Shown here: positions 1 to 64,000 of the stretch, in pieces
How positions within the stretch are numbered: position 1 is the first letter of the stretch
Layout: each line of letters opens with the position of its first letter
IMG/VR virus record: IMGVR_UViG_3300030398_000007
DNA: 64,000 nucleotides
DNA from: a virus
Strand: one strand, 5' to 3'
The notes under the pieces: model-generated
What the model saw: only the letters and a program-made list of their open reading frames with translations
Told to the model about the DNA's origin: nothing
The model's database searches: none
Position numbers and translations under genes: made by a program

Positions 1-367
1 GAATGAGGGTTTAGAGGATCCTGGCCCTCAGTTCAAACATGGAACAACGCTCAGAAAGGTTGAGAACACAGAAACAAAAGGGAACAACCACCCGACCGTC
101 AAACCGACCGAACTCATGAAATGGCTCTGCGGACTTGTGACGCCTGTCGGAGGAATTGTCCTGGATCCGTTTATGGGATCCGGATCAACGGGAAAGGCGG
201 CTATTCTTGAGGGGTTCAGATTCATTGGAATAGAACGCGAGATAGAATATGTAGAAATTGCAACCAAAAGGATTCAGGCTGTTTGTGACACAAAAAACAA
301 AGACAGGAGATTGCCAAAACCAGATCAACTTGAGTCTGGAAAAGATTTTGACAGAACCATGTTGTGA
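1..367 (+). CDS. DNA methyltransferase (beta-class N6A/N4C), C-terminal part; 5' end lies outside the window
   Basis: Frame-2 translation from nt 2 reads ...HPTVKPTELMKWLCGLV...VLDPFMGSGSTGKAA. This is the HPTxKP motif followed by the FxGSG SAM-binding motif in the order typical of beta-class MTases. Confidence 0.8.
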   Translation, partial: NEGLEDPGPQFKHGTTLRKVENTETKGNNHPTVKPTELMKWLCGLVTPVGGIVLDPFMGSGSTGKAAILEGFRFIGIEREIEYVEIATKRIQAVCDTKNKDRRLPKPDQLESGKDFDRTML

Positions 368-787
368 CTCATGTTCAAAAAAAATCAGTTGAAAGATAAA
401 GAATGTATAATAATCAAGAAGAATATTCATAGGATAAAACTTGTCCAGCGGAGATATAAGGCGTGTTTTGTGTTATACTAAAAGTACTCCAGAAGTGGAA
501 GAGACTCAGGAGCGTACCAACTCATTGACAACTGACGATATCGGTCGACGACAAGAGGCGTCGTCTCAGGACGCGCCTCGCAGTCGAGACCATAAGACGG
601 GTCTCTCTTGCTCGTCGATCGGTTGCCGAAACCTTAAAATCATTTTTCACGACCATTTTTGGAGAACGGCCATGACGGACACCAAGACGCAACGACAGAT
701 AAAAAGAACCACACGCCAAATTGGCGTATGGACCGCTGCGTCTGACGGCGACGATCCGCTCATTTGATTTTTCTCTTTGAGTGATTG

Positions 788-830
788 AGGGCCTCCGGGA
801 CGCAGCTTCCGGGGGCCTTTTTTATTTTGA
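788..830 (+). terminator. Rho-independent terminator (GC hairpin gggcctccgg...ccgggggcc followed by a T-run)
   Basis: Stem-loop plus TTTTTTATTTT read directly in the sequence. Confidence 0.6.
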
Positions 831-929
831 CGATTTTTTGGAATTGTATTGGTTGTAAGATTCCAGAAGCTAATTCCCTCGAATTCTAGGTAATTGGAAA
901 ATCGTCAAACGAAAAAGAAAGGCGTAAAC

Positions 930-1005
930 GGACCCATAGCTCAATTGGTAGAGCTGCCGGCTCATAACCGGAGGGTTGCAGGATCGAAACCTGCTGGGTC
1001 CACCA
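930..1005 (+). tRNA. tRNA-Met/Ile2 (anticodon CAT)
   Basis: Cloverleaf with acceptor ggaccca/tgggtcc, anticodon loop ctCATaa, T-arm gcagg/cctgc, encoded CCA. Confidence 0.8.
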
Positions 1006-1010
1006 ATAAT

Positions 1011-1088
1011 TCTGGCTTCGTCTAAAGGCAGGACGCCCGTCTTTGAAACGGGAAATCGTATTGGGTTCGAGTCCCCGAGCCAGAACCA
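1011..1088 (+). tRNA. tRNA-Gln (anticodon TTG), 8-nt variable loop
   Basis: Acceptor tctggct/agccaga + A + CCA; anticodon stem cccgt/acggg with loop ctTTGaa; T-loop TTCGAGT. Confidence 0.6.
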
Positions 1089-1116
1089 AATTGACAAATA
1101 AATAAAGGTTTTTATC

Positions 1117-1193
1117 GCCCCTGTAACTCAGCTGGCTAGAGTATCCCCCTTGTAAGGGGAAAGTCGAGAGTTCAAATCTCTCCGGGGGCTCCA
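1117..1193 (+). tRNA. tRNA-Thr (anticodon TGT)
   Basis: Acceptor gcccctg/cgggggc, anticodon stem tcccc/gggga with loop ctTGTaa, T-loop TTCAAAT, CCA. Confidence 0.8.
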
Positions 1194-1202
1194 TTTTTAC
1201 AT

Positions 1203-1276
1203 TCGGGATTGATCTAACGGTAGGATAACCGATTCTGAATCGGTTTGTCGTGGTTCGAATCCATGATCCCGAGCCA
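1203..1276 (+). tRNA. tRNA-Gln (anticodon CTG)
   Basis: Acceptor tcgggat/atcccga, anticodon stem accga/tcggt with loop ttCTGaa, T-loop TTCGAAT, CCA. Confidence 0.75.
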
Positions 1277-1286
1277 ATTTATTCAT

Positions 1287-1360
1287 GGGCTGTTAGCTCC
1301 AAGGCGGAGCAACTGGCTTTTAACCAGTGGGGCAGGGTCCGATTCCCTGGCAGCTCACCA
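1287..1360 (+). tRNA. tRNA-Lys (anticodon TTT)
   Basis: D-stem gctc/gagc, anticodon stem actgg/ccagt with loop ctTTTaa, T-stem caggg/ccctg, CCA. Confidence 0.75.
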
Positions 1361-1371
1361 TTGAAATTCAT

Positions 1372-1448
1372 GCCCCCGTAGTTCAGTCGACAAGAACGCC
1401 TGACTTCGGATCAGGAGGTCGCAGGTTCAAATCCTGCCGGGGGTTCCA
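1372..1448 (+). tRNA. tRNA-Arg (anticodon TCG)
   Basis: Acceptor gcccccg/cgggggt, anticodon stem cctga/tcagg with loop ctTCGga, T-loop TTCAAAT, CCA. Confidence 0.7.
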
Positions 1449-1461
1449 TAATTAAAGATAC

Positions 1462-1538
1462 GCTTCTGTAGCTCAGTGGTAGAGCAACCCTCTCGTAAAG
1501 GGTAGGTCGTCCGGGTTCAAATCCCACCAGAAGCTCCA
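1462..1538 (+). tRNA. tRNA-Thr (anticodon CGT)
   Basis: Acceptor gcttctg/cagaagc, anticodon stem accct/agggt with loop ctCGTaa, T-loop TTCAAAT, CCA. Confidence 0.8.
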
Positions 1539-1544
1539 ACATAT

Positions 1545-1619
1545 CCGTGGGTAGTCTAATGGCTGGGCACTCGCCTGATTAGCGAGACTATGGAGGTTCG
1601 ATTCCTTCCCCACGGACCA
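1545..1619 (+). tRNA. tRNA-Ile (anticodon GAT)
   Basis: Acceptor ccgtggg/cccacgg, anticodon stem ctcgc/gcgag with loop ctGATta, T-stem ggagg/ccttc, CCA. Confidence 0.65.
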
Positions 1620-1626
1620 GTTTAAC

Positions 1627-1702
1627 GGGTCACTAGCTCAGCAGGAAGAGCGCCTGTCTCTTAAACAGGAGGTTCCCGGATCAAGACCGGGGCGACCCAC
1701 CA
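1627..1702 (+). tRNA. tRNA-Lys (anticodon CTT)
   Basis: Anticodon stem cctgt/acagg with loop ctCTTaa, T-stem cccgg/ccggg, CCA. One acceptor mismatch and an atypical T-loop ATCAAGA. Confidence 0.65.
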
Positions 1703-1713
1703 GGTTTTTGTAC

Positions 1714-1788
1714 GCCCTTGTATCTCAACGGTAGAGACCGTGCATGGTAAGCACGAGGCTGTGGGTTCGACTCCCTCCGAGGGCTCCA
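1714..1788 (+). tRNA. tRNA-Thr (anticodon GGT)
   Basis: Acceptor gcccttg/cgagggc, anticodon stem cgtgc/gcacg with loop atGGTaa, T-loop TTCGACT, CCA. Confidence 0.75.
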
Positions 1789-1795
1789 GCATTAT

Positions 1796-1871
1796 GCCTC
1801 CGTGGCCCAACGGAAGGGAGACCGTTTCCTAAACGGTTTTTATGCAGGTTCGAGTCCTGTCGGAGGCGCCA
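1796..1871 (+). tRNA. tRNA-Arg (anticodon CCT)
   Basis: Acceptor gcctccg/cggaggc, anticodon stem accgt/acggt with loop ttCCTaa, T-loop TTCGAGT, CCA. Confidence 0.75.
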
Positions 1872-1920
1872 TTTAGTGAAGGCAAAACTTGATCTCGCAA
1901 TTTGCGATTTCAAACTTTAG

Positions 1921-1999
1921 GTTCCCGTAGCTCAACAGGAAAGAGCACTCGTCTACGAAACGAGAGGCTGACCGGGTTCAAATCCCTCCGGGGACACCA
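1921..1999 (+). tRNA. tRNA-Arg (anticodon ACG), T-stem imperfect
   Basis: Acceptor gttcccg/cggggac, anticodon stem ctcgt/acgag with loop ctACGaa, CCA. The T-arm pairs poorly, so this may be a degenerate copy of the Arg-ACG tRNA at 43129-43205. Confidence 0.6.
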
Positions 2000-2052
2000 A
2001 ACATGGAGTAATCATTATGCTTCCCAAATTTCCGCCGCCTTTGTAAATGCAC

Positions 2053-2224
2053 GCCCCTGTAGCCTAAAGGACCAGGCACCCGTCTTCTAAACGGTTCGAC
2101 AGCCAAACTGCCATATGCGTGTTCGTCCGTGCGCAGGAAGAGGACGCGCACTCCGGTCCTCGATCCGCGTTACGGACAGGAGAAGTCCGTTCCTTGGACT
2201 CGGACGAGTCACGCCAGGGGCGCC
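2053..2224 (+). ncRNA. Aberrant 172-nt tRNA-like gene: Arg(TCT)-like 5' half and a perfect acceptor 3' end + CCA flanking a ~105-nt GC-rich insert
   Basis: 5' gcccctg pairs with 3' caggggc-g-cca, the same acceptor as tRNA-Arg at 43129. D-stem gcct/aggc, anticodon stem ccgt/acgg with loop ctTCTaa, then a GC-rich hairpin-rich insert (gtgcgc...gcgcac) with no canonical T-arm. Confidence 0.45.
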
Positions 2225-2272
2225 ACCTTCTTAACAGAACTCTCTTAAGGAAAACTATTATCGAGTAACAAC

Positions 2273-2308
2273 TATTTATTAATTAACGGTTATTTATTAA
2301 TTAACAAA
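2273..2308. repeat. Tandem direct repeat TATTTATTAATTAAC x2 in an AT-rich intergenic region
   Basis: Read directly in the sequence. Confidence 0.6.
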
Positions 2309-2375
2309 TCGCAACAAAATGGGGTAGAAAAAACGAAAACGCAGTGGTAATATTATATATTATTGGAGGGGGCCA

Positions 2376-2417
2376 TGATTCGCAAACATATTCACATGAC
2401 GGCCGAAATTCCATATT
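2376..2417 (+). pseudogene. 13-codon remnant (MIRKHIHMTAEIP*) duplicating the 5' end and RBS of the gene at 42712-43053
   Basis: About 90% nucleotide identity over ~45 nt to the reverse complement of 43013-43060, with its own GGAGG RBS. Confidence 0.6.
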
Positions 2418-2429
2418 GAGCCAAAAGAC

Positions 2430-2936
2430 GTGTCCTGGGTATACACACACGTCGGGACAGAGAATCAAATAGCCATGGGGATCCTGGCTCCAGTCTTGTC
2501 CAATGCGTTCAAGGCCGTCGTGGCAAAATACACGGCAGAAGAATTGATTACGAAAAGGAATCTTGTCAAAGCCGAAATAGACGTCCGTCTGGCCAAAAGT
2601 TTATTTACTTACAAAACGCTGGTGGACGGCGTCAACATTACGAACTTCTCCTTCTCTCCTGAATTCGAAAAGGCAATCGAACGCAAACAGGTTGCCCAGC
2701 AACGGTCCTTGCAGGCACAGTACGAACTGGACAGATCCCGTGTCAAGGCGAAGCAAAAAGTTGTCACGGCCAAGGCGGACGCAGACGCCTTGAAACTCAA
2801 ACAGGCCGTTTTGACACCCATGCTTCTCCAGCTTGAGGCAATCAAACACTGGAACGGTGTGTTGCCCATGGTGACAGGATCTGGTGGCGTTCCCTTGATC
2901 AACATTGGTGCACTAAATGGTCACATTAAACGTTGA
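2430..2936 (+). CDS. SPFH/band-7 (prohibitin/HflC-like) domain protein, N-terminally truncated (GTG start; missing TM/N-terminal part)
   Basis: ELITKRNLVKAEI...FSPEFEKAIERKQVAQQ...QYELDRSRVKAKQ is the characteristic SPFH C-terminal coiled region. Confidence 0.55.
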   Translation: MSWVYTHVGTENQIAMGILAPVLSNAFKAVVAKYTAEELITKRNLVKAEIDVRLAKSLFTYKTLVDGVNITNFSFSPEFEKAIERKQVAQQRSLQAQYELDRSRVKAKQKVVTAKADADALKLKQAVLTPMLLQLEAIKHWNGVLPMVTGSGGVPLINIGALNGHIKR

Positions 2937-2966
2937 GTTTAAACTATTTATTTTGGAGGACACATT

Positions 2967-3239
2967 ATGAACGCAAAAACATACAAATGGTTAAATTTAG
3001 TATATCTGGCCGGGTTCCTGACGTCTATTGTTGGATTATTCAATAATGAAATATTCGCTGTCGCGCTTTGTATTGTAATGAGTCTAATGTCATTGGCAGA
3101 ATCATGTGTTTCCAAACGCCTTGGTGAAGGGTCAACCGGATTAAGAGTTTTTAGATACGTCATAACTGCTGTTGTCGGTGGTGGGATTTTCCTGGTGCTT
3201 TTTGAAACATGGCCAGACTTGCCTCGGAACATACTGTGA
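2967..3239 (+). CDS. Small membrane protein (2-3 TM), hypothetical
   Basis: ORF with GGAGG RBS and hydrophobic segments. Confidence 0.45.
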   Translation: MNAKTYKWLNLVYLAGFLTSIVGLFNNEIFAVALCIVMSLMSLAESCVSKRLGEGSTGLRVFRYVITAVVGGGIFLVLFETWPDLPRNIL

Positions 3240-3599
3240 TTGCTGAGGACCTTGCGCTTTCAGGATTTTTATTCCCCACCGGTTTATGACGGGATTTTGG
3301 CTGCGGCTTCTCTGTTACACCTTCAACCTGGAGAACTGCGGTCAGCCATTGAAAAACTCGTTGGAGCACTGGTTCCTGGCGGTGTGTTGTGCGCGACGTT
3401 TAAACGCGGAGAGGGGCCTTGTGTTGAAAAAGACGGGAGATTTTTCTATAAGGTCACCACAGCAAAACTGGAACAGGTGTTTGGTCTGGTCCCTCATATC
3501 GGAAATTTGTGTTTCGAGGAGACTCTTGGCTCCAGCTCTTTCGCACAGCCCACGAAATGGCTCGTTGCCTATGCGACAAAGTCAAAATGGAGGATCTGA
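3240..3599 (+). pseudogene. C-terminal fragment of a class I SAM-dependent methyltransferase (no N-terminal SAM-binding part)
   Basis: DGILAAASLLHL...LVPGGVL... pattern of a Methyltransf_11/25 C-terminal half. Starts at TTG immediately after the upstream stop. Confidence 0.4.
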
Positions 3600-4276
3600 C
3601 TGTGAATATTCCTGTATGGCATGCCGGACATGCTGATATAGCTGCCTTGTCAGGCCTTGACAACTTGGTTTGGGGCGACAAATGCCCGGAACCAACGGGG
3701 ATTATTAAGTTCTGGAATAACCAGGAAAGACACCGCCAGAAAACTCCATGGCTGGGTGCCAGCCTCAGTATCACGCCCCCGTTTTGTTCACTTCCTGGGG
3801 GCAGTGCGATTGCTGAGTTTAAAAACCGTAATGAAGCTGCCTGGGGCAAAATCATAAAACATGGGTATGTCCTCACCGTGTGGCAATCTGAAACTCTTGT
3901 TGGATCCGTGGCCGTTGTTCTATTTAGATACGGAGGGTCCGTACACGGCAGGGTTCATAAGGTCAGCGTTCACCCGGAGCATAGGTTGTCTGGAATTGGA
4001 ACGGCTCTTATGCGGGAAACTATTCGAATGGCCGATAAACACTCGCTTTCCCTAAGTGTTTCGGCAAATCAGGATAATCCCGCTGCGGTACAACTATACA
4101 GAAAGGCAGGCTTCAATATTCTGAACGGGAATGACTTGTCAAAACATACAAACTTGCTGTCCAACGCGGGAATTGAGTTTTCTTTTCATGCTCAAAAAAT
4201 TCAGTTGGTCAGACCTGTTGGGCACTCAAGAGTGACAACCAGAAGCAAAGAAACATTAACATTGGCGCGCGAATAA
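3587..4276 (+). CDS. GNAT family N-acetyltransferase (start uncertain; ORF open from 3509)
   Basis: VHKVSVHPEHRLSGIGTALMRETIRMA...LYRKAGF is GNAT motif A/B. Confidence 0.6.
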   Translation: MEDLTVNIPVWHAGHADIAALSGLDNLVWGDKCPEPTGIIKFWNNQERHRQKTPWLGASLSITPPFCSLPGGSAIAEFKNRNEAAWGKIIKHGYVLTVWQSETLVGSVAVVLFRYGGSVHGRVHKVSVHPEHRLSGIGTALMRETIRMADKHSLSLSVSANQDNPAAVQLYRKAGFNILNGNDLSKHTNLLSNAGIEFSFHAQKIQLVRPVGHSRVTTRSKETLTLARE

Positions 4277-4329
4277 ATGTGTTCCGCGAAAGGACGAAGA
4301 ATAGTGTTGTATTTTCTAAAAACAGTATG

Positions 4330-4467
4330 ATATACTCTTTAACAGAATGGCGCCGTAATTCTCCGCCATTTATGGAGGGGATATAAGGCGTGTTATCAAA
4401 AGACTCGGGCTGGAGTCTTTGGCGCGTAGCGCCTAGAAGCCCCTTCCTGAAGGAAGGGGAGCAGTCA
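4330..4467 (+). mobile_element. Miniature IS605-family derivative (LE+RE only, MITE/PATE-like) related to the tnpB element at 45190-46455
   Basis: acagaatggcgccgtaattctccgccat... (LE) joined to aaagactcgggctggagtctttggcgcgtagcgcctagaagc...ggggagcagtcac (RE). The same ends flank tnpB at 45238-46389. Confidence 0.75.
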
Positions 4468-4612
4468 CAGTGATTGGTCCTTGTCATGAGAGAAGATATT
4501 GGCCTTCAGAACTGCCAGTTAAAACATTTGAATCCATTTTATTAACCTGTGGAGATCTTCCGAGAACAATAGAAAAATCCATTGAACTGCGCAATAAAAA
4601 TCTGGAAATGCC

Positions 4613-5011
4613 ATGTCGTTAACGAACAAATCCAAAACGCATACAATATCGTTTTCAGAAGCCAAAAACGTCATTACTAAACTCAATAAGTCTGCCACAA
4701 CTCCACAATCTGTTATTGACTTAAAAATTCCAGGAGTTTATTTCCTGTTTAAGGACGATACTCTCGTTTATATCGGCCAATCGACACACGTTCCAACCAG
4801 AATCGCCGCGCACGTCCGGGAAGGGCGCCTGGAATTCGACAAGGTCTCCTTTATTCGCGTTCCTCCGGAACGGCTGCTGGAAGTCGAGGCTTATTACATT
4901 GATCTGTTGTGGCCGGAAGAAAACCAGACGGGTGAACGTGCCGAAATCAGAAAGCAAATCGAGGAGGCCGAATTGAATCTGGTCGGAGAAACAGAAGGAT
5001 TTGACAATTAG
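4613..5011 (+). CDS. GIY-YIG domain nuclease (stand-alone)
   Basis: GVYFLF...LVYIGQS...R...H...E matches the GIY-YIG catalytic motif pattern. Confidence 0.55.
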   Translation: MSLTNKSKTHTISFSEAKNVITKLNKSATTPQSVIDLKIPGVYFLFKDDTLVYIGQSTHVPTRIAAHVREGRLEFDKVSFIRVPPERLLEVEAYYIDLLWPEENQTGERAEIRKQIEEAELNLVGETEGFDN

Positions 5012-5291
5012 TATGATATAAAATATACTGATTGTCATTAAATGAAAAAACTGCAGGAGGAAACACCATGAAAAAATATATACTTACAGGATTGGTCACC
5101 GTTTCTGCAACGGCAACCGTTTACGCCAAATCTCTGGCTTAGGCTTTAGAGAAAAGCAAGGATTTTGAAAAAATGCTGGACAATGGTTGTCGCTTTCCAG
5201 ACGACGAAGTTTGGTTGGTCTCGGAGGTTGACGGAGAAGTTGTTGATATCACCATTGAAGAAACAAACGATTAATTAACAGGAAAATATTC

Positions 5292-5669
5292 ATGAAAATC
5301 AATCTCGTCTCAGATATACACCTGGAGACTTACGACTGGTTCCCGAAATTTTCCGCCAGAAAAGCCACGCAAATGTTTAATGGACTGTTCTCCTGTGACG
5401 TGCTGGTTCTGGCCGGGGATATCGTTTCGAGCCCGCGCATGCTGACCGAATGGCTGGAAACGTCTCCGGTGCCGGTCGTTTATCTGCTTGGTAACCATGA
5501 ATACTACGGAAAAAGTTTTGACAATACGCCAAACGTTTTCAGAACGGTATTGCAAAAATTGTCTCATGTCCACCTGCTGGATCGGGACACGGTTACCATT
5601 AATGGTGTCAAATTCATTGGAACAACACTGTGGACAGATTTCGTTTCAAACAAATTTTTTCAGTTTTAG
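5292..5669 (+). CDS. Calcineurin-like metallophosphoesterase, C-terminally truncated
   Basis: Motifs SDIHLE, AGDIV and GNHEYY are present; the downstream GH motifs are missing. The ORF ends just before tpsB. Confidence 0.5.
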   Translation: MKINLVSDIHLETYDWFPKFSARKATQMFNGLFSCDVLVLAGDIVSSPRMLTEWLETSPVPVVYLLGNHEYYGKSFDNTPNVFRTVLQKLSHVHLLDRDTVTINGVKFIGTTLWTDFVSNKFFQF

Positions 5670-5691
5670 ACCTAATAACATTGGAATATGT

Positions 5692-7263
5692 ATGAAAAAA
5701 GCAAAACGGGTTATATTTATTTTGGCCACGACAACCAGTTTTTTTATGGTTTGGCCATTTTGTGCCTTTGCGAATATTAAATCTTTGCCACATTTTATCT
5801 TTAAAGGAAATACCGTATATTCTTCAAAAATGTTGAATCATATTTGTTCCATGGGCGAGCAAAGTCGTATCAAAAAATCAAAAAATATTCAGACCCAATC
5901 TTGCGCTCAAAAAGTCACACACTTTTATCGTATTCACGGATATCTTCTGACAAAGGCAAAAGCCAGTCGAACAGATACGAGAACAATTATTGTCGTTGAA
6001 GGAAAATACGCCAAAATTATCGTCAAAAGCACCATACCTGGTTCGACAAATTTTCTGCAGTCCTTTTTTCAGAATGAACAATCTGGATCCGTTGTTCAGG
6101 AAGGTCCACTTGATCGCGATCTCCTCCTTTTAAGCGATTTGCCAGGCGTCCATGTTCTTTCGGCCTTTTTGCCAGGACCTGATTATGGAACGACAAATCT
6201 TGGCGTCAGTGTGATTCAGGCCGAAAAGATTTCAGGAGACGTTTCTGTCGACAACTATGGTAGTTCTTATACTGGCGGATTTCGTGTAAATGGCTCCGTT
6301 TCTGCAAACGATCTGTTTCATGAAGGAGACTCTCTTGGGGCGTTTGGCTCTTCTTCCGGACCCGGTTACAACTCTGGCGGGATAAATTATACGGCCACGC
6401 TCAACGGCAAGGGAACATTGGCTGGGGTTCAATATTCGGCCATGGATTACCGTCTCGGATACGGGTGGTGGTCTCCCAATCCGGGTGCTGTCAATTCGAC
6501 CGTTTTGTCGGTTCTCGGAAGCAGCGGCTATGGACAATCGATCGGCCTCTGGATTTCTCAAAACGTTGAAAGAACCAGGAACACTTCTGTGGTTCTCAAA
6601 CTTGAATATACCCATGACATTTATTCGGACACATTTAATTCAGCTTCTGGTGCTTCAAACAACAGGGAAATAGACGGACTGACATTTTCTGTTGTCGGAA
6701 ATACAGAGACGGCGCTTGGATCTTCTCAATTTAACCTGGCATACATGGAATACGATTTGACAGAAACGGGCGGATCCTTTGGCAACCCATATTTCGCAAC
6801 AACGCCTGGATTTCATGATCTGCTGTCAGGATCTATTGCTCAACAGATTCCGCTTCCAGGATTCGGAAACACCATTGGACTGTCGTTAAATGGACAATAT
6901 GCAGCAGAAGGACCCATTGACCCCAATATGGAATATGCCATTGGTGGCGTTAATTCTGTAGCAGCTTATTCAACGGCTATTTTGTTCGGGGTTGACGGTT
7001 ACAGCACAGATTTTTCTGTTCAGCACCAATTTTTGAAGCAAATTTTTGACGGAAACATGATCTTAGGTGGATTTTACGACATTGGTGGCATAACTTTGGG
7101 CAATCAGCTATTAACAATTATGGGTCCAGGTTTGAGAACCTCATGGACGTCTGGACCATGGGCATTACAGTTGACGGTTGCCACACCTGTAGGGGCAGCT
7201 CCTTCAATCGCCGGATATACAGCTCCTGTTGAAGTTTTTGCCGGTTTGAGGAGAACATTTTAA
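5692..7263 (+). CDS. Two-partner secretion transporter TpsB (ShlB/FhaC/HecB family, POTRA + beta-barrel)
   Basis: Signal peptide MKKAKRVIFILATT...AFA, POTRA-like IIVVEGKYAKIIV, and LLLSDLPGVHVLSAFLPGPDYGTTNLGV typical of ShlB/FhaC. Confidence 0.75.
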   Translation: MKKAKRVIFILATTTSFFMVWPFCAFANIKSLPHFIFKGNTVYSSKMLNHICSMGEQSRIKKSKNIQTQSCAQKVTHFYRIHGYLLTKAKASRTDTRTIIVVEGKYAKIIVKSTIPGSTNFLQSFFQNEQSGSVVQEGPLDRDLLLLSDLPGVHVLSAFLPGPDYGTTNLGVSVIQAEKISGDVSVDNYGSSYTGGFRVNGSVSANDLFHEGDSLGAFGSSSGPGYNSGGINYTATLNGKGTLAGVQYSAMDYRLGYGWWSPNPGAVNSTVLSVLGSSGYGQSIGLWISQNVERTRNTSVVLKLEYTHDIYSDTFNSASGASNNREIDGLTFSVVGNTETALGSSQFNLAYMEYDLTETGGSFGNPYFATTPGFHDLLSGSIAQQIPLPGFGNTIGLSLNGQYAAEGPIDPNMEYAIGGVNSVAAYSTAILFGVDGYSTDFSVQHQFLKQIFDGNMILGGFYDIGGITLGNQLLTIMGPGLRTSWTSGPWALQLTVATPVGAAPSIAGYTAPVEVFAGLRRTF

Positions 7264-7658
7264 TGCGCCACTTTAAATTGCCAGAAATATTGTTGTTCTT
7301 GTTGATTTTTACGGGGTGTTCAACTTCTGCAAATTTTCGAGCCACTCTTGTGACAAAAACAAAATTGTATCTGAATCCGGTCAAATATCGTGCAGTTGAA
7401 CAGAACGGACATGTACGTGGATACCATTGTCTTGAAGAACCTTTGTTTATAGACGGAGACATGGAAGAATTCATTCGGACAAACGTCATGTCTTTGTCCA
7501 CAGACGTTTTACCGGGAACAATTGCTGTTCGTAATGTTTTTATCAAAGTTGAAACAAAACATTCAGGATTATTTGCTAAAAGGTGCGTATATTTTAATGG
7601 GACAGCCGTTAAACCATTAATTCTATTGAATAATCGAATCCAAAAATTATACAAATAA
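7263..7658 (+). CDS. Lipoprotein (lipobox LIFTGC), hypothetical, between tpsB and tpsA
   Basis: MRHFKLPEILLFLLIFTGCSTS signal peptidase II motif. Confidence 0.5.
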   Translation: MRHFKLPEILLFLLIFTGCSTSANFRATLVTKTKLYLNPVKYRAVEQNGHVRGYHCLEEPLFIDGDMEEFIRTNVMSLSTDVLPGTIAVRNVFIKVETKHSGLFAKRCVYFNGTAVKPLILLNNRIQKLYK

Positions 7659-7740
7659 AAAACATTATCAATTATTTGTTGCAATTTATAAAAATGGTGA
7701 TATCTATAAATAAAGATATCTTTGTCTCAAAGGAGCAATT

Positions 7741-10700
7741 ATGCAAAAGAAATTCTACGAAAAAACGAATTTAATGACGAAATTTTTATTGTATCTTTTG
7801 TCTTTTCAGTTAATCTTTTTTCCGCTTGAAGCCGAAGCTTTTCCTCACAGTGGAAAAATCGTCAATGGAGCAGGACAAATTAGCGTCAATAAAAACGCTA
7901 TGACGGTCATTCAAAAAACTGCTTCATTGTCAATTAATTGGTCCAGTTTCAATTTGGCAGCCAATCAGATATTAAAATTCATTCAGCCAAATACAAATTC
8001 TGTTGTTTTTAATAATATTTATGGAAATTCGGCTTCAACGATTTTAGGTATTTTGCAGGCGAACGGCCATGTTTGGCTTATGAACCCGTACGGAATTATT
8101 TTTGGCAGAAACGCTCAAATCAATGTCGGTGGGATTGTTGCTGGTGGGCTCGCGTTAGAAAACGGCACCCTGTATGGAAATGGCAGTGTCGTCAATAATG
8201 GAAACATTACGGTAGGAAAAAATGGCGAACTGGCGCTTCTTGGACGAACGGTCTCCAATGCGGGATCTCTCTATTCTGTAGACGGAACCATTCTGTTGGA
8301 GGGAGGCTCCTCTTTTTCAAAAAACGGAAACACATTTCTTATTCAAAATAACGCCTCCGGAAACAGTGTCACAAATTCCGGCAATATTACGAACAATTCT
8401 GGAACGATATTACTAAAGGCCGGAACAAAAGATTCTTTGTTCGCTTCTTCTGTCAATACAACTGGAACAATTATAGACCATTCTGTCGGTTCCGATATCG
8501 GGAACGTTACACTTATTTCGGGTTTGTCTGCCGGAACAACAACTGTCGGAGGAACAATTGATCTGACGCCGGCCGGAACGGGGAATGGTGGTATGCTCGA
8601 CACCTCCGGGAATCGTGTCAACGTTCTGACCGGAACACGTATTTTGACAGACGGAATGAATGGAACAAACGGTATGTGGATAATGGATCCAGCCAGCTTT
8701 TACATTGGTAAAAATACCGGGTCTCCTAATTCAACAGACGGCAACAAAACTGGATATGAGGATATTTCTGGTTCTCAATTAAGTGCTGATTTGTCCACTT
8801 CTTCCATAACGATCGACAGCACGAATGGATCGGGCGGCACTCTAGGGAATGTTTACGTCAACGCACCAATTTCCTGGTCGTCTGGAAACACATTGACGTT
8901 AAACGCTGTCAACAATATCGAGATCAATGCCCCAATCACCAATACGTCAGCATATTCTCCGACAAAAACATTGACCACAGGCGTAACGATTCCAAATACC
9001 CCATTGTTGACACTCAGGTCTGACGACATGTCTCTCGGAGGAACAGAAAATGCCGGCACGGCATGGAACGGGACGTCGCTGACAGGCGTTCCTTCCGGCG
9101 TTGGAACGGTGGCCTTCAATTCCGGAGGCTCGCTCGATATCAACGGCCCGGTCAGTATTTATTACAACCCGACGAACTACATGACGCCCACGACATTTTC
9201 GAATTCCGGCACCGGAACCGTCACAAGTTACATGCTCGTTTCGTCTCCGGAAGATTTCTATTACCTGGATCAGAATCAGAATGCGACGATTCTTGCCAAT
9301 AGCTACGCCATGAATACCAATATTCAATTGCCTTCACCGACGTCGTCTTCCCTGACTGGTGCAGATTTGGCACAGGTTGAATGGGCAACGGCACAAAATG
9401 GATACACCTATTCGGCCGGTTCCTCTACAAACTCCAACTGGACACGGTTTGGAAGTTCTTCAGCGCAATTCTCGGGCAATTTTGACGGATTGGACAACAC
9501 ATTGTCCGGGCTGAACATGACCGACAATGTTCATACAACAATGGGCTTTTTGGGTGGCGCTTCTGGCTTTATTGAAAATACGATAATTGACGCTCCGGTT
9601 ATCAACATGGATTACAATACGACCAGCAGTAATTTTCTTGTTTATGACGGAATCGTTGGTTTTGGAAACGAACTGTATGGAATAAATGTCAAAAATTTGT
9701 CCATGAACCTTATAGAAAATGACACTGGGTACCTTTCTTATTTTACTTCTTTTACCGGAGGAATTGCTGGTAGCGCTGGGCTGATTGCCAACAGCAAATC
9801 GTCAGGGAACATTAATTCTACAATGACCGGAAACCAGTTAAATTATACACAGGCTGGCATTTATCTTGGTGGGCTTGTTGGATACGGAAAAAACATTATT
9901 TCCAGTTCTTCCAGTCTTTCTATGTCAAATGACGCTCCAAGTACATACGTGAACAATAATTATTTTGGTGGCTTGGGGGGTTATTTATACGGTGGGAACA
10001 TACTGGATTCTTACAGCTCTGGAAGCCTGACACTTGCAACTCCATTGTCGTTTGAAAGCAATATTGGCGGGTTGGCAGGTGGTACTGATAACACCACTGT
10101 CAACAATAGCTACAGCACGTCCGTTTTGGATATGACTCAGACTCAACAAGCTTCCACTTATTTCGGAGGACTTTTAGGGGATATATATGGTTCAACCACT
10201 ATAAATAATAGTTATTACAATGGTCTAATAGAAAACCAAACGAGTCATTCTTCTAGTGGATCCATTTCTAGAATTGGTGGAATAATCGGCTTTTCTTATG
10301 TCGCTCCAGCCAAAATCTCCAACGACTATGCCGTCGCTGTTGTATCTGGATTTAGTGGTACGCCGACAATTGGGGGAATTTTTGGAGAAACGGGTTCTGG
10401 ACAAGTCGATTTTTCGCATTCAACCTTCGATAGTTCTACGTCTGGAACAACAGCTGCCATTGGTTTAAACACAGGGGCAACAATAACCGGAACAATATCG
10501 TCGTTTACAACAACCCAATTGCCTTCCGGATTCGTTTTTCCATTTTCTCTTAACACTTGGCAAAATGGTCAATATCAATCGAATGTTTCGACAAATCCAT
10601 GGGTGGAAGGACAGATTTCCGTTCAGGGTGTAAATTACAATGCGCCCATATTGATTCCTGACACGGCAACGGACACCGTTACATTAAAGAACTCGACATA

Positions 10701-11196
10701 TCCATACACAGGTTCGCCATACACTCCTTCAAGCAGCCAGTTGACCCAAACAGTGACCTTTGAGGGGTGGCCGTCCAGTCTCTCAACGATTCCCGTTTCC
10801 GAATTTTCGGTTTCGCCGCAATCCGTGCAACCAGGAACGTATTTGTTGACGCCATTGCCGAGCGGTTACACCCCACTGTTCCAGACGGATATTGGACAAT
10901 TTGTTGAAATGCCAGGTTCTGTCACGATTCTGCCAAAACCAGTTCAGAATCCTGGCCCGGTTCAGAACCCGGTTCAACAACTGCCACCTGTCAATAACAA
11001 CAAGCTTGTCGACACAGATAACACGATCGAAGCATACATAACGGATTCCATGGCACAATCCGGGCAGGACAACAAAGTGGGGTATTTTGGCCTGGACACG
11101 GTTGTTCAGCCAGTCAATGTTTTTGCTATTGGACTTCCGGCTTTTGTGTATACGGGAGTGAATGACGGAACAGTATCGACAACACAAGAAAAATGA
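7741..11196 (+). CDS. TpsA-type large exoprotein / filamentous hemagglutinin-like adhesin (TPS domain + N/G/S/T-rich repeats)
   Basis: N-terminal signal, then a TPS secretion domain (NPYGIIFG...INVGG). Partner TpsB immediately upstream. 1151 aa. Confidence 0.8.
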   Translation: MQKKFYEKTNLMTKFLLYLLSFQLIFFPLEAEAFPHSGKIVNGAGQISVNKNAMTVIQKTASLSINWSSFNLAANQILKFIQPNTNSVVFNNIYGNSASTILGILQANGHVWLMNPYGIIFGRNAQINVGGIVAGGLALENGTLYGNGSVVNNGNITVGKNGELALLGRTVSNAGSLYSVDGTILLEGGSSFSKNGNTFLIQNNASGNSVTNSGNITNNSGTILLKAGTKDSLFASSVNTTGTIIDHSVGSDIGNVTLISGLSAGTTTVGGTIDLTPAGTGNGGMLDTSGNRVNVLTGTRILTDGMNGTNGMWIMDPASFYIGKNTGSPNSTDGNKTGYEDISGSQLSADLSTSSITIDSTNGSGGTLGNVYVNAPISWSSGNTLTLNAVNNIEINAPITNTSAYSPTKTLTTGVTIPNTPLLTLRSDDMSLGGTENAGTAWNGTSLTGVPSGVGTVAFNSGGSLDINGPVSIYYNPTNYMTPTTFSNSGTGTVTSYMLVSSPEDFYYLDQNQNATILANSYAMNTNIQLPSPTSSSLTGADLAQVEWATAQNGYTYSAGSSTNSNWTRFGSSSAQFSGNFDGLDNTLSGLNMTDNVHTTMGFLGGASGFIENTIIDAPVINMDYNTTSSNFLVYDGIVGFGNELYGINVKNLSMNLIENDTGYLSYFTSFTGGIAGSAGLIANSKSSGNINSTMTGNQLNYTQAGIYLGGLVGYGKNIISSSSSLSMSNDAPSTYVNNNYFGGLGGYLYGGNILDSYSSGSLTLATPLSFESNIGGLAGGTDNTTVNNSYSTSVLDMTQTQQASTYFGGLLGDIYGSTTINNSYYNGLIENQTSHSSSGSISRIGGIIGFSYVAPAKISNDYAVAVVSGFSGTPTIGGIFGETGSGQVDFSHSTFDSSTSGTTAAIGLNTGATITGTISSFTTTQLPSGFVFPFSLNTWQNGQYQSNVSTNPWVEGQISVQGVNYNAPILIPDTATDTVTLKNSTYPYTGSPYTPSSSQLTQTVTFEGWPSSLSTIPVSEFSVSPQSVQPGTYLLTPLPSGYTPLFQTDIGQFVEMPGSVTILPKPVQNPGPVQNPVQQLPPVNNNKLVDTDNTIEAYITDSMAQSGQDNKVGYFGLDTVVQPVNVFAIGLPAFVYTGVNDGTVSTTQEK

Positions 11197-11394
11197 AAGA
11201 CGAAAACATGGACAATCGAGACGATTCAAGAATAAGAGGATCCATGCTTGGCGAATTTATGGGACAAGTGGCATTCCGACAAAGGGGCAATCAGCTGTAA
11301 TAGAGTCGGTTCCAAAAAACAGATCAAAAGAATGGTGGCCGAAAAACGGGCATGCGTTGCTGGAAAAATTGCTGACGATAAATGGCGAATAAAG

Positions 11395-11745
11395 TTATTC
11401 TTTGCACGGAAAAATTGCCGATTTTGTTTTTTTATTTTTCAATTCGTCTGACTTCGGAAATCGTCCAGTTGCAAGACAAAATCCTGAAACGTTCTTAAGT
11501 GTTTGTCCGGTGAGTTCTCTTATTTTTTGTGGAAGAATATTCCCTCCATGGCGTTCAAAATCTTCCTTGAACGTACGAATAATAACCGAAATCCCTCTAA
11601 TGAGATCAAAGTTGTTTTGACCGTCGCATGACCACTTTAATTTTTCTGTCAATCCAATCAATTGCGTTATCTGGTTTTTTGAAACTGCCGGGCAATCTAC
11701 GTACACCGCATACAACGCCTCTAAGGCACATATAGCTACAGGCAA
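11395..11745 (-). CDS. Member of the novel paralog family with conserved C-terminal motif (FCLATGRFPKSDEL)
   Basis: C-terminus matches the tail of the 17210-17989 protein (FCLTTGRFPKRKEL) and the GRLP family. Confidence 0.45.
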   Translation of the reverse strand: MPVAICALEALYAVYVDCPAVSKNQITQLIGLTEKLKWSCDGQNNFDLIRGISVIIRTFKEDFERHGGNILPQKIRELTGQTLKNVSGFCLATGRFPKSDELKNKKTKSAIFPCKE

Positions 11746-11752
11746 TGGCCAA

Positions 11753-12055
11753 TCAGGAAAAAAGAGGAATGTTGAGGGCGTTGTATAAAAAAATAACGCA
11801 ATTCATTTTCTGAAACTGGATACGACAAAAATGTATATCCGGACCCACACAAAAATTGATTTGAGGGGATCGAACGTTGTCACGAATGGCGACGCAAAAA
11901 GGAGCTTCCTGGTCTATCCGCGAAAGATAGATCCGTCCAATTTCGTTTTTAAACCGAGCCGGAAAGCGACTTTCGTGCGATTTTTTGTCCGACAGAAAAA
12001 ACTCTTTTCCGAACATGTAAATTTTTTGCTCGTTCATATTTAGATTTTCTGTCAC
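11753..12055 (-). CDS. Hypothetical protein
   Basis: ORF only. Confidence 0.3.
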   Translation of the reverse strand: MTENLNMNEQKIYMFGKEFFLSDKKSHESRFPARFKNEIGRIYLSRIDQEAPFCVAIRDNVRSPQINFCVGPDIHFCRIQFQKMNCVIFLYNALNIPLFS

Positions 12056-12435
12056 AAATATCCACCATGGCTATTACTTGTTGCCATTTTTTTTTCGTCA
12101 GCAACAGATACTTGTACTAATTGTCTGTTCTTGATTGCCTCAAGTTGTCCGATTTGTTGATCGAGTAATCCCCTGAGCATTTTGGCGCCCTCCAGAGACA
12201 GAACAAATCCGCCGACGATCAATCGCTCGTTGATAGGTACAAATGGCGTTTCAATTGTTCCTTGGGGGGTGCTTGGAGTTATGTTCGCCCGGACTTCCAT
12301 ACCGGCATGTCGTGTGCGTTCAACGAACAGTTCCAGGACAAAGGTGTCTGGTCCTGTCGGACCGCAATAAGCGCCGGTGACGGGTTTGTGGTCAAAAATA
12401 TTTGGATAAATGACTTCTGTTTGGACTTTGTTCAT
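12052..12435 (-). CDS. Hypothetical protein
   Basis: ORF with 4-nt overlap to the downstream gene (operon-like). Confidence 0.35.
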   Translation of the reverse strand: MNKVQTEVIYPNIFDHKPVTGAYCGPTGPDTFVLELFVERTRHAGMEVRANITPSTPQGTIETPFVPINERLIVGGFVLSLEGAKMLRGLLDQQIGQLEAIKNRQLVQVSVADEKKMATSNSHGGYL

Positions 12436-12559
12436 GGCTCCTCCTTTAAAATATATTGTAACATGAAGTTTTATTCAGGACTCCTTGACAATTTGTCTTG
12501 CGTCTCTCATGTCTTCCATTTTTACTCCTTTGAATTCATACAAAACTTAATGAGTGTCC

Positions 12560-12877
12560 TTAAACCGTTATCTCAAAAGGAATCGTTTTAATCGTTTCTT
12601 CATAGGCAAAAACAATATCCTTAATAGATAGACTCGGGCAGGCTTTCTGAAATGATTCCAGGGAATTTTCTTTAATGGGCGTTTCCCAGGCCAAATCAAT
12701 AGCGAGATCTTGGTCATAATTGTAAAAAGCTTCCCGGAGAATATCCACTGTGTCCTGACTTTCCACTGGTAAAATCTTTTTTATCGCTTCCGAGAGCTTG
12801 TTAGCAATAATGGTGGTTAAGTTTGAAGAAAATTCAAAGATCTGGTCTTCATTCAATTTAGATAAGTCCGGAAACAT
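12560..12877 (-). CDS. Hypothetical protein
   Basis: ORF only. Confidence 0.3.
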   Translation of the reverse strand: MFPDLSKLNEDQIFEFSSNLTTIIANKLSEAIKKILPVESQDTVDILREAFYNYDQDLAIDLAWETPIKENSLESFQKACPSLSIKDIVFAYEETIKTIPFEITV

Positions 12878-12926
12878 AGTCTTTTCTCCATAACTAGAAG
12901 GTTTTTTTATTGAGAGTTTTCAATGC

Positions 12927-13601
12927 CTATATTTTATACTCAGCATGAAATTTTTTATGAAATTTTTTATCACCCCCATTCTGACTCAGACCTTCCAGGC
13001 AAACCTCGTCAAGATAGGCTTTTTCAGTATATTTTTTAGACAAATAAGAAGCCAAAAAATATCCCAAAGACCAAATAAAAAGGAACCAAAAAAAGAACGA
13101 ATAGATTTTGGAGTCTATTGGATCCATTTCTCGACCTGGAATGAGAATACCAGCTGATCCGGCGACAAAACTAACGAGTGCCAACATGTTTCTGGCCCCT
13201 TCTGTTTCGTTTTTTTTCTCTGGAAATCCGTATAAAAACAACATGTACTCTTTTCTTGTGGGGATTAAGCTCTTTGGTGCAAAAGAGCAAACGGCTGAGT
13301 AGATTTCAGAGTCCGAGAATCCATTTTTTTTAAGTTCCGAGATCTTTCCCATACATAATTCAAGATAAGAAACTATCTGGGCATGCCTAACTCGGGCAAG
13401 ATCAAGTCTCGTGGATTTGGAATTTTCGGCTTGTCGTTTTTCTTCTATTTTTTGCTCAACAAACGTTTGGAAATTTTCTTCAGTCATTGTTTTCTCCATA
13501 TCTAAATTTTTCTCCGCACCACCTAATTTGCAGAAACTCCAATGCCATACAACTCTTTGCAACTGGATTTCCCTTCCGTTTTTAGTCTGGATCACAATCA
13601 A
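12927..13601 (-). CDS. Hypothetical membrane protein (C-terminal TM segments)
   Basis: Hydrophobic C-terminal stretches in the ORF. Confidence 0.35.
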   Translation of the reverse strand: MIVIQTKNGREIQLQRVVWHWSFCKLGGAEKNLDMEKTMTEENFQTFVEQKIEEKRQAENSKSTRLDLARVRHAQIVSYLELCMGKISELKKNGFSDSEIYSAVCSFAPKSLIPTRKEYMLFLYGFPEKKNETEGARNMLALVSFVAGSAGILIPGREMDPIDSKIYSFFFWFLFIWSLGYFLASYLSKKYTEKAYLDEVCLEGLSQNGGDKKFHKKFHAEYKI

Positions 13602-13865
13602 CTTTGTATATTATATCATTTAAACGGGTCTAAAACAACCCCCGTTACAATTGTTTTTTAATTGTTTTTTAAATGTTTTTTACCCAATAAAACCATGAGA
13701 AATAACGGAAATAATTTCCAAGTTTTTTAAAACATTTTTATGAAAATGTTTTTTTGGATCAAAATAAACCCATTCTTCCAATTTTTCCTCCGATATTGTA
13801 TAGTTTATACATATGCTGGATTTTAACATTTTGGTCTTTTAAAAACAAGAAACAAGAGGTCTTTT

Positions 13866-16255
13866 ATGGGCGGAAAAGCCATTAAGCCATTAGCAGAAAA
13901 ACTCGGACGGCCAATCGTCAGACTTTCAAAACAGGGGATCGATCAAATCCAGGACCATATTTCTTTCAGACTTGGAATTCCTTTGATTCAACCAAAATCA
14001 TTTCCGACAAAATCAGATTTTGGGGATTTGGATCTGCTTGGGCAATTTTCAGGAATGAATCCTCAAGTCATACAGGAAAGAATTGGTTCTGTCGGGTTTG
14101 TCCAAAATGGCCCAGTCACAAGCTTTGCCATGCCTGTCGGAGAAAGTTTGTTCCAGGTTGATCTGATTAACGTGCCAGCAAACAAGATTGAATTCACCTC
14201 ACGATATATGGCTTGGGGCGGAGCTGGAAACTTTTTGGGAAAGATTGCGCGGTTTTACGGAATGAAACTTTCAGACGACGCCTTGTATGCCGCCTACAAG
14301 GTTTCAGGAGACAGACATTATCTTCCAATTACAAAAATTTTTTCAGAAGCTCTTGAAATTTTAGGATATGACTATGAAAAATTCGAAAAGGGCTTTTCTT
14401 CAGAACAGGATTTTTTAAAATATGTCAAGGACGGAAAGCTTTTCAAAGAAGAAGCGTTCCTTATTGAAAATTTTCGACACAAAGACCGGGTAAGAGAACG
14501 AAAACGTCCAGCTTTTAAAGAAATTGTTGTTCAAAAAAACACGGTGCTTGAAGGTGAAAAAGAGGAAAAATATTTGACTGAAGACGAATTTAACAAATTA
14601 TCTTTGCGGTACCCGTTACTCAAAGAATCGTTGGTTTTGTTACATAAAAAATTGCAGGAGGAAAAAGACTTCAGCAAAAAATGGAATGGAACCCTGGTCT
14701 CAAACATTACCGGACTTGAGAAGAAAGAGCTTGGTGATTTTATGAGGGATTTTACTTCAAGATTCCATTCTTCCTCTGATTTTCGCAATTGGGTTAAAAG
14801 GACTCCTGATTCAAGTATTCGTTTGGAAATCCTCTCCGAGTATGCGTTCAAGGGAACAAGAGACGATCTGGAACTCCATGTCGTTGGCGGAGCCGTCAGA
14901 AACGCGATTCTTGGGCTAAAGGTCAAGGACATTGACTACGTCGTTTTAGGAGAAACGCGCGAGTCCATGCTTCAAAAAGGGTTTACACTTGTCGGAAAAG
15001 ACTTTCCGGTATTCCTTGGTCCGGACGGACGAGAATATGCTCTGGCCAGAAGAGAACGCCAAACAGGTCATGGTCATACGGCCTTCGACGTCGACACCCG
15101 AAACGTGACACTGGAAGAAGACCTTTACCGGAGGGATCTGACCATAAATGCCATAGCTCTTTCCAGAACCGGAAGAGTAACGGATCCGTTTGGAGGAAGA
15201 GCCGATTTGGAAACAGGTATTTTGAGTAACGTTTCAGACCATTTTTCCGAAGACCCTCTACGTGTTTTGCGAGTGGCAAGATTTTATGCAATTCTCGGAA
15301 GCCACAAAGAGAATGTCAAAATCGCTCCGGAGCTTGAGCACATGTTGTCCTCGATCGTCAATGCAGGCGGATTGGATTCTTTGTCCAAAGAACGAATTTT
15401 TCAGGAGTTGTCCGGCTGTCTCAATACCGACAAGCCGTCATTGGCGCTGAATGTTCTTCATGAGTGTGGTGCACTGGCCAGAATCCTTCCGGAGGTGGCC
15501 AATCTGGACGGAGTGCCCCAATCCCCGCAATGGCACCCGGAAGGCGACGCCTTTGTCCATACGCTGCTGGTGGTCGACAAGGCTGCCGAAATGCACTCCC
15601 CTGCTCCGGTCCGCTTCGCCGCGCTGGTGCATGACGTCGGCAAGGGATTGACACCGAAAGAATTGCTGCCAAAACACCATGGCCACGAAAACAGAGGGGT
15701 TCCGCTTGTGGAGGAAATCTGTGAACGGCTCGGCGTTCCTTCCTCCTGGAAAAAACTGGCGCTGCAGTAACGGAAAATCACCTCAAGCTTCACAAGATTC
15801 CCGAATTAAAGCCAAAAACGATACACGATCTGCTTGAAATGATTGGCGGGTTAAAAAAGGACACACTGACATTCTTCGAGAACGTTATTGCCGCTTGTCG
15901 GGCGGACGATTATGGAAAAAACAGGTTCCAGGAATATCAGCCAGGCGTTTGGGCGAAAAAAATGTCGACGGCTGCCATGTCGATCACCGGAGAGACGCTG
16001 TTGCAAAAAGTGGCTGAAGCTTCGACCTGTGTCCGCGACGTGGACTCGGACGGTCTCGCGAACTACGGCCATAGTTCGGCCTCCGTTGCTTCGGACGTTG
16101 TCCTCGCGAATTCCGACCATAGAACGGTCTCCATTGAAAACGCAACTTGTCCGGAAGGAGAAGAATTTGGCCGAAGACTGCGGGAACTGAGGATTGGTGC
16201 AATCAGGCAACAGAAACATGAACTGAAAAGAATCCTGGAACGGAAACGTTCCTAG
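13866..16255 (+). CDS. cca: CCA-adding tRNA nucleotidyltransferase with HD domain and a ~300-aa N-terminal extension; frameshifted near 15765 (A6 tract)
   Basis: Pol-beta NTase head GGAVRNAILG...DIDYV, RRDLTINA, and HD motifs HTLLVVDKAAEM...ALVHDVGKG. After the stop at 15770 the -1 frame continues TENHLKLHKIPELKPKTIHDLLEMIGG, homologous to the E. coli Cca C-terminus. Confidence 0.7.
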
Positions 16256-16625
16256 TTTTTTGTTCGCAACATTGTTTTAGAGTACAATACTTTCAAAAAT
16301 GGAACATTCAGAAAATTTGTCTGGTGGAGGAAAACATTGACAGAATCAGAAAAAATACTCTTTAAAATTGCCGAAATCTCCAAAAACGCCAGTTTTTTTT
16401 CACCGTCTTTCATTTCAATCCGGAACTGCAATTTTCCACCTTCGGAAGATTCAACCAGGAATTCGTTTTCAGCCAGTTGTTTGCAGGTTGCGGTGAAATA
16501 TTTTGTCGACATATGATTTCTCCAATATTGAATGCTTGTTATTTAAAACCGACTGGCCTTTTTATTAAAAATATTATATTCTAAAAACAAGCTAAAAACA
16601 AAACAACAAAATCAAAGGAGGTCCA

Positions 16626-16763
16626 ATGGACACAAATGCTATTCACCATATTGGTCCCGGTTTCATATGGCTTGTGATTGCGCTTTTGTTCACGACGACG
16701 AGCTTGTTCGCTCTTGGAATTCTGTGGGCATTTGATTTGTGGACCTGGAAGTCTCAAAAATAA
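16626..16763 (+). CDS. Small membrane peptide (45 aa)
   Basis: Strong RBS AAAGGAGG, one hydrophobic TM, followed by a terminator. Confidence 0.4.
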   Translation: MDTNAIHHIGPGFIWLVIALLFTTTSLFALGILWAFDLWTWKSQK

Positions 16764-16781
16764 TATATTATAAATGTTTAA

Positions 16782-16811
16782 AAGGATCCCGTTATAGGGA
16801 TCCTTTTTTTG
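16782..16811 (+). terminator. Rho-independent terminator (aaaaggatccc-gttata-gggatccttttttt)
   Basis: Perfect hairpin plus T-run. Confidence 0.7.
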
Positions 16812-16852
16812 TTTACAGTTTTGTTTTACGAACAAATTAAGTGGAGTACGTT

Positions 16853-17134
16853 ATGGGATACAGTCATTACTGGACACAACGTCGATATTTTACAACGGAA
16901 GAATGGTCGAGCCTGACAAAAGACGTCAAGGTCCTCTTCGATTGTTTGCCACACGAGAAAGTTAAGGCTCCTGGTCATGGTTTTTTGGGCGGAATGAAAA
17001 TTGTTCAACCTGAAATTTGTGGTCCGTTTTCCAAAAAGAACCCGCCTGTCGTCAACGACGAAGAAATCGTGTTTGCCGACAAGAAAGATTACTGGAGAAC
17101 ACAAGTCTTTCGTTTAAACAGGACAACAGAATGA
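16853..17134 (+). CDS. Hypothetical protein
   Basis: ORF with GGAG RBS. Confidence 0.3.
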   Translation: MGYSHYWTQRRYFTTEEWSSLTKDVKVLFDCLPHEKVKAPGHGFLGGMKIVQPEICGPFSKKNPPVVNDEEIVFADKKDYWRTQVFRLNRTTE

Positions 17135-17209
17135 ACGAAGCCGATACATTAAAACAAAATGGCGGCTTGAGGACCAGGACAAAAATAAAAACGAAGAACG
17201 CGAGGAACG

Positions 17210-17989
17210 TTAACGTTCAGGTCCTTCAATAACAAGTTTTTTCTTTTCCAGACCAAGTTCTTTTCGCTTGGGGAATCGACCGGTCGTCAGGCAAAAAGAC
17301 GCGAGCGTTTTGACCGGAACGTCTGTCGGGATTGCCGAATCGTTCATGTTCCAAACGTTTTTGACGAAATCGGAAAAGAAAGGAATCTTTTTTCTTGTCG
17401 TCTCAAAAACTGTCAGCATGGAATAAAAAGTTCGGTCCAGCTCGCCTGGTTTAAATGAAGAAGAATCTATCAAACCGTTCGGTCGAATCGGCCAATCCAG
17501 CGTCTCAAGAATCTCGACGAATGCTGTGTTTATTGTTATTCTGGACAAGTCGATTTTGTCCGAGCCTTGAAACAGTTCCTGTTTCCATAAAGAAAAAACC
17601 ATATTCTCAGGCCAATTCCTGAAACTCGTTCCTGGCACTTGCTCCAGATCCAGGTTGTCTTTTGAATATTCCAGTTCAAGAATATAACGAGCTGGTTGGG
17701 TCCGAGGCTTTGCTGGCATTTTGTTGAGGTACAGATTCATTTTTGAGAACAAGGTCGAAGGAGTACTCTTCTTTTCGTGAATGAATGTCTTTTCAAATTC
17801 AGTCAAACGGCCGGACAAGAGAACAGTCCCATTTAGGCCAAGTCCGTCAAGAACAAAATCGGCTCTGTATCTTTGTTCTGAATTTGTAGAGCCATTGAAC
17901 GTCAGTTGTCGGCTTTTCTGGAACAACGGGATTGTTGTTTTGAATTCAGTAAAATGGCTCTCTCTTTGTGTGTCTTTGTTTGTTGCCAT
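17210..17989 (-). CDS. Member of the novel paralog family (C-terminal FCLTTGRFPKRKEL motif)
   Basis: Conserved C-terminal motif shared with 11395-11745 and related to the GRLP tails. Confidence 0.45.
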   Translation of the reverse strand: MATNKDTQRESHFTEFKTTIPLFQKSRQLTFNGSTNSEQRYRADFVLDGLGLNGTVLLSGRLTEFEKTFIHEKKSTPSTLFSKMNLYLNKMPAKPRTQPARYILELEYSKDNLDLEQVPGTSFRNWPENMVFSLWKQELFQGSDKIDLSRITINTAFVEILETLDWPIRPNGLIDSSSFKPGELDRTFYSMLTVFETTRKKIPFFSDFVKNVWNMNDSAIPTDVPVKTLASFCLTTGRFPKRKELGLEKKKLVIEGPER

Positions 17990-18089
17990 TGTGCTCTTTC
18001 TTTATTCCTGGATTGTCAAAACAGATTGTTTCGGCTAAGATAAAGCAATCTTACAACATAATCTAAAAAATCCAAAAGAAGGAGAAAAT

Positions 18090-18267
18090 AATGCTGCCAA
18101 TCCAGTATTATGTTGCCGCCAAAAGAACAGAACGACATTCTGTTTCAATAGCACTCGATCGTAAAGAAACAGACGATCTTCCTGGCGCTCCAATGGTTGT
18201 TATAATGGTTGCGTCTTTTCTCGTCTTCGCATTTCTGGTAGGTGTTCTGGCTTATAATCTGAGGTAA
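18090..18267 (+). CDS. Small membrane protein (58 aa)
   Basis: AAGGAG RBS, C-terminal TM, terminator immediately after. Confidence 0.4.
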
Positions 18268-18296
18268 AAAAAAGGGGCCAAAAGGCCCCTTTTTTG
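18268..18296 (+). terminator. Rho-independent terminator (aaaaaaaggggcc-aaaa-ggccccttttttt)
   Basis: Perfect hairpin plus T-run; may be bidirectional. Confidence 0.7.
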
Positions 18297-18343
18297 TATT
18301 TTGCGTTGTTTGTGTTCTCTTACACCTTTAAATATTGACCTTT

Positions 18344-18745
18344 TTAACGCATTTCCTCAAGAATATTTTCGGCACAAGTCGAAATAAGCGAAACAACAGG
18401 TATTAATGGCGCTGTTACAAGAAGAATTGCAAAAAACGATTGACCTATCGAGATAGCCAATAAAACGTAAGGAATACAACAGATTATTGCAATTGGTGTT
18501 ACGACATAGGCAATAATTGTTTGTTCCAGCATTTTCCCTGTAATAGAAGTTTTCGTGCAGGCAGATAATGCGGCCGCCGTATCGCTCAAACTTGCCCTAT
18601 GAATAAGCAGTTTAAAGATATTAAACAAGTTTCGTCCGACTACCTTGAACACCGGAATCGTATCAATAATTCCATGCTGCTTTGGCGAATAACGTTTTTT
18701 GTTTTTAATATGGGCAAGAGCATTTGACCAGCAATCTTTATCCAT
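18344..18745 (-). CDS. HTH-like N-domain + C-terminal TM protein (paralog of 18836-19249)
   Basis: Paralogous pair; N-terminal ...ASLSDTAAALSACTKTSITGKML resembles a small HTH, followed by 2 TM helices. Confidence 0.35.
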   Translation of the reverse strand: MDKDCWSNALAHIKNKKRYSPKQHGIIDTIPVFKVVGRNLFNIFKLLIHRASLSDTAAALSACTKTSITGKMLEQTIIAYVVTPIAIICCIPYVLLAISIGQSFFAILLVTAPLIPVVSLISTCAENILEEMR

Positions 18746-18835
18746 TTTTCTCTCCTTTTGTTGTTTTTTGGATTAGATTAAAAGACTCAACAACAATATA
18801 CAAAAATCAGATTCGTGATAACTGCAAGCATTTTC

Positions 18836-19249
18836 TTATCTGGAAACTTTTTTCATTTCTTTGACAACTTCCGACAAAACTTCCGCTATTGAAACGGCTC
18901 CAATGATTATGGGAATGGCAGGAAACAGGAAATAAAATGGAATAATTCCCGTCAAGGAGCCAAAATACGCATAAAGTCCAGCAACCAATAGTACGATCGC
19001 GCTTAAAACATATCCCCCAAAAACGTTTTCCAACATAGACCGCGTGACCGATTGTTCGGTGCACGTGGACAATGCCTCCGCAATCTCCCTCCAGCTGGCA
19101 CCGTTGAGCCGAAATCTTGAAATGGTGAAAAAACGTCGGCCTATGAGCCTGGAAAGGAGAATGGCGTCGCGCATTCCGGCTTGTTTGAATGAAGACCGGT
19201 TTTTGTCTTGAATGTTTTTTAGTGTTTTGACCAAACAATCATTCGTCAT
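18836..19249 (-). CDS. HTH-like N-domain + C-terminal TM protein (paralog)
   Basis: NGASWREIAEALSTCTEQSVTRSML HTH-like, then TM helices. Confidence 0.35.
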   Translation of the reverse strand: MTNDCLVKTLKNIQDKNRSSFKQAGMRDAILLSRLIGRRFFTISRFRLNGASWREIAEALSTCTEQSVTRSMLENVFGGYVLSAIVLLVAGLYAYFGSLTGIIPFYFLFPAIPIIIGAVSIAEVLSEVVKEMKKVSR

Positions 19250-19598
19250 TGTTTTTCACCTTCCTTCGGATTTTCGATAAGGTGTGCTGTGTGGCCAAGG
19301 CCATAACCGCAAACACCTGGTCAATCTCTTCTTCTAACAATGCCGGGTGAAACAGATCGGACATACTGTTGACGAAAATCTTTCGCGGTCTTTTCCACCG
19401 CAGCGGAATGGAGAGTCGTTCCTTATGCAACTGGACGTCCGAAAAATCCCTGCCGAAATAGACAGTCTTGTCGTTTGAAGAGAGTCTTGGCCAGCCTCTC
19501 TCCGCATAACAGTTCCGGCAGCCTTCAGACACTCTCGAGCACCCGGTGACCGGGTTCCAGGTGGCGTCCGTCCATGAGATTCCTGTTTTGTCTGACAT
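19239..19598 (-). CDS. Phage Gp37/Gp68-family protein (DUF5131-like), C-terminally short; probable start MSDKTG at 19598
   Basis: MSDKTGISWTDATWNPVTGCSRVSEGCRNCYAE is the family signature. RBS AGGTGGAG upstream of 19598; the annotated ORF extends in-frame to 19895. Confidence 0.5.
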   Translation of the reverse strand: MSDKTGISWTDATWNPVTGCSRVSEGCRNCYAERGWPRLSSNDKTVYFGRDFSDVQLHKERLSIPLRWKRPRKIFVNSMSDLFHPALLEEEIDQVFAVMALATQHTLSKIRRKVKNNDE

Positions 19599-19833
19599 GG
19601 CCGTTATTTCTCCACCTTCGTTTTTAGTGACCACCAGAAGCCCGCTGGCACAATCGGTGCCTTTCAGCGCCTTGATTGACTTAAATTGACGGACATAATG
19701 GGCTCGAACCGAAACGCATAGATCGTGAGGAACGATTTTGCGTGCCTTGTGTTGTGAAACCAATTCGGAGTCAATGGCTTTAATCGTATTGTGAATTATG
19801 TGTTTGTCTTCTGAATGGTTGTTGTAAATTCTT

Positions 19834-20064
19834 TCAAAACAACGAAAGTTTTTTCCCAACAAAATAACCAAACGACAGCACAAAGGCTGTAACAATTATT
19901 GCCTCAACGAAGAAGATAACAGCATAACTACAAACAGCAGAATCTCCTTTGCTAATATAGGCTATAGCTATAGCCAATATTAGCCAAATTAACGTCGCGA
20001 CAAAGGTAACGTACTCCATTTCGTTTCTCCTTATTGTTTTGATTGTTTCCGGTAAAACTGGCAA
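19834..20064 (-). CDS. Small membrane protein
   Basis: Two TM helices. Confidence 0.3.
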   Translation of the reverse strand: MPVLPETIKTIRRNEMEYVTFVATLIWLILAIAIAYISKGDSAVCSYAVIFFVEAIIVTAFVLSFGYFVGKKLSLF

Positions 20065-20276
20065 ACAAGAAAAAAATTCTGGATCACCACTCCTAAAGAA
20101 ACTGAAAACAGAATCATAATGACGTTTGACAAATCACTAGTCTTCGAACATGTGTTTGAGACGGTCATGAACAGCGTTCCGACAAGCGAAACTATTGAAT
20201 AATAGGCCAACAACGTATTGTCATAGAATCCTTCCTGATCTAACCTTCTTAAAAATCTTTTCGTGTTTTTCTCCAT
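20031..20276 (-). CDS. Small membrane protein
   Basis: Two TM helices. Confidence 0.3.
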   Translation of the reverse strand: MEKNTKRFLRRLDQEGFYDNTLLAYYSIVSLVGTLFMTVSNTCSKTSDLSNVIMILFSVSLGVVIQNFFLVCQFYRKQSKQ

Positions 20277-20279
20277 TTT

Positions 20280-21359
20280 TTAATTAAATTCAGTTCCGCC
20301 TTTTCGTAGCAAATACTCTTCCGAAACAGACTTCAGAATTTTTCTTTCGCCAATCGCCCGAACAACAACCCCTTCCCTCATATGGACTCCGGATCCGGAA
20401 ACGGACTCTTTTCCGCTGGTTAGTTTTTCGATAACAGCCTTTGAAAATGGCCCGACATAAAGAACCGGCGTTTTTTCGGCAATTTTGATCATTTTGGATA
20501 CCAACGATTCTTGATTCCAGACGAATTGACCGTGTTCCTTGGTGGCAACGTCAAACCACCTGAACGAAAGAGTGCCTCCATATGACAAGTCCTGGACGCC
20601 TTTGCCGAACACCTCTCCAAGGACATAAACGGGATTTTCTGAGCGTCCAAACGCTACAAGTAATTGTTCAGATATTTTTTCGACCGCACGAAGGTAAATG
20701 TTATTCTTATTGCGATCGTTGTTTTTAATTGCAAGACCTTTGGCTCCAAGACCCTTGCTAAAAACGGCAATACGTTCGGAGACCAGATTTTCTGAAAAAT
20801 TCGCAGCTGTATCCGGCGGCAAAATAACCAGGCCACAGAAACTGCCATGAATTTTTTCGGTTATTTCGACGCACTCTCCTTCATTGAAAAAATCCGGAAA
20901 CTTCTTGATATTTTCCACGTCGAATGCCAATGTGTTTTCGGTCCCGAGATTGAATACTTCTCCGGCCATTGCCACCGGTATTTCCGGTTCATACTTTTTG
21001 ATACCAAGTTCTGCAGAAACGTCGTCTCCGACTTTTACCTGAATCGTTTTTCCGTCCGGAAGTTCAAGGAGATTGTTTTTTATTGGATAAACAAGTCCCT
21101 GGCTTAACACCCCTCTTAATTTGATTGCCTTGACGCGATTTTTGTTGCTGCCGGCCAGTCGTCCGACAAGACCAAGCTTTTCTATGACCGGCCCCGGCAA
21201 TACGGACGCTTCCGGAATATAAACGGCCATGTCTCCTGATTTGAACATTCCTTTGGCTACAACCGCCCTGTAATCGCCGATCCTGGCCAGATCCAATGCG
21301 TCTGCGTCCGGGTGCGGTTCGATATCAAGTTTGACGACGTCACAAGAAAAGCTGGACAT
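20280..21359 (-). CDS. ATP-dependent RNA ligase (Rnl2/Rnl5-like nucleotidyltransferase) with N-terminal tRNA-binding OB (EMAP/Trbp111-like) domain
   Basis: N-terminal VVKLDIEPHPDADALDLARIGDYRAVVAKG fits the tRNA-binding OB fold; motif I EKIHGSF (KxHG) as in T4 Rnl2 and the DraRnl/NgrRnl ligases. Confidence 0.65.
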   Translation of the reverse strand: MSSFSCDVVKLDIEPHPDADALDLARIGDYRAVVAKGMFKSGDMAVYIPEASVLPGPVIEKLGLVGRLAGSNKNRVKAIKLRGVLSQGLVYPIKNNLLELPDGKTIQVKVGDDVSAELGIKKYEPEIPVAMAGEVFNLGTENTLAFDVENIKKFPDFFNEGECVEITEKIHGSFCGLVILPPDTAANFSENLVSERIAVFSKGLGAKGLAIKNNDRNKNNIYLRAVEKISEQLLVAFGRSENPVYVLGEVFGKGVQDLSYGGTLSFRWFDVATKEHGQFVWNQESLVSKMIKIAEKTPVLYVGPFSKAVIEKLTSGKESVSGSGVHMREGVVVRAIGERKILKSVSEEYLLRKGGTEFN

Positions 21360-21442
21360 TTTTTGTTACCTCCGTTATAATATTAATAATAAAGAACAAC
21401 TTATTAAAAATGTCTTTCAATGAATATATTATATCATAAAAA

Positions 21443-21790
21443 ATGAAAACGCAAGACGAAAAGGAGTTTGCCGTGATTGAAGTTACGGATACAGCCAAAA
21501 AACATATCAAAGAGCTTCTCGACAAAAAACCTGGCTATGGAATTCGTGTTTATGTGTCCGGAGGCGGGTGCCATGGGTTCCAGTACGGAATCAACCTGGA
21601 AGACGTTTCTTCGGAAACAGATACGGTGATTGAAGAAGACGGGTTCAAGATCTTTATGGACGAGGTCACGATCGGATACATGGAAGGAGCAAAGATCGAT
21701 TATCTGGAGAACCTGTACAAGTCAGGATTCACGATTAAAAATCCGAACGCCAAGTCTTCGTGCGGGTGTGGAAGTTCGTTCTCTGTTTAG
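21443..21790 (+). CDS. HesB/IscA/ErpA-family iron-sulfur cluster insertion protein
   Basis: C-terminal SSCGCGSSF motif and family-like length and pattern. Confidence 0.8.
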   Translation: MKTQDEKEFAVIEVTDTAKKHIKELLDKKPGYGIRVYVSGGGCHGFQYGINLEDVSSETDTVIEEDGFKIFMDEVTIGYMEGAKIDYLENLYKSGFTIKNPNAKSSCGCGSSFSV

Positions 21791-21889
21791 TTTTAGTTTT
21801 GAGATCACAAATTGTGATTTCAAGTTTTTGCCACTAGAATGAAAACAATGAAATTTTGTCAAGACAAACTCTTTTGCAGAGGATTCGAT

Positions 21890-22252
21890 ATGTCTAAAAC
21901 TCAATTCTCCGGGTTTACTGAACCAAAATTTATTACGGACCGGCGTGAAAAACTGCGTCTTGAAGCACTGGCCGAAGGCAAAAGGGCATTGGAAGCGATT
22001 CGTGAAAACGGTGGCAACGCCGTCATTTTCGGATCTGTTTTGCGGCCTGGAGAGTTCACGGAAGATTCAGACATTGATCTTTGCTTTTTGACACCAGAAA
22101 AATATCAGAACGAAGACTCGTTCAGGTTCTTTAGGCTTGCCGAATCTGCCGTTCATAATTTCCCGATTGATATTAGCTGGTTTGAAGACTTGAAGGATAC
22201 AGTAAAGGAAAAAGTAATAAAGGAGATCCAAAGTGCTTCCAATATTCGCTGA
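21890..22252 (+). CDS. Minimal nucleotidyltransferase (MNT/MntA-like antitoxin)
   Basis: GSVLRPGEFTEDSDIDL is the GSxxRGxxxxxSDxDL motif. Confidence 0.65.
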   Translation: MSKTQFSGFTEPKFITDRREKLRLEALAEGKRALEAIRENGGNAVIFGSVLRPGEFTEDSDIDLCFLTPEKYQNEDSFRFFRLAESAVHNFPIDISWFEDLKDTVKEKVIKEIQSASNIR

Positions 22253-22284
22253 AAGTTATCACGATTTGAAAAAAAACAAATAAG

Positions 22285-22578
22285 GTGTTAGAAGATCTTT
22301 TAAAGGCAGCTCCATTTTTCGACAAAGAAATTGCTCCAAAAGGAATCCTCGAACATATTCGTGCTGCATGCAACAGGGTTTTTGTTTCAGGTTTTGCCGC
22401 AAAGGTTGAAAAAGTTTATACTGGCATGGAAGCCGTTATAACAAAAATACTGAAGTACACGGACAAAACGGTTCCAGAATGGCAATTTAGATCATGGAAG
22501 AGAACATTAGAGAAAAAAGTGGTTGTTTTTCTTCCGTACGTGTTTTATTGTCATAAAATGCCTTGTTGTCATAAATAA
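22285..22578 (+). CDS. Possible HEPN-like partner of the MNT (weak)
   Basis: Position directly downstream of the MNT; no clean Rx4-6H motif. Confidence 0.3.
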   Translation: MLEDLLKAAPFFDKEIAPKGILEHIRAACNRVFVSGFAAKVEKVYTGMEAVITKILKYTDKTVPEWQFRSWKRTLEKKVVVFLPYVFYCHKMPCCHK

Positions 22579-22780
22579 CGAATCTTTCTTTTTTTGAGAA
22601 ATTCGGCGATTCGGCCAAAATTTTCTTGATAATATGAGGCATTCCAACAGTCCTTCCTGACGGAGAGACTACCATTTTGTCTCCGAATTCATTTTTTATC
22701 TTTGAAGACAGTAACGATTCTTTGTCAATCTTCCTGGTTAGCCTCAAACACATAATATGTCTCCTTTTTGTTTTGACCTG

Positions 22781-23476
22781 TCAAGAACCTCTCCCCCACC
22801 CTTTTTCTGCCGAAATGGACGCTCCGGACATTTCTTCCTGAATGGCTCTACGGTCTCTCATGCTAACGGCCATACCGTCTCCAATGATTACATGATCCTT
22901 GACGGCAACACCGAGCAATGTTCCACATTCAACGAGCCTTTTTGTTAACAGGTAATCGTCACGTGAAGGTTCCGGGTCGCCGGAAGGGTGATTGTGGACG
23001 AAAATGACGGATTTAGCAGAATCCCGAATCACCGGAAGAAAGGCTTCTCGAGGGTGTACGAGCGTCATGGACAACGACCCTTCTGAAATTTTATGTATGT
23101 CCAGAACCCGGTGTTTTGAGTCCAGAGTCATGGCGTAAAAAGCCTCTTTTCTGGCGTCCCGAACTCTTCCGTCAAAAACTTTCAAAACGTCAGACGCCTT
23201 ATAAATCTGCTCGCCGCGAACGATCGGATCGTACGCCAGTCTTTCGCCTAACGTCAGGGCGGCTTTCAGCTTTTTTGATTGTTCCGGAGATAGTCTCAAC
23301 ACGTCTCCAAGTTCCGTTTCTGTCATTCTGGACAGGCTTCTGAGGTTGACGTCTTCCGGGCACAATTTTCCAGTAATCCTGGTAACAAGAGACCAGTCAG
23401 GCTCGTCTTTTATGGACTCGGGTGTAACCGGAGTGTTGTCGAACAGACCAAAGATTGGAGCGGCCTTTCTGGTCAC
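22781..23476 (-). CDS. radC: RadC-like JAB/MPN domain protein
   Basis: VHNHPSGDPEPSRDD JAMM motif and helix-hairpin-helix N-terminus. Confidence 0.8.
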   Translation of the reverse strand: MTRKAAPIFGLFDNTPVTPESIKDEPDWSLVTRITGKLCPEDVNLRSLSRMTETELGDVLRLSPEQSKKLKAALTLGERLAYDPIVRGEQIYKASDVLKVFDGRVRDARKEAFYAMTLDSKHRVLDIHKISEGSLSMTLVHPREAFLPVIRDSAKSVIFVHNHPSGDPEPSRDDYLLTKRLVECGTLLGVAVKDHVIIGDGMAVSMRDRRAIQEEMSGASISAEKGWGRGS

Positions 23477-23876
23477 GATTTTCCCTGTGCGGCCATACGC
23501 CGGCCGATCTCATTGACAATGACGAACGTTTCAAAAGCTTCCGGATCGGTTTCTTTCATGGTGGACAAATTCGACAGGTCGGCGTTGAGCTTTCGGCCGA
23601 GCATTATTTCTAGCGTATTAATGGCGAATTTCTTGGTCAAAAAAGCACTCCTGTTGATTGTGTTTTTGTGCTGGTGATATTAGAATAAAAGAAATAATAC
23701 ACTTTTTGAGACCAGATCACAAATGCCGGAATTTTTTATTATCAAAAGACAACCATTTCGGATACGTAATACCTCACAAGTATTGGCGTTTTTGAGACAA
23801 TGCGAACACGAATAAAGTTTTTTTAATTGTTCTTTAGTCACAAATTTGTTACATTAATGGTTCGCTAGTTTGATTT

Positions 23877-24140
23877 TTGCTTAACGAAACAATCGCCATT
23901 TTCATTTTTGAAACACAGAGGCTCACCATAAACAGGACAAGGATCTTTGGATACGACAACGCTCATGGCGTCAAGACACCTGGAAAGTTCAAATATGCGG
24001 GTCGAATCATGACTCATGACCATACACACCGACACAAAGAGGATAAAGGGGTTCCTTACGAATTTCAGGACGCACAACAATTACTGATCGACTTCTTCGA
24101 GAATGTCGATCGTGTTTTGCGGGAGGCTAGAGAGAAATGA
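23877..24140 (+). CDS. Small toxin-like protein (putative TA partner)
   Basis: 87-aa ORF overlapping the downstream HTH gene by 4 nt. Confidence 0.35.
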   Translation: MLNETIAIFIFETQRLTINRTRIFGYDNAHGVKTPGKFKYAGRIMTHDHTHRHKEDKGVPYEFQDAQQLLIDFFENVDRVLREAREK

Positions 24141-24487
24141 AAGCTATCGTGATCGGGATCATGCCCCAGGAGAAGATTCGGGAGCGCATGCTGGCGATTG
24201 CTCGGGGAGAATACCACCCTTCCCCTGAAGATCCCAAAATTTGGTTCACTTCCATGAAGTCTCTCGCCGAGGTGTTAAGTGACGAGAATCGGGGGCTACT
24301 GAAGGTTATCGCCGAGATTGAACCCCAATCGATTGCCCAGTTGGCTTCCGTGACGGGCCGCAAGCCCAGCAACCTCTCCCGAACTTTGAAGACCATGGCG
24401 AACTACGGCATTGTGGATCTTAAGCGTGTACACAAAAAGGTCCTCCCAGTCGCTCGATCGACCACGTTTCGAATCGTTACCGTCTAA
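24137..24487 (+). CDS. wHTH transcriptional regulator / putative antitoxin
   Basis: IAQLASVTGRKPSNLSRTLKTMANYGIV HTH. Confidence 0.45.
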   Translation: MKAIVIGIMPQEKIRERMLAIARGEYHPSPEDPKIWFTSMKSLAEVLSDENRGLLKVIAEIEPQSIAQLASVTGRKPSNLSRTLKTMANYGIVDLKRVHKKVLPVARSTTFRIVTV

Positions 24488-24570
24488 CACTAAAGGAGAA
24501 TCCCGTTAGCCAATGTGCTCTCAACTCAATTATTGGGTCACCCGAAGCGGCAACATGGTAAATCGAAATA

Positions 24571-25344
24571 ATGACAGCAAATGGCGGAAAAACAATATTG
24601 GCTATTACAGATATTAATAGAGTATTTGGCATTGATATTAAGCCGGAAATACTTAAGCCCATTAACACAAACGTTTCTGTCTCAGATCTATCGGCAAGAG
24701 AAGACTTTTTGGAAATCTTGCCGCTTACGAGGAACATACGCGTGCCGGATCCTGATATTGGCGGAGGACGTATTTCATTTACCGCCAAATTGTCTGTCGG
24801 ATTTCCGATTCTGAAGAGAAATGAAACGGTACAAAGACTAGCTTTTCGGTGTGACATAATTCATGGAAACGTCTCACATGTATTTGAACGAAAATTTTCA
24901 GATTCGTTCTGGCAACGAGAAAACATGGATTTTATGCCGATCGTTGAAAAAATCCTTTTCAAAACAAACAACTCTGCCTTGTTAAAAAGAAGAGCATTGG
25001 GATTTAAATCAACGCTTTCAGTTGCTTCCGTGCTGTCTCCTCTCCAAAGACAACAGAGATTGACAGACAAAGAGGTTTCTGTTCTAAGCGATTTTTTAAA
25101 TACACACAGTGTAACTTATTCAAATTCAGGAAATGAGACAGCTAAAATAAAAGGACTAAAAGTCAGTCCTCCAGTTAAGATTTGTTCAGGATATCTTCCG
25201 AATATATGGACACTGAAAGATCTGGCCGCATGGGTGCTTGTTACGGATAGGTGGCCAACGCTTTCCGAAGCGAGAAAGTTGCAGCGCGAGAATCAGATTA
25301 AAATGAACAGACTAATGGCCGATTTGGAGACCGAAAGGACATAG
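24571..25344 (+). CDS. Novel paralog family member A (C-terminal NIWTLKDLAAWVLVTDRWPTLSEARKL)
   Basis: Conserved C-terminal module shared with six other ORFs in the window. Confidence 0.5.
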   Translation: MTANGGKTILAITDINRVFGIDIKPEILKPINTNVSVSDLSAREDFLEILPLTRNIRVPDPDIGGGRISFTAKLSVGFPILKRNETVQRLAFRCDIIHGNVSHVFERKFSDSFWQRENMDFMPIVEKILFKTNNSALLKRRALGFKSTLSVASVLSPLQRQQRLTDKEVSVLSDFLNTHSVTYSNSGNETAKIKGLKVSPPVKICSGYLPNIWTLKDLAAWVLVTDRWPTLSEARKLQRENQIKMNRLMADLETERT

Positions 25345-25443
25345 AAGGTTTAGAATTTTGTTTTTCACACAACGATTATTGATATTTGTTTTTTAAAACG
25401 ATATAATATATAAAACAAAAAACACAAACAAGAAGGGAACGTC

Positions 25444-26643
25444 ATGGAAAAACTTTATACGGAACTGAAAAACGGAAAACTCAGGCTGTGGGCTGACGTC
25501 AACATGGTCGAATCAGACGCTCTGGCTCAATCTGAAAACGTATCGAGTCTGCCGATACTGGCCGGACCTGTAGCCCTTATGCCAGACGTTCACCTTGGAA
25601 AGGGTGCTACTGTCGGAAGTGTCATTCCGACAAGAAAAGCCATAATCCCTGCTTCTGTCGGGGTCGACATTGGTTGCGGCATGCTTGCTGTAAAATTTAA
25701 CATGCGTGCCAATGATTTGCCTCAAAATTTGTCGTCTGTCAGAAGGGCTATTGAATCTGTCGTTCCAGTCGGGTTTAGCGAAAATACGGAAGAAAAAACA
25801 GATCGTGACGCAAGCCAATTGCTGGCTGGTGGGTTTCGCCGAATAGTCGAAAAAGCACCGGGGTTGTTGGACAACCGAAAAACAAAAGATTCATGGACCA
25901 GACAAATCGGTTCTCTTGGTGGAGGAAACCATTTTGTCGAATTGTCATTAGACGAAGAAGGCTCGGTGTGGCTCATGCTGCATTCTGGCTCACGAGGAAT
26001 TGGAAACGCGATTGGCACCTACTATGTTGAACGGGCAAAGGAGTATTCTTTGTCTATGGGATATAATCTCCCGGACAAGGATCTGGCCTGGCTTGACGAA
26101 GGAACTCCTTTTTTCGACGAATACTGGTTTGCATTGGAATGGGCACAACAATATGCAAGGGAAAACAGGCGTGTCATGTATTCCAGGATCCGTACCGTCT
26201 TAAAAGAGTTTTTTCCGCACATTCAAGTAGAAGGAACAATCGTCAATTGTCACCACAACTATTGCAGTATTGAAAAACTGCCTTCCGGAGAAGAGATTTA
26301 TCTGACGCGAAAAGGCGCAATATCTGCAAAGAAGGACGAATGGGGCATTATTCCCGGGAGCATGGGAACCCGTTCGTTTATCGTCAAGGGACTCGGCAAT
26401 GACGCCTCATATCAGTCCTGCTCGCATGGTGCCGGTAGACGTATGAGCAGAGGAAAGGCCAAGAAAGTTTTTACCCAGGAAGATCTGGCCGAACAAACCA
26501 AGGGAGTAGAATGCCGGAAGGACGCAGGTGTAATCGACGAGATTCCTGGTGCCTACAAAGATATTGACGACGTTATGCGCAGGCAGTCAGACCTGGTGAC
26601 GCCGGTACATGTGCTGAAACAGGTTTTGTGTGTAAAAGGTTAA
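25444..26643 (+). CDS. rtcB: RtcB RNA 3'-phosphate ligase
   Basis: GGGNHFVEL, HSGSRGIGN and C-terminal SCSHGAGRRMSRGKAKK (catalytic His); length 399 aa. Confidence 0.85.
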   Translation: MEKLYTELKNGKLRLWADVNMVESDALAQSENVSSLPILAGPVALMPDVHLGKGATVGSVIPTRKAIIPASVGVDIGCGMLAVKFNMRANDLPQNLSSVRRAIESVVPVGFSENTEEKTDRDASQLLAGGFRRIVEKAPGLLDNRKTKDSWTRQIGSLGGGNHFVELSLDEEGSVWLMLHSGSRGIGNAIGTYYVERAKEYSLSMGYNLPDKDLAWLDEGTPFFDEYWFALEWAQQYARENRRVMYSRIRTVLKEFFPHIQVEGTIVNCHHNYCSIEKLPSGEEIYLTRKGAISAKKDEWGIIPGSMGTRSFIVKGLGNDASYQSCSHGAGRRMSRGKAKKVFTQEDLAEQTKGVECRKDAGVIDEIPGAYKDIDDVMRRQSDLVTPVHVLKQVLCVKG

Positions 26644-26714
26644 GGAAGGAGAAAAGATTAAATACTTCGTTCTTTTTACAAAGAATCAAAAGAGAAGTCA
26701 CTTAAGGGGGAACG

Positions 26715-27160
26715 GTGACGCAGAAAGATTTTTTTGTTTTTGGAACAAGTGTCAAAATGTCACAATTCAGAGTGGACAATGGCGTTTTTGACGACAAAAA
26801 CCTTATTCCTGGACTTGATTCCCCTTTCATGGACGCAGACGGACACATGTGGCGTCTCAAACTTGTTCGTTCAACACTTGGGCAATTTTTATTTATGGTT
26901 TGCCACAAAGAGAAATTTTTTGAGCTGGCCGTTTTCACGTCAAAACGAAACGTTCTGAGACAACCGTTCCAGTTTGCCTTCCCGGTATTACGGGCCTATG
27001 CGGTTGGGCCAGACGGAACAGCCACTCCGACAGCTTTTATGTATGGACTTGCAAAAGACTTCCGACTATGAGAGAAGCAAGGAAACTCCAGACCGAATTT
27101 GGTTTTAGAGGGAGAAATGTTGAAAGAACTTGAGTGGGAATCCTCAATCAAAAATATCTG
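26715..27160 (+). CDS. Novel paralog family member C, frameshifted near 27040-27070 (conserved tail CKRLPTMREARKL lies in the +2 frame)
   Basis: Frame 0 ends AKDFRL*; the +2 frame continues SFYVWTCKRLPTMREARKLQTEF, matching the family C-terminus. Confidence 0.4.
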
Positions 27161-27808
27161 CCCTTCGACAAAAAAGACCCAATTTTTTGGTGTCGATTCT
27201 TATTTCTTGCCACCCAAACCGGATTCACAATTTCAGGAGCTGAAAGTTCCTGGATTTGACGATCCATTTGTGTATGCGCAAGAAACCTCGACAAGGCTTT
27301 TGGCCAGATTTTATACCGGAACCTTGAAAGATCTTCCAAACGTTCTGCAATTCGGAATAATATGTATTAGGGAAGACACGGGAAAATTTCAATTTTCAAC
27401 CATATTTGGAAATATTTCTTGCGAAAATCCTTTTTTGTCGAAAGATCAAAAAAATTCAAACCGTTTTTGGAGGCTCTTGTAAAAAACGACAAACTTCCAG
27501 GAAAAAGTTTTCTGTTTGCTGCAGCCATTATTGGTCACACAAAAGAGGTTTCTTCAACAAAGCCATTATCCGAAAGAGAGATTTCCATTCTCGTTGGCTT
27601 TATCTCCAGTCGTTATTACAATCATTTTATCCCACTAAAGTCTGACGGTATTACACATTTCAGTCTGACTAAAATAGCCGATTCGTTTGGAAGTGCGGGA
27701 GAAGACATACTAGGATATTTGCCAATGGCTTGGTCATTAAAAGATTTGGCCTCATGGCTATTGATTTGCGGAAGGTTGCCGACTATGGAGGAAGCCAAGA
27801 AGTTTTAG
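27117..27808 (+). CDS. Novel paralog family member B, two ORFs (27099-27482 and 27419-27808) joined by a frameshift at T6/A7 tracts around 27425-27455
   Basis: The combined length ~230 aa matches intact members; C-terminus MAWSLKDLASWLLICGRLPTMEEAKKF. Confidence 0.4.
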
Positions 27809-27878
27809 AAGGAATCTATTTTGAGCGCAAGAACTGTCGAACGAGAGTTGTCATAAAGAAAGAATCTAGCCCCCCTTA

Positions 27879-28124
27879 TTAAACAATTTCTGTCACTTTT
27901 GACAAATCTAAAATTTTTTTGACAAACATTTCAGAAATAATTCCAGTCTTGATTTTGTTGACTCTTTCAGCTACAGCCTTTTCTTTGTTGTATACCGAGA
28001 ATTCTTTTTGCCTGTCATACATTTTTTCTGCCATAACTTGTGCAAGATCGTTTACGGCTTCCAGTTCGGCTTTTGTCAATCCATAAGGGTATTCTTTGAC
28101 AATAATATGTTCAGCTTGCAACAT
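27879..28124 (-). CDS. Hypothetical small protein downstream of MTase (14-nt overlap)
   Basis: ORF only. Confidence 0.3.
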   Translation of the reverse strand: MLQAEHIIVKEYPYGLTKAELEAVNDLAQVMAEKMYDRQKEFSVYNKEKAVAERVNKIKTGIISEMFVKKILDLSKVTEIV

Positions 28125-29151
28125 GGCTCTGTTCTTCTAAACGTGGCAGGTATTCAGACAATCTTTGTTTGGCGAAATCACCTGGCTCTTTTTCGTCGCT
28201 TAATCCTAACTCACAAGACACAAAATGAAGACCAGCTTTTGCTGCAGCAATGGAGGCATTTCCGCTTCCGCAAAACATATCCAATAATGTATCTCCAGGA
28301 TTTGAAAATGCGGTGAATACACGTTTTAGAAGTTCAACTGGCTTCGCCGTTTGGAACCCTGGTATCCCTGCCTGATAAAAACCAAGGAAGGACGGAATTT
28401 TTTGGGAATAGGTGTCTCCAATGCTTTGGAAGTAAGAGTTTCCAGAAATGAACTTGCCGTTCAAGCCGCTTTTATCTTTTACTCCTTTAATGAAATACAA
28501 ATTCGATTCGCTATATCCAGGTAACTGTTTGACAAACGAAACATAGCGTTCACTCCCATGACCTTTTTGTGCTGTTCGTTTTTGATACCGTTGGCCGCCG
28601 AACCCGACCGTATTTCGTTCAAGAGACCAGCCAGTTTTTGGAATGCAAACAACTTTTTTCTGGCCAAAGACAATTTCTGTATAATTTTCCATTCTATCTT
28701 CAAGCTTTATACCATAAGGATACCGAGACACTTTTTCTTCTGTTACCGTTATGTGTTCCGGTCTGGAAACAATCTTTTCGTCTGAGGCAACCAGAATGTA
28801 TTCGTGGCAAACGGTCATAATGGAGTTGACATTGTTATTATTGCCTTCCGACTTTGTCTGCCACACGAACGGAGGAGCCACCACATTGAAATTGTCTCGG
28901 AGAAGGTCGGCAAGATCGAATAAAGAATCTTCGGCTATTGAGAAGATAAACGGAGCTGTTGAACTTGAGCGTTTTTTTGCAGCCTTGATACGAATATCCA
29001 TGAAGTCGATCCAATGGCTTCTCTTCCCTTTGTCTGAATACCGAAACTGATTGCCGGTATTGTACGGAGGATCCATATAGACAAGGTCAAAGACTTGTTG
29101 CGTCTTGTTAAGAAAATCCAGATTGTCTCCAATAAAAAGCTGTCCGCTCAT
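28111..29151 (-). CDS. DNA methyltransferase (beta-class; DPPY then FCGSG)
   Basis: LVYMDPPYNTG near the N-terminus and LLDMFCGSGNASIAAAKAG near the C-terminus. Confidence 0.8.
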   Translation of the reverse strand: MSGQLFIGDNLDFLNKTQQVFDLVYMDPPYNTGNQFRYSDKGKRSHWIDFMDIRIKAAKKRSSSTAPFIFSIAEDSLFDLADLLRDNFNVVAPPFVWQTKSEGNNNNVNSIMTVCHEYILVASDEKIVSRPEHITVTEEKVSRYPYGIKLEDRMENYTEIVFGQKKVVCIPKTGWSLERNTVGFGGQRYQKRTAQKGHGSERYVSFVKQLPGYSESNLYFIKGVKDKSGLNGKFISGNSYFQSIGDTYSQKIPSFLGFYQAGIPGFQTAKPVELLKRVFTAFSNPGDTLLDMFCGSGNASIAAAKAGLHFVSCELGLSDEKEPGDFAKQRLSEYLPRLEEQSHVAS

Positions 29152-29381
29152 GAATGTTCCCCTCCTTTTGTTTTTATATTATATATAATATGTTTTAGGA
29201 AAACAACGTTCAGGAGATTTGTTTAGTTGTTTGTTTTGCGAATGGGAATAAAGGAGAAAATAATCGACAATTTCTTTGGTGGAAAATACCCGTTGTTTTT
29301 TATGACATTGTTGGCTTTTCAGAAGGTTACCTTTCTTCGTGAGTCATTTCCCTTCTCCCTGATCCACCAAGAATGAGTTTT

Positions 29382-29879
29382 TCAACAGTATCCAGAACGC
29401 CGTGTTTTTTCGGCGGCAGACAAAACTGCTGCACGAATTTCTGGCCTGACACGAACAAGATTGGCAACGTCCAGAAGATCTTGTGGTCCGCCAGCATAAC
29501 ATTTCAGTGATACGAGGTCTTCCAGGCTGCAAATAGATAGTCCAAAATCTTCAATCGAAATGCCTTTTTCTACACTGCTGTGCGCGACTTGTGGAATAAT
29601 GTCGAATTTTACACCGTCAATATAACCGCGAACAACCCACGGCAAAGGATCACCTGGTTCTCCGAAACTCAATTTTCCGAGTATTCCGTTTTCAGACAGG
29701 ACTTTGACAATTTCTCTTGGAGATCCACTGGCAATAAAATCCACGTCTATTGTTCCACGAACATAACCAAAAGCGGCCAGGGCTAGTCCACCAATTAAGG
29801 CACAGGAATCTTGGCCAATTGCCGTAGCGATTTTTCTGGCACAATCAAGGAGATTCTTTGGCGATTCACGTTCTTTCAT
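29382..29879 (-). CDS. Nucleotidyltransferase (AbiEii/DUF-NTase-like, putative toxin)
   Basis: ALIGGLALAAFGYVRGTIDVDFI is the GG...R.T.DIDF NTase motif. Confidence 0.5.
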   Translation of the reverse strand: MKERESPKNLLDCARKIATAIGQDSCALIGGLALAAFGYVRGTIDVDFIASGSPREIVKVLSENGILGKLSFGEPGDPLPWVVRGYIDGVKFDIIPQVAHSSVEKGISIEDFGLSICSLEDLVSLKCYAGGPQDLLDVANLVRVRPEIRAAVLSAAEKTRRSGYC

Positions 29880-30031
29880 GAACGTCCTTGATTTTTGTCT
29901 TGAATGTCAATGCGAGATCAATTTGCTCTGCTGAAATGCTAGAGCACAATAATAATCTTTCTATGACAGACTCCTTGTCCATAAGGACAGGCTGTTTCGA
30001 TTTGCGAAAATTTAAATTTTCAACGTTCATG
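29869..30031 (-). CDS. Small ORF (53 aa) overlapping the NTase start by 11 nt; putative partner/antitoxin
   Basis: GGAG RBS, translationally coupled overlap ATGAAAGAACGTGA. Confidence 0.3.
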
Positions 30032-30573
30032 AATTTCTCCAAAAATAAGCTACAGCGGGTAGCGAATTTTATTCTCCTGTTGTTTCAATATGGTAATGTA
30101 CAAGACAACTTTAACACAAACTACAAAATTGTAGAACTTGTCCGAAACGGTTTGTGTTGAGAAATGATATTATGATTTAAAATGGAAATTGTTCCATTTT
30201 TACATTTCCTTTTAACAAGGAGGTCTTTATACCCAAAAAAATTTTTCAGGCGGCCATGATTGGTATTATGGCTATTGGATTGTCTTCTTGTAGCACCGAT
30301 TTCCATTATGCTTCTTTATCAGGCAGCTTTTGATTACGAAGCTCAAGAGAAAATTGCAAAATTGCACCTCATTTCCGTAGAAGCCGTAAATGAATTCCTT
30401 GAGCAAATCAATTCAAGAGGAGGCTTGCCGGTTGAATCTACAATTGAAGCGATAAAGTCCATTTGGAGAGATTCAAAAACTCCATGGTCGGTTTTTTATG
30501 TTGAGGGAGAAGCAGATCAAAAACTATCTGTAGAGAGACTTCTTTTCGCAATAAGAAATATATAAACATTCGT

Positions 30574-31362
30574 TTGCCAACAATCTCAATAAAAAACGAG
30601 ACGAAAAATCAAATGTTGTTTATTTTCTATTTTGTTTTATTAAGCTTTTCTGCTTTATGGCCAGGACATTTTTTTCCATTAGGCGTGTTGTTTGTATTAA
30701 CGACAAATTTTGCTGCGTCGATAGAAAAAGCCATTTTAAAAGCCACAACTCTTTTGACCTTGTTGCCACCATTTCTTTTTTATGGACTTTTGTCCCTAAA
30801 TCATTGGCCGTTGATATTCAGATATTCCATTCCATACACAAATGGGGAAACAAAGCTTCCAAGTACAAGTACATGGTTTTATTACTATTTCGACTTTTGG
30901 AATAAGCAAGGGCTCTCTTTTAGAAAGCATTTGGAAATTTTGCACCCCAATCTGGCTGCAGAATACAGCTTGACAATCTTTGTTTTAACAATCGTTTGCC
31001 AATTGTTGTTTTCATTTATTAATCAGAGCATTGAGAAAAAACGATTGGAAAAAATGGAGGTTCTCAAAAAATCAGTTGAATCGCAAAAAAATGACGCTTG
31101 CGTTGTCGCCAAAGAATCCGATTCGGATTTTGAATTAATTGATTATTCTGAAATAAAAAAACCAATTTATTGCGATCTTAGAAAAAAGAACCAAAAATTT
31201 CCGGATTGGGCTATTGGTATACCAAAATGGCTTGACGTAGAAATTGGAAAAAATATTCCTGTGACAAAGAAAAATGGAGCAATCGAATCTGCGATCATTG
31301 GCAAATTTAGAGGGAAAAATAAAAACGGAGATAGATTTTATTATAGATACTACATGGATTAA
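30574..31362 (+). CDS. Hypothetical polytopic membrane protein
   Basis: Four hydrophobic helices followed by a soluble C-terminal domain. Confidence 0.4.
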   Translation: MPTISIKNETKNQMLFIFYFVLLSFSALWPGHFFPLGVLFVLTTNFAASIEKAILKATTLLTLLPPFLFYGLLSLNHWPLIFRYSIPYTNGETKLPSTSTWFYYYFDFWNKQGLSFRKHLEILHPNLAAEYSLTIFVLTIVCQLLFSFINQSIEKKRLEKMEVLKKSVESQKNDACVVAKESDSDFELIDYSEIKKPIYCDLRKKNQKFPDWAIGIPKWLDVEIGKNIPVTKKNGAIESAIIGKFRGKNKNGDRFYYRYYMD

Positions 31363-31385
31363 TAATATTATTTTGGAGCCAAAAA

Positions 31386-31892
31386 ATGCCAGATACCACC
31401 ACAAAACCTCGGCTTCGTGATAAAAACGGAAAAAATTATTCCGACCTGAACGAAGTCGATCCACCATTGAAAATCAATAATCCAGACGATTACCTTTCTC
31501 CTGCTGGCCTTCTTGAAGACTTTTATTATATCACAGACACATTGTTGTGGGACGAAAAGGCCCTCAGCAAATCAGACAAAATATTGAGGCTTTTATATCC
31601 GATCTTTCAGGAAGGAGATTATACCGGATATGACCAGATTGGTGGCTGGCGTATGTATTTTGACTCTGACGCATGGGTTTCATACAATTGGGGCGCTCTT
31701 AAAAGAGACCCGACTTGGGAATCTGAAGATCTTGATTCCTTCCTTGAGGACGATCCTCTTTGCATTCCTACATGTATACCTGTGAGCTTTCTCGCTTCGT
31801 TTATTGTTGTTTACGGTCGTCTTCCAAGTCTCAGGGAAGCCTGGTTACTGGCGTGGAAACACAGGAATCCGGAATTTGTTAATACCCTTTAA
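31386..31892 (+). CDS. Novel paralog family member E (short N-terminus; C-terminal FLASFIVVYGRLPSLREAWLL)
   Basis: Conserved GRLP tail. Confidence 0.45.
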   Translation: MPDTTTKPRLRDKNGKNYSDLNEVDPPLKINNPDDYLSPAGLLEDFYYITDTLLWDEKALSKSDKILRLLYPIFQEGDYTGYDQIGGWRMYFDSDAWVSYNWGALKRDPTWESEDLDSFLEDDPLCIPTCIPVSFLASFIVVYGRLPSLREAWLLAWKHRNPEFVNTL

Positions 31893-32008
31893 CAAACCGC
31901 TCGTTTTTCAAGACTCGTTTATGGGTTTGTTTTGCGAACATGAATAATAGAGCAATTGACAAATCTATAACAATAGTATATATTCTTTGCAGAATATGGA
32001 GGAGATTT

Positions 32009-32548
32009 ATGACGTCTTTTCAACAAAACTTCAACTTTCCACACGAAGATCGTCAATTTGGCGGAAACAGTCTCTTTGTCGACCTCATTCCGGCCACCTC
32101 CTGGTTCAAAAATGTCCGATCGGAAATTCCCAAAAAAGTATGGGATTCCATACGAAAATCTGTTTATGCCAGGGCCAATGATACCTGCGAGATCTGCGGA
32201 AGAACCCCTGCGAAAAAAAACGGAGACAGAATTGAATGTCACGAACGGTGGGAATACCTGCCGGGTCCAAAACCGGGAACGGGCATTCAACGACTCAAAA
32301 GATTCATTGCATTGTGTTCCGCCTGTCATGAGTCCACTCATATGGGTCTGGCAGAAGTCAGAGGCCGGGGAGAAATTGCCAAGGCTCATTTTAAAAAAGT
32401 GACCGGAATGTCGGACCAGGAAGTTCGAAAACACATTAGACAAGCGTTCGAGATTTGGGAAAGAAGATCGGAAATGGAGTGGATACTGGAAATGCCTTTG
32501 CTGGAAGATCTTATCCCGACTATTTCCGGCAACAAAAAGGAATGTTGA
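32009..32548 (+). CDS. Zn-ribbon/HNH-like protein (CxxC...HxxW...CxxCH)
   Basis: CEICGRTPAKKNGDRIECHERWEY...CSACHESTH; RBS TGGAGGAG. Confidence 0.4.
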   Translation: MTSFQQNFNFPHEDRQFGGNSLFVDLIPATSWFKNVRSEIPKKVWDSIRKSVYARANDTCEICGRTPAKKNGDRIECHERWEYLPGPKPGTGIQRLKRFIALCSACHESTHMGLAEVRGRGEIAKAHFKKVTGMSDQEVRKHIRQAFEIWERRSEMEWILEMPLLEDLIPTISGNKKEC

Positions 32549-33276
32549 GCGTGGCTAAAAATGAAGTTACTGACGGTCTTGTGAAACTGTTTGGTCGGCG
32601 ATATAGCTACAGACAACAGAATAGACGCTTTTCGATTGCCGGATTGTCGGAACCTTTTTATTACAAAAAGCCGGATTCGAGAACAAGAACCACTTCTTAC
32701 GTTGAAGACCTTTTTGGTGATTCTCAGTCGGCACTTGCAAAAGCAAAACTGGAGTTTTCAATTGGTGCCGAAGCAGGTGATCTTAAATTAAATTTTTACC
32801 TTTTATCTGCCCCAAAAGACGCAGATTATTATCATTCTTTTACATGGCTTGGACGGTTGCCAGTAGACAATCCCGTTCTTTCCGGAAAAACAACTCACGT
32901 CCGTCAGATTTTCGAATCCAGTATCAATATGTATGGCTCCACTGGCAAGAGCCCTTTTGTCCCTTGTCTGGAAGTTTTGGGGGCGACCGAACTCGGACTG
33001 AATCACTCAGATCTCTCTAAACATTTGCCGAGGCTTTTAACCTGGTGCTTTAGACGTACTCCTATGAGCATGAGAACACATTCAGAATCGTTGCCGGACA
33101 CCACTTCGTTTGCCCTTTATCCTGAAGGTTTTGGCTATATCCCAAAAGAAGCCACATTGAAAGACATTATGATTTTTTTAACAGCTTTGGACAGACTGCC
33201 AAACGAAAGTGAAACACTTGAGTTGAGAAAACGGATTGCGTCAAGGGCAAAAAATGATTTGGATTTTGGCAGATAG
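32455..33276 (+). CDS. Novel paralog family member D (C-terminal GYIPKEATLKDIMIFLTALDRLPNESETLELRK)
   Basis: Conserved tail; the start is possibly at 32542. Confidence 0.45.
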   Translation: MGKKIGNGVDTGNAFAGRSYPDYFRQQKGMLSVAKNEVTDGLVKLFGRRYSYRQQNRRFSIAGLSEPFYYKKPDSRTRTTSYVEDLFGDSQSALAKAKLEFSIGAEAGDLKLNFYLLSAPKDADYYHSFTWLGRLPVDNPVLSGKTTHVRQIFESSINMYGSTGKSPFVPCLEVLGATELGLNHSDLSKHLPRLLTWCFRRTPMSMRTHSESLPDTTSFALYPEGFGYIPKEATLKDIMIFLTALDRLPNESETLELRKRIASRAKNDLDFGR

Positions 33277-33378
33277 AAACTGTCAAACAGATATTGAAAA
33301 TATTTTTATTGGATCTGAGACTTCACTGGGAAAAATTGGACAAGAAATACATTTTTAGAATCAAACTGGAGGAATTTT

Positions 33379-33906
33379 ATGGGTGATTTTTTGCAGGAAC
33401 TTCTTCAATCTCACCTGGCTGCACTGAATGAATCGGAAGCCTTATCCAAAAAACAGGAAAACGATCTGTCCATTAAGAAAATGGAACTCGAATATCATGC
33501 GACTCGAACCATTCAAGAGTCAGAACGGTTTTGGGCAAAGGCTCAGGTGCTGGCAAGCGTTCTTGTCAAAACGGAAGAGGCACCTGAAAGGAAAGAACAA
33601 CAACATGACGATTCAAGAGATAGGGTCACTTTAAGAATGTGTTTGAACGAAATGGCGAACAATATCCATTCTTGTCAGGCAAAAGCCCTGGACTTTCTCC
33701 AGGAGGAAAATCGATCGGCTTCTTTGCGTCAGTCAGTTTCTGCCATTAAGGAACAAATCGAAAAAGAGGAACAAATCACTCGAGAATATCTGAAGACGTT
33801 ACAGGAAAACGAAATTGAACGACTAAGAAACGAACAGCAGCAGCAACAGCAAGCAGAAATGGAGGCACGTCGACAAAGAGAAGCAGAATTGTTAAATACC
33901 CGATAA
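33379..33906 (+). CDS. Coiled-coil protein with poly-Q stretch
   Basis: Heptad-rich sequence ending NEQQQQQQAEMEARRQREAE. Confidence 0.35.
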   Translation: MGDFLQELLQSHLAALNESEALSKKQENDLSIKKMELEYHATRTIQESERFWAKAQVLASVLVKTEEAPERKEQQHDDSRDRVTLRMCLNEMANNIHSCQAKALDFLQEENRSASLRQSVSAIKEQIEKEEQITREYLKTLQENEIERLRNEQQQQQQAEMEARRQREAELLNTR

Positions 33907-33942
33907 TTAGTTCTACGGAAGAATAAACGAAAAAGGAGACTT

Positions 33943-35058
33943 ATGCCAGCAGATTACATGTATGATATCAGGATTTTTGGAACAGACGAACAATTGAAAG
34001 AGGTTGAAGAATGTTTGAACAATGCCAAAATATGGAATTCAGATAGTCTTTTGGTTTACAGATCTGAGGACAGAAGCAATATTCTTTTACATTCAATGAT
34101 TACGACTTCCATTGGAGGCAAATTTCCTATTAGCCCATTGGAATTTGCCTGTTCAATTTCTGAAAAGTATAAAGGTATTCTTGTTGAATATACCGACTGG
34201 TTGGACGATATGTCTGGACATTTTTGGTGTGAAGAATACGCATACATAAGTGAAAAATATGGATATATTCCAGAACATTTTGATTGCACGAAACTTGGAC
34301 CAAAAAAATATATGATTTATCTGAATAACGGTGGTAGTGCTAGATTAATATGGCCAGACGAAGAAATATATGAACTTGCTGATAGCCTGAAAGATCTGGA
34401 CGAAAAAACGTGGAATGAAACAGATAGCAATGAAGAAAAAATGAAAAAACTCAGCATTATGGAATCTGGAGTCGAAAAAGTGACCTCTGGATATTTGGCC
34501 TTATTGGAACTTGCTGGCGCTCGTTATAATATGCGCAACGGAAAGAATAGTCTTTTTGAAGAAAGAAAAATTGTGGCTTTGACAAAAAGGGCCGATTTTT
34601 TAAATTCCTTATCGTATTCAGAAATCCAAAGACTCCGACTAAAAAGACTTCTGGAAATTCAAGATTCGTATCTGAAGGATAAAATATCCAAAGAAGAACA
34701 GGTTCATGCCTTATATTCTTTGGTTGTTTATTTGTTTTATGCAACTCCAAACTGGCGTTATATCCGCCAGGAGGTTCCGGCAGAAGTCGGAGAATACGCG
34801 CTAGCGACTCTTGAAAAAGCGATAGACCTAAATGAGCAAGTTGTTTCGACAGACGACAACAGAAGCCAAATAATTGGCTTACACTTTTCAATATTGTGGG
34901 GTCTGGCCATGATCTCCAAACTAACGCCAGGAAAAGGAAAGGAGGCGAGGCAATATAAGGAACAATTTTTTGAATTCTGGAAGAACAATTTTGCAAACGA
35001 TACATTTCCAGACATTTTATTCACGTTTGAGAAAAAAAGGAGCTTAAATGACATATAA
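33943..35058 (+). CDS. Hypothetical protein (371 aa)
   Basis: ORF with GGAG RBS. Confidence 0.35.
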   Translation: MPADYMYDIRIFGTDEQLKEVEECLNNAKIWNSDSLLVYRSEDRSNILLHSMITTSIGGKFPISPLEFACSISEKYKGILVEYTDWLDDMSGHFWCEEYAYISEKYGYIPEHFDCTKLGPKKYMIYLNNGGSARLIWPDEEIYELADSLKDLDEKTWNETDSNEEKMKKLSIMESGVEKVTSGYLALLELAGARYNMRNGKNSLFEERKIVALTKRADFLNSLSYSEIQRLRLKRLLEIQDSYLKDKISKEEQVHALYSLVVYLFYATPNWRYIRQEVPAEVGEYALATLEKAIDLNEQVVSTDDNRSQIIGLHFSILWGLAMISKLTPGKGKEARQYKEQFFEFWKNNFANDTFPDILFTFEKKRSLNDI

Positions 35059-35437
35059 ATTCGATCTCGCTCTTTATGTAAAAGGCGCCAAAGACAAATT
35101 GTCCGGCAAATATGCCGAAGGCAAAACAAAAGATTCATTCAATGTGGCTTGTGTGTTGAACACGACCACAGACACAGATCAGAAGCTCTTGGCCGTTAAA
35201 GACGGCAAATGGTCAGAAGTCGGAGTTCTCACACCCGTCACGCCATTTTCCGAAGCGGCCGAAGAAAAGATCAATGCCGGTCAGTCTCCTGGTTACAGAG
35301 GAACTATTGATATGACATTGGTCGGCGGAACCTATAAGGGAGAAGTCATTGGTTTCTTGAGAACCGTCAAAGGAAATGGATTCGGAGAACCATTAAAGTT
35401 CTGGTCGTTTCTGGAACCATACAGAAAAGATACTTAG
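35048..35437 (+). CDS. Hypothetical protein (129 aa)
   Basis: ORF overlapping the upstream gene by 11 nt. Confidence 0.35.
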   Translation: MTYKFDLALYVKGAKDKLSGKYAEGKTKDSFNVACVLNTTTDTDQKLLAVKDGKWSEVGVLTPVTPFSEAAEEKINAGQSPGYRGTIDMTLVGGTYKGEVIGFLRTVKGNGFGEPLKFWSFLEPYRKDT

Positions 35438-35491
35438 AATATAACTTTGTTCGTCTTTTGACCTCCGGAAGCTCTTTATTGTTTCTGGAGG

Positions 35492-36811
35492 TCACCTTGA
35501 CGATCGTTCGGAATCGGTCCTTGATTTTTGTGGCCCATGTACATTCTGGAAATTTTTGGATATTTTCTCGGCCAATCCTTTTGGCACCCCACTTTGTTTG
35601 GCTATCTCTGGCCATTGCTGAACGGACTCTTCCACCTCTTGAACGATTCCGGTTATTTCTGTTCTGGAAAAATTAAACTCTTCGCCAAGATTCATAATGT
35701 TTTGCCATACCGGTTTTTTGTATTCTCCCATAACGGAAGTTGAATGCTCTCCGCCTGGACCATACGAGAACAACAAATCATATGCCGGAGAAGCCTTCCA
35801 CTTCCCATTTTTGTCCATAATGAAAGAGAAGTTTCTGGCATGATCGTCACGATTATGTGTGACAATATTGAAGACCATTTGGCGAAACAAAGAAATCGCG
35901 TTTCTTTTGTCTCCGGTTAATTTTGCGGATATTGACAGCAAGTGTTTGTAGTCGCAAACTGACTGCCCTGGTTCCATTCCCAATAGTCCGCCAAGGGTAT
36001 GCTGGTGGACCCGATTACCAAACACATTGTCGGTTCCATTTGAAGAATCTTGAACACGATCAAATCTTTGTATGCAAAATGCCTTTTGCTTCCCCACCTG
36101 AATCAGTCTTGTTTCAGGTATTGTTATACCGGCACGCCTGGCCAAAATAGAATAGGCATATTCCGTTTCGCACTCGTAATGGCCAAGGGCTTCTGATTTT
36201 ACGGGAAATTTGACAATGTGCGGCACATATCCGGCCGGTATGTCTTCCGTTCCCGAAATGACATTGTCATTTGGATCAATTCCGGCCAGTATTTTTGGCC
36301 TTGCACCTCCCGGCGAACCACCAAGTCTGGCGAGTTTTGGCAAAACGTCGCTTGCCGTTCCTTCGTGAACATGTTCTACGCCAGCCAGTAGGTCGGAAAG
36401 GTCAAGCAAGGAAGAAGATTTGTCCGATTCTGACCTGTCCGGATAATAGACGAGAGCGCCCATGCCTCTGCTGCCAATAAGCGCCAGGCGATCCAATGGC
36501 CCGACCTCGGAAGGGGAGAGACCATTTGCTGCAAGAAAACGATCGACGACAAGCCGGCCCCACCCGTCAGAAAGAGATTCCGCAAAGGCAAATGGCAGGC
36601 CCTGAGAATATCGTCCTGTTGGACCAAATACGGGTTGTTCGGAAAGCGGCAACTTAAACGGAGAAATCTGTAAGCCACTTTTGACAAACTCTTTTGAATA
36701 TTGGAAGGCCACTTTCCCGTCCACCAGCGCCAGGATCCCGACAACAATCTCCTTTTCAGGCAAAAACCTTAAACAAACAGACACTTTTTCGAGTTTTTTA
36801 AATGCAGCCAT
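35492..36811 (-). CDS. hipA: HipA-family serine/threonine kinase toxin
   Basis: GSRGMGALVYYP...LARLGGSPGGARPKIL and THNRDDHARNFSF kinase motifs; 439 aa. Confidence 0.8.
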   Translation of the reverse strand: MAAFKKLEKVSVCLRFLPEKEIVVGILALVDGKVAFQYSKEFVKSGLQISPFKLPLSEQPVFGPTGRYSQGLPFAFAESLSDGWGRLVVDRFLAANGLSPSEVGPLDRLALIGSRGMGALVYYPDRSESDKSSSLLDLSDLLAGVEHVHEGTASDVLPKLARLGGSPGGARPKILAGIDPNDNVISGTEDIPAGYVPHIVKFPVKSEALGHYECETEYAYSILARRAGITIPETRLIQVGKQKAFCIQRFDRVQDSSNGTDNVFGNRVHQHTLGGLLGMEPGQSVCDYKHLLSISAKLTGDKRNAISLFRQMVFNIVTHNRDDHARNFSFIMDKNGKWKASPAYDLLFSYGPGGEHSTSVMGEYKKPVWQNIMNLGEEFNFSRTEITGIVQEVEESVQQWPEIAKQSGVPKGLAEKISKNFQNVHGPQKSRTDSERSSR

Positions 36812-37123
36812 TCAATCTCCTTTATGCCTGGCGCGTTTTCTTTCCGACTTGTTTTCTAGAGCAAAAAGATCTGGAATAACCTTTGACTCAAACATTGAAG
36901 ACAGATCGTCCGTTTTATGAATGACAAATGCCAGTTTGACAAGACTTTTCAGAGATATCTGTCCTGATTGCTCAAATTTTTTGAGCGTCCCATGCGAAAC
37001 GCCAGAACGGTTTGCCAAATCCATTTGAGTAAGGTTCATTTTAATTCTGCAAGTTTTGAGGTCTTTGGCTATTTTTAACATGATTTCTTTTTCTGTGAGC
37101 AAAACCGGAAATTCCGTATCCAT
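36812..37123 (-). CDS. hipB: HipB-like XRE-family HTH antitoxin
   Basis: MNLTQMDLANRSGVSHGTLKKFEQ HTH; adjacent and upstream of hipA. Confidence 0.7.
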   Translation of the reverse strand: MDTEFPVLLTEKEIMLKIAKDLKTCRIKMNLTQMDLANRSGVSHGTLKKFEQSGQISLKSLVKLAFVIHKTDDLSSMFESKVIPDLFALENKSERKRARHKGD

Positions 37124-37285
37124 AAAATACTCCGTTTAAAATAACAAAAGACAAAATAATATCTATTAAATTGACGCCTTCACTATTTCGGATATTATTT
37201 TATCAGTAACATAAAGCAAAGTCAATGAGCACGAGCTGTGTACTAAATGAATGAATTGGCTCCTTGTTGGACATTACAAACTCCA

Positions 37286-38404
37286 TTATCTGACCAAATC
37301 AATCTCCCCTTCCAAAACCCTCTCCACCAGCGTCGTGCTTTTTCCACTTCGATAATCCTTCACTAAAGCCGCCGGCGCAAAAACATACGACCGGACCCTA
37401 TGACCAAAGTCTGCTGGACCACCAGCCCGGAGATTGGCCTCCTTTTCTTTTCGCCTGGCAGCTCGTTCTTTCTCCGACAAAAGAGATTTCAGCTTTTCTA
37501 TGGCAATGGCCCTGTTCCGTTCCTGTGTTCGTTCCTCCTGGCAGGTTACGACAATTCCGGTCGGTTTGTGTGTTAGTCGAACGGCCGTTTCGACCTTGTT
37601 GACGTTTTGTCCGCCCTTTCCGGAAGACCGAAAGAATCCGATCTCGATATCCTCCTGCAAGATTTCTGTCCGGCTTTCTTCCAGCGGTTCTGTCCATACG
37701 GAGACTCCGGCAAAGGAGGTTTGCCGCCTCCCTCCCCTGCCGTATGGAGAAAATCGGGACAATCGGTGGGAGATCCGGTTTCAGAAGTAAGATCCGACAA
37801 GAGAATGGTCTCTGATTTCAACAGAACGCGCCTGAATCCTGTCTCCGTTTCTTCTGCGTCAATGATTTGCAGGTCGCGTCTTTTTAACAGAATGGCGCCT
37901 TGTATCTCCGCCATAAATGGCGGAGATACAAGGCGTGTTTCACTATTTTTATTGTAACGCACAACATGATATAATGCTTATCATGAAGAATAAAAAGACT
38001 CGGGCTGGAGTCTTTGGCGCGTAGCGCCTAGAAGCTCCTTCCTTTCAGGGAGGGGAGCAGTCACCCTGGCATAACCAAGATACATGGCGGCCAGCATTTG
38101 CTTCAATCCCTCCCGTTCCGGCCAGAATGGACATAAAGAGATTCTCTTCCTGGAGGGATTGTTTGGCGAAACAAGAATCGAGACTGTTTGATTTCTGATA
38201 TTGGATTAACAGAGGAATTGTTTCGGCAAGAATATTTATGGCCTGGTTCGATTCTCTTTCAAAAAAAAGAATGTTGTCAGAATCCAGATACTGGCATTGA
38301 AGAGCTTCTTTTGCCGTTTCCAGGTCGTCAATTGCGGACGACATACGTTTATGTGCCGAAAGCATAATCGAGGCCTGACGAAGCGTTTTGAGCGGTCTGG
38401 ACAA
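37286..38404 (-). pseudogene. Class I peptide chain release factor gene interrupted by the MITE at 37889-38066 and carrying a frameshift at a T-tract near 37775
   Basis: N-part (38404-38070) contains ILAGTGGIEA (RF2 AGSGGTEA). After the MITE: AEETETGFRRVLL (RF ETGVHRLVRKSPFDS), then in the -1 frame [13 protein letters not shown]...[21 protein letters not shown] (GGQ domain). The first ~20 codons of the 37962 ORF are encoded by the MITE inverted repeat. Confidence 0.65.
37889..38066 (+). mobile_element. Miniature IS605-family derivative (LE+RE), second copy, inserted in the release-factor gene
   Basis: acagaatggcgccttgtatctccgccat... (LE) to ...ggaggggagcagtcac (RE); ~90% identical to 4330-4467. 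Confidence 0.75.
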
Positions 38405-38626
38405 TAGCGGTGTGTTAAATGAGACTGACTTCTTAAGACAAGAGCCTCTAGCTGGGAAAGGTCAAAGACTCCTCCGGAGTTCTCCTCCGAGGGCTAAGAG
38501 TTGAGCGCCTGAAAAATTATTGAGCACTGGTTTCTTGATAGACATGTTCGTACTCCTTTTGATCTTTGAAATGTTGTTCGTAAAAGAAACGACTTTTGTA
38601 TTGTATTCCATTCTAGGCTTTAATGT

Positions 38627-39263
38627 CTATCTGGTAACGGAAAAGTCCTCTGCCTTATCAAGACCGCTCAAAAAATCCTCAATCTGTTTGAAAGATTTAA
38701 CGGCAATGTGAATCCCATATTTCTTTTGACAATTCTCCAAAAATTCTTGAGAGAATGGCTGATATTTTTTCCAGGCCGCTTCAACCGCCTCTTTCGGGAC
38801 ATTGTGCACGTTTGGATATTTTCCGTGCATGTCCAGAATGTCCACGTCATGTCCCAATTTTAAATAGGGAATGAGACTTTCTTCGCCAAGAAAGGTATTG
38901 GCGACAACAACGTTTTCACCTTTTGAAAGGGCTTCAGAAAACCGATTTCAGACACCACTTGTGGGCCTTTCAGGATTTTTCTGGTGTCCAGTTGTATTTG
39001 CCCTTTGTCAAAAAGAAATATTGGTCGGCCTCAAAATGGCGGACCTGAAATTTTTTGGAAAGCCGTTCGGCGGCAGTCGTTTTTCCGGATCCTTGTGGCC
39101 CACGAATGATTATCAAATGTCCTTTTTTGTCCGTTTCTGCTTCTGCTGGTTCCGCTTCTTTTAACGACCTTCTGGAAAATTCTTCATTCAAAATTTTTAA
39201 AACATAAAAATCCGGCACGAGATCCTTTTTTGACGTTAATGAAATCCCAAATCGTTTGGACAA
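38627..39263 (-). pseudogene. P-loop NTPase/kinase-like gene broken by >=2 frameshifts (fragments 38970-39263 and 38627-38935)
   Basis: Walker A IIIRGPQGSGKTT in the upstream fragment; another frame continues GENVVVANTFLGEESLIPYLKLGHDVDILDMHGKYPNVHNV into ORF 38627-38857. Confidence 0.45.
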
Positions 39264-39340
39264 AAATTCACCGATCGCACCCCCGCTTTTGAGGCGGGTA
39301 CGTCTTCCAGTTGCGTCACAAGGGCGATAAAAAAACTGGC

Positions 39341-39679
39341 CTATCGTTCGATCTCGGTGTCTTTCCCGGCATTTTCAAAAGCCAATACAAAATCTTTTGG
39401 AGGAACACGCCGGAAACGCTCAAAATCCTTAATTGTTGCTGGTCTTAAGTCTTTCTTGAGGGCGCTTGTTGGTTCGGCCGGTCCATGGAAGGCTCCTGGT
39501 GCGGCCAAAATACAAAGTCTCACGGAGAAGTAGTCGTTCGGTCCCCTGACTTCTCCGAGATATTTCCCAGTTTCGGTATTTTTAAAAATATATCCAAGGC
39601 ACTCGCCTTTCAAGGCCAAAGGATAAGGAGCAACCACGTATTCGATAGAGTATTTCCCGTCTACGTACGGCAATTCCAT
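39341..39679 (-). CDS. Hypothetical protein, paralog of the C-terminal domain of 39967-40575
   Basis: Shared motifs GECLGYI...AAPG...DLRPATIKDFERF...PKDFV...IER. Confidence 0.4.
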   Translation of the reverse strand: MELPYVDGKYSIEYVVAPYPLALKGECLGYIFKNTETGKYLGEVRGPNDYFSVRLCILAAPGAFHGPAEPTSALKKDLRPATIKDFERFRRVPPKDFVLAFENAGKDTEIER

Positions 39680-39966
39680 TTGTTTACCTCCACCAAGATT
39701 TAGTGACGAACACAACTTCTGTACTCAGTCAAAACAAAAAAGCCGGAAACCCTTTCGGATCCTCGGCTTTTAAAGCCAAAAATGTTTCCGCAAAAGGTTA
39801 AACCATGCTCTCTCCCTCTAGGCTATAGAAATAGCTCGACGGGCTGGATAGACACAATAATGAGAGCAATGATAAATCTTTCACGAAAATCTCCTTTTTG
39901 AAAGACGTTTTAATGAACAAAAACATTATAGCATACTAAAAATGTTGTTTGCAAGCAGACAAACAA

Positions 39967-40575
39967 TTAACGTTCTATTCCGTTTTTCTCTTTTTCTTCC
40001 ACAAAATCCTTCGGACACATGACCTTGAATCGATCGAAGTCTTTTCGTGTTGCCGGTCTCAAATCACTGATATGAACAGAAACAGGAGTATTTTTTGGGT
40101 CAGAGCCAGGTGCCGATAAAACACCAATGGCCACCCATGGACCCTGGTTGTTTTTTCTTTCCTTGTCAATGTATCCGAGACATTCACCGCCCATGGCCAG
40201 AGAATGTTTGGCCACGACATATTTTGTCTTTTCTGGCATTTTATCAAAAACAAGAATCTCCGAATCCGTTAATTGACAAATTTTTTCTGAAAGCTCTTCG
40301 ACGATTCTATTTATTTTTCTGAAAACCTCTTTTGGCACGGCTTTTAACGGAATCTCAACCTCATTGTTAAAAGAGGTGTCTATATTGGACCGATAATCGT
40401 TCATGTCGCATTTGATTGGCCTGGACATTTGGCAGACGCCTTGCGGAGAATCGGCGTTTTCCGAAAGTGTGAATTCAAAAACGGTATGTGGATAGGGCTC
40501 GACGGCAAATGTGTATCTGTCAAAAGTTTTTCCACCATTGTCAAGAATGATAAATGGAACTGATTTTTGTGCCAT
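39967..40575 (-). CDS. Hypothetical two-domain protein (C-terminal domain paralogous to 39341-39679)
   Basis: Shared motifs as above. Confidence 0.4.
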   Translation of the reverse strand: MAQKSVPFIILDNGGKTFDRYTFAVEPYPHTVFEFTLSENADSPQGVCQMSRPIKCDMNDYRSNIDTSFNNEVEIPLKAVPKEVFRKINRIVEELSEKICQLTDSEILVFDKMPEKTKYVVAKHSLAMGGECLGYIDKERKNNQGPWVAIGVLSAPGSDPKNTPVSVHISDLRPATRKDFDRFKVMCPKDFVEEKEKNGIER

Positions 40576-40598
40576 GTGTTTTCTCCAGAAAATAGTTG

Positions 40599-40844
40599 TT
40601 AACGGTTGCCTCTATTGGCACGCTCCAGCAATTCTGGTCGTTCCAGCAAGTATTGACGATATTTTTCGATCACCTCTTCTCGTGTTCCGTCTTTGCCAAT
40701 GGCGAAAGGATTACCCCATTTTGAGGGTCGGCCAATATAGACGCAATCGGAACGGGTTTTGGCGTCCGGATTTTTGTAGAGATTCAATACTTGAGGTTGC
40801 TGAATTTGTTGAGCGGCTAAGTGCCGAGGTAGACTTATCTTCAT
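40599..40844 (-). CDS. DUF4326-like small protein
   Basis: CVYIGRPSKWGNPF...REEVIEKYRQYL signature. Confidence 0.5.
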   Translation of the reverse strand: MKISLPRHLAAQQIQQPQVLNLYKNPDAKTRSDCVYIGRPSKWGNPFAIGKDGTREEVIEKYRQYLLERPELLERANRGNR

Positions 40845-41272
40845 GGAGAGAGAATAACATTATATTCTAAAAAATACAACAATTTTAAGTGTTGGCGACC
40901 TTCGTTTTCTTTATTCTTGTCAAGCTCTGTCAATGTTCTTGATACTATTTGTGTTACAACTTCAGAAACAATAGCGTTTCCGCTAACGTTTCCATTTTTG
41001 AAATAATCTGTTGAAACAACGTAATCCATGATTCCAGGACATTCTTTGACAATTTTTCCGATTGACTTTTTTCGTAAAATAAAATTCGCGACGTCCCTAT
41101 GAACAAAGTCGTTCCATTTTTTAGAATCATTTGTCAGTTGTGCGTATGTGTCTCGTTTTTTATTCGCAAGTCTCTTGATTGTCTCAACTGTCAGATTTTT
41201 GCGGCTCATGCCTTTTACCTTGTTAAAAAACTTGACCTTGCAATTTGCAAGACCAAGTTTAAATTTTGGCAA
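40841..41272 (-). CDS. Hypothetical protein downstream of tnpB (start uncertain, may lie within the IS right end)
   Basis: ORF only. Confidence 0.3.
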   Translation of the reverse strand: MPKFKLGLANCKVKFFNKVKGMSRKNLTVETIKRLANKKRDTYAQLTNDSKKWNDFVHRDVANFILRKKSIGKIVKECPGIMDYVVSTDYFKNGNVSGNAIVSEVVTQIVSRTLTELDKNKENEGRQHLKLLYFLEYNVILSP

Positions 41273-41314
41273 ACTTGACTTCCTCCCCTCCCTGAATGGA
41301 GAGGATTCCTGGTT

Positions 41315-42523
41315 TTAAGCAAATACCAGGTCGGTTCCTGCCAATGCGTAAGACTCTACGTTTGATCCCATGCTTTGGGACTCTCCTTCTGACGAAGGAG
41401 AACAGGCTAACTGGGCGTGTCCCGCCCTTACGGCATTCAATGCGCCGACATAGTCGGCGTTCGCGGTAAAACCGCATTTGACACAGGCAAAGGTCTCTTG
41501 AGTCTTCCGATTGTCCGGAGAGACGTATCTACACGTCTCGACCGGACAGGTCTGACTTGTATACGCCGGAGGAACTCGCAAGAGCTGTCCGCCGTTCCAT
41601 GACAGCTTGTACTCGAGTTGTCTCCGGAACTCTCCCCACCCAAGAGAAAGAATCGCTTTGTTCAGTCCCTTCTTGCCCTTCCCTGATTTCGTCATTTTCT
41701 GAACCTTCAGATCCTCGACGACCACCACCGCGTGGTTTTTGCTGATCGCGGTCGTCGCTTTATGCAGAAAGTCCTTTCTGACGTTTGTAATCTTTTCATA
41801 GAGACGACCAAGCTTTAGCCTGGCTTTTGATCGGTTCTTCGAACCTTTCTTTTTTCTTGAAAGGCTTTGGTGCAGTTGCGTCAGTCGTTTCTCAAACCGC
41901 TCCACGAGGTTAGGGGCGGTGATTCCTTCGTTCTCTCCGGTGGAGAACGCCGCGAAGCGAGCGACGCCGAGATCAATTCCGAGAACTTCGCCTTTTGGAG
42001 TGACAGGATCGATCTCTTGTGCTGTGAGAATGGAAACGTACCACTTCCCGCAGGAGTATCGTATCGTGGCCTGGCGGACGGTGCCTTTCAGGGCACGACT
42101 CTTCCGGTACCGGATCTCACCGAGTTTGGGGAGCGCGATCCGGGAACGCTCTTCGTCGACACGGACGGTTTTCTTGTCCGGAAAGGTAATCGTATCGTTT
42201 TTTCCCTTTTTGTGGAAAACTGGGTGGTCCGCTTCTTTTTTGAAGAAGCGGATATAAGCCGTGGTTAGGTTCTCCACAGCGCATTGCAGGCCCTGAGACT
42301 GGGTTTTTCTGAGCCATTCCGTTTCTGGATCCTTTTTCCAGGAGGTGAGTGTTTTTGCCAAGTAAACATACCCTGGAAAGGGTTTGTTATCCTTGTGAAG
42401 ATCTTCGACCAAACTCAAGGCTTTATTGTAGACAAACCGACAGGAACCGGCATACTGCCGGAGAAGCAAGTCCTGTTGTTTTGTCGGTTCCAGTCTAAAG
42501 GAATAGGCTTTTAATATTTTCAT
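41315..42523 (-). CDS. tnpB: TnpB (IS605 OrfB-family RNA-guided nuclease)
   Basis: 402 aa; N-terminal KILKAYSFRLEPTKQQ, RuvC-like core, C-terminal Zn-finger CPVETCRYVSPDNRKTQETFACVKCGF and RuvC-III NADYVGALN. Confidence 0.85.
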   Translation of the reverse strand: MKILKAYSFRLEPTKQQDLLLRQYAGSCRFVYNKALSLVEDLHKDNKPFPGYVYLAKTLTSWKKDPETEWLRKTQSQGLQCAVENLTTAYIRFFKKEADHPVFHKKGKNDTITFPDKKTVRVDEERSRIALPKLGEIRYRKSRALKGTVRQATIRYSCGKWYVSILTAQEIDPVTPKGEVLGIDLGVARFAAFSTGENEGITAPNLVERFEKRLTQLHQSLSRKKKGSKNRSKARLKLGRLYEKITNVRKDFLHKATTAISKNHAVVVVEDLKVQKMTKSGKGKKGLNKAILSLGWGEFRRQLEYKLSWNGGQLLRVPPAYTSQTCPVETCRYVSPDNRKTQETFACVKCGFTANADYVGALNAVRAGHAQLACSPSSEGESQSMGSNVESYALAGTDLVFA

Positions 42524-42711
42524 ACAAATATTATACTAGAAATTGAGACTTATATCTCCGAGCTGAAGCCAGAAGTTTTTTCGTCTCAGAACGATAAATG
42601 ATCTGTCAATACAGAAAAAGCGATCGCCGATTTCAAGTGCGTTTGGATCCAGTTCAAAACGATTGGGCAATTCTTTCAGCATAGGAGTTCTCCAAAACTT
42701 TAAATGAAAAA

Positions 42712-43053
42712 TTATCTCTCAATGACACTTTCCGGAAACACATTGTCTTTTCGTGTTTGAGTGTTGTCCATAACGGTTGTCAACTCAAATTTTGTTTTTG
42801 CGTGACGTGCGCCAAATGATCGGATTGTGTCGATCGTGGCAGCCAAGTCCATACCCGTGCATTCTCCGGAAATGTCAATAACAAAACTTTCGGCAAAATC
42901 CCAAACTTCGGCCGCAGAAATATTCATTTCGGCAATTGAATTTGTCAATTTTGGCAGAACAGTTTTTGCCCAATCTTCTGCCATAACGTCAATGGCCTTG
43001 TCATTAATAGCAACTGGAATTTCAGCTGTCATGTGAATGTGTTTGCGAATCAT
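42712..43053 (-). CDS. Hypothetical protein (its 5' end is duplicated at 2376-2417)
   Basis: ORF with GGAGG RBS; lies directly downstream of the minus-strand tRNA pair. Confidence 0.4.
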   Translation of the reverse strand: MIRKHIHMTAEIPVAINDKAIDVMAEDWAKTVLPKLTNSIAEMNISAAEVWDFAESFVIDISGECTGMDLAATIDTIRSFGARHAKTKFELTTVMDNTQTRKDNVFPESVIER

Positions 43054-43128
43054 AATACCTCCAAAATAGATTAGATTACCAGAATGTTTTTATTTAAGCA
43101 TTTGTTTTTTTGTTTTTTGTCAAAAACA

Positions 43129-43205
43129 TGGCGCCCCTGGCAGGATTTGAACCCGCGACCCTCTCGTTCGTAGCGAGACGCTCTTATCCTCTGAGCTACA
43201 GGGGC
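43129..43205 (-). tRNA. tRNA-Arg (anticodon ACG)
   Basis: Reverse complement gives acceptor gcccctg/caggggc-g-CCA, anticodon stem tctcg/cgaga with loop ctACGaa, T-stem gcggg/cctgc. Confidence 0.8.
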
Positions 43206-43244
43206 ATTAAAGTTTGGATCGTCCTTCGGACTCCAGAATCTTAT

Positions 43245-43320
43245 TGGTGGGTTGCCTCGGAGTCGAACCGAGAGTCTCGCAGCTTAAAAGGCCGGGGTTT
43301 TGCCATTAAACTAGCAACCC
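43245..43320 (-). tRNA. tRNA-Lys (anticodon TTT)
   Basis: Reverse complement gives acceptor gggttgc/gcaaccc-a-CCA, anticodon loop ctTTTaa, T-stem ctcgg/ccgag with loop TTCGACT. Confidence 0.7.
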
Positions 43321-43572
43321 TTGTTTCTTATGACGTTGCATTCAGACAACAAAAAAGCCACCCAGGTGACATACCCAGGTGGCCTAAGAAACACGAAATT
43401 GTTCGCGATCCGTCATGAGTCCATGGGCATGCCGCACCTTAGGCGTCTTATCTGCCAGGTTGTCGTTTGCTGTTTTTTGCGCTGAATTCTTGTAATCACG
43501 AAAACGTCTCCCGTGCCAAAACTTAAAATTTATTGCGCTAACTGAGCCGATTTGTTGATCTTTTCCGAGGTT

Positions 43573-43863
43573 TTATAGGCGTCGACCATGCCCCCATACC
43601 CAAAGAACAGGTGTGGCAACAAGCCCGATCATTCCTAGAATTCCTTCTTCCTGCTTTACCCAAATATCAGGCGTGGTAAGAAAATCAATTAAAATCCAAA
43701 TGAGACCCCATGAAATGAAATACAAAACAGTAAAGGCAATATCTTTCCCGATCTGGCCAAGTCCATACCAGAAAAACGAAAGAATGGCAGCAAGACAAGA
43801 ATTTTTTGCTGGCTTTTGTACCACAAAAACCTGCCGTGTTGCAGTTTCTTCATTGGAGTCCAT
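43573..43863 (-). CDS. Small membrane protein (3 TM)
   Basis: Hydrophobic ORF. Confidence 0.35.
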   Translation of the reverse strand: MDSNEETATRQVFVVQKPAKNSCLAAILSFFWYGLGQIGKDIAFTVLYFISWGLIWILIDFLTTPDIWVKQEEGILGMIGLVATPVLWVWGHGRRL

Positions 43864-43904
43864 TTTAGTCCTTTTTTTGAATATTTAAACTATACCCGTT
43901 TGGA

Positions 43905-44125
43905 AAAAGCAGGGAGGAAGATCCCATTGGGTGTCTCCCTCCCGCGCCGTCGGTCGAAACCGTACGGGGGATACCGTGCCAGCACAACGGAAGCTCGTCA
44001 ACCGCCCAGAGAGACTCCCCAACTCCTTGTGCCATTGGCACACGAGATATGTGTAAAAGGCAAAAAGCTGGATTCCCTCAATGCTTCTACCGAAGGGCTC
44101 CGCAACTCCTTCCACACATGGTGGG
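43905..44125. ncRNA. Candidate structured non-coding RNA (GC-rich island without credible ORF)
   Basis: Local GC is far above the surroundings, with hairpins such as gggagg...cctccc; both strands show only short overlapping ORFs. Confidence 0.25.
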
Positions 44126-44349
44126 CGAGCTAATTAATATTATAGCACAACATTTCTGAAAGTCAAACCTTACATTTTTTTAATCACGACAATGTTCTTT
44201 ATGTTTTTGTTTTACGAACAAACTTTTGCTCATTCCTCACTCAAACAGTCTATTACAACATAAATATTTCTGCAACCATATTTTCAACAATGTGGAAGTC
44301 CTTGTCGTTTTTGTCAATGATCGTTATAATACAAAAAAAGGGAGAATTC

Positions 44350-44712
44350 ATGGACGAACGAAAAAAGGTCGAACAAAATATTCTGGCCGAAGAAAAAGCA
44401 TTAAAAGAGTGTATGGTTCTTTTCAAAACAGGCCTGGACCCTGCCAACTGGCCAAGATTGCAGCGACGATATATGGCACAGGCTTTTGTTCCGAAAGACG
44501 GTCCTGTCAATCCGGAGCATGCCAAAGGATTGAGACTTATGGGGCTTTTTTATCCTGGCCGTACCACATTTGCTCGTGTGCCGGAATGGGCCAAGGAATT
44601 TCTGGTCGACCGGGATCCGGATATTGAACACATTGCCGAACGAATCCGGGCAGATATGGGAAAACTGATTGAGCATTACAGAGAGGACAGAACCAAATGT
44701 CGGACGAAATGA
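44350..44712 (+). CDS. Hypothetical protein, putative partner of the downstream NTase (16-nt overlap)
   Basis: Translational coupling to the 44697 gene. Confidence 0.35.
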   Translation: MDERKKVEQNILAEEKALKECMVLFKTGLDPANWPRLQRRYMAQAFVPKDGPVNPEHAKGLRLMGLFYPGRTTFARVPEWAKEFLVDRDPDIEHIAERIRADMGKLIEHYREDRTKCRTK

Positions 44713-45224
44713 TCGACAAAGAAATGGCCAAAAAGCTTATGCTGAATGTTGTTAAACAATACAACTCGGCAACAGGAAAAATTCCGCAAGTTTTGTTTGT
44801 TGTCGGCGGAACCGCTATGGCCTTTCATAACATGCGAGAACAGTCTGAAGACGTTGATCTGTTTTTTAAAGATCTGGATTTTGAATATGCTGTAAAACAG
44901 GTAGAGAAAGAAACAGGATATCGTATTGACGTAACTTCAGAAAAGAACTTATGGGGGGATCTCGTTATTCCGGATATCGAAAAAGACGCAAAAGTGACAG
45001 ATTTTTTTGTTTTTGAAGGACACGACGTCCAGATTGCGGCTATTAGTCCAGAAACGCTTGCTGTGATAAAGGCCTCGTCAATGAGAGAAAAAGATCGTCT
45101 CGACATTCCTCTAATTCTCAAAAAAACAACACCGGAAGAAATACTGGCCAGATTTGCTTGTTTGTGGACCAGTCAGAGACCAAGTGTCGCCAAAGAAGCC
45201 CTCAGTGACTGCTCCCCTCCCTGA
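44697..45224 (+). CDS. AbiEii-like nucleotidyltransferase; 3' end fused to the IS right end
   Basis: VLFVVGGTAMAFHNMREQSEDVDLFF (GGTA...R.S.DVDL). The last ~13 codons (SVAKEALSDCSPP) are encoded by the IS RE sequence. Confidence 0.5.
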   Translation: MSDEMIDKEMAKKLMLNVVKQYNSATGKIPQVLFVVGGTAMAFHNMREQSEDVDLFFKDLDFEYAVKQVEKETGYRIDVTSEKNLWGDLVIPDIEKDAKVTDFFVFEGHDVQIAAISPETLAVIKASSMREKDRLDIPLILKKTTPEEILARFACLWTSQRPSVAKEALSDCSPP

Positions 45225-46455
45225 AAGGAAGGAGCTTCTAGGCGCTACGCGCCAAAGACTCCAGCCCGAGTCTTTTTATATTTGTAGCGGCATTTCTGTT
45301 TCTGTCCTGTTTCTTGCCGCATTTTGGACACTTATACACACGGACATTCAAAGGCATTTTCTGCCTATGTCCACAACCAGGTGTAGAACAGTCCTGAGAC
45401 GTGTACGCAGGATCGACTTTCACAAACTCTCGACCAGCTTCTGCCGCTTTGTTCGAGAGTATGGAGAGAAAGGTTCCCCACGCAGTGTCGTATTGCGCAT
45501 TGTTGATCGAAGCATATTCCGAAACCATTTCTGAAGGGGTCAGATCTTCGACCACGATAATTCCGTACTTGCCGACAAGAGATTTTGCTGTTTTATGGAA
45601 AAAATCCTGTCTTTGGTTAAAAACTTTCTCGTGAATCTTTGCAACAATTTTTTTCTTCTTCTCTTTATCTTTGCCGGGATTATTTTTTTGCAGGTCTAGC
45701 CTTCGTTGTTCCTGAGCCAAACGCTTGGCACTTTTTTTGAGAAATTTCGGATTCTGGACGATCGGATCCTCGTCTTCGGAAGTGGTCAGAAATTCTTTGA
45801 TTCCCATGTCGATCCCGACCGATAGAGGACTATTTGACAGACGTTTAGGCTCTACGTTGTCACAAGAAAAACAAACGAACCATTTGCCAGTACTTGTTCT
45901 TTTAATCGTGCAGGTTTTTATTTTTCCTTCAAGACTTCTGTGTGTGAGAACTGAAACCTTCCCAACACCAAAAAGTTTCAAAACATTTCCTTGCAATGAA
46001 AATCCCACGTTGTTTTGTGGGAACGTTAAGGAATCGTACCGGTCTTTACCTTTGAATCTTGGATACCCAGGGTCTTTGGCTCCTTCTTTAAGTCTTCTGA
46101 AAAAAGACTGAAAGGCCAGATCGACTCTTTTGACAACGTCTTGAAGAACCTGTGAATGAACGAACCTCAGAGAAGGTCGAATCTTTTTTAGACAAGGAAG
46201 CATGTTCTGCTGTTCGTGATAAAATAACGAAACGCCATACCATTTCCATGCGTTTTTTCGGTGTTCTAGCATGTAGTTGTAGAGCCACCGGCACTCTTCA
46301 AGCCGCTGAGAGAGAAGTGTCTTTTGATTTTTTGTCGGATACAGCCGATATTTGAAAGTTTTTTTCATAATGAGTATTATATCATACATACACTACAAAT
46401 AGAAGGGGTCGCCTTATATCCCCGCTATGAATGGCGGAGAATTACGGCGCCATTC
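45190..46455 (-). mobile_element. IS605-family (IS1341-like, tnpB-only) element with defined LE (46390-46455) and RE/omega-RNA scaffold (45190-45240)
   Basis: LE gcattttaacagaatggcgccgtaattctccgccat (rc) and RE ...aaagactcgggctggagtctttggcgcgtagcgcctagaagctccttcc...ggggagcagtcac; the same ends form the miniature copies at 4330 and 37889. Confidence 0.8.
45238..46389 (-). CDS. tnpB: TnpB (IS605 OrfB-family RNA-guided nuclease)
   Basis: 383 aa; FKYRLYPTKNQ N-terminus, C-terminal Zn-finger CSTPGCGHRQKMPLNVRVYKCPKCGKKQDRNRNAATNI. Confidence 0.85.
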   Translation of the reverse strand: MYDIILIMKKTFKYRLYPTKNQKTLLSQRLEECRWLYNYMLEHRKNAWKWYGVSLFYHEQQNMLPCLKKIRPSLRFVHSQVLQDVVKRVDLAFQSFFRRLKEGAKDPGYPRFKGKDRYDSLTFPQNNVGFSLQGNVLKLFGVGKVSVLTHRSLEGKIKTCTIKRTSTGKWFVCFSCDNVEPKRLSNSPLSVGIDMGIKEFLTTSEDEDPIVQNPKFLKKSAKRLAQEQRRLDLQKNNPGKDKEKKKKIVAKIHEKVFNQRQDFFHKTAKSLVGKYGIIVVEDLTPSEMVSEYASINNAQYDTAWGTFLSILSNKAAEAGREFVKVDPAYTSQDCSTPGCGHRQKMPLNVRVYKCPKCGKKQDRNRNAATNIKRLGLESLARSA

Positions 46456-46530
46456 TGTTAAAATGCTGTTGAATTTTGTCCATATCTCCTTTTGCTGCAT
46501 AAAGTTCTTCCGAAACGCATTTCTTTTTTC

Positions 46531-47067
46531 TCACGAGTTTTCCCTTTTTACACACACCCCAAGTTCCGAGAACACGTGAACAAATCTGTTCCTTTTTTCT
46601 CCATAATACAAAACAATCTGTCCCTGAAGCGGAGTCCCGGAGGCCGTTCCTTCCGGCGTAAAGAATTTGGTTCTACCCCGCAAGAAACACATGGCCGAAG
46701 CGATTTCTGAAAAAATCGAAAACCAGGACGTCTCCGTGGCGTTGTTTACCAGGACGCAGGCTTCATAGAATTCTTTCCGGACATACTTTTCCGCGAACGT
46801 TTCGGCGAATTGCTTCAGCCATGGCTGACCATATGGCGGATTGAGCCAAACACGACCGAACCAGGGCATAGCGAGGCCATTCTCGGCCAATGTGTAAAAC
46901 CGTTTGGCAGCCACGACCTTGTTGGCAATGTCGGAACTGGCCGGATCCAGGTCGATATCGCCCATGGCCAGCCTGGCCGCCTCGATCAATTTTGGCGGCG
47001 TGTACCATTCGTTGTTGCCGCTGTTATTTGCAACGTGTGGCTTCTTCTTCAGGATAATGTCTGTCAC
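46531..47067 (-). CDS. DNA N6-adenine methyltransferase (phage Dam-type, PF05869-like)
   Basis: GRVWLNPPYGQ (NPPY) motif, ~178 aa. Confidence 0.75.
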   Translation of the reverse strand: MTDIILKKKPHVANNSGNNEWYTPPKLIEAARLAMGDIDLDPASSDIANKVVAAKRFYTLAENGLAMPWFGRVWLNPPYGQPWLKQFAETFAEKYVRKEFYEACVLVNNATETSWFSIFSEIASAMCFLRGRTKFFTPEGTASGTPLQGQIVLYYGEKRNRFVHVFSELGVCVKRENS

Positions 47068-47152
47068 GATTGGATCCTTTTTGTTCGCAAAACATTGGTA
47101 TAAGACGGCTTTTGATTATGTTGTATTTTATCATTTTTTGTGACGCAATGGG

Positions 47153-47181
47153 AGTTGACAAAAAATATCGTATGGTATAAT
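47153..47181 (+). promoter_or_regulatory. Sigma70-like promoter TTGACA-N17-TAATAT upstream of the 47229 gene
   Basis: Consensus hexamers read directly from the sequence; RBS AAAGGAGG follows. Confidence 0.5.
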
Positions 47182-47228
47182 ATATGTTATCAGTTTAGTT
47201 GAACGTCACATTCAAAAGGAGGTCCACA

Positions 47229-47465
47229 ATGTTCCTGTTCCTGTTCCTGTTTCCTGTAGCCTTGGTTCTTATATTGGTTTACGCTCCGATATGGGCCAAA
47301 CGATTCGACAGCCGCGTAGCGCAATTGATTTTCTTGACGTGTGTATTGACATTTGTGGGATCTTTGGCGGCCGGCATGTTAACAGGACAATCGCCGCTGC
47401 AGGCATATATGTCTGGACTGAATGCTTTTACACAGGCTATATCTGACGCAGCTAAAGAAAAATAG
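47229..47465 (+). CDS. Small membrane protein
   Basis: RBS AAAGGAGG; 2 TM. Confidence 0.45.
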   Translation: MFLFLFLFPVALVLILVYAPIWAKRFDSRVAQLIFLTCVLTFVGSLAAGMLTGQSPLQAYMSGLNAFTQAISDAAKEK

Positions 47466-47521
47466 AGAACTATTTATTGACAAAAAAAGACTTAATCCCG
47501 TAACGAAAAAAGGAGAAAAAA

Positions 47522-47803
47522 ATGAACAAAGCCTTTGCAGTAAAGGTTTATAAAAATTTCATTGAAATTATGAGATTCCCATTTTCAGCTTTGTGTTTTG
47601 CAGTAGGAACTACAGCTGTTCTATTGACTTCCGTATTTTTGGTTGGGAAATTGGTCTGGCTTGCAGGTGATTTTTGGTGGTCTCCTGGCCGTGAAAACGG
47701 AGAATTTATCATTTTTTCCGTTGGTCTATTTATTGTTTCTGCACTCCTTGAATCTGTCGTTAGAGCCGTTAATCAAAAGGCAGAAGACATTGTTTTTTTA
47801 TAG
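47522..47803 (+). CDS. Small membrane protein
   Basis: RBS AAAGGAGAAAAAA; 2 TM. Confidence 0.45.
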   Translation: MNKAFAVKVYKNFIEIMRFPFSALCFAVGTTAVLLTSVFLVGKLVWLAGDFWWSPGRENGEFIIFSVGLFIVSALLESVVRAVNQKAEDIVFL

Positions 47804-48013
47804 CCTCATTTTTCTATTCGACGAATATTGTTGGGTTGTCTTTTGGGGTTTCTCCAAAAGGTCCTGTAGAATATATTCAAGCTTTTCTATTTACTCTCTT
47901 AATCTTTGGATTCATGACTTTTGCAATATGTTTGATAAGTGAAAAAACGGAATGAAATAAAGTCTTCATAAAATGGCAACGTTTAAAAAACACTCTTGAA
48001 AGGAGAAACAATC

Positions 48014-48334
48014 ATGAACAGTTGCATGGAAAAAAGTATCGAACAAATTCGTGAAACAAATTTCAGAAACGAAAAAAGAAGAAAGGAGCGTTTGGATTTT
48101 GTACGAAACATTCTCAAGAAAAATGACTGGGCTATTTCTGAACTTGAAAGAGAGGGGGTGGACATGTCCGAAATTGTCAGAATCATAAACAGGTGTGAAG
48201 GTTCTGACATTACGGTTCATGAGGTTGAATGTGTCAAAGACGAACGAGACAGGCTTTGCGAACAAGTATTTCTATTTGTTGTAATTATAGTTTATGGGGG
48301 GGTTGTTGTGTGGTTATACTCAAAATTAATATAA
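48014..48334 (+). CDS. Hypothetical protein with C-terminal TM
   Basis: RBS AAAGGAGAAACAATC preceding ATG at 48014; preceded by the duplicated 80-bp leader. Confidence 0.4.
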   Translation: MNSCMEKSIEQIRETNFRNEKRRKERLDFVRNILKKNDWAISELEREGVDMSEIVRIINRCEGSDITVHEVECVKDERDRLCEQVFLFVVIIVYGGVVVWLYSKLI

Positions 48335-48468
48335 GTGAAAAAACGGAATGAAATAAAGTCTTCATAAAATGGCAACGTTAAAAAAACACTCTTGAAAGGA
48401 GGAACAATCATGAACGGTTGCGCAGTTTTCGTAGTTCTTTTATTTGTGTTTACTGTAGTTTTTGAGGT

Positions 48469-48831
48469 ATGGACTCTTTTACACTTTCACCTCCTTTAGG
48501 TTTTGTAACTGGGGCGTTAATTATGGTGCCGATAACGTATCGCAACCAGTCCTTTACTGAATTTTTAGTGATTTATTCATTTCTTTCCCTACTTTTGGGA
48601 TATATAGAATATGCTAAAGCTCCTCTCTCAATTTCCCAAAAAGCATTTGTTATTTCAGGAGCAGGAAGCGATATAAAAGCAAAAAATGACGCTGTAAAAT
48701 GGATAAGAACTCGCAGAACGGCTTCTGAAGATCAAGTCGTCCTGGAAGAACAGAAACTGGAACAAGAAAGTCAGAGTGATTACGAGAAATCTTTAGTCTC
48801 TCATTATGTCAATAAAAAAGGGAGATCCTAA
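48469..48831 (+). CDS. Hypothetical membrane protein
   Basis: ORF with TM helices. Confidence 0.35.
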   Translation: MDSFTLSPPLGFVTGALIMVPITYRNQSFTEFLVIYSFLSLLLGYIEYAKAPLSISQKAFVISGAGSDIKAKNDAVKWIRTRRTASEDQVVLEEQKLEQESQSDYEKSLVSHYVNKKGRS

Positions 48832-49181
48832 TGCCGTATTGGAAAATGAACATTTTTGATATTCTTGCGCTGCTATGGGTTGGTTCAGGTTTGGGCCTTT
48901 TTTGGGAATCCGGGAATAGTCTGTTGCTGCTTCCTGGACCCTTTTGGTTTTTGATTGGGGGAGTATTCTTGGGGCTTGCAATTCAGAGGACAAACATACA
49001 TGGTGTTTTTTAAGAAAAAATCAAAACTGTTTTTAGGCTTGGGAATTCTTTTTGTCTTTGCCTCCATACTTCTCAAGTCGGCAACGGGTTTATCAGACAT
49101 TATTGGGTGGCTAGGCTTGGCTTTTTCTGGACTGGCTTTTATTGGATTGTGGAACACAAACAACACAGAAGGAAACGACCA

Positions 49182-49372
49182 TGAACATTAAAATTATGGC
49201 TTTAGGTGGGATTTGTGTTTTGGCTCTGGCCGGGTGTGGCAAATTAGACAGAACCGTGGCCCATTACAGAGGGTGGTCCGAGATTTGTATCCACGGAGTG
49301 CAGTATCTCCAGTTTTCGAGTGGCGCCTCGGTAGAATATACGCCGGACGGACATGTAAAAAATTGTCAATAA
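49182..49372 (+). CDS. Small lipoprotein (lipobox LAGC)
   Basis: MNIKIMALGGICVLALAGCGK; RBS GGAAACGACC weak; terminator follows. Confidence 0.45.
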
Positions 49373-49405
49373 ATGGGGCCACTTTTCGTGGCCCTTCTTT
49401 TTTCA
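49373..49405. terminator. Bidirectional rho-independent terminator (ggggccacttttcgtggccc + T-run)
   Basis: Hairpin flanked by A- and T-runs between convergent genes. Confidence 0.6.
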
Positions 49406-49440
49406 ATAAAATTCTACATGTTTTTTATATTCTACTGGCT

Positions 49441-51291
49441 TTATTCGTTGTTCCGATCCTTTATAAACCCAAACGCCATTTTTTCCGCACTTGGAAGTGT
49501 CGAGTCAACACCTGTCAATTCCTTCAAATAAAACGCCTTTACGTCGACCCAGACACTCCTCAAATCCTTTTTCGCCCGCAGCCCTTTCTCGACTGTCTCC
49601 AGCCCGGCATTTAAAAAGGGGACTTTGTCTGGCGTTGTTCCCATTTCTTTGGCAAAACGCTTGTGCATTCTGGCAAAGATCGGATTGGCATGTTCCGGTT
49701 TCGGTCTTGGCGTTTCGATCACTTCAAAACGCGACTGCAATGGTTCGTCTATTTTCAGAATGTTATTGGCCGTCGCAATCAGGTTCAAGCTTGTCACGTC
49801 AATATGCCCTTCAAGAAAGTCGTCGTACAGGTTGCTTGCATTTCGGTCGAGATACGCAAGAAGTGCCTGTTGTGCCGTTCCGTATCTTTCTTCCGTGTTC
49901 TGTTTGTCGATTTCGTCCAGGAGAAACAACGGATTGGCCACGCCGCATGAGGCCACAAAAGACAGTATCCGGCTTGGTTTCGGCTTCTTCCACCACCGGC
50001 TCAATGAGCTGATATATTCGACTGAAGAAGACGCTCCGGCAAAACTAAAGGTATCAAACGGCAGTCCGATAAGCCCCGCAAAGTCGGCCGCCCATTCTGT
50101 CTTCCCAATACCTGGAGGTCCGACCAGCAAAATCGGAGGAATGGTGATAACGGCTTGAGTTTTTGACTGTTCGGCAAAATAGATCCGGCCACGAAGACAC
50201 TGCAGCACCCATGCCGTGATTTTGGACAGCCATGGAAATTCGGTGTCCATGGCTTTTTGAATGTCGGCCAGTTTCTCCGTTCCTCCGGAAAAGGTGGCCA
50301 GTGGAATCCCCTTGCCTAACGGCAAGCTTTCCAGAATCCTGTCGAATTCTCCCTTGCCTGATTCTCCCTCATAAGCGTTTGCGTGTCTGATAAAAATATG
50401 TGTTGATTCAGGCAATGTTTTATTCACGCTTGAGCTTGTTGAGGCTATTTCTGGAGAACTTGACATTGTCATTTTTCCAGAGCTTTTTTGTGTATTATTG
50501 GTTTCCAAAGTGTTGTCGTCTAGAATTTCTTCTAGCCATAGATCATTGTCAGAGCCAGAGCATGGGAATTTGTCTTCCACATATTCTTCTGCCAACCACA
50601 TATTTCCATTTTCTATGACGATTTCTTTTGTTTGTTTCTTGTTGTCAGTATAGGTCGAAAATGAGAACTGATTTTCACTTGCGTTTTGGTTTTTCGTTTT
50701 ATCAATACTGGAGCGCCAGGAAACGGTCTTTTTCGTCAATAGGTTTTTTTCTGTATGCTCCTTTAAGACAAGAACGGCCGCCTTTGTATCATAACCCAAA
50801 GCCAATAAGGCCGTCGTAAACGGTACTGGAAACTCGTAAAGCTCAATACGGCTGTTTATGTAAGTTGCCGCGTTCATGACAATGAGCTTGGGACGGAATT
50901 CGTTGCTCAATGAATCCTGTATTTGTTGTTTAAGTTCTTGTGGAGACAATCCCGGAGATAAGATTTGCACACGAAGATTCTTGCTCGCCAATTTCTTTTC
51001 TTTGACTGAAGCATTCTCTAGAAGGGACTGAAGCGCCTTCGAAATAATCGCTTCTGTTGCTCCGATAGAGATATAAAGGACTTGTGCCGGAGGCTTCTCT
51101 TCCGAATCAAAAATTTCATACAATTGGTTGTTCGCGCCGGCAACGCATGTGGCAATAGCCAGACCGACCAGATTGTTGTCCGAATCGTCCGGAAGAAGAA
51201 CAGTACCAAGAGTTCCCTTTTGGAAACCTGAAAAAATTTCGTCGTCAACATTAGACGAATTGTCGAGGAGTTCTTTAACGTCAATGTTCAT
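49441..51291 (-). CDS. Lon-like AAA+ ATPase without protease domain, N-terminal RecA/KaiC-like degenerate domain (paralog 1)
   Basis: ILLVGPPGIGKTE Walker A, NPLFLLDEIDK Walker B identical to Lon, LIATANN sensor-1, LQSRFEVIETPRP arginine-finger/sensor-2 region; ends ~80 aa after the AAA+ module with no S16 protease domain. Confidence 0.7.
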   Translation of the reverse strand: MNIDVKELLDNSSNVDDEIFSGFQKGTLGTVLLPDDSDNNLVGLAIATCVAGANNQLYEIFDSEEKPPAQVLYISIGATEAIISKALQSLLENASVKEKKLASKNLRVQILSPGLSPQELKQQIQDSLSNEFRPKLIVMNAATYINSRIELYEFPVPFTTALLALGYDTKAAVLVLKEHTEKNLLTKKTVSWRSSIDKTKNQNASENQFSFSTYTDNKKQTKEIVIENGNMWLAEEYVEDKFPCSGSDNDLWLEEILDDNTLETNNTQKSSGKMTMSSSPEIASTSSSVNKTLPESTHIFIRHANAYEGESGKGEFDRILESLPLGKGIPLATFSGGTEKLADIQKAMDTEFPWLSKITAWVLQCLRGRIYFAEQSKTQAVITIPPILLVGPPGIGKTEWAADFAGLIGLPFDTFSFAGASSSVEYISSLSRWWKKPKPSRILSFVASCGVANPLFLLDEIDKQNTEERYGTAQQALLAYLDRNASNLYDDFLEGHIDVTSLNLIATANNILKIDEPLQSRFEVIETPRPKPEHANPIFARMHKRFAKEMGTTPDKVPFLNAGLETVEKGLRAKKDLRSVWVDVKAFYLKELTGVDSTLPSAEKMAFGFIKDRNNE

Positions 51292-51494
51292 GTGGCGCCT
51301 CCAAAATATTACCATAGTAGTTGTTATACGATATAATGATCGTACCACAAACTATTCTGGTTGAATCAAAAAGTGGAGACGTTACAGACTGTTTTAAAAT
51401 AGCGAGCGAATGGAATTTTGAGACAACACCATTGGGGCGGCAAAAAACAAAAGACACTTTCGCCGCCACATGGATTTAACCGGCATGGAGAAGA

Positions 51495-53396
51495 CTAAAA
51501 ACCGATCGTCTTTTTTGTTCCATTTGGCATACGGACACTCGTTCCGGTAATTTCTTCAAGAAACGCGGCTCTCATGTTTTGCCAGATTTTTCGTAGGTCC
51601 TCTTCTTTTGTCAAACCTTGTTCGATTGTTTTGACAACCTTATCTGAAATGTGAATATCTTCTGTATCGACGTTCATTTCTTTAGCCAAACGTTTACGCA
51701 TGTTTTTTAGTATTGGTGGAACATGCTCCGGTCGAGGTCTTGGTGTTTCAATGATCTCAAGTCTGGACAACAATGGTTCGTCAATCTTTGACATGTCGTT
51801 GGCTGTCATAATCATATTCAATTTAGACACGTCGATATAACCTTCCAGAAAATCGTCAAATAAATGAGTGGCGTTTCTGTCGAAATAGGCCAAAAGGGCT
51901 TGTTGTGCCGTACCGGCATATCTGTTTTGGCTTTGTTTGTCGATTTCGTCCAATAAAAGTAAGGGATTGGCGACCTTGCAATCTGCAACAAATGACAAAA
52001 TCCGGCTTGGTGTTGGCGTTTCCCACCACCTGCCAAAAGAAGAAACGTTTGCATATCCAATTGACGTACCGGCAAATCCGAACGTGTCAAAAGGAACATT
52101 CAAATATTTTGCAAATGTTGCGGCCCATTCTGTTTTTCCAATTCCTGGAGGTCCAACCAGCAAAATGGGAGGAACTGAAATAACAACTGGTCGATTGGAT
52201 TTTTCGGCAAAATAAAGTTTCCCCTGCAATGATTGAACAATCCACGTTGTTATTTTTTCAAACCATGGAAATTTTGTGTCCAGTTTGTTTCTTATTTCCT
52301 GGAGCTTTTTTTGACCTCCTGAAAATGTAATAAGAGGAAGTTTTTTTCCGGCAGGAAGATTCATTGTGATTCTTTTAAAATCATGAAATCCATTTCTGCC
52401 AGATTCATACGGTTTAAAGCTTTTGACAAAAATATGTGTCGGCATAGATTGTTCGACTTCTTGCATAGTTGTAGAATCTACATAGACAATCTTGTTTGTT
52501 TGTTCCTCTTCTTTTCTCTCTTCGTTTTTCTTTCCCGATCCTCCTTCGTCGGCACTTCTCTTTGCGGACAATTGGTCTTTCAACTTTTCCATTAAATCAA
52601 GTTTTTGCTTCAATAAGTCGATTTGTTCTTTTGAATAATTTTCTTTCTTGATTGATCTATTAAATTGTTTTGTAACGCGTTTAATCTTTTCATTTTCAAA
52701 CACAAAACTCTCTTCATATTTTTTGTCTCCCTCCCAAAAAAAACATGTGTATTTCATTGGGCTTGCCAGAGCCATGGTGTTGTCCACATACAGTCTCCAC
52801 TCGAATGGAGGCTTGACGGGTCCGGTTTTTTCATTCAACTCCCTCAAAAGAAGAATGGAAGAACCGGTTCTTATCGAAAAAGACAAGAGACCATTAGCCA
52901 ATTTGTTATTGAACCCTTCTTTTTCGACATTGATATTTATATAATCGCTGGCGTTTATGACGACAAGATCGGGAGTGCCTCTTTCTTCGCTTATTGAAAA
53001 AAGTGTTTTGGTTATCTCTTCAGTCGAAATGGTCGGAGACATTGTTTCAACGAAAAACAATTCTTGCAGAATCTCTTTTTGAGATTCCGTAAGGTCATTT
53101 AAAAATCGACGCGTTGCGCTTTTAACTGTGGTTTCTCTGTCTCCAATCGAAATATAAAAAACCTTTCTGGTTCTTGGAGCACTTTTATGTAATGAAAAAG
53201 GTTTTTTGGACGAAAGCATTCCGGCCAATTCCGGGTGGCCTCCCGACGCAGTCAGAGCAATCGCTAATCCAATCATATTTTTGTCCGGACTGTCCCCGTG
53301 GAGAATAACTCCAAGCTCCCCTTTGTAAAACCCAAGAAAAATCTCGTCTTTGACGGGATCCGGTATTTGCAGCAATTTATTGATATCCAGGCTCAT
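51495..53396 (-). CDS. Lon-like AAA+ ATPase without protease domain (paralog 2)
   Basis: ILLVGPPGIGKTE, NPLLLLDEIDK, IMTANDMSKIDEPLLSRLEIIETPRP; same architecture as paralog 1. Confidence 0.7.
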   Translation of the reverse strand: MSLDINKLLQIPDPVKDEIFLGFYKGELGVILHGDSPDKNMIGLAIALTASGGHPELAGMLSSKKPFSLHKSAPRTRKVFYISIGDRETTVKSATRRFLNDLTESQKEILQELFFVETMSPTISTEEITKTLFSISEERGTPDLVVINASDYININVEKEGFNNKLANGLLSFSIRTGSSILLLRELNEKTGPVKPPFEWRLYVDNTMALASPMKYTCFFWEGDKKYEESFVFENEKIKRVTKQFNRSIKKENYSKEQIDLLKQKLDLMEKLKDQLSAKRSADEGGSGKKNEERKEEEQTNKIVYVDSTTMQEVEQSMPTHIFVKSFKPYESGRNGFHDFKRITMNLPAGKKLPLITFSGGQKKLQEIRNKLDTKFPWFEKITTWIVQSLQGKLYFAEKSNRPVVISVPPILLVGPPGIGKTEWAATFAKYLNVPFDTFGFAGTSIGYANVSSFGRWWETPTPSRILSFVADCKVANPLLLLDEIDKQSQNRYAGTAQQALLAYFDRNATHLFDDFLEGYIDVSKLNMIMTANDMSKIDEPLLSRLEIIETPRPRPEHVPPILKNMRKRLAKEMNVDTEDIHISDKVVKTIEQGLTKEEDLRKIWQNMRAAFLEEITGTSVRMPNGTKKTIGF

Positions 53397-53482
53397 ACAA
53401 CCTCCAAAATTCTTAAAATGTTTGTCTTTAATTTTGGTGTAAATATATCATAAACAAATATATTTTTCAAGGATATAAACAT

Positions 53483-54133
53483 TCAGTCCAGAACTAAAAT
53501 CCTCCGGCGCTCCAATTGCCTTTTGCATTCTTCTGTATACACGGGATAGGCTTGTGCAATTGCCGCATAAACCTTTCTTCGGATTTCAGCCAATGCCAAA
53601 GACGCTCCGACCTTTCCGGCAATGATCTCCAGGGAATGGTCATATGACGTCAACTCGTGACGGATAAAATTAACCACAATCCTGTCGAGAAAATTTTTGT
53701 CGTTGTTTTTCTTACTGGCAAATTCGCAATCATGGCCGTATTCCATGCTGATATATGCTTTGTGATCGTTGTATGCGTCAATGGCCAGGCTTTTGACTTT
53801 TTCGAACGGCAAGATTTTGACCTGGATTTTCAGTTTCTTAATTTCGGCCATAAGTGCGTCCTTTTTTGTCGTAACGGCTTTTCGCGCAGACGTTTTTCGA
53901 ACGTCCGCCTTGGCTTTTTCTTCCAGAAATTCTGGTGTCTGGCTGACGAATTGGACTCTTGTTCGAAGAAACAATTTTATTGGAGCGGCTGAGGCGAATA
54001 TTGGGTTTGTGGCGGTTTTATCAGGGGCTTGGAGAAATTTCTGGATCAATTTGTCCGTCCACCCCTCGGCCTTGAGACCTTTCAGGCTGACGTACTGTTC
54101 TTTTTCTTCTTGAGATCTTTTTGGTCGCGCCAT
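53483..54133 (-). CDS. Hypothetical basic protein, first gene of the Lon-like operon
   Basis: ORF upstream of and co-oriented with the two AAA+ genes. Confidence 0.35.
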   Translation of the reverse strand: MARPKRSQEEKEQYVSLKGLKAEGWTDKLIQKFLQAPDKTATNPIFASAAPIKLFLRTRVQFVSQTPEFLEEKAKADVRKTSARKAVTTKKDALMAEIKKLKIQVKILPFEKVKSLAIDAYNDHKAYISMEYGHDCEFASKKNNDKNFLDRIVVNFIRHELTSYDHSLEIIAGKVGASLALAEIRRKVYAAIAQAYPVYTEECKRQLERRRILVLD

Positions 54134-54227
54134 GAGTCTTTCCTTTCAAAACGTTTGTCACAATAAATAGCTTGCTATGATAGTATATAATAAATGAGCT
54201 GTTATCGCATTTCGGAACTCTTAAAAA

Positions 54228-54482
54228 ATGGAAAACTCCATGAAAGGTTGTTGCAAAAAACTGTTGAGAAATTCAGGAGATAATCAAGAAGAATCCAGAA
54301 TTGGTTTCGAAAAACTTGAATCAGGTTGTGTCAAGGTCTTTATTGATTTGCCAGACGGATCCCGACATTGGGTTGAAGGACGTTTGGGTGTGATTGAGTA
54401 TCCCTCCAAAAGAAACGCGACCAGGGTGGTGAAAAGAGTCTTGGCTAAAAAGATTGAAAAGGGTTGTGAGGTTCTGAATTAA
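54228..54482 (+). CDS. Hypothetical small protein upstream of the cas operon
   Basis: ORF only. Confidence 0.3.
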   Translation: MENSMKGCCKKLLRNSGDNQEESRIGFEKLESGCVKVFIDLPDGSRHWVEGRLGVIEYPSKRNATRVVKRVLAKKIEKGCEVLN

Positions 54483-54583
54483 ATGTTGAGTCTGGCATAA
54501 GCAGTTTTATGGGTTTTGTTTTGAATTATGCCAAAAATATAAACGATTTAAATATATATTTGTAAAGCACTTTGTCGTTTCTA

Positions 54584-54612
54584 TTGACTTTTGTTGTCAA
54601 TTATGTTATAAC
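54584..54612 (+). promoter_or_regulatory. Sigma70-like promoter TTGACT-N17-TATAAC with overlapping palindrome TTGAC-N7-GTCAA, ~200 bp upstream of cas8f
   Basis: Hexamers and inverted repeat read directly from the sequence. Confidence 0.4.
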
Positions 54613-54812
54613 CATTGCAACAAATGAGTTTTTGTATGGTTTTTGTGGGTCGTTCCTTGAAGGTTTTTTAGAAACGAAACGGTAGCAAATTTTGTATGAT
54701 ATAATATTTAAAAGATAAGGAATGTTCGCAAAACAAAGGTGTAAGATTTAATTTTTTTGTCTAATCTTTTCTTTTTTTAAAAGTATTTTTAAAAAGTCAC
54801 AAGGAAAAATTT

Positions 54813-55946
54813 ATGGCAAAACCAAAAAATTTTAAAAAATTTGTCGCAAGCAAAGAAGATTGTTTTTCCGTATACAACGCTTCGTTTCACCTTTCCGGAA
54901 GGCTAAATCATTCGGAATCTTCTATTGGTATTCGCTACGGTAAAAACGAGGGAATCCTTTTGCCGTATGTTTGTGCTAGAACAATAATTGGGTCTGGTGA
55001 ACTTGTTCCAACGGATTATTTAAACGGTGTGCACGGAGAATCTTTTGGGCAAAAGGTTAGAGATACATTGCATGTTAGAAATCTTCTACTCGATCCCAAA
55101 CTATCGGACGAGCAAAAGAAGCTCCTTCCAACAGAAGAAACCCAACGGACAATACGTGACGCATGGCTTTCCTGGAACCCAAGCCATAAATCCAATGACA
55201 TAGACCTGTTTGATCCAAATTGTAAACAAATTCTTTTACCAGAGAAACTTTCTGACTTTACGAATTACAAGTCTTACACCCCACTTCCTGCTCCAGGCAT
55301 TTCAAAAATGCTACACATAAAATGCAACGATTTTTCAAATACATTAACAGAGTCTAAGGAAGAGAACAAAGAATCTACAACGAATTGCTTCAAATTCTGT
55401 TCAATAGCTTATGGTGGGACTAAACCGCAAAATGTTACGACAATGAGTATAGTCAGAAGCGCGATTGTTGGATTAGCTCCAAAACATAACAAGACTTATG
55501 CAAAATTGTTACGAGCTTTGTATTCTAAAGAAGTTTTTTCGTTATATAACTTCAAAGAAGTTATGGAATCATATTATTCGTGGTTTTTATCAAGAAATAA
55601 CAAGAACAAACATATTGAAAAAATAGAAAATGTTTTGATTGAAAAAATAGTTAAATCAGTAAGTGAACAAATCGAAACTTTTTATAACTCACTATCACAA
55701 AATTTTGATACAGAAGAGATCAAATATGTCACAAATAAAATAAATGACAGATTGCTGTCTGGGATTTGTGATCCTGCTTCCAGAGATTTTGAATGGTTCA
55801 ATATATTATCTTCTGCAATAGTAGAAGAAATGGCTTCTTTCAAATTCGGAAAAAACGGAGAGACAATCTCGTATTCTATTGTTGATAGGAATCGGGTAAG
55901 AACAATCGTTTATAAAACAATTTTAAAACAATATAGAGAAGAATAA
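54813..55946 (+). CDS. cas8f: Cas8f/Csy1-like large subunit (short, 377 aa)
   Basis: First gene of the operon, 1-nt overlap with cas5f. Assignment rests on synteny with csy2-csy3-cas6f; no strong motif recognised. Confidence 0.5.
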   Translation: MAKPKNFKKFVASKEDCFSVYNASFHLSGRLNHSESSIGIRYGKNEGILLPYVCARTIIGSGELVPTDYLNGVHGESFGQKVRDTLHVRNLLLDPKLSDEQKKLLPTEETQRTIRDAWLSWNPSHKSNDIDLFDPNCKQILLPEKLSDFTNYKSYTPLPAPGISKMLHIKCNDFSNTLTESKEENKESTTNCFKFCSIAYGGTKPQNVTTMSIVRSAIVGLAPKHNKTYAKLLRALYSKEVFSLYNFKEVMESYYSWFLSRNNKNKHIEKIENVLIEKIVKSVSEQIETFYNSLSQNFDTEEIKYVTNKINDRLLSGICDPASRDFEWFNILSSAIVEEMASFKFGKNGETISYSIVDRNRVRTIVYKTILKQYREE

Positions 55947-56815
55947 TGACACAATTTTTGCATGTTTCTCACCTTAAAGTAACAGGAGCAAATGTTTTGT
56001 CTGCCTCCTGGCTTGTAAGTCCAGCGCAGGTAATTCCGGCGCTTATGTTTTCCCACAATATGGGACGCAGAACTGGATTCTCACCAACAGGAGTGGCAAT
56101 TGTTCACCATGACTATAATCTGGTAGGCGAATGGTTTTGTGGTGGATTTGGAGCTTATCAACGAACAGAAATTGGGGCTGGCGTTTCTGGAAACAAGGTT
56201 CGTGGACCAAGCCAACCAACGATACTAGCAGACATGGAGTTGTCTCTTTACATAGAATTTGAAGGGGATCCCCCTTCAGAATCGGCACTAAAAAAATTTT
56301 TCGAAGGTGGCATAAGGTTTTCTGGCGGTACTGCACAGATCAGAAAACCAAATTCTGGATATCGCCAAATTGTTGAGGGGGTTAAAAAAGAGTCTGGATT
56401 TTGGATTGTTGACAGAACGGATCTAGTCGACCCCAAACAACCATTAAATTCTATTGTAAACAATATTGGGTTCAAAAACTTCAATAAAGGAAAAGATTCT
56501 TGGCTGTGTCCAGCAGTTTTGGCGCATGTAATGGCTGAAGGCCCTATTGGTACTGGAAGAGAAGATTATCCGCAATATTACGGAGAACCTTGTGTTGGTC
56601 TTGTCCAATATATTTCCGTACACGAGTATAAGGATTTTTGTTCGTCTCAAACAGAACTGTCAAACAGAACAACGCCAATTTTATGGTGGGGAACAATTCC
56701 TGTTTGGAGAATGAACTGGAATGAAGTTCCGGATCTTGACGAGAATCCAGTCAAGATTTTTTTTGTAACACAATCTTTAACACCCATTAAACGAAATGGA
56801 GATCTAAATGTCTAA
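55946..56815 (+). CDS. cas5f: Cas5f/Csy2-like
   Basis: Position between cas8f and cas7f with overlapping stops/starts; length ~289 aa. Confidence 0.5.
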   Translation: MTQFLHVSHLKVTGANVLSASWLVSPAQVIPALMFSHNMGRRTGFSPTGVAIVHHDYNLVGEWFCGGFGAYQRTEIGAGVSGNKVRGPSQPTILADMELSLYIEFEGDPPSESALKKFFEGGIRFSGGTAQIRKPNSGYRQIVEGVKKESGFWIVDRTDLVDPKQPLNSIVNNIGFKNFNKGKDSWLCPAVLAHVMAEGPIGTGREDYPQYYGEPCVGLVQYISVHEYKDFCSSQTELSNRTTPILWWGTIPVWRMNWNEVPDLDENPVKIFFVTQSLTPIKRNGDLNV

Positions 56816-57953
56816 AAAAATCAAAGATTTGCCAGGGGTTTTTGCTCTCACAAAAAGACTTGTTGTAAGCGACGGCGTTTTCACGGCAACAACAGATAAC
56901 GGTTCAAGACAGCCCGTATTCGTTTTTAAAACAGGGCTTCGGGGAACACAGAATCTAAATCCAATGGCTTCAGACAAGGACGAAGTTGGAAATGTGCAGG
57001 AAACACATGTCGCAAAGCTTCCAAATGATACCAAAAACTATACTGTCACATTTTCATTGGGAGCACTCCCGTTGACAGACGTAATTTCGGCATGCGCACA
57101 AAAGCCTGACGAAAAACATATCGACGGAAACGATATGAGACATGCTATTAATACATTTATGACAAGTAATGATTTCGAGCAACTTGTGCTTGAGATTGGT
57201 TGTCGTTTCGCAAGAAATATAGCAAATGGTAGGTGGCTTTGGAGAAATCGGGCAGAAGCCAACTCTGTTAAAATTTCAGTTGCGGTTTTTGGAAGCGGTC
57301 AATCAAAAGGATCCGAAAACTCAATTGAGGTTGAGTTCTATGCACTGTCTATGCCTTTTTCTGATTTCGAAAATTACTCAGAAGACGAAATAAAAATTGG
57401 AAAAGCTTTAGCCAATGGTTTTTTGGGCATTGAAAGGTTCAAGATACTAGTTTCTGCGACTATTGTTCCGTCTGTCAATGGTCGTATTGGAGTATATCCG
57501 TCCGAGAACTATCTCGCCCACAAACCAAAGGGATTTGCCAGATCTCTATATTATATTCCAGGCATAATTCCGGAAGGAGCTGGTTCCGAGATTTGTCTTG
57601 GACAGGCCGCTCTCAGATCTGAAAAAATAGCAAATGCGCTCAGAACATTTGACACTTGGTATCCTGAGTTTTCAAGTATTGGAAAACCACTGGCTATTGA
57701 AGCGAATGGTGCAAGCCTCGATCACGACAGATTCTTTAGAAAAACCTCTGGTAAAAACAAAGATCTTAGCAATAGCAAAGCTTCGGCCTTTACTCTTTTT
57801 TCTCGTTTGGTTTCCGAACCAGAAACATTGACAAAAGAAGAAAAGCTTTTTCTTGTCAGTATCCTTATTCGTGGGGGAGTCTTTCCTGGTGTAAAAAAAG
57901 AAAAGAGAAATAAAAAAACTGAGGAAGACGAAGAAAATGAATCTTCCACCTAA
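56808..57953 (+). CDS. cas7f: Cas7f/Csy3 backbone subunit
   Basis: ANGRWLWRNR motif characteristic of Csy3; 381 aa. Confidence 0.75.
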   Translation: MSKKIKDLPGVFALTKRLVVSDGVFTATTDNGSRQPVFVFKTGLRGTQNLNPMASDKDEVGNVQETHVAKLPNDTKNYTVTFSLGALPLTDVISACAQKPDEKHIDGNDMRHAINTFMTSNDFEQLVLEIGCRFARNIANGRWLWRNRAEANSVKISVAVFGSGQSKGSENSIEVEFYALSMPFSDFENYSEDEIKIGKALANGFLGIERFKILVSATIVPSVNGRIGVYPSENYLAHKPKGFARSLYYIPGIIPEGAGSEICLGQAALRSEKIANALRTFDTWYPEFSSIGKPLAIEANGASLDHDRFFRKTSGKNKDLSNSKASAFTLFSRLVSEPETLTKEEKLFLVSILIRGGVFPGVKKEKRNKKTEEDEENESST

Positions 57954-57983
57954 AATAAACCGTCTAAGAAAAAGGAGGAGACA

Positions 57984-58541
57984 GTGAAGCCTTTAGCCTA
58001 CGTTGATTTTATTTTATCGGAAGCTGGAGACATGGCGATCCCTGTCCTTGCAGGGAAAGTTCTTGGAATATTTCACAGGGTGTGTTCTTTAGGTCATATA
58101 ACTTATGCAATGTCCTTTCCTCGCATGCTAAAGACGGACGATCCTGCGGAAATATTTGGCACGTTTAGGTTTTTTGGCGAGACCAAAGAGGACTTGGCAG
58201 ATCTTGTTAAAAAAATGAAAAATGATTTTTTGATTAGAGATTATACAATTGTTGGGCGGCCAAGAAGCGCACCTGAAAGTTCAGATACATGGGTTAGCTT
58301 TACTCGTTTTCGTATACCAAAAGAAATTAGATCTGGACGATTAAACAATAGATCTCGTGAATACAGATACAATTTGGCGGCAAGTATGCCGTTTATTCCT
58401 TGTTTTAGTTCGTCCACTCAACAAAATTTCAGGATCTATATCGAGACGTTAACCGAAAAAGACCCAAAAAAAGGTGGCGGCACTTTAGACACCTATGGTT
58501 TGTCACACAAAAGAGATCCAATTTTTTTGCCATTGTTTTAA
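57984..58541 (+). CDS. cas6f: Cas6f/Csy4 crRNA endoribonuclease
   Basis: 185 aa; C-terminus GGGTLDTYGLSHKRDPIFLPLF matches Csy4 ...GGFTCYGLSKGGFVPWF; GTG start with AAAGGAGG RBS. Confidence 0.8.
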   Translation: MKPLAYVDFILSEAGDMAIPVLAGKVLGIFHRVCSLGHITYAMSFPRMLKTDDPAEIFGTFRFFGETKEDLADLVKKMKNDFLIRDYTIVGRPRSAPESSDTWVSFTRFRIPKEIRSGRLNNRSREYRYNLAASMPFIPCFSSSTQQNFRIYIETLTEKDPKKGGGTLDTYGLSHKRDPIFLPLF

Positions 58542-58565
58542 CAAGCATACAAAGGACTTAAATGT

Positions 58566-59585
58566 ATGGGAGACACAAAAACAACAAAGAGAGCCGTACT
58601 CTTATCAAAACGTGCCAATATTTTTCTCCTGGAACGAGTAAAAGTTCAGGTCAACGACAATCGCGTTGTGTATCTGACGGATACAATGGAACCAATCGAA
58701 AAACTTTTTAACATTCCGGAAAAGAACACGATTGTCGTTTTACTTGGGCAAGGAACGTCTATTACGTCAAGAGCTGCCAGAATGCTTGCAGAATCTGGTG
58801 TGCTTGTCGGCTTCTGTGGAACGGGCGGATCTCCATTTCTTTCGGAAGAAGATATGACATTTCTTCCTTACTTCAGCGAATACCGTCCTGTTGAATATAT
58901 GCAGCAGTGGGCAAGTCTTTGGTTCGACGAAACAAGAAGGTTGTCTGCCGCCAAAAAACTTCTTAGTTTGAGATTGGAGTATGCCGAAAACATATGGGCC
59001 AAACTTGGGATCTCTGGAATTGTAGTCCCAGGATCATTATTGGATAAAGTGGAATCAGGTATCGCTGCAGCAAAAACAACAACAGAGCTTTTGTCCATAG
59101 AAGGCAATTACATAAAACAGTTGTATCAATATTTGGCAGAAAAATTTGGCGCCAAAGATTTTGCCCGTGTCCATACACGTACTACTGACAGAGACAAAAT
59201 GCTTGCCTCAATGCCTGTATCTTCACAAAAGGTCAATAAATTGTTAACGATTGGCAATTACTTTGCATATGGAGCCGCCGGGTCTGTATTAACGGCTATG
59301 GGAATCAGTTATGCGTTCCCGTTGTTACACGGAAAAACCAGAAGAGGTGGACTAGTATTTGATTTGGCCGATCCAATAAAAGACGCATTTGTACTACCAC
59401 TTGCGTTTTTCATGCAAAAACAATCTCCTAAAGAGTTCAGAGACGAATTGTCGAGCCGATTTGTGGATCACTTGGTTATGGACGACATGTTTGACTTTAT
59501 TGAAAAGATTTTGGCCAATGACAAAAATAAGAGGGGTTGCGAAACGTTAGTTTCTGGTTTAACCGAAAAAGAAGCGCACACATGA
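58566..59585 (+). CDS. cas1: Cas1 integrase (I-F type)
   Basis: SKRANIFLL...NIPEKNTIVVLLGQGTSITSRAARMLAESGV closely parallels I-F Cas1 SKRANLYYL...NIP.ANTTSLLLGTGTSIT. Confidence 0.85.
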   Translation: MGDTKTTKRAVLLSKRANIFLLERVKVQVNDNRVVYLTDTMEPIEKLFNIPEKNTIVVLLGQGTSITSRAARMLAESGVLVGFCGTGGSPFLSEEDMTFLPYFSEYRPVEYMQQWASLWFDETRRLSAAKKLLSLRLEYAENIWAKLGISGIVVPGSLLDKVESGIAAAKTTTELLSIEGNYIKQLYQYLAEKFGAKDFARVHTRTTDRDKMLASMPVSSQKVNKLLTIGNYFAYGAAGSVLTAMGISYAFPLLHGKTRRGGLVFDLADPIKDAFVLPLAFFMQKQSPKEFRDELSSRFVDHLVMDDMFDFIEKILANDKNKRGCETLVSGLTEKEAHT

Positions 59586-62500
59586 AGATTACATTTGTAT
59601 CCGAATGTCAAAATAAAGCCTTAAAACGCACCAGAAGGGTATTGGACGGTTTTGCCACACGGATAGGGGCAAAAACATGGATCGCACACATAACGTTAGA
59701 CGGGTTGACTTCTGTTAGACAAGAACTTTCAAAAACTGCGACAAAAAATACGGCTGTAGCCGCTTTCGATTTTGGCAAAAAACACGTTGAACTATTATGG
59801 GTTGTTGGAAATGCAGAGGCTTTTTCAGACAAAGGTGTTTATCCAGTGGCTACAATTAGCCGGAAAAGCTCCGGTAGAATTATCTCGCCAGTGTCACGAA
59901 TTATTGGACTTTTAGGTGCCATATGTGGACTCAGTCACGATTTAGGAAAAGCGTCAAATGGATTCCAGAATATGATCCGAAATTCTGTTCCTGACAATGC
60001 CAGGCATGAATGGCTTTCGCTTTGCATGCTGGACTCAATATTTGGATCAGAAAACCGGATTACGCTAGCGCAACAAAAAACTTGGGTCGAACATTGGAAC
60101 AATTTGACTGTCAGGAAGAATGCGCCGGACATGGTAGACAGCGTATTTAAATCCGTACAGGTTATTGTGTCTACACACCATGCACCATATGCTCCAGAAA
60201 AAGACCTTGGTCCACCAGACTCTACGCACCACTTGCGGGAACGTACCATTGATTTAGACAACGAACAGAAAAAGCTTTTTTCAGAAAGCCACCAGGAGGA
60301 CTTCAACAAAATTCTTTCAAAAATAGTAAAAACATTTTTTAGGGCGAACAGACTTTCCAACAACTATCTCGAATCAATAACAAAATGGTCTGTTGCCGGA
60401 TATTACGAAGGAATTACCTTGCTCGCCCGCGCCGGTCTTATTTTAGCAGACCATACAATATCTTCCGGAAAAAGCCCTTTAAAAAAAGAATGCCAGGTTT
60501 GCAAAACGACGACAAAATGGCAATTGTGCAAAACGTGTATCTACGCAAATACCAAACGTAATGGCAATTCCGAAGTAAGGACTCCGGATCAACCTCTTTT
60601 CTGGCACCTTGGCGCTGTAGGAAAGACTGCTGGTGAATACGCGTTTAGATATGGTGAGCTTTTAAACTCAAAAAATGCGTTTCAGGGGTTTTCGGAAAAA
60701 AGTCTTGAAGTCTTGCGTTCAGAGACTGAGGTTCCTGTATTTTTATGGCAAAATGAAGCGGTTAATGCCGTTAGGAAATTTAAAAACGAGAAAAACACAA
60801 AAGGCCCGGTTTTAGTATTTAACCTTGCAGGAACCGGAAGCGGAAAAACTCTTACGAACATGAAATTGGTTGCAGCATTAACGCCTGAAAAAAGTCCAGT
60901 TAGAGCTACAATTGCATTGAATTTAATAACCCTAACGACACAAACAAAGGAATCTCTTGTTGAAAATAGCGGAATTGAAGTTGGAGACGTTGAGAGAATC
61001 GGAGGTTCGTACACAAGGATCCAGCTTTTAAAATACTTAGGCAAAAATGGTGAAGTCAAAGAATCTGAGGACGGAGAACTGTTTTTAGAAAATGAAAAAT
61101 TGTTATCAGGAGAGGTTGAAGAAAACAAAGTTTACCGTCTGCCAGATTGGTTGAAAGATTCGTTGAACCTTGGTCCATATCGTGCATATTATGGACTTCT
61201 CGGAGCCCCATTACTTGTAACAACGACAGATCATATTATTTCTGCCGGAGATTTGTGTGAGCAGGGCCACCACGCACTGTCGCTGATTCGTGTTGCCACT
61301 AGTGATCTTATTTTAGACGAAATTGACGAGTATGATCCAGACGCCTTAATCGCCATTTTGCGTATTGTTAGACTTTCCGCTTTTTTTGGAAGGTCTGTCA
61401 TTTGTTCTTCTGCAACAATTCTTGACTCTGTTGCTAAAGCTGTTTATTCGGCTTTTGAATCCGGACTAAACCTTAGACGGTGTGTTCTTGGAGGCGATTA
61501 TTCCGTCAATGTATCCATTGTAGACGATTTGTGCGAACCTCAAACTTTTTCGTTTCAGTCAGGAAATGAGTCTCTGTTTATAAAAGAATATGCAGTCAGA
61601 CTTCTTAAAATTCGTAAAAAACTTTCAGAAAAATCAGTCACCAGAATTATGGAACTTGTAAATTTCAAGCCTACAAGAGAAGATTTTATCGAATCTATTG
61701 TCGAAACAACAAAACGAATGCACGAGAGACATAAATGGAATGGTACTATTGACGGAGAGATAACGCCCCCTGTATCTTTTGGCGTTATACGTATTGCAAA
61801 TGTCAATACATGTCAAGTTGTTGCTAGTGAAATTGCAAAAAGAATGCAAGAAAAAGCCGTAGTTGCCACATACCATGCTAGAGAAATTTTGCTTCAAAGA
61901 ACACTTAAAGAGGTTGAACTCGACACATTGTTGATTAGAAAAAATCCAGAGGTTTGGAAAAATCTTGGAAGATCTCGTCAAGTTAGAAAAATTTTGGAAT
62001 CAGGAAAATATCCAGAAGGCGTTATTTTTATTGTTGTCGCAACACCTGTTGAAGAAGTTGGTCGTGATCATGATTTTGATTGGGGAATTATTGAGCCCTC
62101 TTCGGCCAGATCTATTATCCAGTTAGGAGGCAGGGTAAACAGACACAGACGCCACGAAATTCTAGAACCAAATATAGGCTTGTTGAAATTCAATATGCGT
62201 CATATAAAAAATCTCGAAAATGGCAAATCTGACGATCGTTGTTTTGTTCGTCCGGGGTTTGAAAATAAAAATGTGTTATATCCACATGACGTCGAGAAGC
62301 TATTTAAATGGTCGAGGGAACAAGTTCTTCCTGTCGATTCCAGATTGGCTGACACCACTATTGAAAATACATTTGCCCATTTGGATAATGAAAGCATTAA
62401 TAAAAAACTTGTAATGGCTGAAAAAGCTAGAAACAAATTCAATACGGTTTCTTTATGGAGCGTTCAAGCTTTTTATAAAGATAATTTGTTGAGGAATATA

Positions 62501-62788
62501 CAAAAACAAGAATCATGGAGATTATCAAGAAATGAAATAGGTGCACCGATTTTACAAAAATTGAAAAAAACCACCAGGGGGTGGGAATATGTAGACGAAT
62601 ACAACTCCAATGTTTATACAGAACCATTGCCAAATATGTGGCTTTATAACGAGGCCGAAAACCTTATTGAGATTGGAGAACAGTATAACAAAAGCGAATC
62701 TTTGGGAGCAAAAATTCAAATATATAATCCTGACTTTAAATATTCGTACAAAATCGGATTTGGGTTTTGCGAAGAAAAAAATTTTTAA
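59582..62788 (+). CDS. cas2-3: Cas2-Cas3 fusion (Cas2 domain + HD nuclease + SF2 helicase), I-F type
   Basis: ATGA overlap with the cas1 stop; N-terminal Cas2-like KITFVSECQNKALKRTRRVLDGFATRIG, HD motif LSHDLGKASNGF, Walker A NLAGTGSGKT, DExD LILDEIDEYD. Confidence 0.85.
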   Translation: MKITFVSECQNKALKRTRRVLDGFATRIGAKTWIAHITLDGLTSVRQELSKTATKNTAVAAFDFGKKHVELLWVVGNAEAFSDKGVYPVATISRKSSGRIISPVSRIIGLLGAICGLSHDLGKASNGFQNMIRNSVPDNARHEWLSLCMLDSIFGSENRITLAQQKTWVEHWNNLTVRKNAPDMVDSVFKSVQVIVSTHHAPYAPEKDLGPPDSTHHLRERTIDLDNEQKKLFSESHQEDFNKILSKIVKTFFRANRLSNNYLESITKWSVAGYYEGITLLARAGLILADHTISSGKSPLKKECQVCKTTTKWQLCKTCIYANTKRNGNSEVRTPDQPLFWHLGAVGKTAGEYAFRYGELLNSKNAFQGFSEKSLEVLRSETEVPVFLWQNEAVNAVRKFKNEKNTKGPVLVFNLAGTGSGKTLTNMKLVAALTPEKSPVRATIALNLITLTTQTKESLVENSGIEVGDVERIGGSYTRIQLLKYLGKNGEVKESEDGELFLENEKLLSGEVEENKVYRLPDWLKDSLNLGPYRAYYGLLGAPLLVTTTDHIISAGDLCEQGHHALSLIRVATSDLILDEIDEYDPDALIAILRIVRLSAFFGRSVICSSATILDSVAKAVYSAFESGLNLRRCVLGGDYSVNVSIVDDLCEPQTFSFQSGNESLFIKEYAVRLLKIRKKLSEKSVTRIMELVNFKPTREDFIESIVETTKRMHERHKWNGTIDGEITPPVSFGVIRIANVNTCQVVASEIAKRMQEKAVVATYHAREILLQRTLKEVELDTLLIRKNPEVWKNLGRSRQVRKILESGKYPEGVIFIVVATPVEEVGRDHDFDWGIIEPSSARSIIQLGGRVNRHRRHEILEPNIGLLKFNMRHIKNLENGKSDDRCFVRPGFENKNVLYPHDVEKLFKWSREQVLPVDSRLADTTIENTFAHLDNESINKKLVMAEKARNKFNTVSLWSVQAFYKDNLLRNIQKQESWRLSRNEIGAPILQKLKKTTRGWEYVDEYNSNVYTEPLPNMWLYNEAENLIEIGEQYNKSESLGAKIQIYNPDFKYSYKIGFGFCEEKNF

Positions 62789-62845
62789 AATGGGTAACTC
62801 TTAAAAAAGTGGCTTTTTCTCATGCCAGTATTGAAACATTCTCCT

Positions 62846-63233
62846 GTTATCCACGACATATGTGGCTTAGAAATATGGTTATGGCGGCATGTATGTGCAC
62901 AATATGTTATCCACGACATATGTGGCTTAGAAATTATGGACTCCAGGTAAAGTTCCCCTGGTTCAGTTATCCACGACATATGTGGCTTAGAAATCGCTGG
63001 TGCGAATAAATAAAGTTTGTTGCACGTTATCCACGACATATGTGGCTTAGAAACTGTTCTGTCCCGAAGACCCGCACGCAAGCCAGTTATCCACGACATA
63101 TGTGGCTTAGAAAGGAACCACAGAAAATGGCATTTGAGAGAATGCGTTATCCACGACATATGTGGCTTAGAAATCTCGGCCTGTTCAGAGTGGAATCCGT
63201 CGGGTGTTATCCACGACATATGTGGCTTAGAAA
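62846..63233 (+). CRISPR. CRISPR array 1: 7 identical 28-nt repeats GTTATCCACGACATATGTGGCTTAGAAA, six 32-nt spacers
   Basis: Repeats at 62846, 62906, 62966, 63026, 63086, 63146 and 63206; I-F-like hairpin and CTTAGAAA 3' handle. Confidence 0.9.
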
Positions 63234-63776
63234 AGAAAAATCACGGACGTCTTCCGGGCGAGACACTTGATATCTGGTCTTTTCTTCTATGTATGGTTCG
63301 GCCCCAAACGAATAAATCCGGTCAAGTGACACAAGTCGATCTCCGAGCCACTGGTTCGAGTGCCTTTTGATTTCGGCAGAATCTTTAAACTCGGGATTGA
63401 TTCTCGTCAGAAATTCTATAATGGCATTTTCTGCGTCGCACTCTTCAAGCCAGAGTCGGATCGATTCGACAGCCTTGTTTTTGTCTGATTCTTTTGTGTA
63501 AATCGTAAATTTTGTATTGGTCGGGTAAAAAGAAACGAATGTTACTTTTTCAGAAATGCGAAAAATACTGATACCGAAACTTTTTGGCACAGAGTCATTG
63601 TCTTTCTCAATTGCTCCGTCAAACAATTCAATTATGTCCGTCTTTTTTTCTGGCGGCGTATTTTTAGCTGTTTTCCCAAAAAGAATTTTCAATGTTTCTG
63701 TTTTTGACGTACCAGGATTCAACTCATGAATTTTTTCTGAAATATCAATTGTATTGACAACCATTTTTTTCGCCAA
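63207..63776 (-). CDS. Hypothetical protein convergent on the CRISPR array (annotated C-terminus overlaps the last repeat; the true stop may be upstream)
   Basis: ORF only. Confidence 0.3.
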   Translation of the reverse strand: MAKKMVVNTIDISEKIHELNPGTSKTETLKILFGKTAKNTPPEKKTDIIELFDGAIEKDNDSVPKSFGISIFRISEKVTFVSFYPTNTKFTIYTKESDKNKAVESIRLWLEECDAENAIIEFLTRINPEFKDSAEIKRHSNQWLGDRLVSLDRIYSFGAEPYIEEKTRYQVSRPEDVRDFSFLSHICRG

Positions 63777-63916
63777 GAAACAACATAAACGTCTGTGTCT
63801 CCCACGGCACCAATGGCCGGATCAATGACTCGGAAGGGAAAAACGGGTATTTAGTGCCGTGTCTGAAAAAAATATGATTTAAGTTAATCCTGGCTCTCAA
63901 ATACGACTCCTTGAAA

Positions 63917-64000
63917 ATTTCTAAGCCGCCTTACGGCGGTAAACGTAGACATGCAGACAAAAAGACTGGTCATTTCTTTCTAAGCCGCCTTGCGGCGGTA
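63917..64000 (-). CRISPR. CRISPR array 2 (partial, runs off window end): I-F-like repeat (rc) CGTTTACCGCCG[T/C]AAGGCGGCTTAGAAA, 31-32-nt spacer
   Basis: Two repeat copies (63917-63944 and 63976-64000) separated by a 31-32-nt spacer; opposite orientation to array 1; one-nucleotide loop polymorphism between copies. Confidence 0.6.

What the first reader, a model, noticed from the sequence alone, without database searches (positions are those of the whole stretch)
54813..64000. Type I-F CRISPR-Cas in non-canonical gene order with two convergent arrays carrying different repeats
The csy genes precede the adaptation module (cas8f-cas5f-cas7f-cas6f-cas1-cas2/3), whereas canonical I-F1 is cas1-cas2/3-cas8f-cas5f-cas7f-cas6f. 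Array 1 begins only 57 bp after cas2/3 (a very short leader), and all 7 repeats are identical with no degenerate terminal repeat. A second array ~680 bp downstream, on the opposite strand, uses a different I-F-type repeat (CGTTTACCGCCGTAAGGCGGCTTAGAAA, with a loop variant CGCAAG). It shares only the Cas6f handle GGCTTAGAAA with array 1, so a single Cas6f may process both hairpin variants. Cas8f is unusually short (377 aa).
Basis: partly seen in the sequence, partly recalled or inferred. Interest (0 to 1): 0.6.

Follow-up and report, generated by a model that had tools for sequence, protein, structure and literature searches.

The report
Divergent type I-F CRISPR cassette, orphan mini-array
The window holds a complete but very divergent type I-F CRISPR-Cas system with an unusual gene order, and its "second array" is the tail of a three-repeat mini-array whose repeat type belongs to a different type I-F cassette that occupies this same site in sibling strains of an acid-mine-drainage population.

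Summary
Six cas genes lie in the order cas8f-cas5f-cas7f-cas6f-cas1-cas2/3. After 57 nt comes array 1, with seven identical 28-nt repeats. A second, opposite-strand array is cut by the window end.

Most of the interpretation needs correcting.
- **Gene order:** csy genes ahead of cas1 is the known ADP1-type (I-Fa) layout, seen in 46 of 80 relatives. Only cas2/3 after cas1 is unusual (0 of 80).
- **Leader and Cas8f:** the 57-nt gap and the 377-aa Cas8f are ordinary for this clade.
- **Missing degenerate terminal repeat:** array 1 ends at a deletion junction that also truncated the neighbouring gene. Sibling contigs keep degenerate terminal repeats.
- **Array 2:** it is the trailer end of a three-repeat mini-array of 27-nt repeats (GTGTACCGCCGCAAGGCGGCTTAGAAA).
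- **Its repeat type:** it belongs to a second I-F cassette with its own Cas6f (25% identical), no cas1 and a truncated cas2/3.
- **Where that cassette sits:** in sibling strains it replaces the window's cassette between flanks that are 98.8-100% identical.
- **Beyond the window:** most likely a flagellin gene, not cas genes.

Spacer flanks suggest a TC PAM for the window's system (6/6) and CC for the other repeat type (4/4).

Verdict: new variant of a known kind, moderate interest.

The parts
54228..54482 (+). Small conserved ORF (80-84 aa) of unknown function, upstream of the cassette. It is part of the left flank shared by both cassette types.
   Evidence: Called as an 80-aa gene upstream of csy1 in system I contigs and upstream of cas8f-II in L108. 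No family hit.
54748..54812 (+). Left boundary of the swappable cassette. Homology with system II contigs stops at 54747/54748. The 65 nt up to the cas8f start are specific to the cassette.
   Evidence: L108 1-668 matches window 54081-54747 at 98.8% and then diverges.
54813..55946 (+). cas8f (csy1), 377 aa, very divergent.
   Evidence: Pfam Cas_Csy1 4.5e-6. PADLOC Cas8f 6e-10. A profile of orthologues hits PDB Csy1 at 2.6e-7. Apart from the protein itself (P0001), no protein in 1.84 billion representatives is more than about 34% identical, and full-length matches are 21-29%.
55946..56815 (+). cas5f (csy2), 289 aa.
   Evidence: No Pfam or NCBIfam hit. PADLOC Cas5f 1.5e-9. A profile of 20 orthologues hits PDB Csy2 at 4e-20.
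56808..57953 (+). cas7f (csy3), 381 aa.
   Evidence: Pfam Cas_Csy3 3.4e-56. TIGR02566 scores 177 bits against a cut-off of 157.55.
57984..58541 (+). cas6f (csy4), 185 aa, the crRNA endoribonuclease.
   Evidence: Pfam Cas_Csy4 4e-17.
58566..59585 (+). cas1f, 339 aa.
   Evidence: TIGR03637 4.2e-92, 308.8 bits against a cut-off of 150.
59582..62788 (+). cas2/3f fusion, 1068 aa. Its start overlaps the cas1 stop. A poly-A tract near the 3' end varies in length between strains and moves the stop.
   Evidence: TIGR02562 597 bits against a cut-off of 566. Pfam finds the Cas3_I-F_Cas2, HD and helicase C-terminal domains. Gene calls give 1068 or 1074 aa.
62789..62845 (+). Leader of array 1 (57 nt between the stop codon and the first repeat).
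   Evidence: The last 80 nt before the first repeat are nearly identical in 10 contigs (differences are a poly-A length change and single bases). New spacers accumulate at this end. No sigma-70-like promoter was found.
62846..63233 (+). Array 1: 7 identical 28-nt repeats and 6 spacers of 32 nt.
63233..63234 (.). Deletion junction between the last repeat of array 1 and the middle of a neighbouring gene. It shows AGAAA microhomology.
   Evidence: Window 63234-63939 matches L007 16741-17445 at 95%. The genes that lie between in L007 and L113 are absent here.
63234..63764 (-). N-terminal 177 codons of a 370-aa hypothetical gene ('ORF370'), truncated by the junction. The apparent 189-aa ORF 63207-63776 reads on into the repeat.
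   Evidence: The full-length gene is in L007 (16180-17292), L112 and L113. No family and no detectable homologues.
63918..64000 (-). Array 2, the trailer end of a mini-array of 27-nt type-II repeats. It comprises the degenerate terminal repeat (63918-63944), a 32-nt spacer (63945-63976), and a consensus repeat that the window end cuts (63977-64000).
   Evidence: Identical in sequence, including the spacer, to the 3-repeat array between the flagellin gene and ORF370 in L112 and L113.

Best explanation
**System I (the window's cassette).** Window 54748-63233 is one self-contained type I-F1 CRISPR-Cas cassette of the ADP1-like lineage, in which the csy genes come first. Here cas2/3 additionally sits after cas1.

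**How it most likely works** (inferred from established I-F biochemistry):
- Array 1 is transcribed rightwards from the cas2/3-proximal leader, or by read-through from the operon.
- Cas6f cuts each repeat at the 3' base of its weak 5-bp hairpin. This gives crRNAs with the 8-nt 5' handle CUUAGAAA.
- Cas8f, Cas5f, Cas7f and Cas6f assemble on the crRNA.
- Target binding next to a PAM recruits Cas2/3. The PAM here appears to be 5'-TC rather than the usual CC.
- Cas1-Cas2/3 inserts new 32-nt spacers at the leader-proximal repeat.

**Shown here:** gene content, conserved Cas6f catalytic residues, and spacer turnover polarised toward the leader in the natural population.

**The array 1 trailer.** In this strain the trailer end of array 1 is a microhomology-mediated deletion junction. 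The deletion removed the old degenerate repeats and about 3 kb of neighbouring genes.

**Array 2.** It is not this system's second array by origin.
- It is the tail of a 3-repeat mini-array of 27-nt repeats with a GNRA-type tetraloop.
- That repeat type belongs to a second, very different I-F cassette (system II): cas8f 481 aa, cas5f 270 aa, cas7f 413 aa, cas6f 199 aa, then an array, then a 5'-truncated cas2/3. It has no cas1.
- In sibling strains from the same samples, system II occupies exactly the site of system I, between the same flanks.
- In the window's haplotype the mini-array is therefore most likely orphaned from its own Cas6f. It could be used only if system I proteins cross-react with it.
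For: **System I identity**
- Family and profile hits.

**Lineage and gene order**
- 46 of 80 GTDB relatives have cas1 after the csy genes. These include Acinetobacter baylyi, Moraxella, Oxalobacter and Acidithiobacillus.
- 18 have the canonical order and none has the window's order.
- The literature describes I-Fa as having cas1 last in the operon (PMC7192602, PMC4224351).

**Leader polarity**
- Ten AMD contigs share a nearly identical leader but differ in leader-proximal spacers.
- L001, L002, L003 and L015 share the oldest spacers.

**Deletion junction**
-.

**Array 2 is the mini-array**
- L112 and L113 carry the same terminal repeat and the same spacer, with three repeats in all, lying between the flagellin gene and ORF370.
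- A flagellin of that cluster lies on a 67,416-nt contig. That is the length of the contig reported for every window protein looked up.

**System II**
-.
- Its Cas6f is 25% identical and its Cas2/3 27% identical to the window's.

**Same site**
- L108 1-668 matches window 54081-54747 at 98.8%.
- L102 9082-9177 matches L001 9528-9623 at 100%.
- Both cassettes occur in the same samples.
- The window contains no system II genes.

**PAM**
- Six of six array-1-type spacers with a recoverable flank show TC.
- Four of four type-II-repeat spacers show CC, including two from a mini-array.
Against: - The DNA beyond position 64000 was never seen. The source contig could not be fetched, so 'flagellin next' rests on synteny with L112/L113 and on a contig-length coincidence.
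- The allelic reading rests on short metagenome contigs, which can be chimeric inside arrays (L109).
- Nothing excludes that the window's genome carries system II elsewhere.
- The mini-array co-occurs with system I in two haplotypes (the window and L113). Its leader-proximal spacer differs between L112 and L113, so it may still be in use.
- The shared handle and the shared CC/GG base of the stem make cross-processing by the window's Cas6f plausible.
- The TC PAM is inferred indirectly: four cases come from overlapping spacers and two from diverged chromosomal homologues with 2 and 7 mismatches.
- No true protospacer was found in public phage or viral collections.
Confidence: 0.72

Rival explanations
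1. Array 2 is a working second array of the window's own system. One Cas6f processes both hairpins, and both kinds of crRNA load into the same Cascade.
For: - The 8-nt handle CUUAGAAA is identical in both repeats. So are the C-G/C-G pairs at the base of the stem and the 5' GTT.
- The mini-array is found together with system I in the window and in L113.
- Its leader-proximal spacer differs between L112 and L113.
Against: - The repeats share only 17 of 28 positions and differ in length (27 against 28 nt) and in loop size.
- A dedicated Cas6f exists for this repeat type in the alternative cassette.
- The two mini-array spacers with known targets carry CC flanks like system II, not the TC flanks of array 1.
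- Two other system I haplotypes (L007, L014) retain only a decayed single repeat at this position.
Confidence: 0.22
2. A second complete cas locus lies just beyond the window end, and array 2 is its array.
For: Array 2's leader side points out of the window. In system II contigs an array of this repeat type follows cas6f-II directly.
Against: - In L112 and L113 the same array, with the same spacer, has only three repeats and is followed by about 130 nt and then the flagellin gene.
- A flagellin of that cluster lies on a contig of 67,416 nt, the length of the window's source contig. Only 3.4 kb of that contig lies beyond the window.
Confidence: 0.05
3. Systems I and II are not alleles. They sit together in one genome or on co-resident copies of a multicopy element, with duplicated flanks. 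Cas1-Cas2/3 of system I would then supply adaptation for the cas1-less system II.
For: - Array II spacer sets are completely different between samples, although all share the same junction with the truncated cas3-II. That implies spacer acquisition after cas1 was lost.
- Both cassettes are always found in the same samples.
Against: - Type-II-repeat spacers carry CC flanks while array 1 spacers carry TC. This argues for different adaptation machineries.
- No contig links the two cassettes.
- The 64-kb window holds no system II gene.
- At least 5 kb of right flank would need to be duplicated.
Confidence: 0.15

Closest known systems
Type I-Fa CRISPR-Cas of Acinetobacter baylyi ADP1 and relatives (Moraxella, Oxalobacter, Bilophila, Acidithiobacillus)
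   Same: - cas8f-cas5f-cas7f-cas6f precede cas1.
- The array follows the last gene of the operon after a short gap, with a median of 97 nt.
- Repeats are 28 nt with a 5-bp stem and a ...TTAGAA(A/G) handle, and spacers are 32 nt (PMC7192602, PMC4224351).
   Different: - In these relatives cas2/3 lies upstream of cas8f, divergent in 31 loci and co-directional in 12. In the window it follows cas1, which was seen in 0 of 80 loci.
- Cas7f is only 34-41% identical and Cas8f about 20-25%.
- ADP1 uses a CC PAM (PMC7192602), whereas TC is inferred here.
- The array 1 hairpin is unusually weak at -3.6 kcal/mol.
Canonical type I-F1 (Pseudomonas aeruginosa PA14, Pectobacterium, A. baumannii I-Fb)
   Same: The same six proteins, including the Cas2-Cas3 fusion, Cas6f with His and Ser catalytic residues, a 28-nt repeat and 32-nt spacers (PMC4338279).
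   Different: - The canonical order is cas1-cas2/3-csy1-4 followed by the array.
- Cas7f is only about 29-31% identical.
- The handle is CUAAGAAA rather than CUUAGAAA.
- The PAM is CC.
System II of the same population (contigs L100-L112), the cassette that matches array 2
   Same: - It is a type I-F effector set with Cas5f, Cas7f and Cas6f hits.
- It has the same 8-nt handle.
- It occupies the same chromosomal site and has the same flanks.
   Different: - Its repeat is 27 nt with a GCAA tetraloop.
- Its Cas8f is 481 aa and matches no model.
- Its array sits between cas6f and a 5'-truncated cas2/3.
- It has no cas1.
- Spacer flanks show a CC PAM.
- Its Cas6f and Cas2/3 are only 25-27% identical to system I's, and the one short Cas7f segment that could be compared is about 33% identical.
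Chromosomal self-targeting and island deletion by type I-F systems (Pectobacterium atrosepticum; from my own knowledge, not checked here)
   Same: Spacers with a correct PAM match genes next to the locus. Haplotypes that carry such a spacer lack the target: L107 has a spacer against ORF370 and has lost that gene.
   Different: Here this is inferred from natural haplotypes only. The targets are often perfect matches only in sibling haplotypes.

Membership tests
Type I-F CRISPR-Cas | Cas2 fused to Cas3 (Cas2/3f) | tested here: met
   TIGR02562 scores 597 bits against a cut-off of 566. Pfam finds the Cas3_I-F_Cas2 domain at 1.8e-25, plus HD and helicase C-terminal domains.
Type I-F CRISPR-Cas | Cas7f (Csy3) backbone protein | tested here: met
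   TIGR02566 scores 177.3 bits against a cut-off of 157.55. Pfam 3.4e-56.
Type I-F CRISPR-Cas | Cas6f (Csy4) endoribonuclease with catalytic His and Ser | tested here: met
   Pfam scores 63 bits against a cut-off of 25. TIGR02563 scores 35.3, just under its cut-off of 36.25. His31 and Ser144 are conserved in the alignment.
Type I-F CRISPR-Cas | Cas1 of the I-F (YPEST) clade | tested here: met
   TIGR03637 scores 308.8 bits against a cut-off of 150.
Type I-F1 (as opposed to I-F2 and I-F3) | Separate large subunit Cas8f and separate Cas5f, with an adaptation module present | tested here: met
   - Cas8f: Pfam 26.4 bits against a cut-off of 22.7. PADLOC 6e-10. Profile hit to PDB Csy1 at 2.6e-7.
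- Cas5f: PADLOC 1.5e-9. Profile hit to PDB Csy2 at 4e-20.
- cas1 and cas2/3 are both present.
Type I-F1, canonical layout | Gene order cas1-cas2/3-cas8f-cas5f-cas7f-cas6f | tested here: not met
   The order here is cas8f-cas5f-cas7f-cas6f-cas1-cas2/3. Gene order is a typical feature of the subtype rather than one that defines it.
Type I-F | 28-nt repeat of the CRISPR-DR4 type with a 5-bp stem and an 8-nt 3' handle, and 32-nt spacers | tested here: inconclusive
   The length, stem, handle and 32-nt spacers all fit. The Rfam CRISPR-DR4 score of 19.2 bits for array 1 is well below the gathering threshold of 35. Array 2 scores 32.9.
Type I-F | 5'-CC PAM (a characteristic of the subtype, not part of its formal definition) | tested here: not met
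   Six of six array-1-type spacers with a recoverable 5' flank show TC. The evidence is indirect and was not tested functionally.
I-Fa (ADP1-type) sub-lineage | cas1 is the last gene of the operon and is followed by the array, with cas2/3 upstream of cas8f | tested here: not met
   cas1 does follow cas6f, as in I-Fa. However, cas2/3 follows cas1 and is the gene next to the array. None of 80 relatives shares this order.
I-Fa (ADP1-type) sub-lineage | Closest relatives by Cas protein similarity belong to that lineage | tested here: met
   The best Cas7f relatives (34-41% identical) all have the csy-first layout. Loci with the canonical layout are only 29-31% identical. No formal Cas1 tree was built.
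Orphan or remnant CRISPR array (array 2) | Repeats of a type whose own cas genes are absent from the vicinity | tested here: met
   The window holds no system II genes. The matching Cas6f-II and the main array of this repeat type are found on other contigs. The rest of the genome was not available.

The most novel reading that the evidence does not exclude
Two deeply divergent type I-F cassettes are exchanged as alleles at one site within a single natural population. They use different PAM codes (TC against CC) and different repeat hairpins (28 nt with a pentaloop against 27 nt with a tetraloop). They aim spacers at genes in each other's flanks and so drive deletions next to the arrays. The mini-array that stays behind after a swap is still processed and extended in trans by the incoming system. 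On this reading the window's Cas6f and Cas1-Cas2/3 do service a foreign-type array.
Probability: 0.25. Interest if true: 0.7.

Novelty: new variant of a known kind. Interest (0 to 1): 0.5.

Why it matters
If the TC PAM holds, this would be a natural type I-F effector with altered PAM recognition, linked to a Cas8f that has no close relative. That bears on how Cas8f reads the PAM, and it could widen the targeting range of I-F-based tools.

The population picture may be more valuable than the locus itself. It shows two interchangeable I-F cassettes at one site, a conserved mini-array left behind, spacers with correct PAMs against the neighbours' flanking genes, and repeated deletions starting at array ends. 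Together these form a natural test case for three questions:
- how CRISPR-Cas loci are replaced;
- how orphan arrays arise;
- how self-targeting or sibling-targeting reshapes the surrounding DNA.

If none of this holds, the locus is simply one more divergent I-F1 system.

Tried and rejected
**Extending the window**
- Cas1 and Cas7f look-ups returned only contigs of 10 kb or less.
- The flagellin on the 67,416-nt contig and a long Cas2/3-II variant were not on record.
- ORF189 was not on record and has no homologues.

**Searching for the array 2 repeat**
- The exact repeat gave no hit in genome contigs or metagenome contigs.
- Only a looser pattern found it.
- Nothing was found in viral contigs.

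**Searching for protospacers**
- 74 spacers against the phage collection gave no match.
- Seven spacer-derived patterns against IMG/VR gave no match.
- None of the window's own spacers matches the window or any fetched locus outside the arrays.

**Testing whether TC is a feature of the whole clade**
- 91 spacers from the two nearest relatives (Modicisalibacter, Halomonas) gave no match in the phage collection.

**Other attempts**
- A single-sequence PDB search with Cas6f found nothing.
- A literature search for Csy4 loop tolerance found nothing usable.
- Promoter scans of both leaders did not exceed chance.

**Ideas rejected**
- 'Huge phage' origin, suggested by the 12-tRNA array. The window instead carries two-partner secretion, HipA and TnpB genes and lies next to flagellin and glycosyltransferase genes.
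- Array 2 as a mere terminator hairpin. L112 and L113 have three spaced copies with differing spacers.

Full report
**1. What is in the window**

Positions 54813-62788 carry six co-directional, tightly packed ORFs.
- Pfam and NCBIfam identify Csy3/Cas7f (3.4e-56), Csy4/Cas6f (4e-17) and Cas1f (TIGR03637, 4.2e-92).
- They also identify a Cas2-Cas3 fusion (TIGR02562, 597 bits against a cut-off of 566).
- The first gene gives only a weak Csy1 hit and the second none.

I tested the first two genes in two further ways.
- PADLOC's I-F models call them Cas8f (6e-10) and Cas5f (1.5e-9).
- Profiles built from orthologues in 19 related loci hit solved Csy1 (2.6e-7) and Csy2 (4e-20) chains.

In an alignment with relatives and with P. 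aeruginosa Csy4, Cas6f keeps the catalytic His, Ser and Tyr.

The true cas2/3 start is ATG 59582, overlapping the cas1 stop.

**2. The arrays**

Array 1 (62846-63233, + strand):
- It has seven identical 28-nt repeats and six 32-nt spacers.
- It starts 57 nt after the cas2/3 stop.
- Its hairpin is weak, at -3.6 kcal/mol, with four Watson-Crick pairs and a possible G-U pair.

Array 2:
- On the minus strand at 63918-63944 and 63977-64000 lies a different repeat, with a strong CCGCC/GGCGG stem and a four-base loop.
- The period is 59. Contigs that carry many copies show the unit to be 27 nt with 32-nt spacers and the consensus GTGTACCGCCGCAAGGCGGCTTAGAAA.

Rfam's I-F repeat family is the best match for both repeats in these orientations, but both score below threshold.

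**3. Where the window comes from**

- The exact Cas proteins occur on many short contigs from acid-mine-drainage biofilm metagenomes, from JGI and Logan.
- They also occur on NCBI contig ACXJ01012470. The ACXJ accession is cited in two Richmond Mine papers (PMC2745766, PMC3219967).
- The 8.1-kb cassette is 99.4-100% identical across these contigs. The DNA to its left is only 81-99% identical.
- The organism is unresolved. One partial homologue of a neighbouring gene is labelled Leptospirillum sp. Group IV. However, the window has about 42% G+C, far below a published Leptospirillum value of 58.6% (PMC4664748).

**4. Gene order in context**

I fetched 80 loci from species-representative genomes using a Cas7f alignment, and placed the other cas genes by tblastn.
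- The relatives closest to the window (34-41% Cas7f identity) include Acinetobacter baylyi, Moraxella osloensis, Oxalobacter, Bilophila and Acidithiobacillus.
- Nearly all of these have csy1-4 followed by cas1 and then the array. In them cas2/3 lies upstream of cas8f, on the opposite strand in 31 loci and on the same strand in 12.
- The canonical order appears only in the distant group (29-31% identity; 18 loci).
- None of the 80 has cas2/3 directly after cas1 downstream of cas6f.

The window's order is therefore a further permutation inside a known non-canonical lineage. It is not a departure from everything known.

**5. The 'odd' details**

- *Leader.* In 43 relatives the gap from the last cas gene to the first repeat has a median of 97 nt, range 30-676. 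A gap of 57 nt is short but within range. In sibling contigs a poly-A length change moves the cas2/3 stop and shrinks the gap to 41 nt.
- *Cas8f length.* Orthologues measure 359-475 aa. Remote homologues found in 1.84 billion representatives are mostly 340-400 aa. What is unusual is divergence: the best full-length matches are 21-29% identical.
- *No degenerate terminal repeat.* Sibling contigs do have them. L001-L003 end in GTTGTCC..., and L113 ends in three progressively decayed repeats.

In the window the last repeat abuts position 63234. That position corresponds to the middle of a 370-aa gene that is intact in L007, L112 and L113.
- The apparent 189-aa ORF between the arrays is the N-terminal 177 codons of that gene, reading on into the repeat.
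- The junction shares AGAAA microhomology.
- Compared with L113, about 3 kb is missing: a small membrane-protein gene, a 430-aa gene with a sigma-70 region 4 domain, a lytic transglycosylase gene and half of ORF370.
- Other strains show different junctions at the same array end, in L007, L014 and L001. Deletions starting from the array are therefore recurrent.

**6. Array 1 is active**

The ten contigs share a nearly identical leader but have almost entirely different leader-proximal spacers. Several share the oldest spacer. This is the expected signature of ongoing acquisition at the cas2/3-proximal end, and it fixes the direction of transcription.

**7. What array 2 is**

The exact repeat was absent from both large collections. 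A looser pattern found two ACXJ contigs, and cluster look-ups led to more contigs.

These contigs reveal a second I-F cassette, system II, arranged as follows:
- cas8f-II (481 aa, no model hit);
- cas5f-II (270 aa), cas7f-II (413 aa) and cas6f-II (199 aa);
- a leader and an array of 27-nt repeats;
- a cas2/3 that has lost either the first 26 positions of its Cas2 domain (L101) or the whole domain (L102-L107);
- no cas1.

Its Cas6f is 25% identical and its Cas2/3 27% identical to the window's.

System II contigs share both flanks with system I contigs.
- L108 1-668 matches window 54081-54747 at 98.8%.
- L102 9082-9177 matches L001 9528-9623 at 100%.
- Both cassettes occur in the same samples.

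The simplest reading is two alternative cassettes at one site.

The window's array 2 is not the main system II array.
- In L112 (a system II haplotype) and L113 (a system I haplotype), a three-repeat array lies between the flagellin gene and ORF370.
- That array has exactly the window's terminal repeat and the window's spacer.
- Its leader-proximal spacer differs between L112 and L113.
- Two other system I haplotypes (L007, L014) keep only one decayed repeat there.
- A flagellin of the same cluster is recorded on a 67,416-nt contig, the contig length reported for every window protein looked up.

Beyond position 64000 I therefore expect one more repeat, about 130 nt of leader, and then flagellin. 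I do not expect cas genes. The window contains no system II gene.

**8. PAMs and targets**

No spacer matched public phage or viral collections. Comparing 154 spacers with each other and with the fetched loci still gave flanks.

For array-1-type spacers the two bases 5' of the protospacer are TC in six of six cases.
- Two flanks are read from overlapping type-II spacers.
- Two come from a pair of array 1 spacers that overlap on opposite strands.
- Two come from diverged chromosomal homologues with 2 and 7 mismatches.

For type-II-repeat spacers the flank is CC in four of four cases.
- Three of these are perfect 32/32 matches.
- ADP1's I-Fa system uses CC (PMC7192602).

The type-II targets are themselves notable, because they lie in genes flanking the locus.
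- L106 spacer 6 matches window 53814-53845 exactly, in the 216-aa gene just upstream of the cassette.
- L107 spacer 2 matches the same gene in L007 and L002, but has three mismatches to the system II haplotype L102.
- A mini-array spacer in L107 matches ORF370 exactly, and L107 lacks that gene.

This fits targeting of sibling haplotypes, or self-targeting followed by escape through deletion. It is only correlative.

**9. Can the window's Cas6f use array 2?**

- Both repeats share the 5' GTT, the two C-G pairs at the base of the stem, and the whole CUUAGAAA handle.
- In P. aeruginosa Csy4 the base-specific contacts are at the 3' base of the stem. This is from my own knowledge (Haurwitz 2010, Sternberg 2012) and was not checked here.
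- Cross-processing therefore cannot be excluded.
- Against it: a dedicated Cas6f-II exists, the mini-array spacers carry CC flanks, and the array has decayed in two system I haplotypes.
- I put functional cross-use at about 0.2-0.25.

**10. Unexplained**

System II has no cas1. Yet its main array has entirely different spacer sets in different samples, all ending at the same junction. This needs either an adaptation module in trans with CC preference or array exchange by recombination.

In L109 a main-array spacer is followed by the mini-array's spacer. This is either an inversion between the inverted arrays or an assembly chimera.

**11. Verdict**

The classification as I-F is right. Most of the 'anomalies' have ordinary explanations.

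What remains is a new variant of a known kind:
- a very divergent I-Fa-like I-F1 cassette with a gene order not seen in 80 relatives and a probable TC PAM;
- an orphaned mini-array next to it, whose own I-F cassette replaces it in sibling strains.

Interest is moderate, and higher for the population story than for the locus itself.

Noticed in passing
window 49817-49848, 53814-53845; L007 5700-5731; L112 3337-3368: Spacers from sibling haplotypes match genes that flank the CRISPR locus, and the matches carry the appropriate PAM. The targets are the 216-aa gene, an AAA ATPase, ORF370 and flagellin. Three matches are perfect 32/32. L107, which carries the anti-ORF370 spacer, lacks ORF370.
   Followed up: partly
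array-1-type spacers in L001, L012, L014, L113 (flanks inferred); window array 1 by extension: The 5' flank is TC in 6 of 6 recoverable cases. It is CC in 4 of 4 for spacers next to 27-nt repeats. This points to a non-canonical PAM for the window's I-F system.
   Followed up: partly
L102-L107 (system II contigs): The system II array has wholly different spacer sets in different samples, yet there is no cas1 and the junction with the truncated cas3 is always the same. The source of adaptation is unknown.
   Followed up: partly
window 54748-62845 compared with 49001-54747: The cas cassette is 99.4-100% identical across contigs whose left flank is only 81-99% identical. This suggests the cassette spread recently across diverged backgrounds.
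   Followed up: partly
window 62770-62788: A poly-A tract at the 3' end of cas2/3 has 7 A in the window and 9 A in L001, L007 and L014. The difference shifts the stop codon (1068 against 1074 aa) and changes the gap to the first repeat from 57 to 41 nt.
   Followed up: partly
window 930-1999 and 43129-43320: There is a tight array of 12 tRNA genes plus a further tRNA-Arg/tRNA-Lys pair. The same window holds RNA repair or modification genes: RtcB (25444-26643), an RNA ligase (20280-21359) and a CCA-adding-like enzyme with an HD domain (13866-15770).
   Followed up: no
window 35492-36811, 41315-42523, 45238-46389, 5488-11196: The window also carries a HipA kinase toxin gene, two IS605-family TnpB genes and a two-partner secretion pair (ShlB-like transporter plus a TPS-domain exoprotein). 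ORFs of 150 aa or more are sparse and the G+C content is about 42%. This may be an island or an extrachromosomal element.
   Followed up: no
window 49441-53396: Two tandem paralogous AAA ATPase genes (635 and 633 aa) and a 216-aa orphan gene lie directly upstream of the cassette. They are conserved in L007.
   Followed up: no
L001 9750-9778: A lone hairpin, GTTTTCCCCGCATGCGCGGGGGTGTTTCC, lies just upstream of the glycosyltransferase gene. It resembles a type I-E repeat.
   Followed up: no
L109 4282-4711: The main system II array runs directly into the mini-array's spacer (the one seen at window 63945-63976). This is either an inversion by recombination between the two inverted arrays or an assembly chimera.
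   Followed up: no
L019, L021, L053 (Modicisalibacter, Halomonas, Halomonadaceae): The closest genome relatives by Cas7f have cas6f followed directly by the array. No cas1 was detected within 10 kb, which resembles system II.
   Followed up: no
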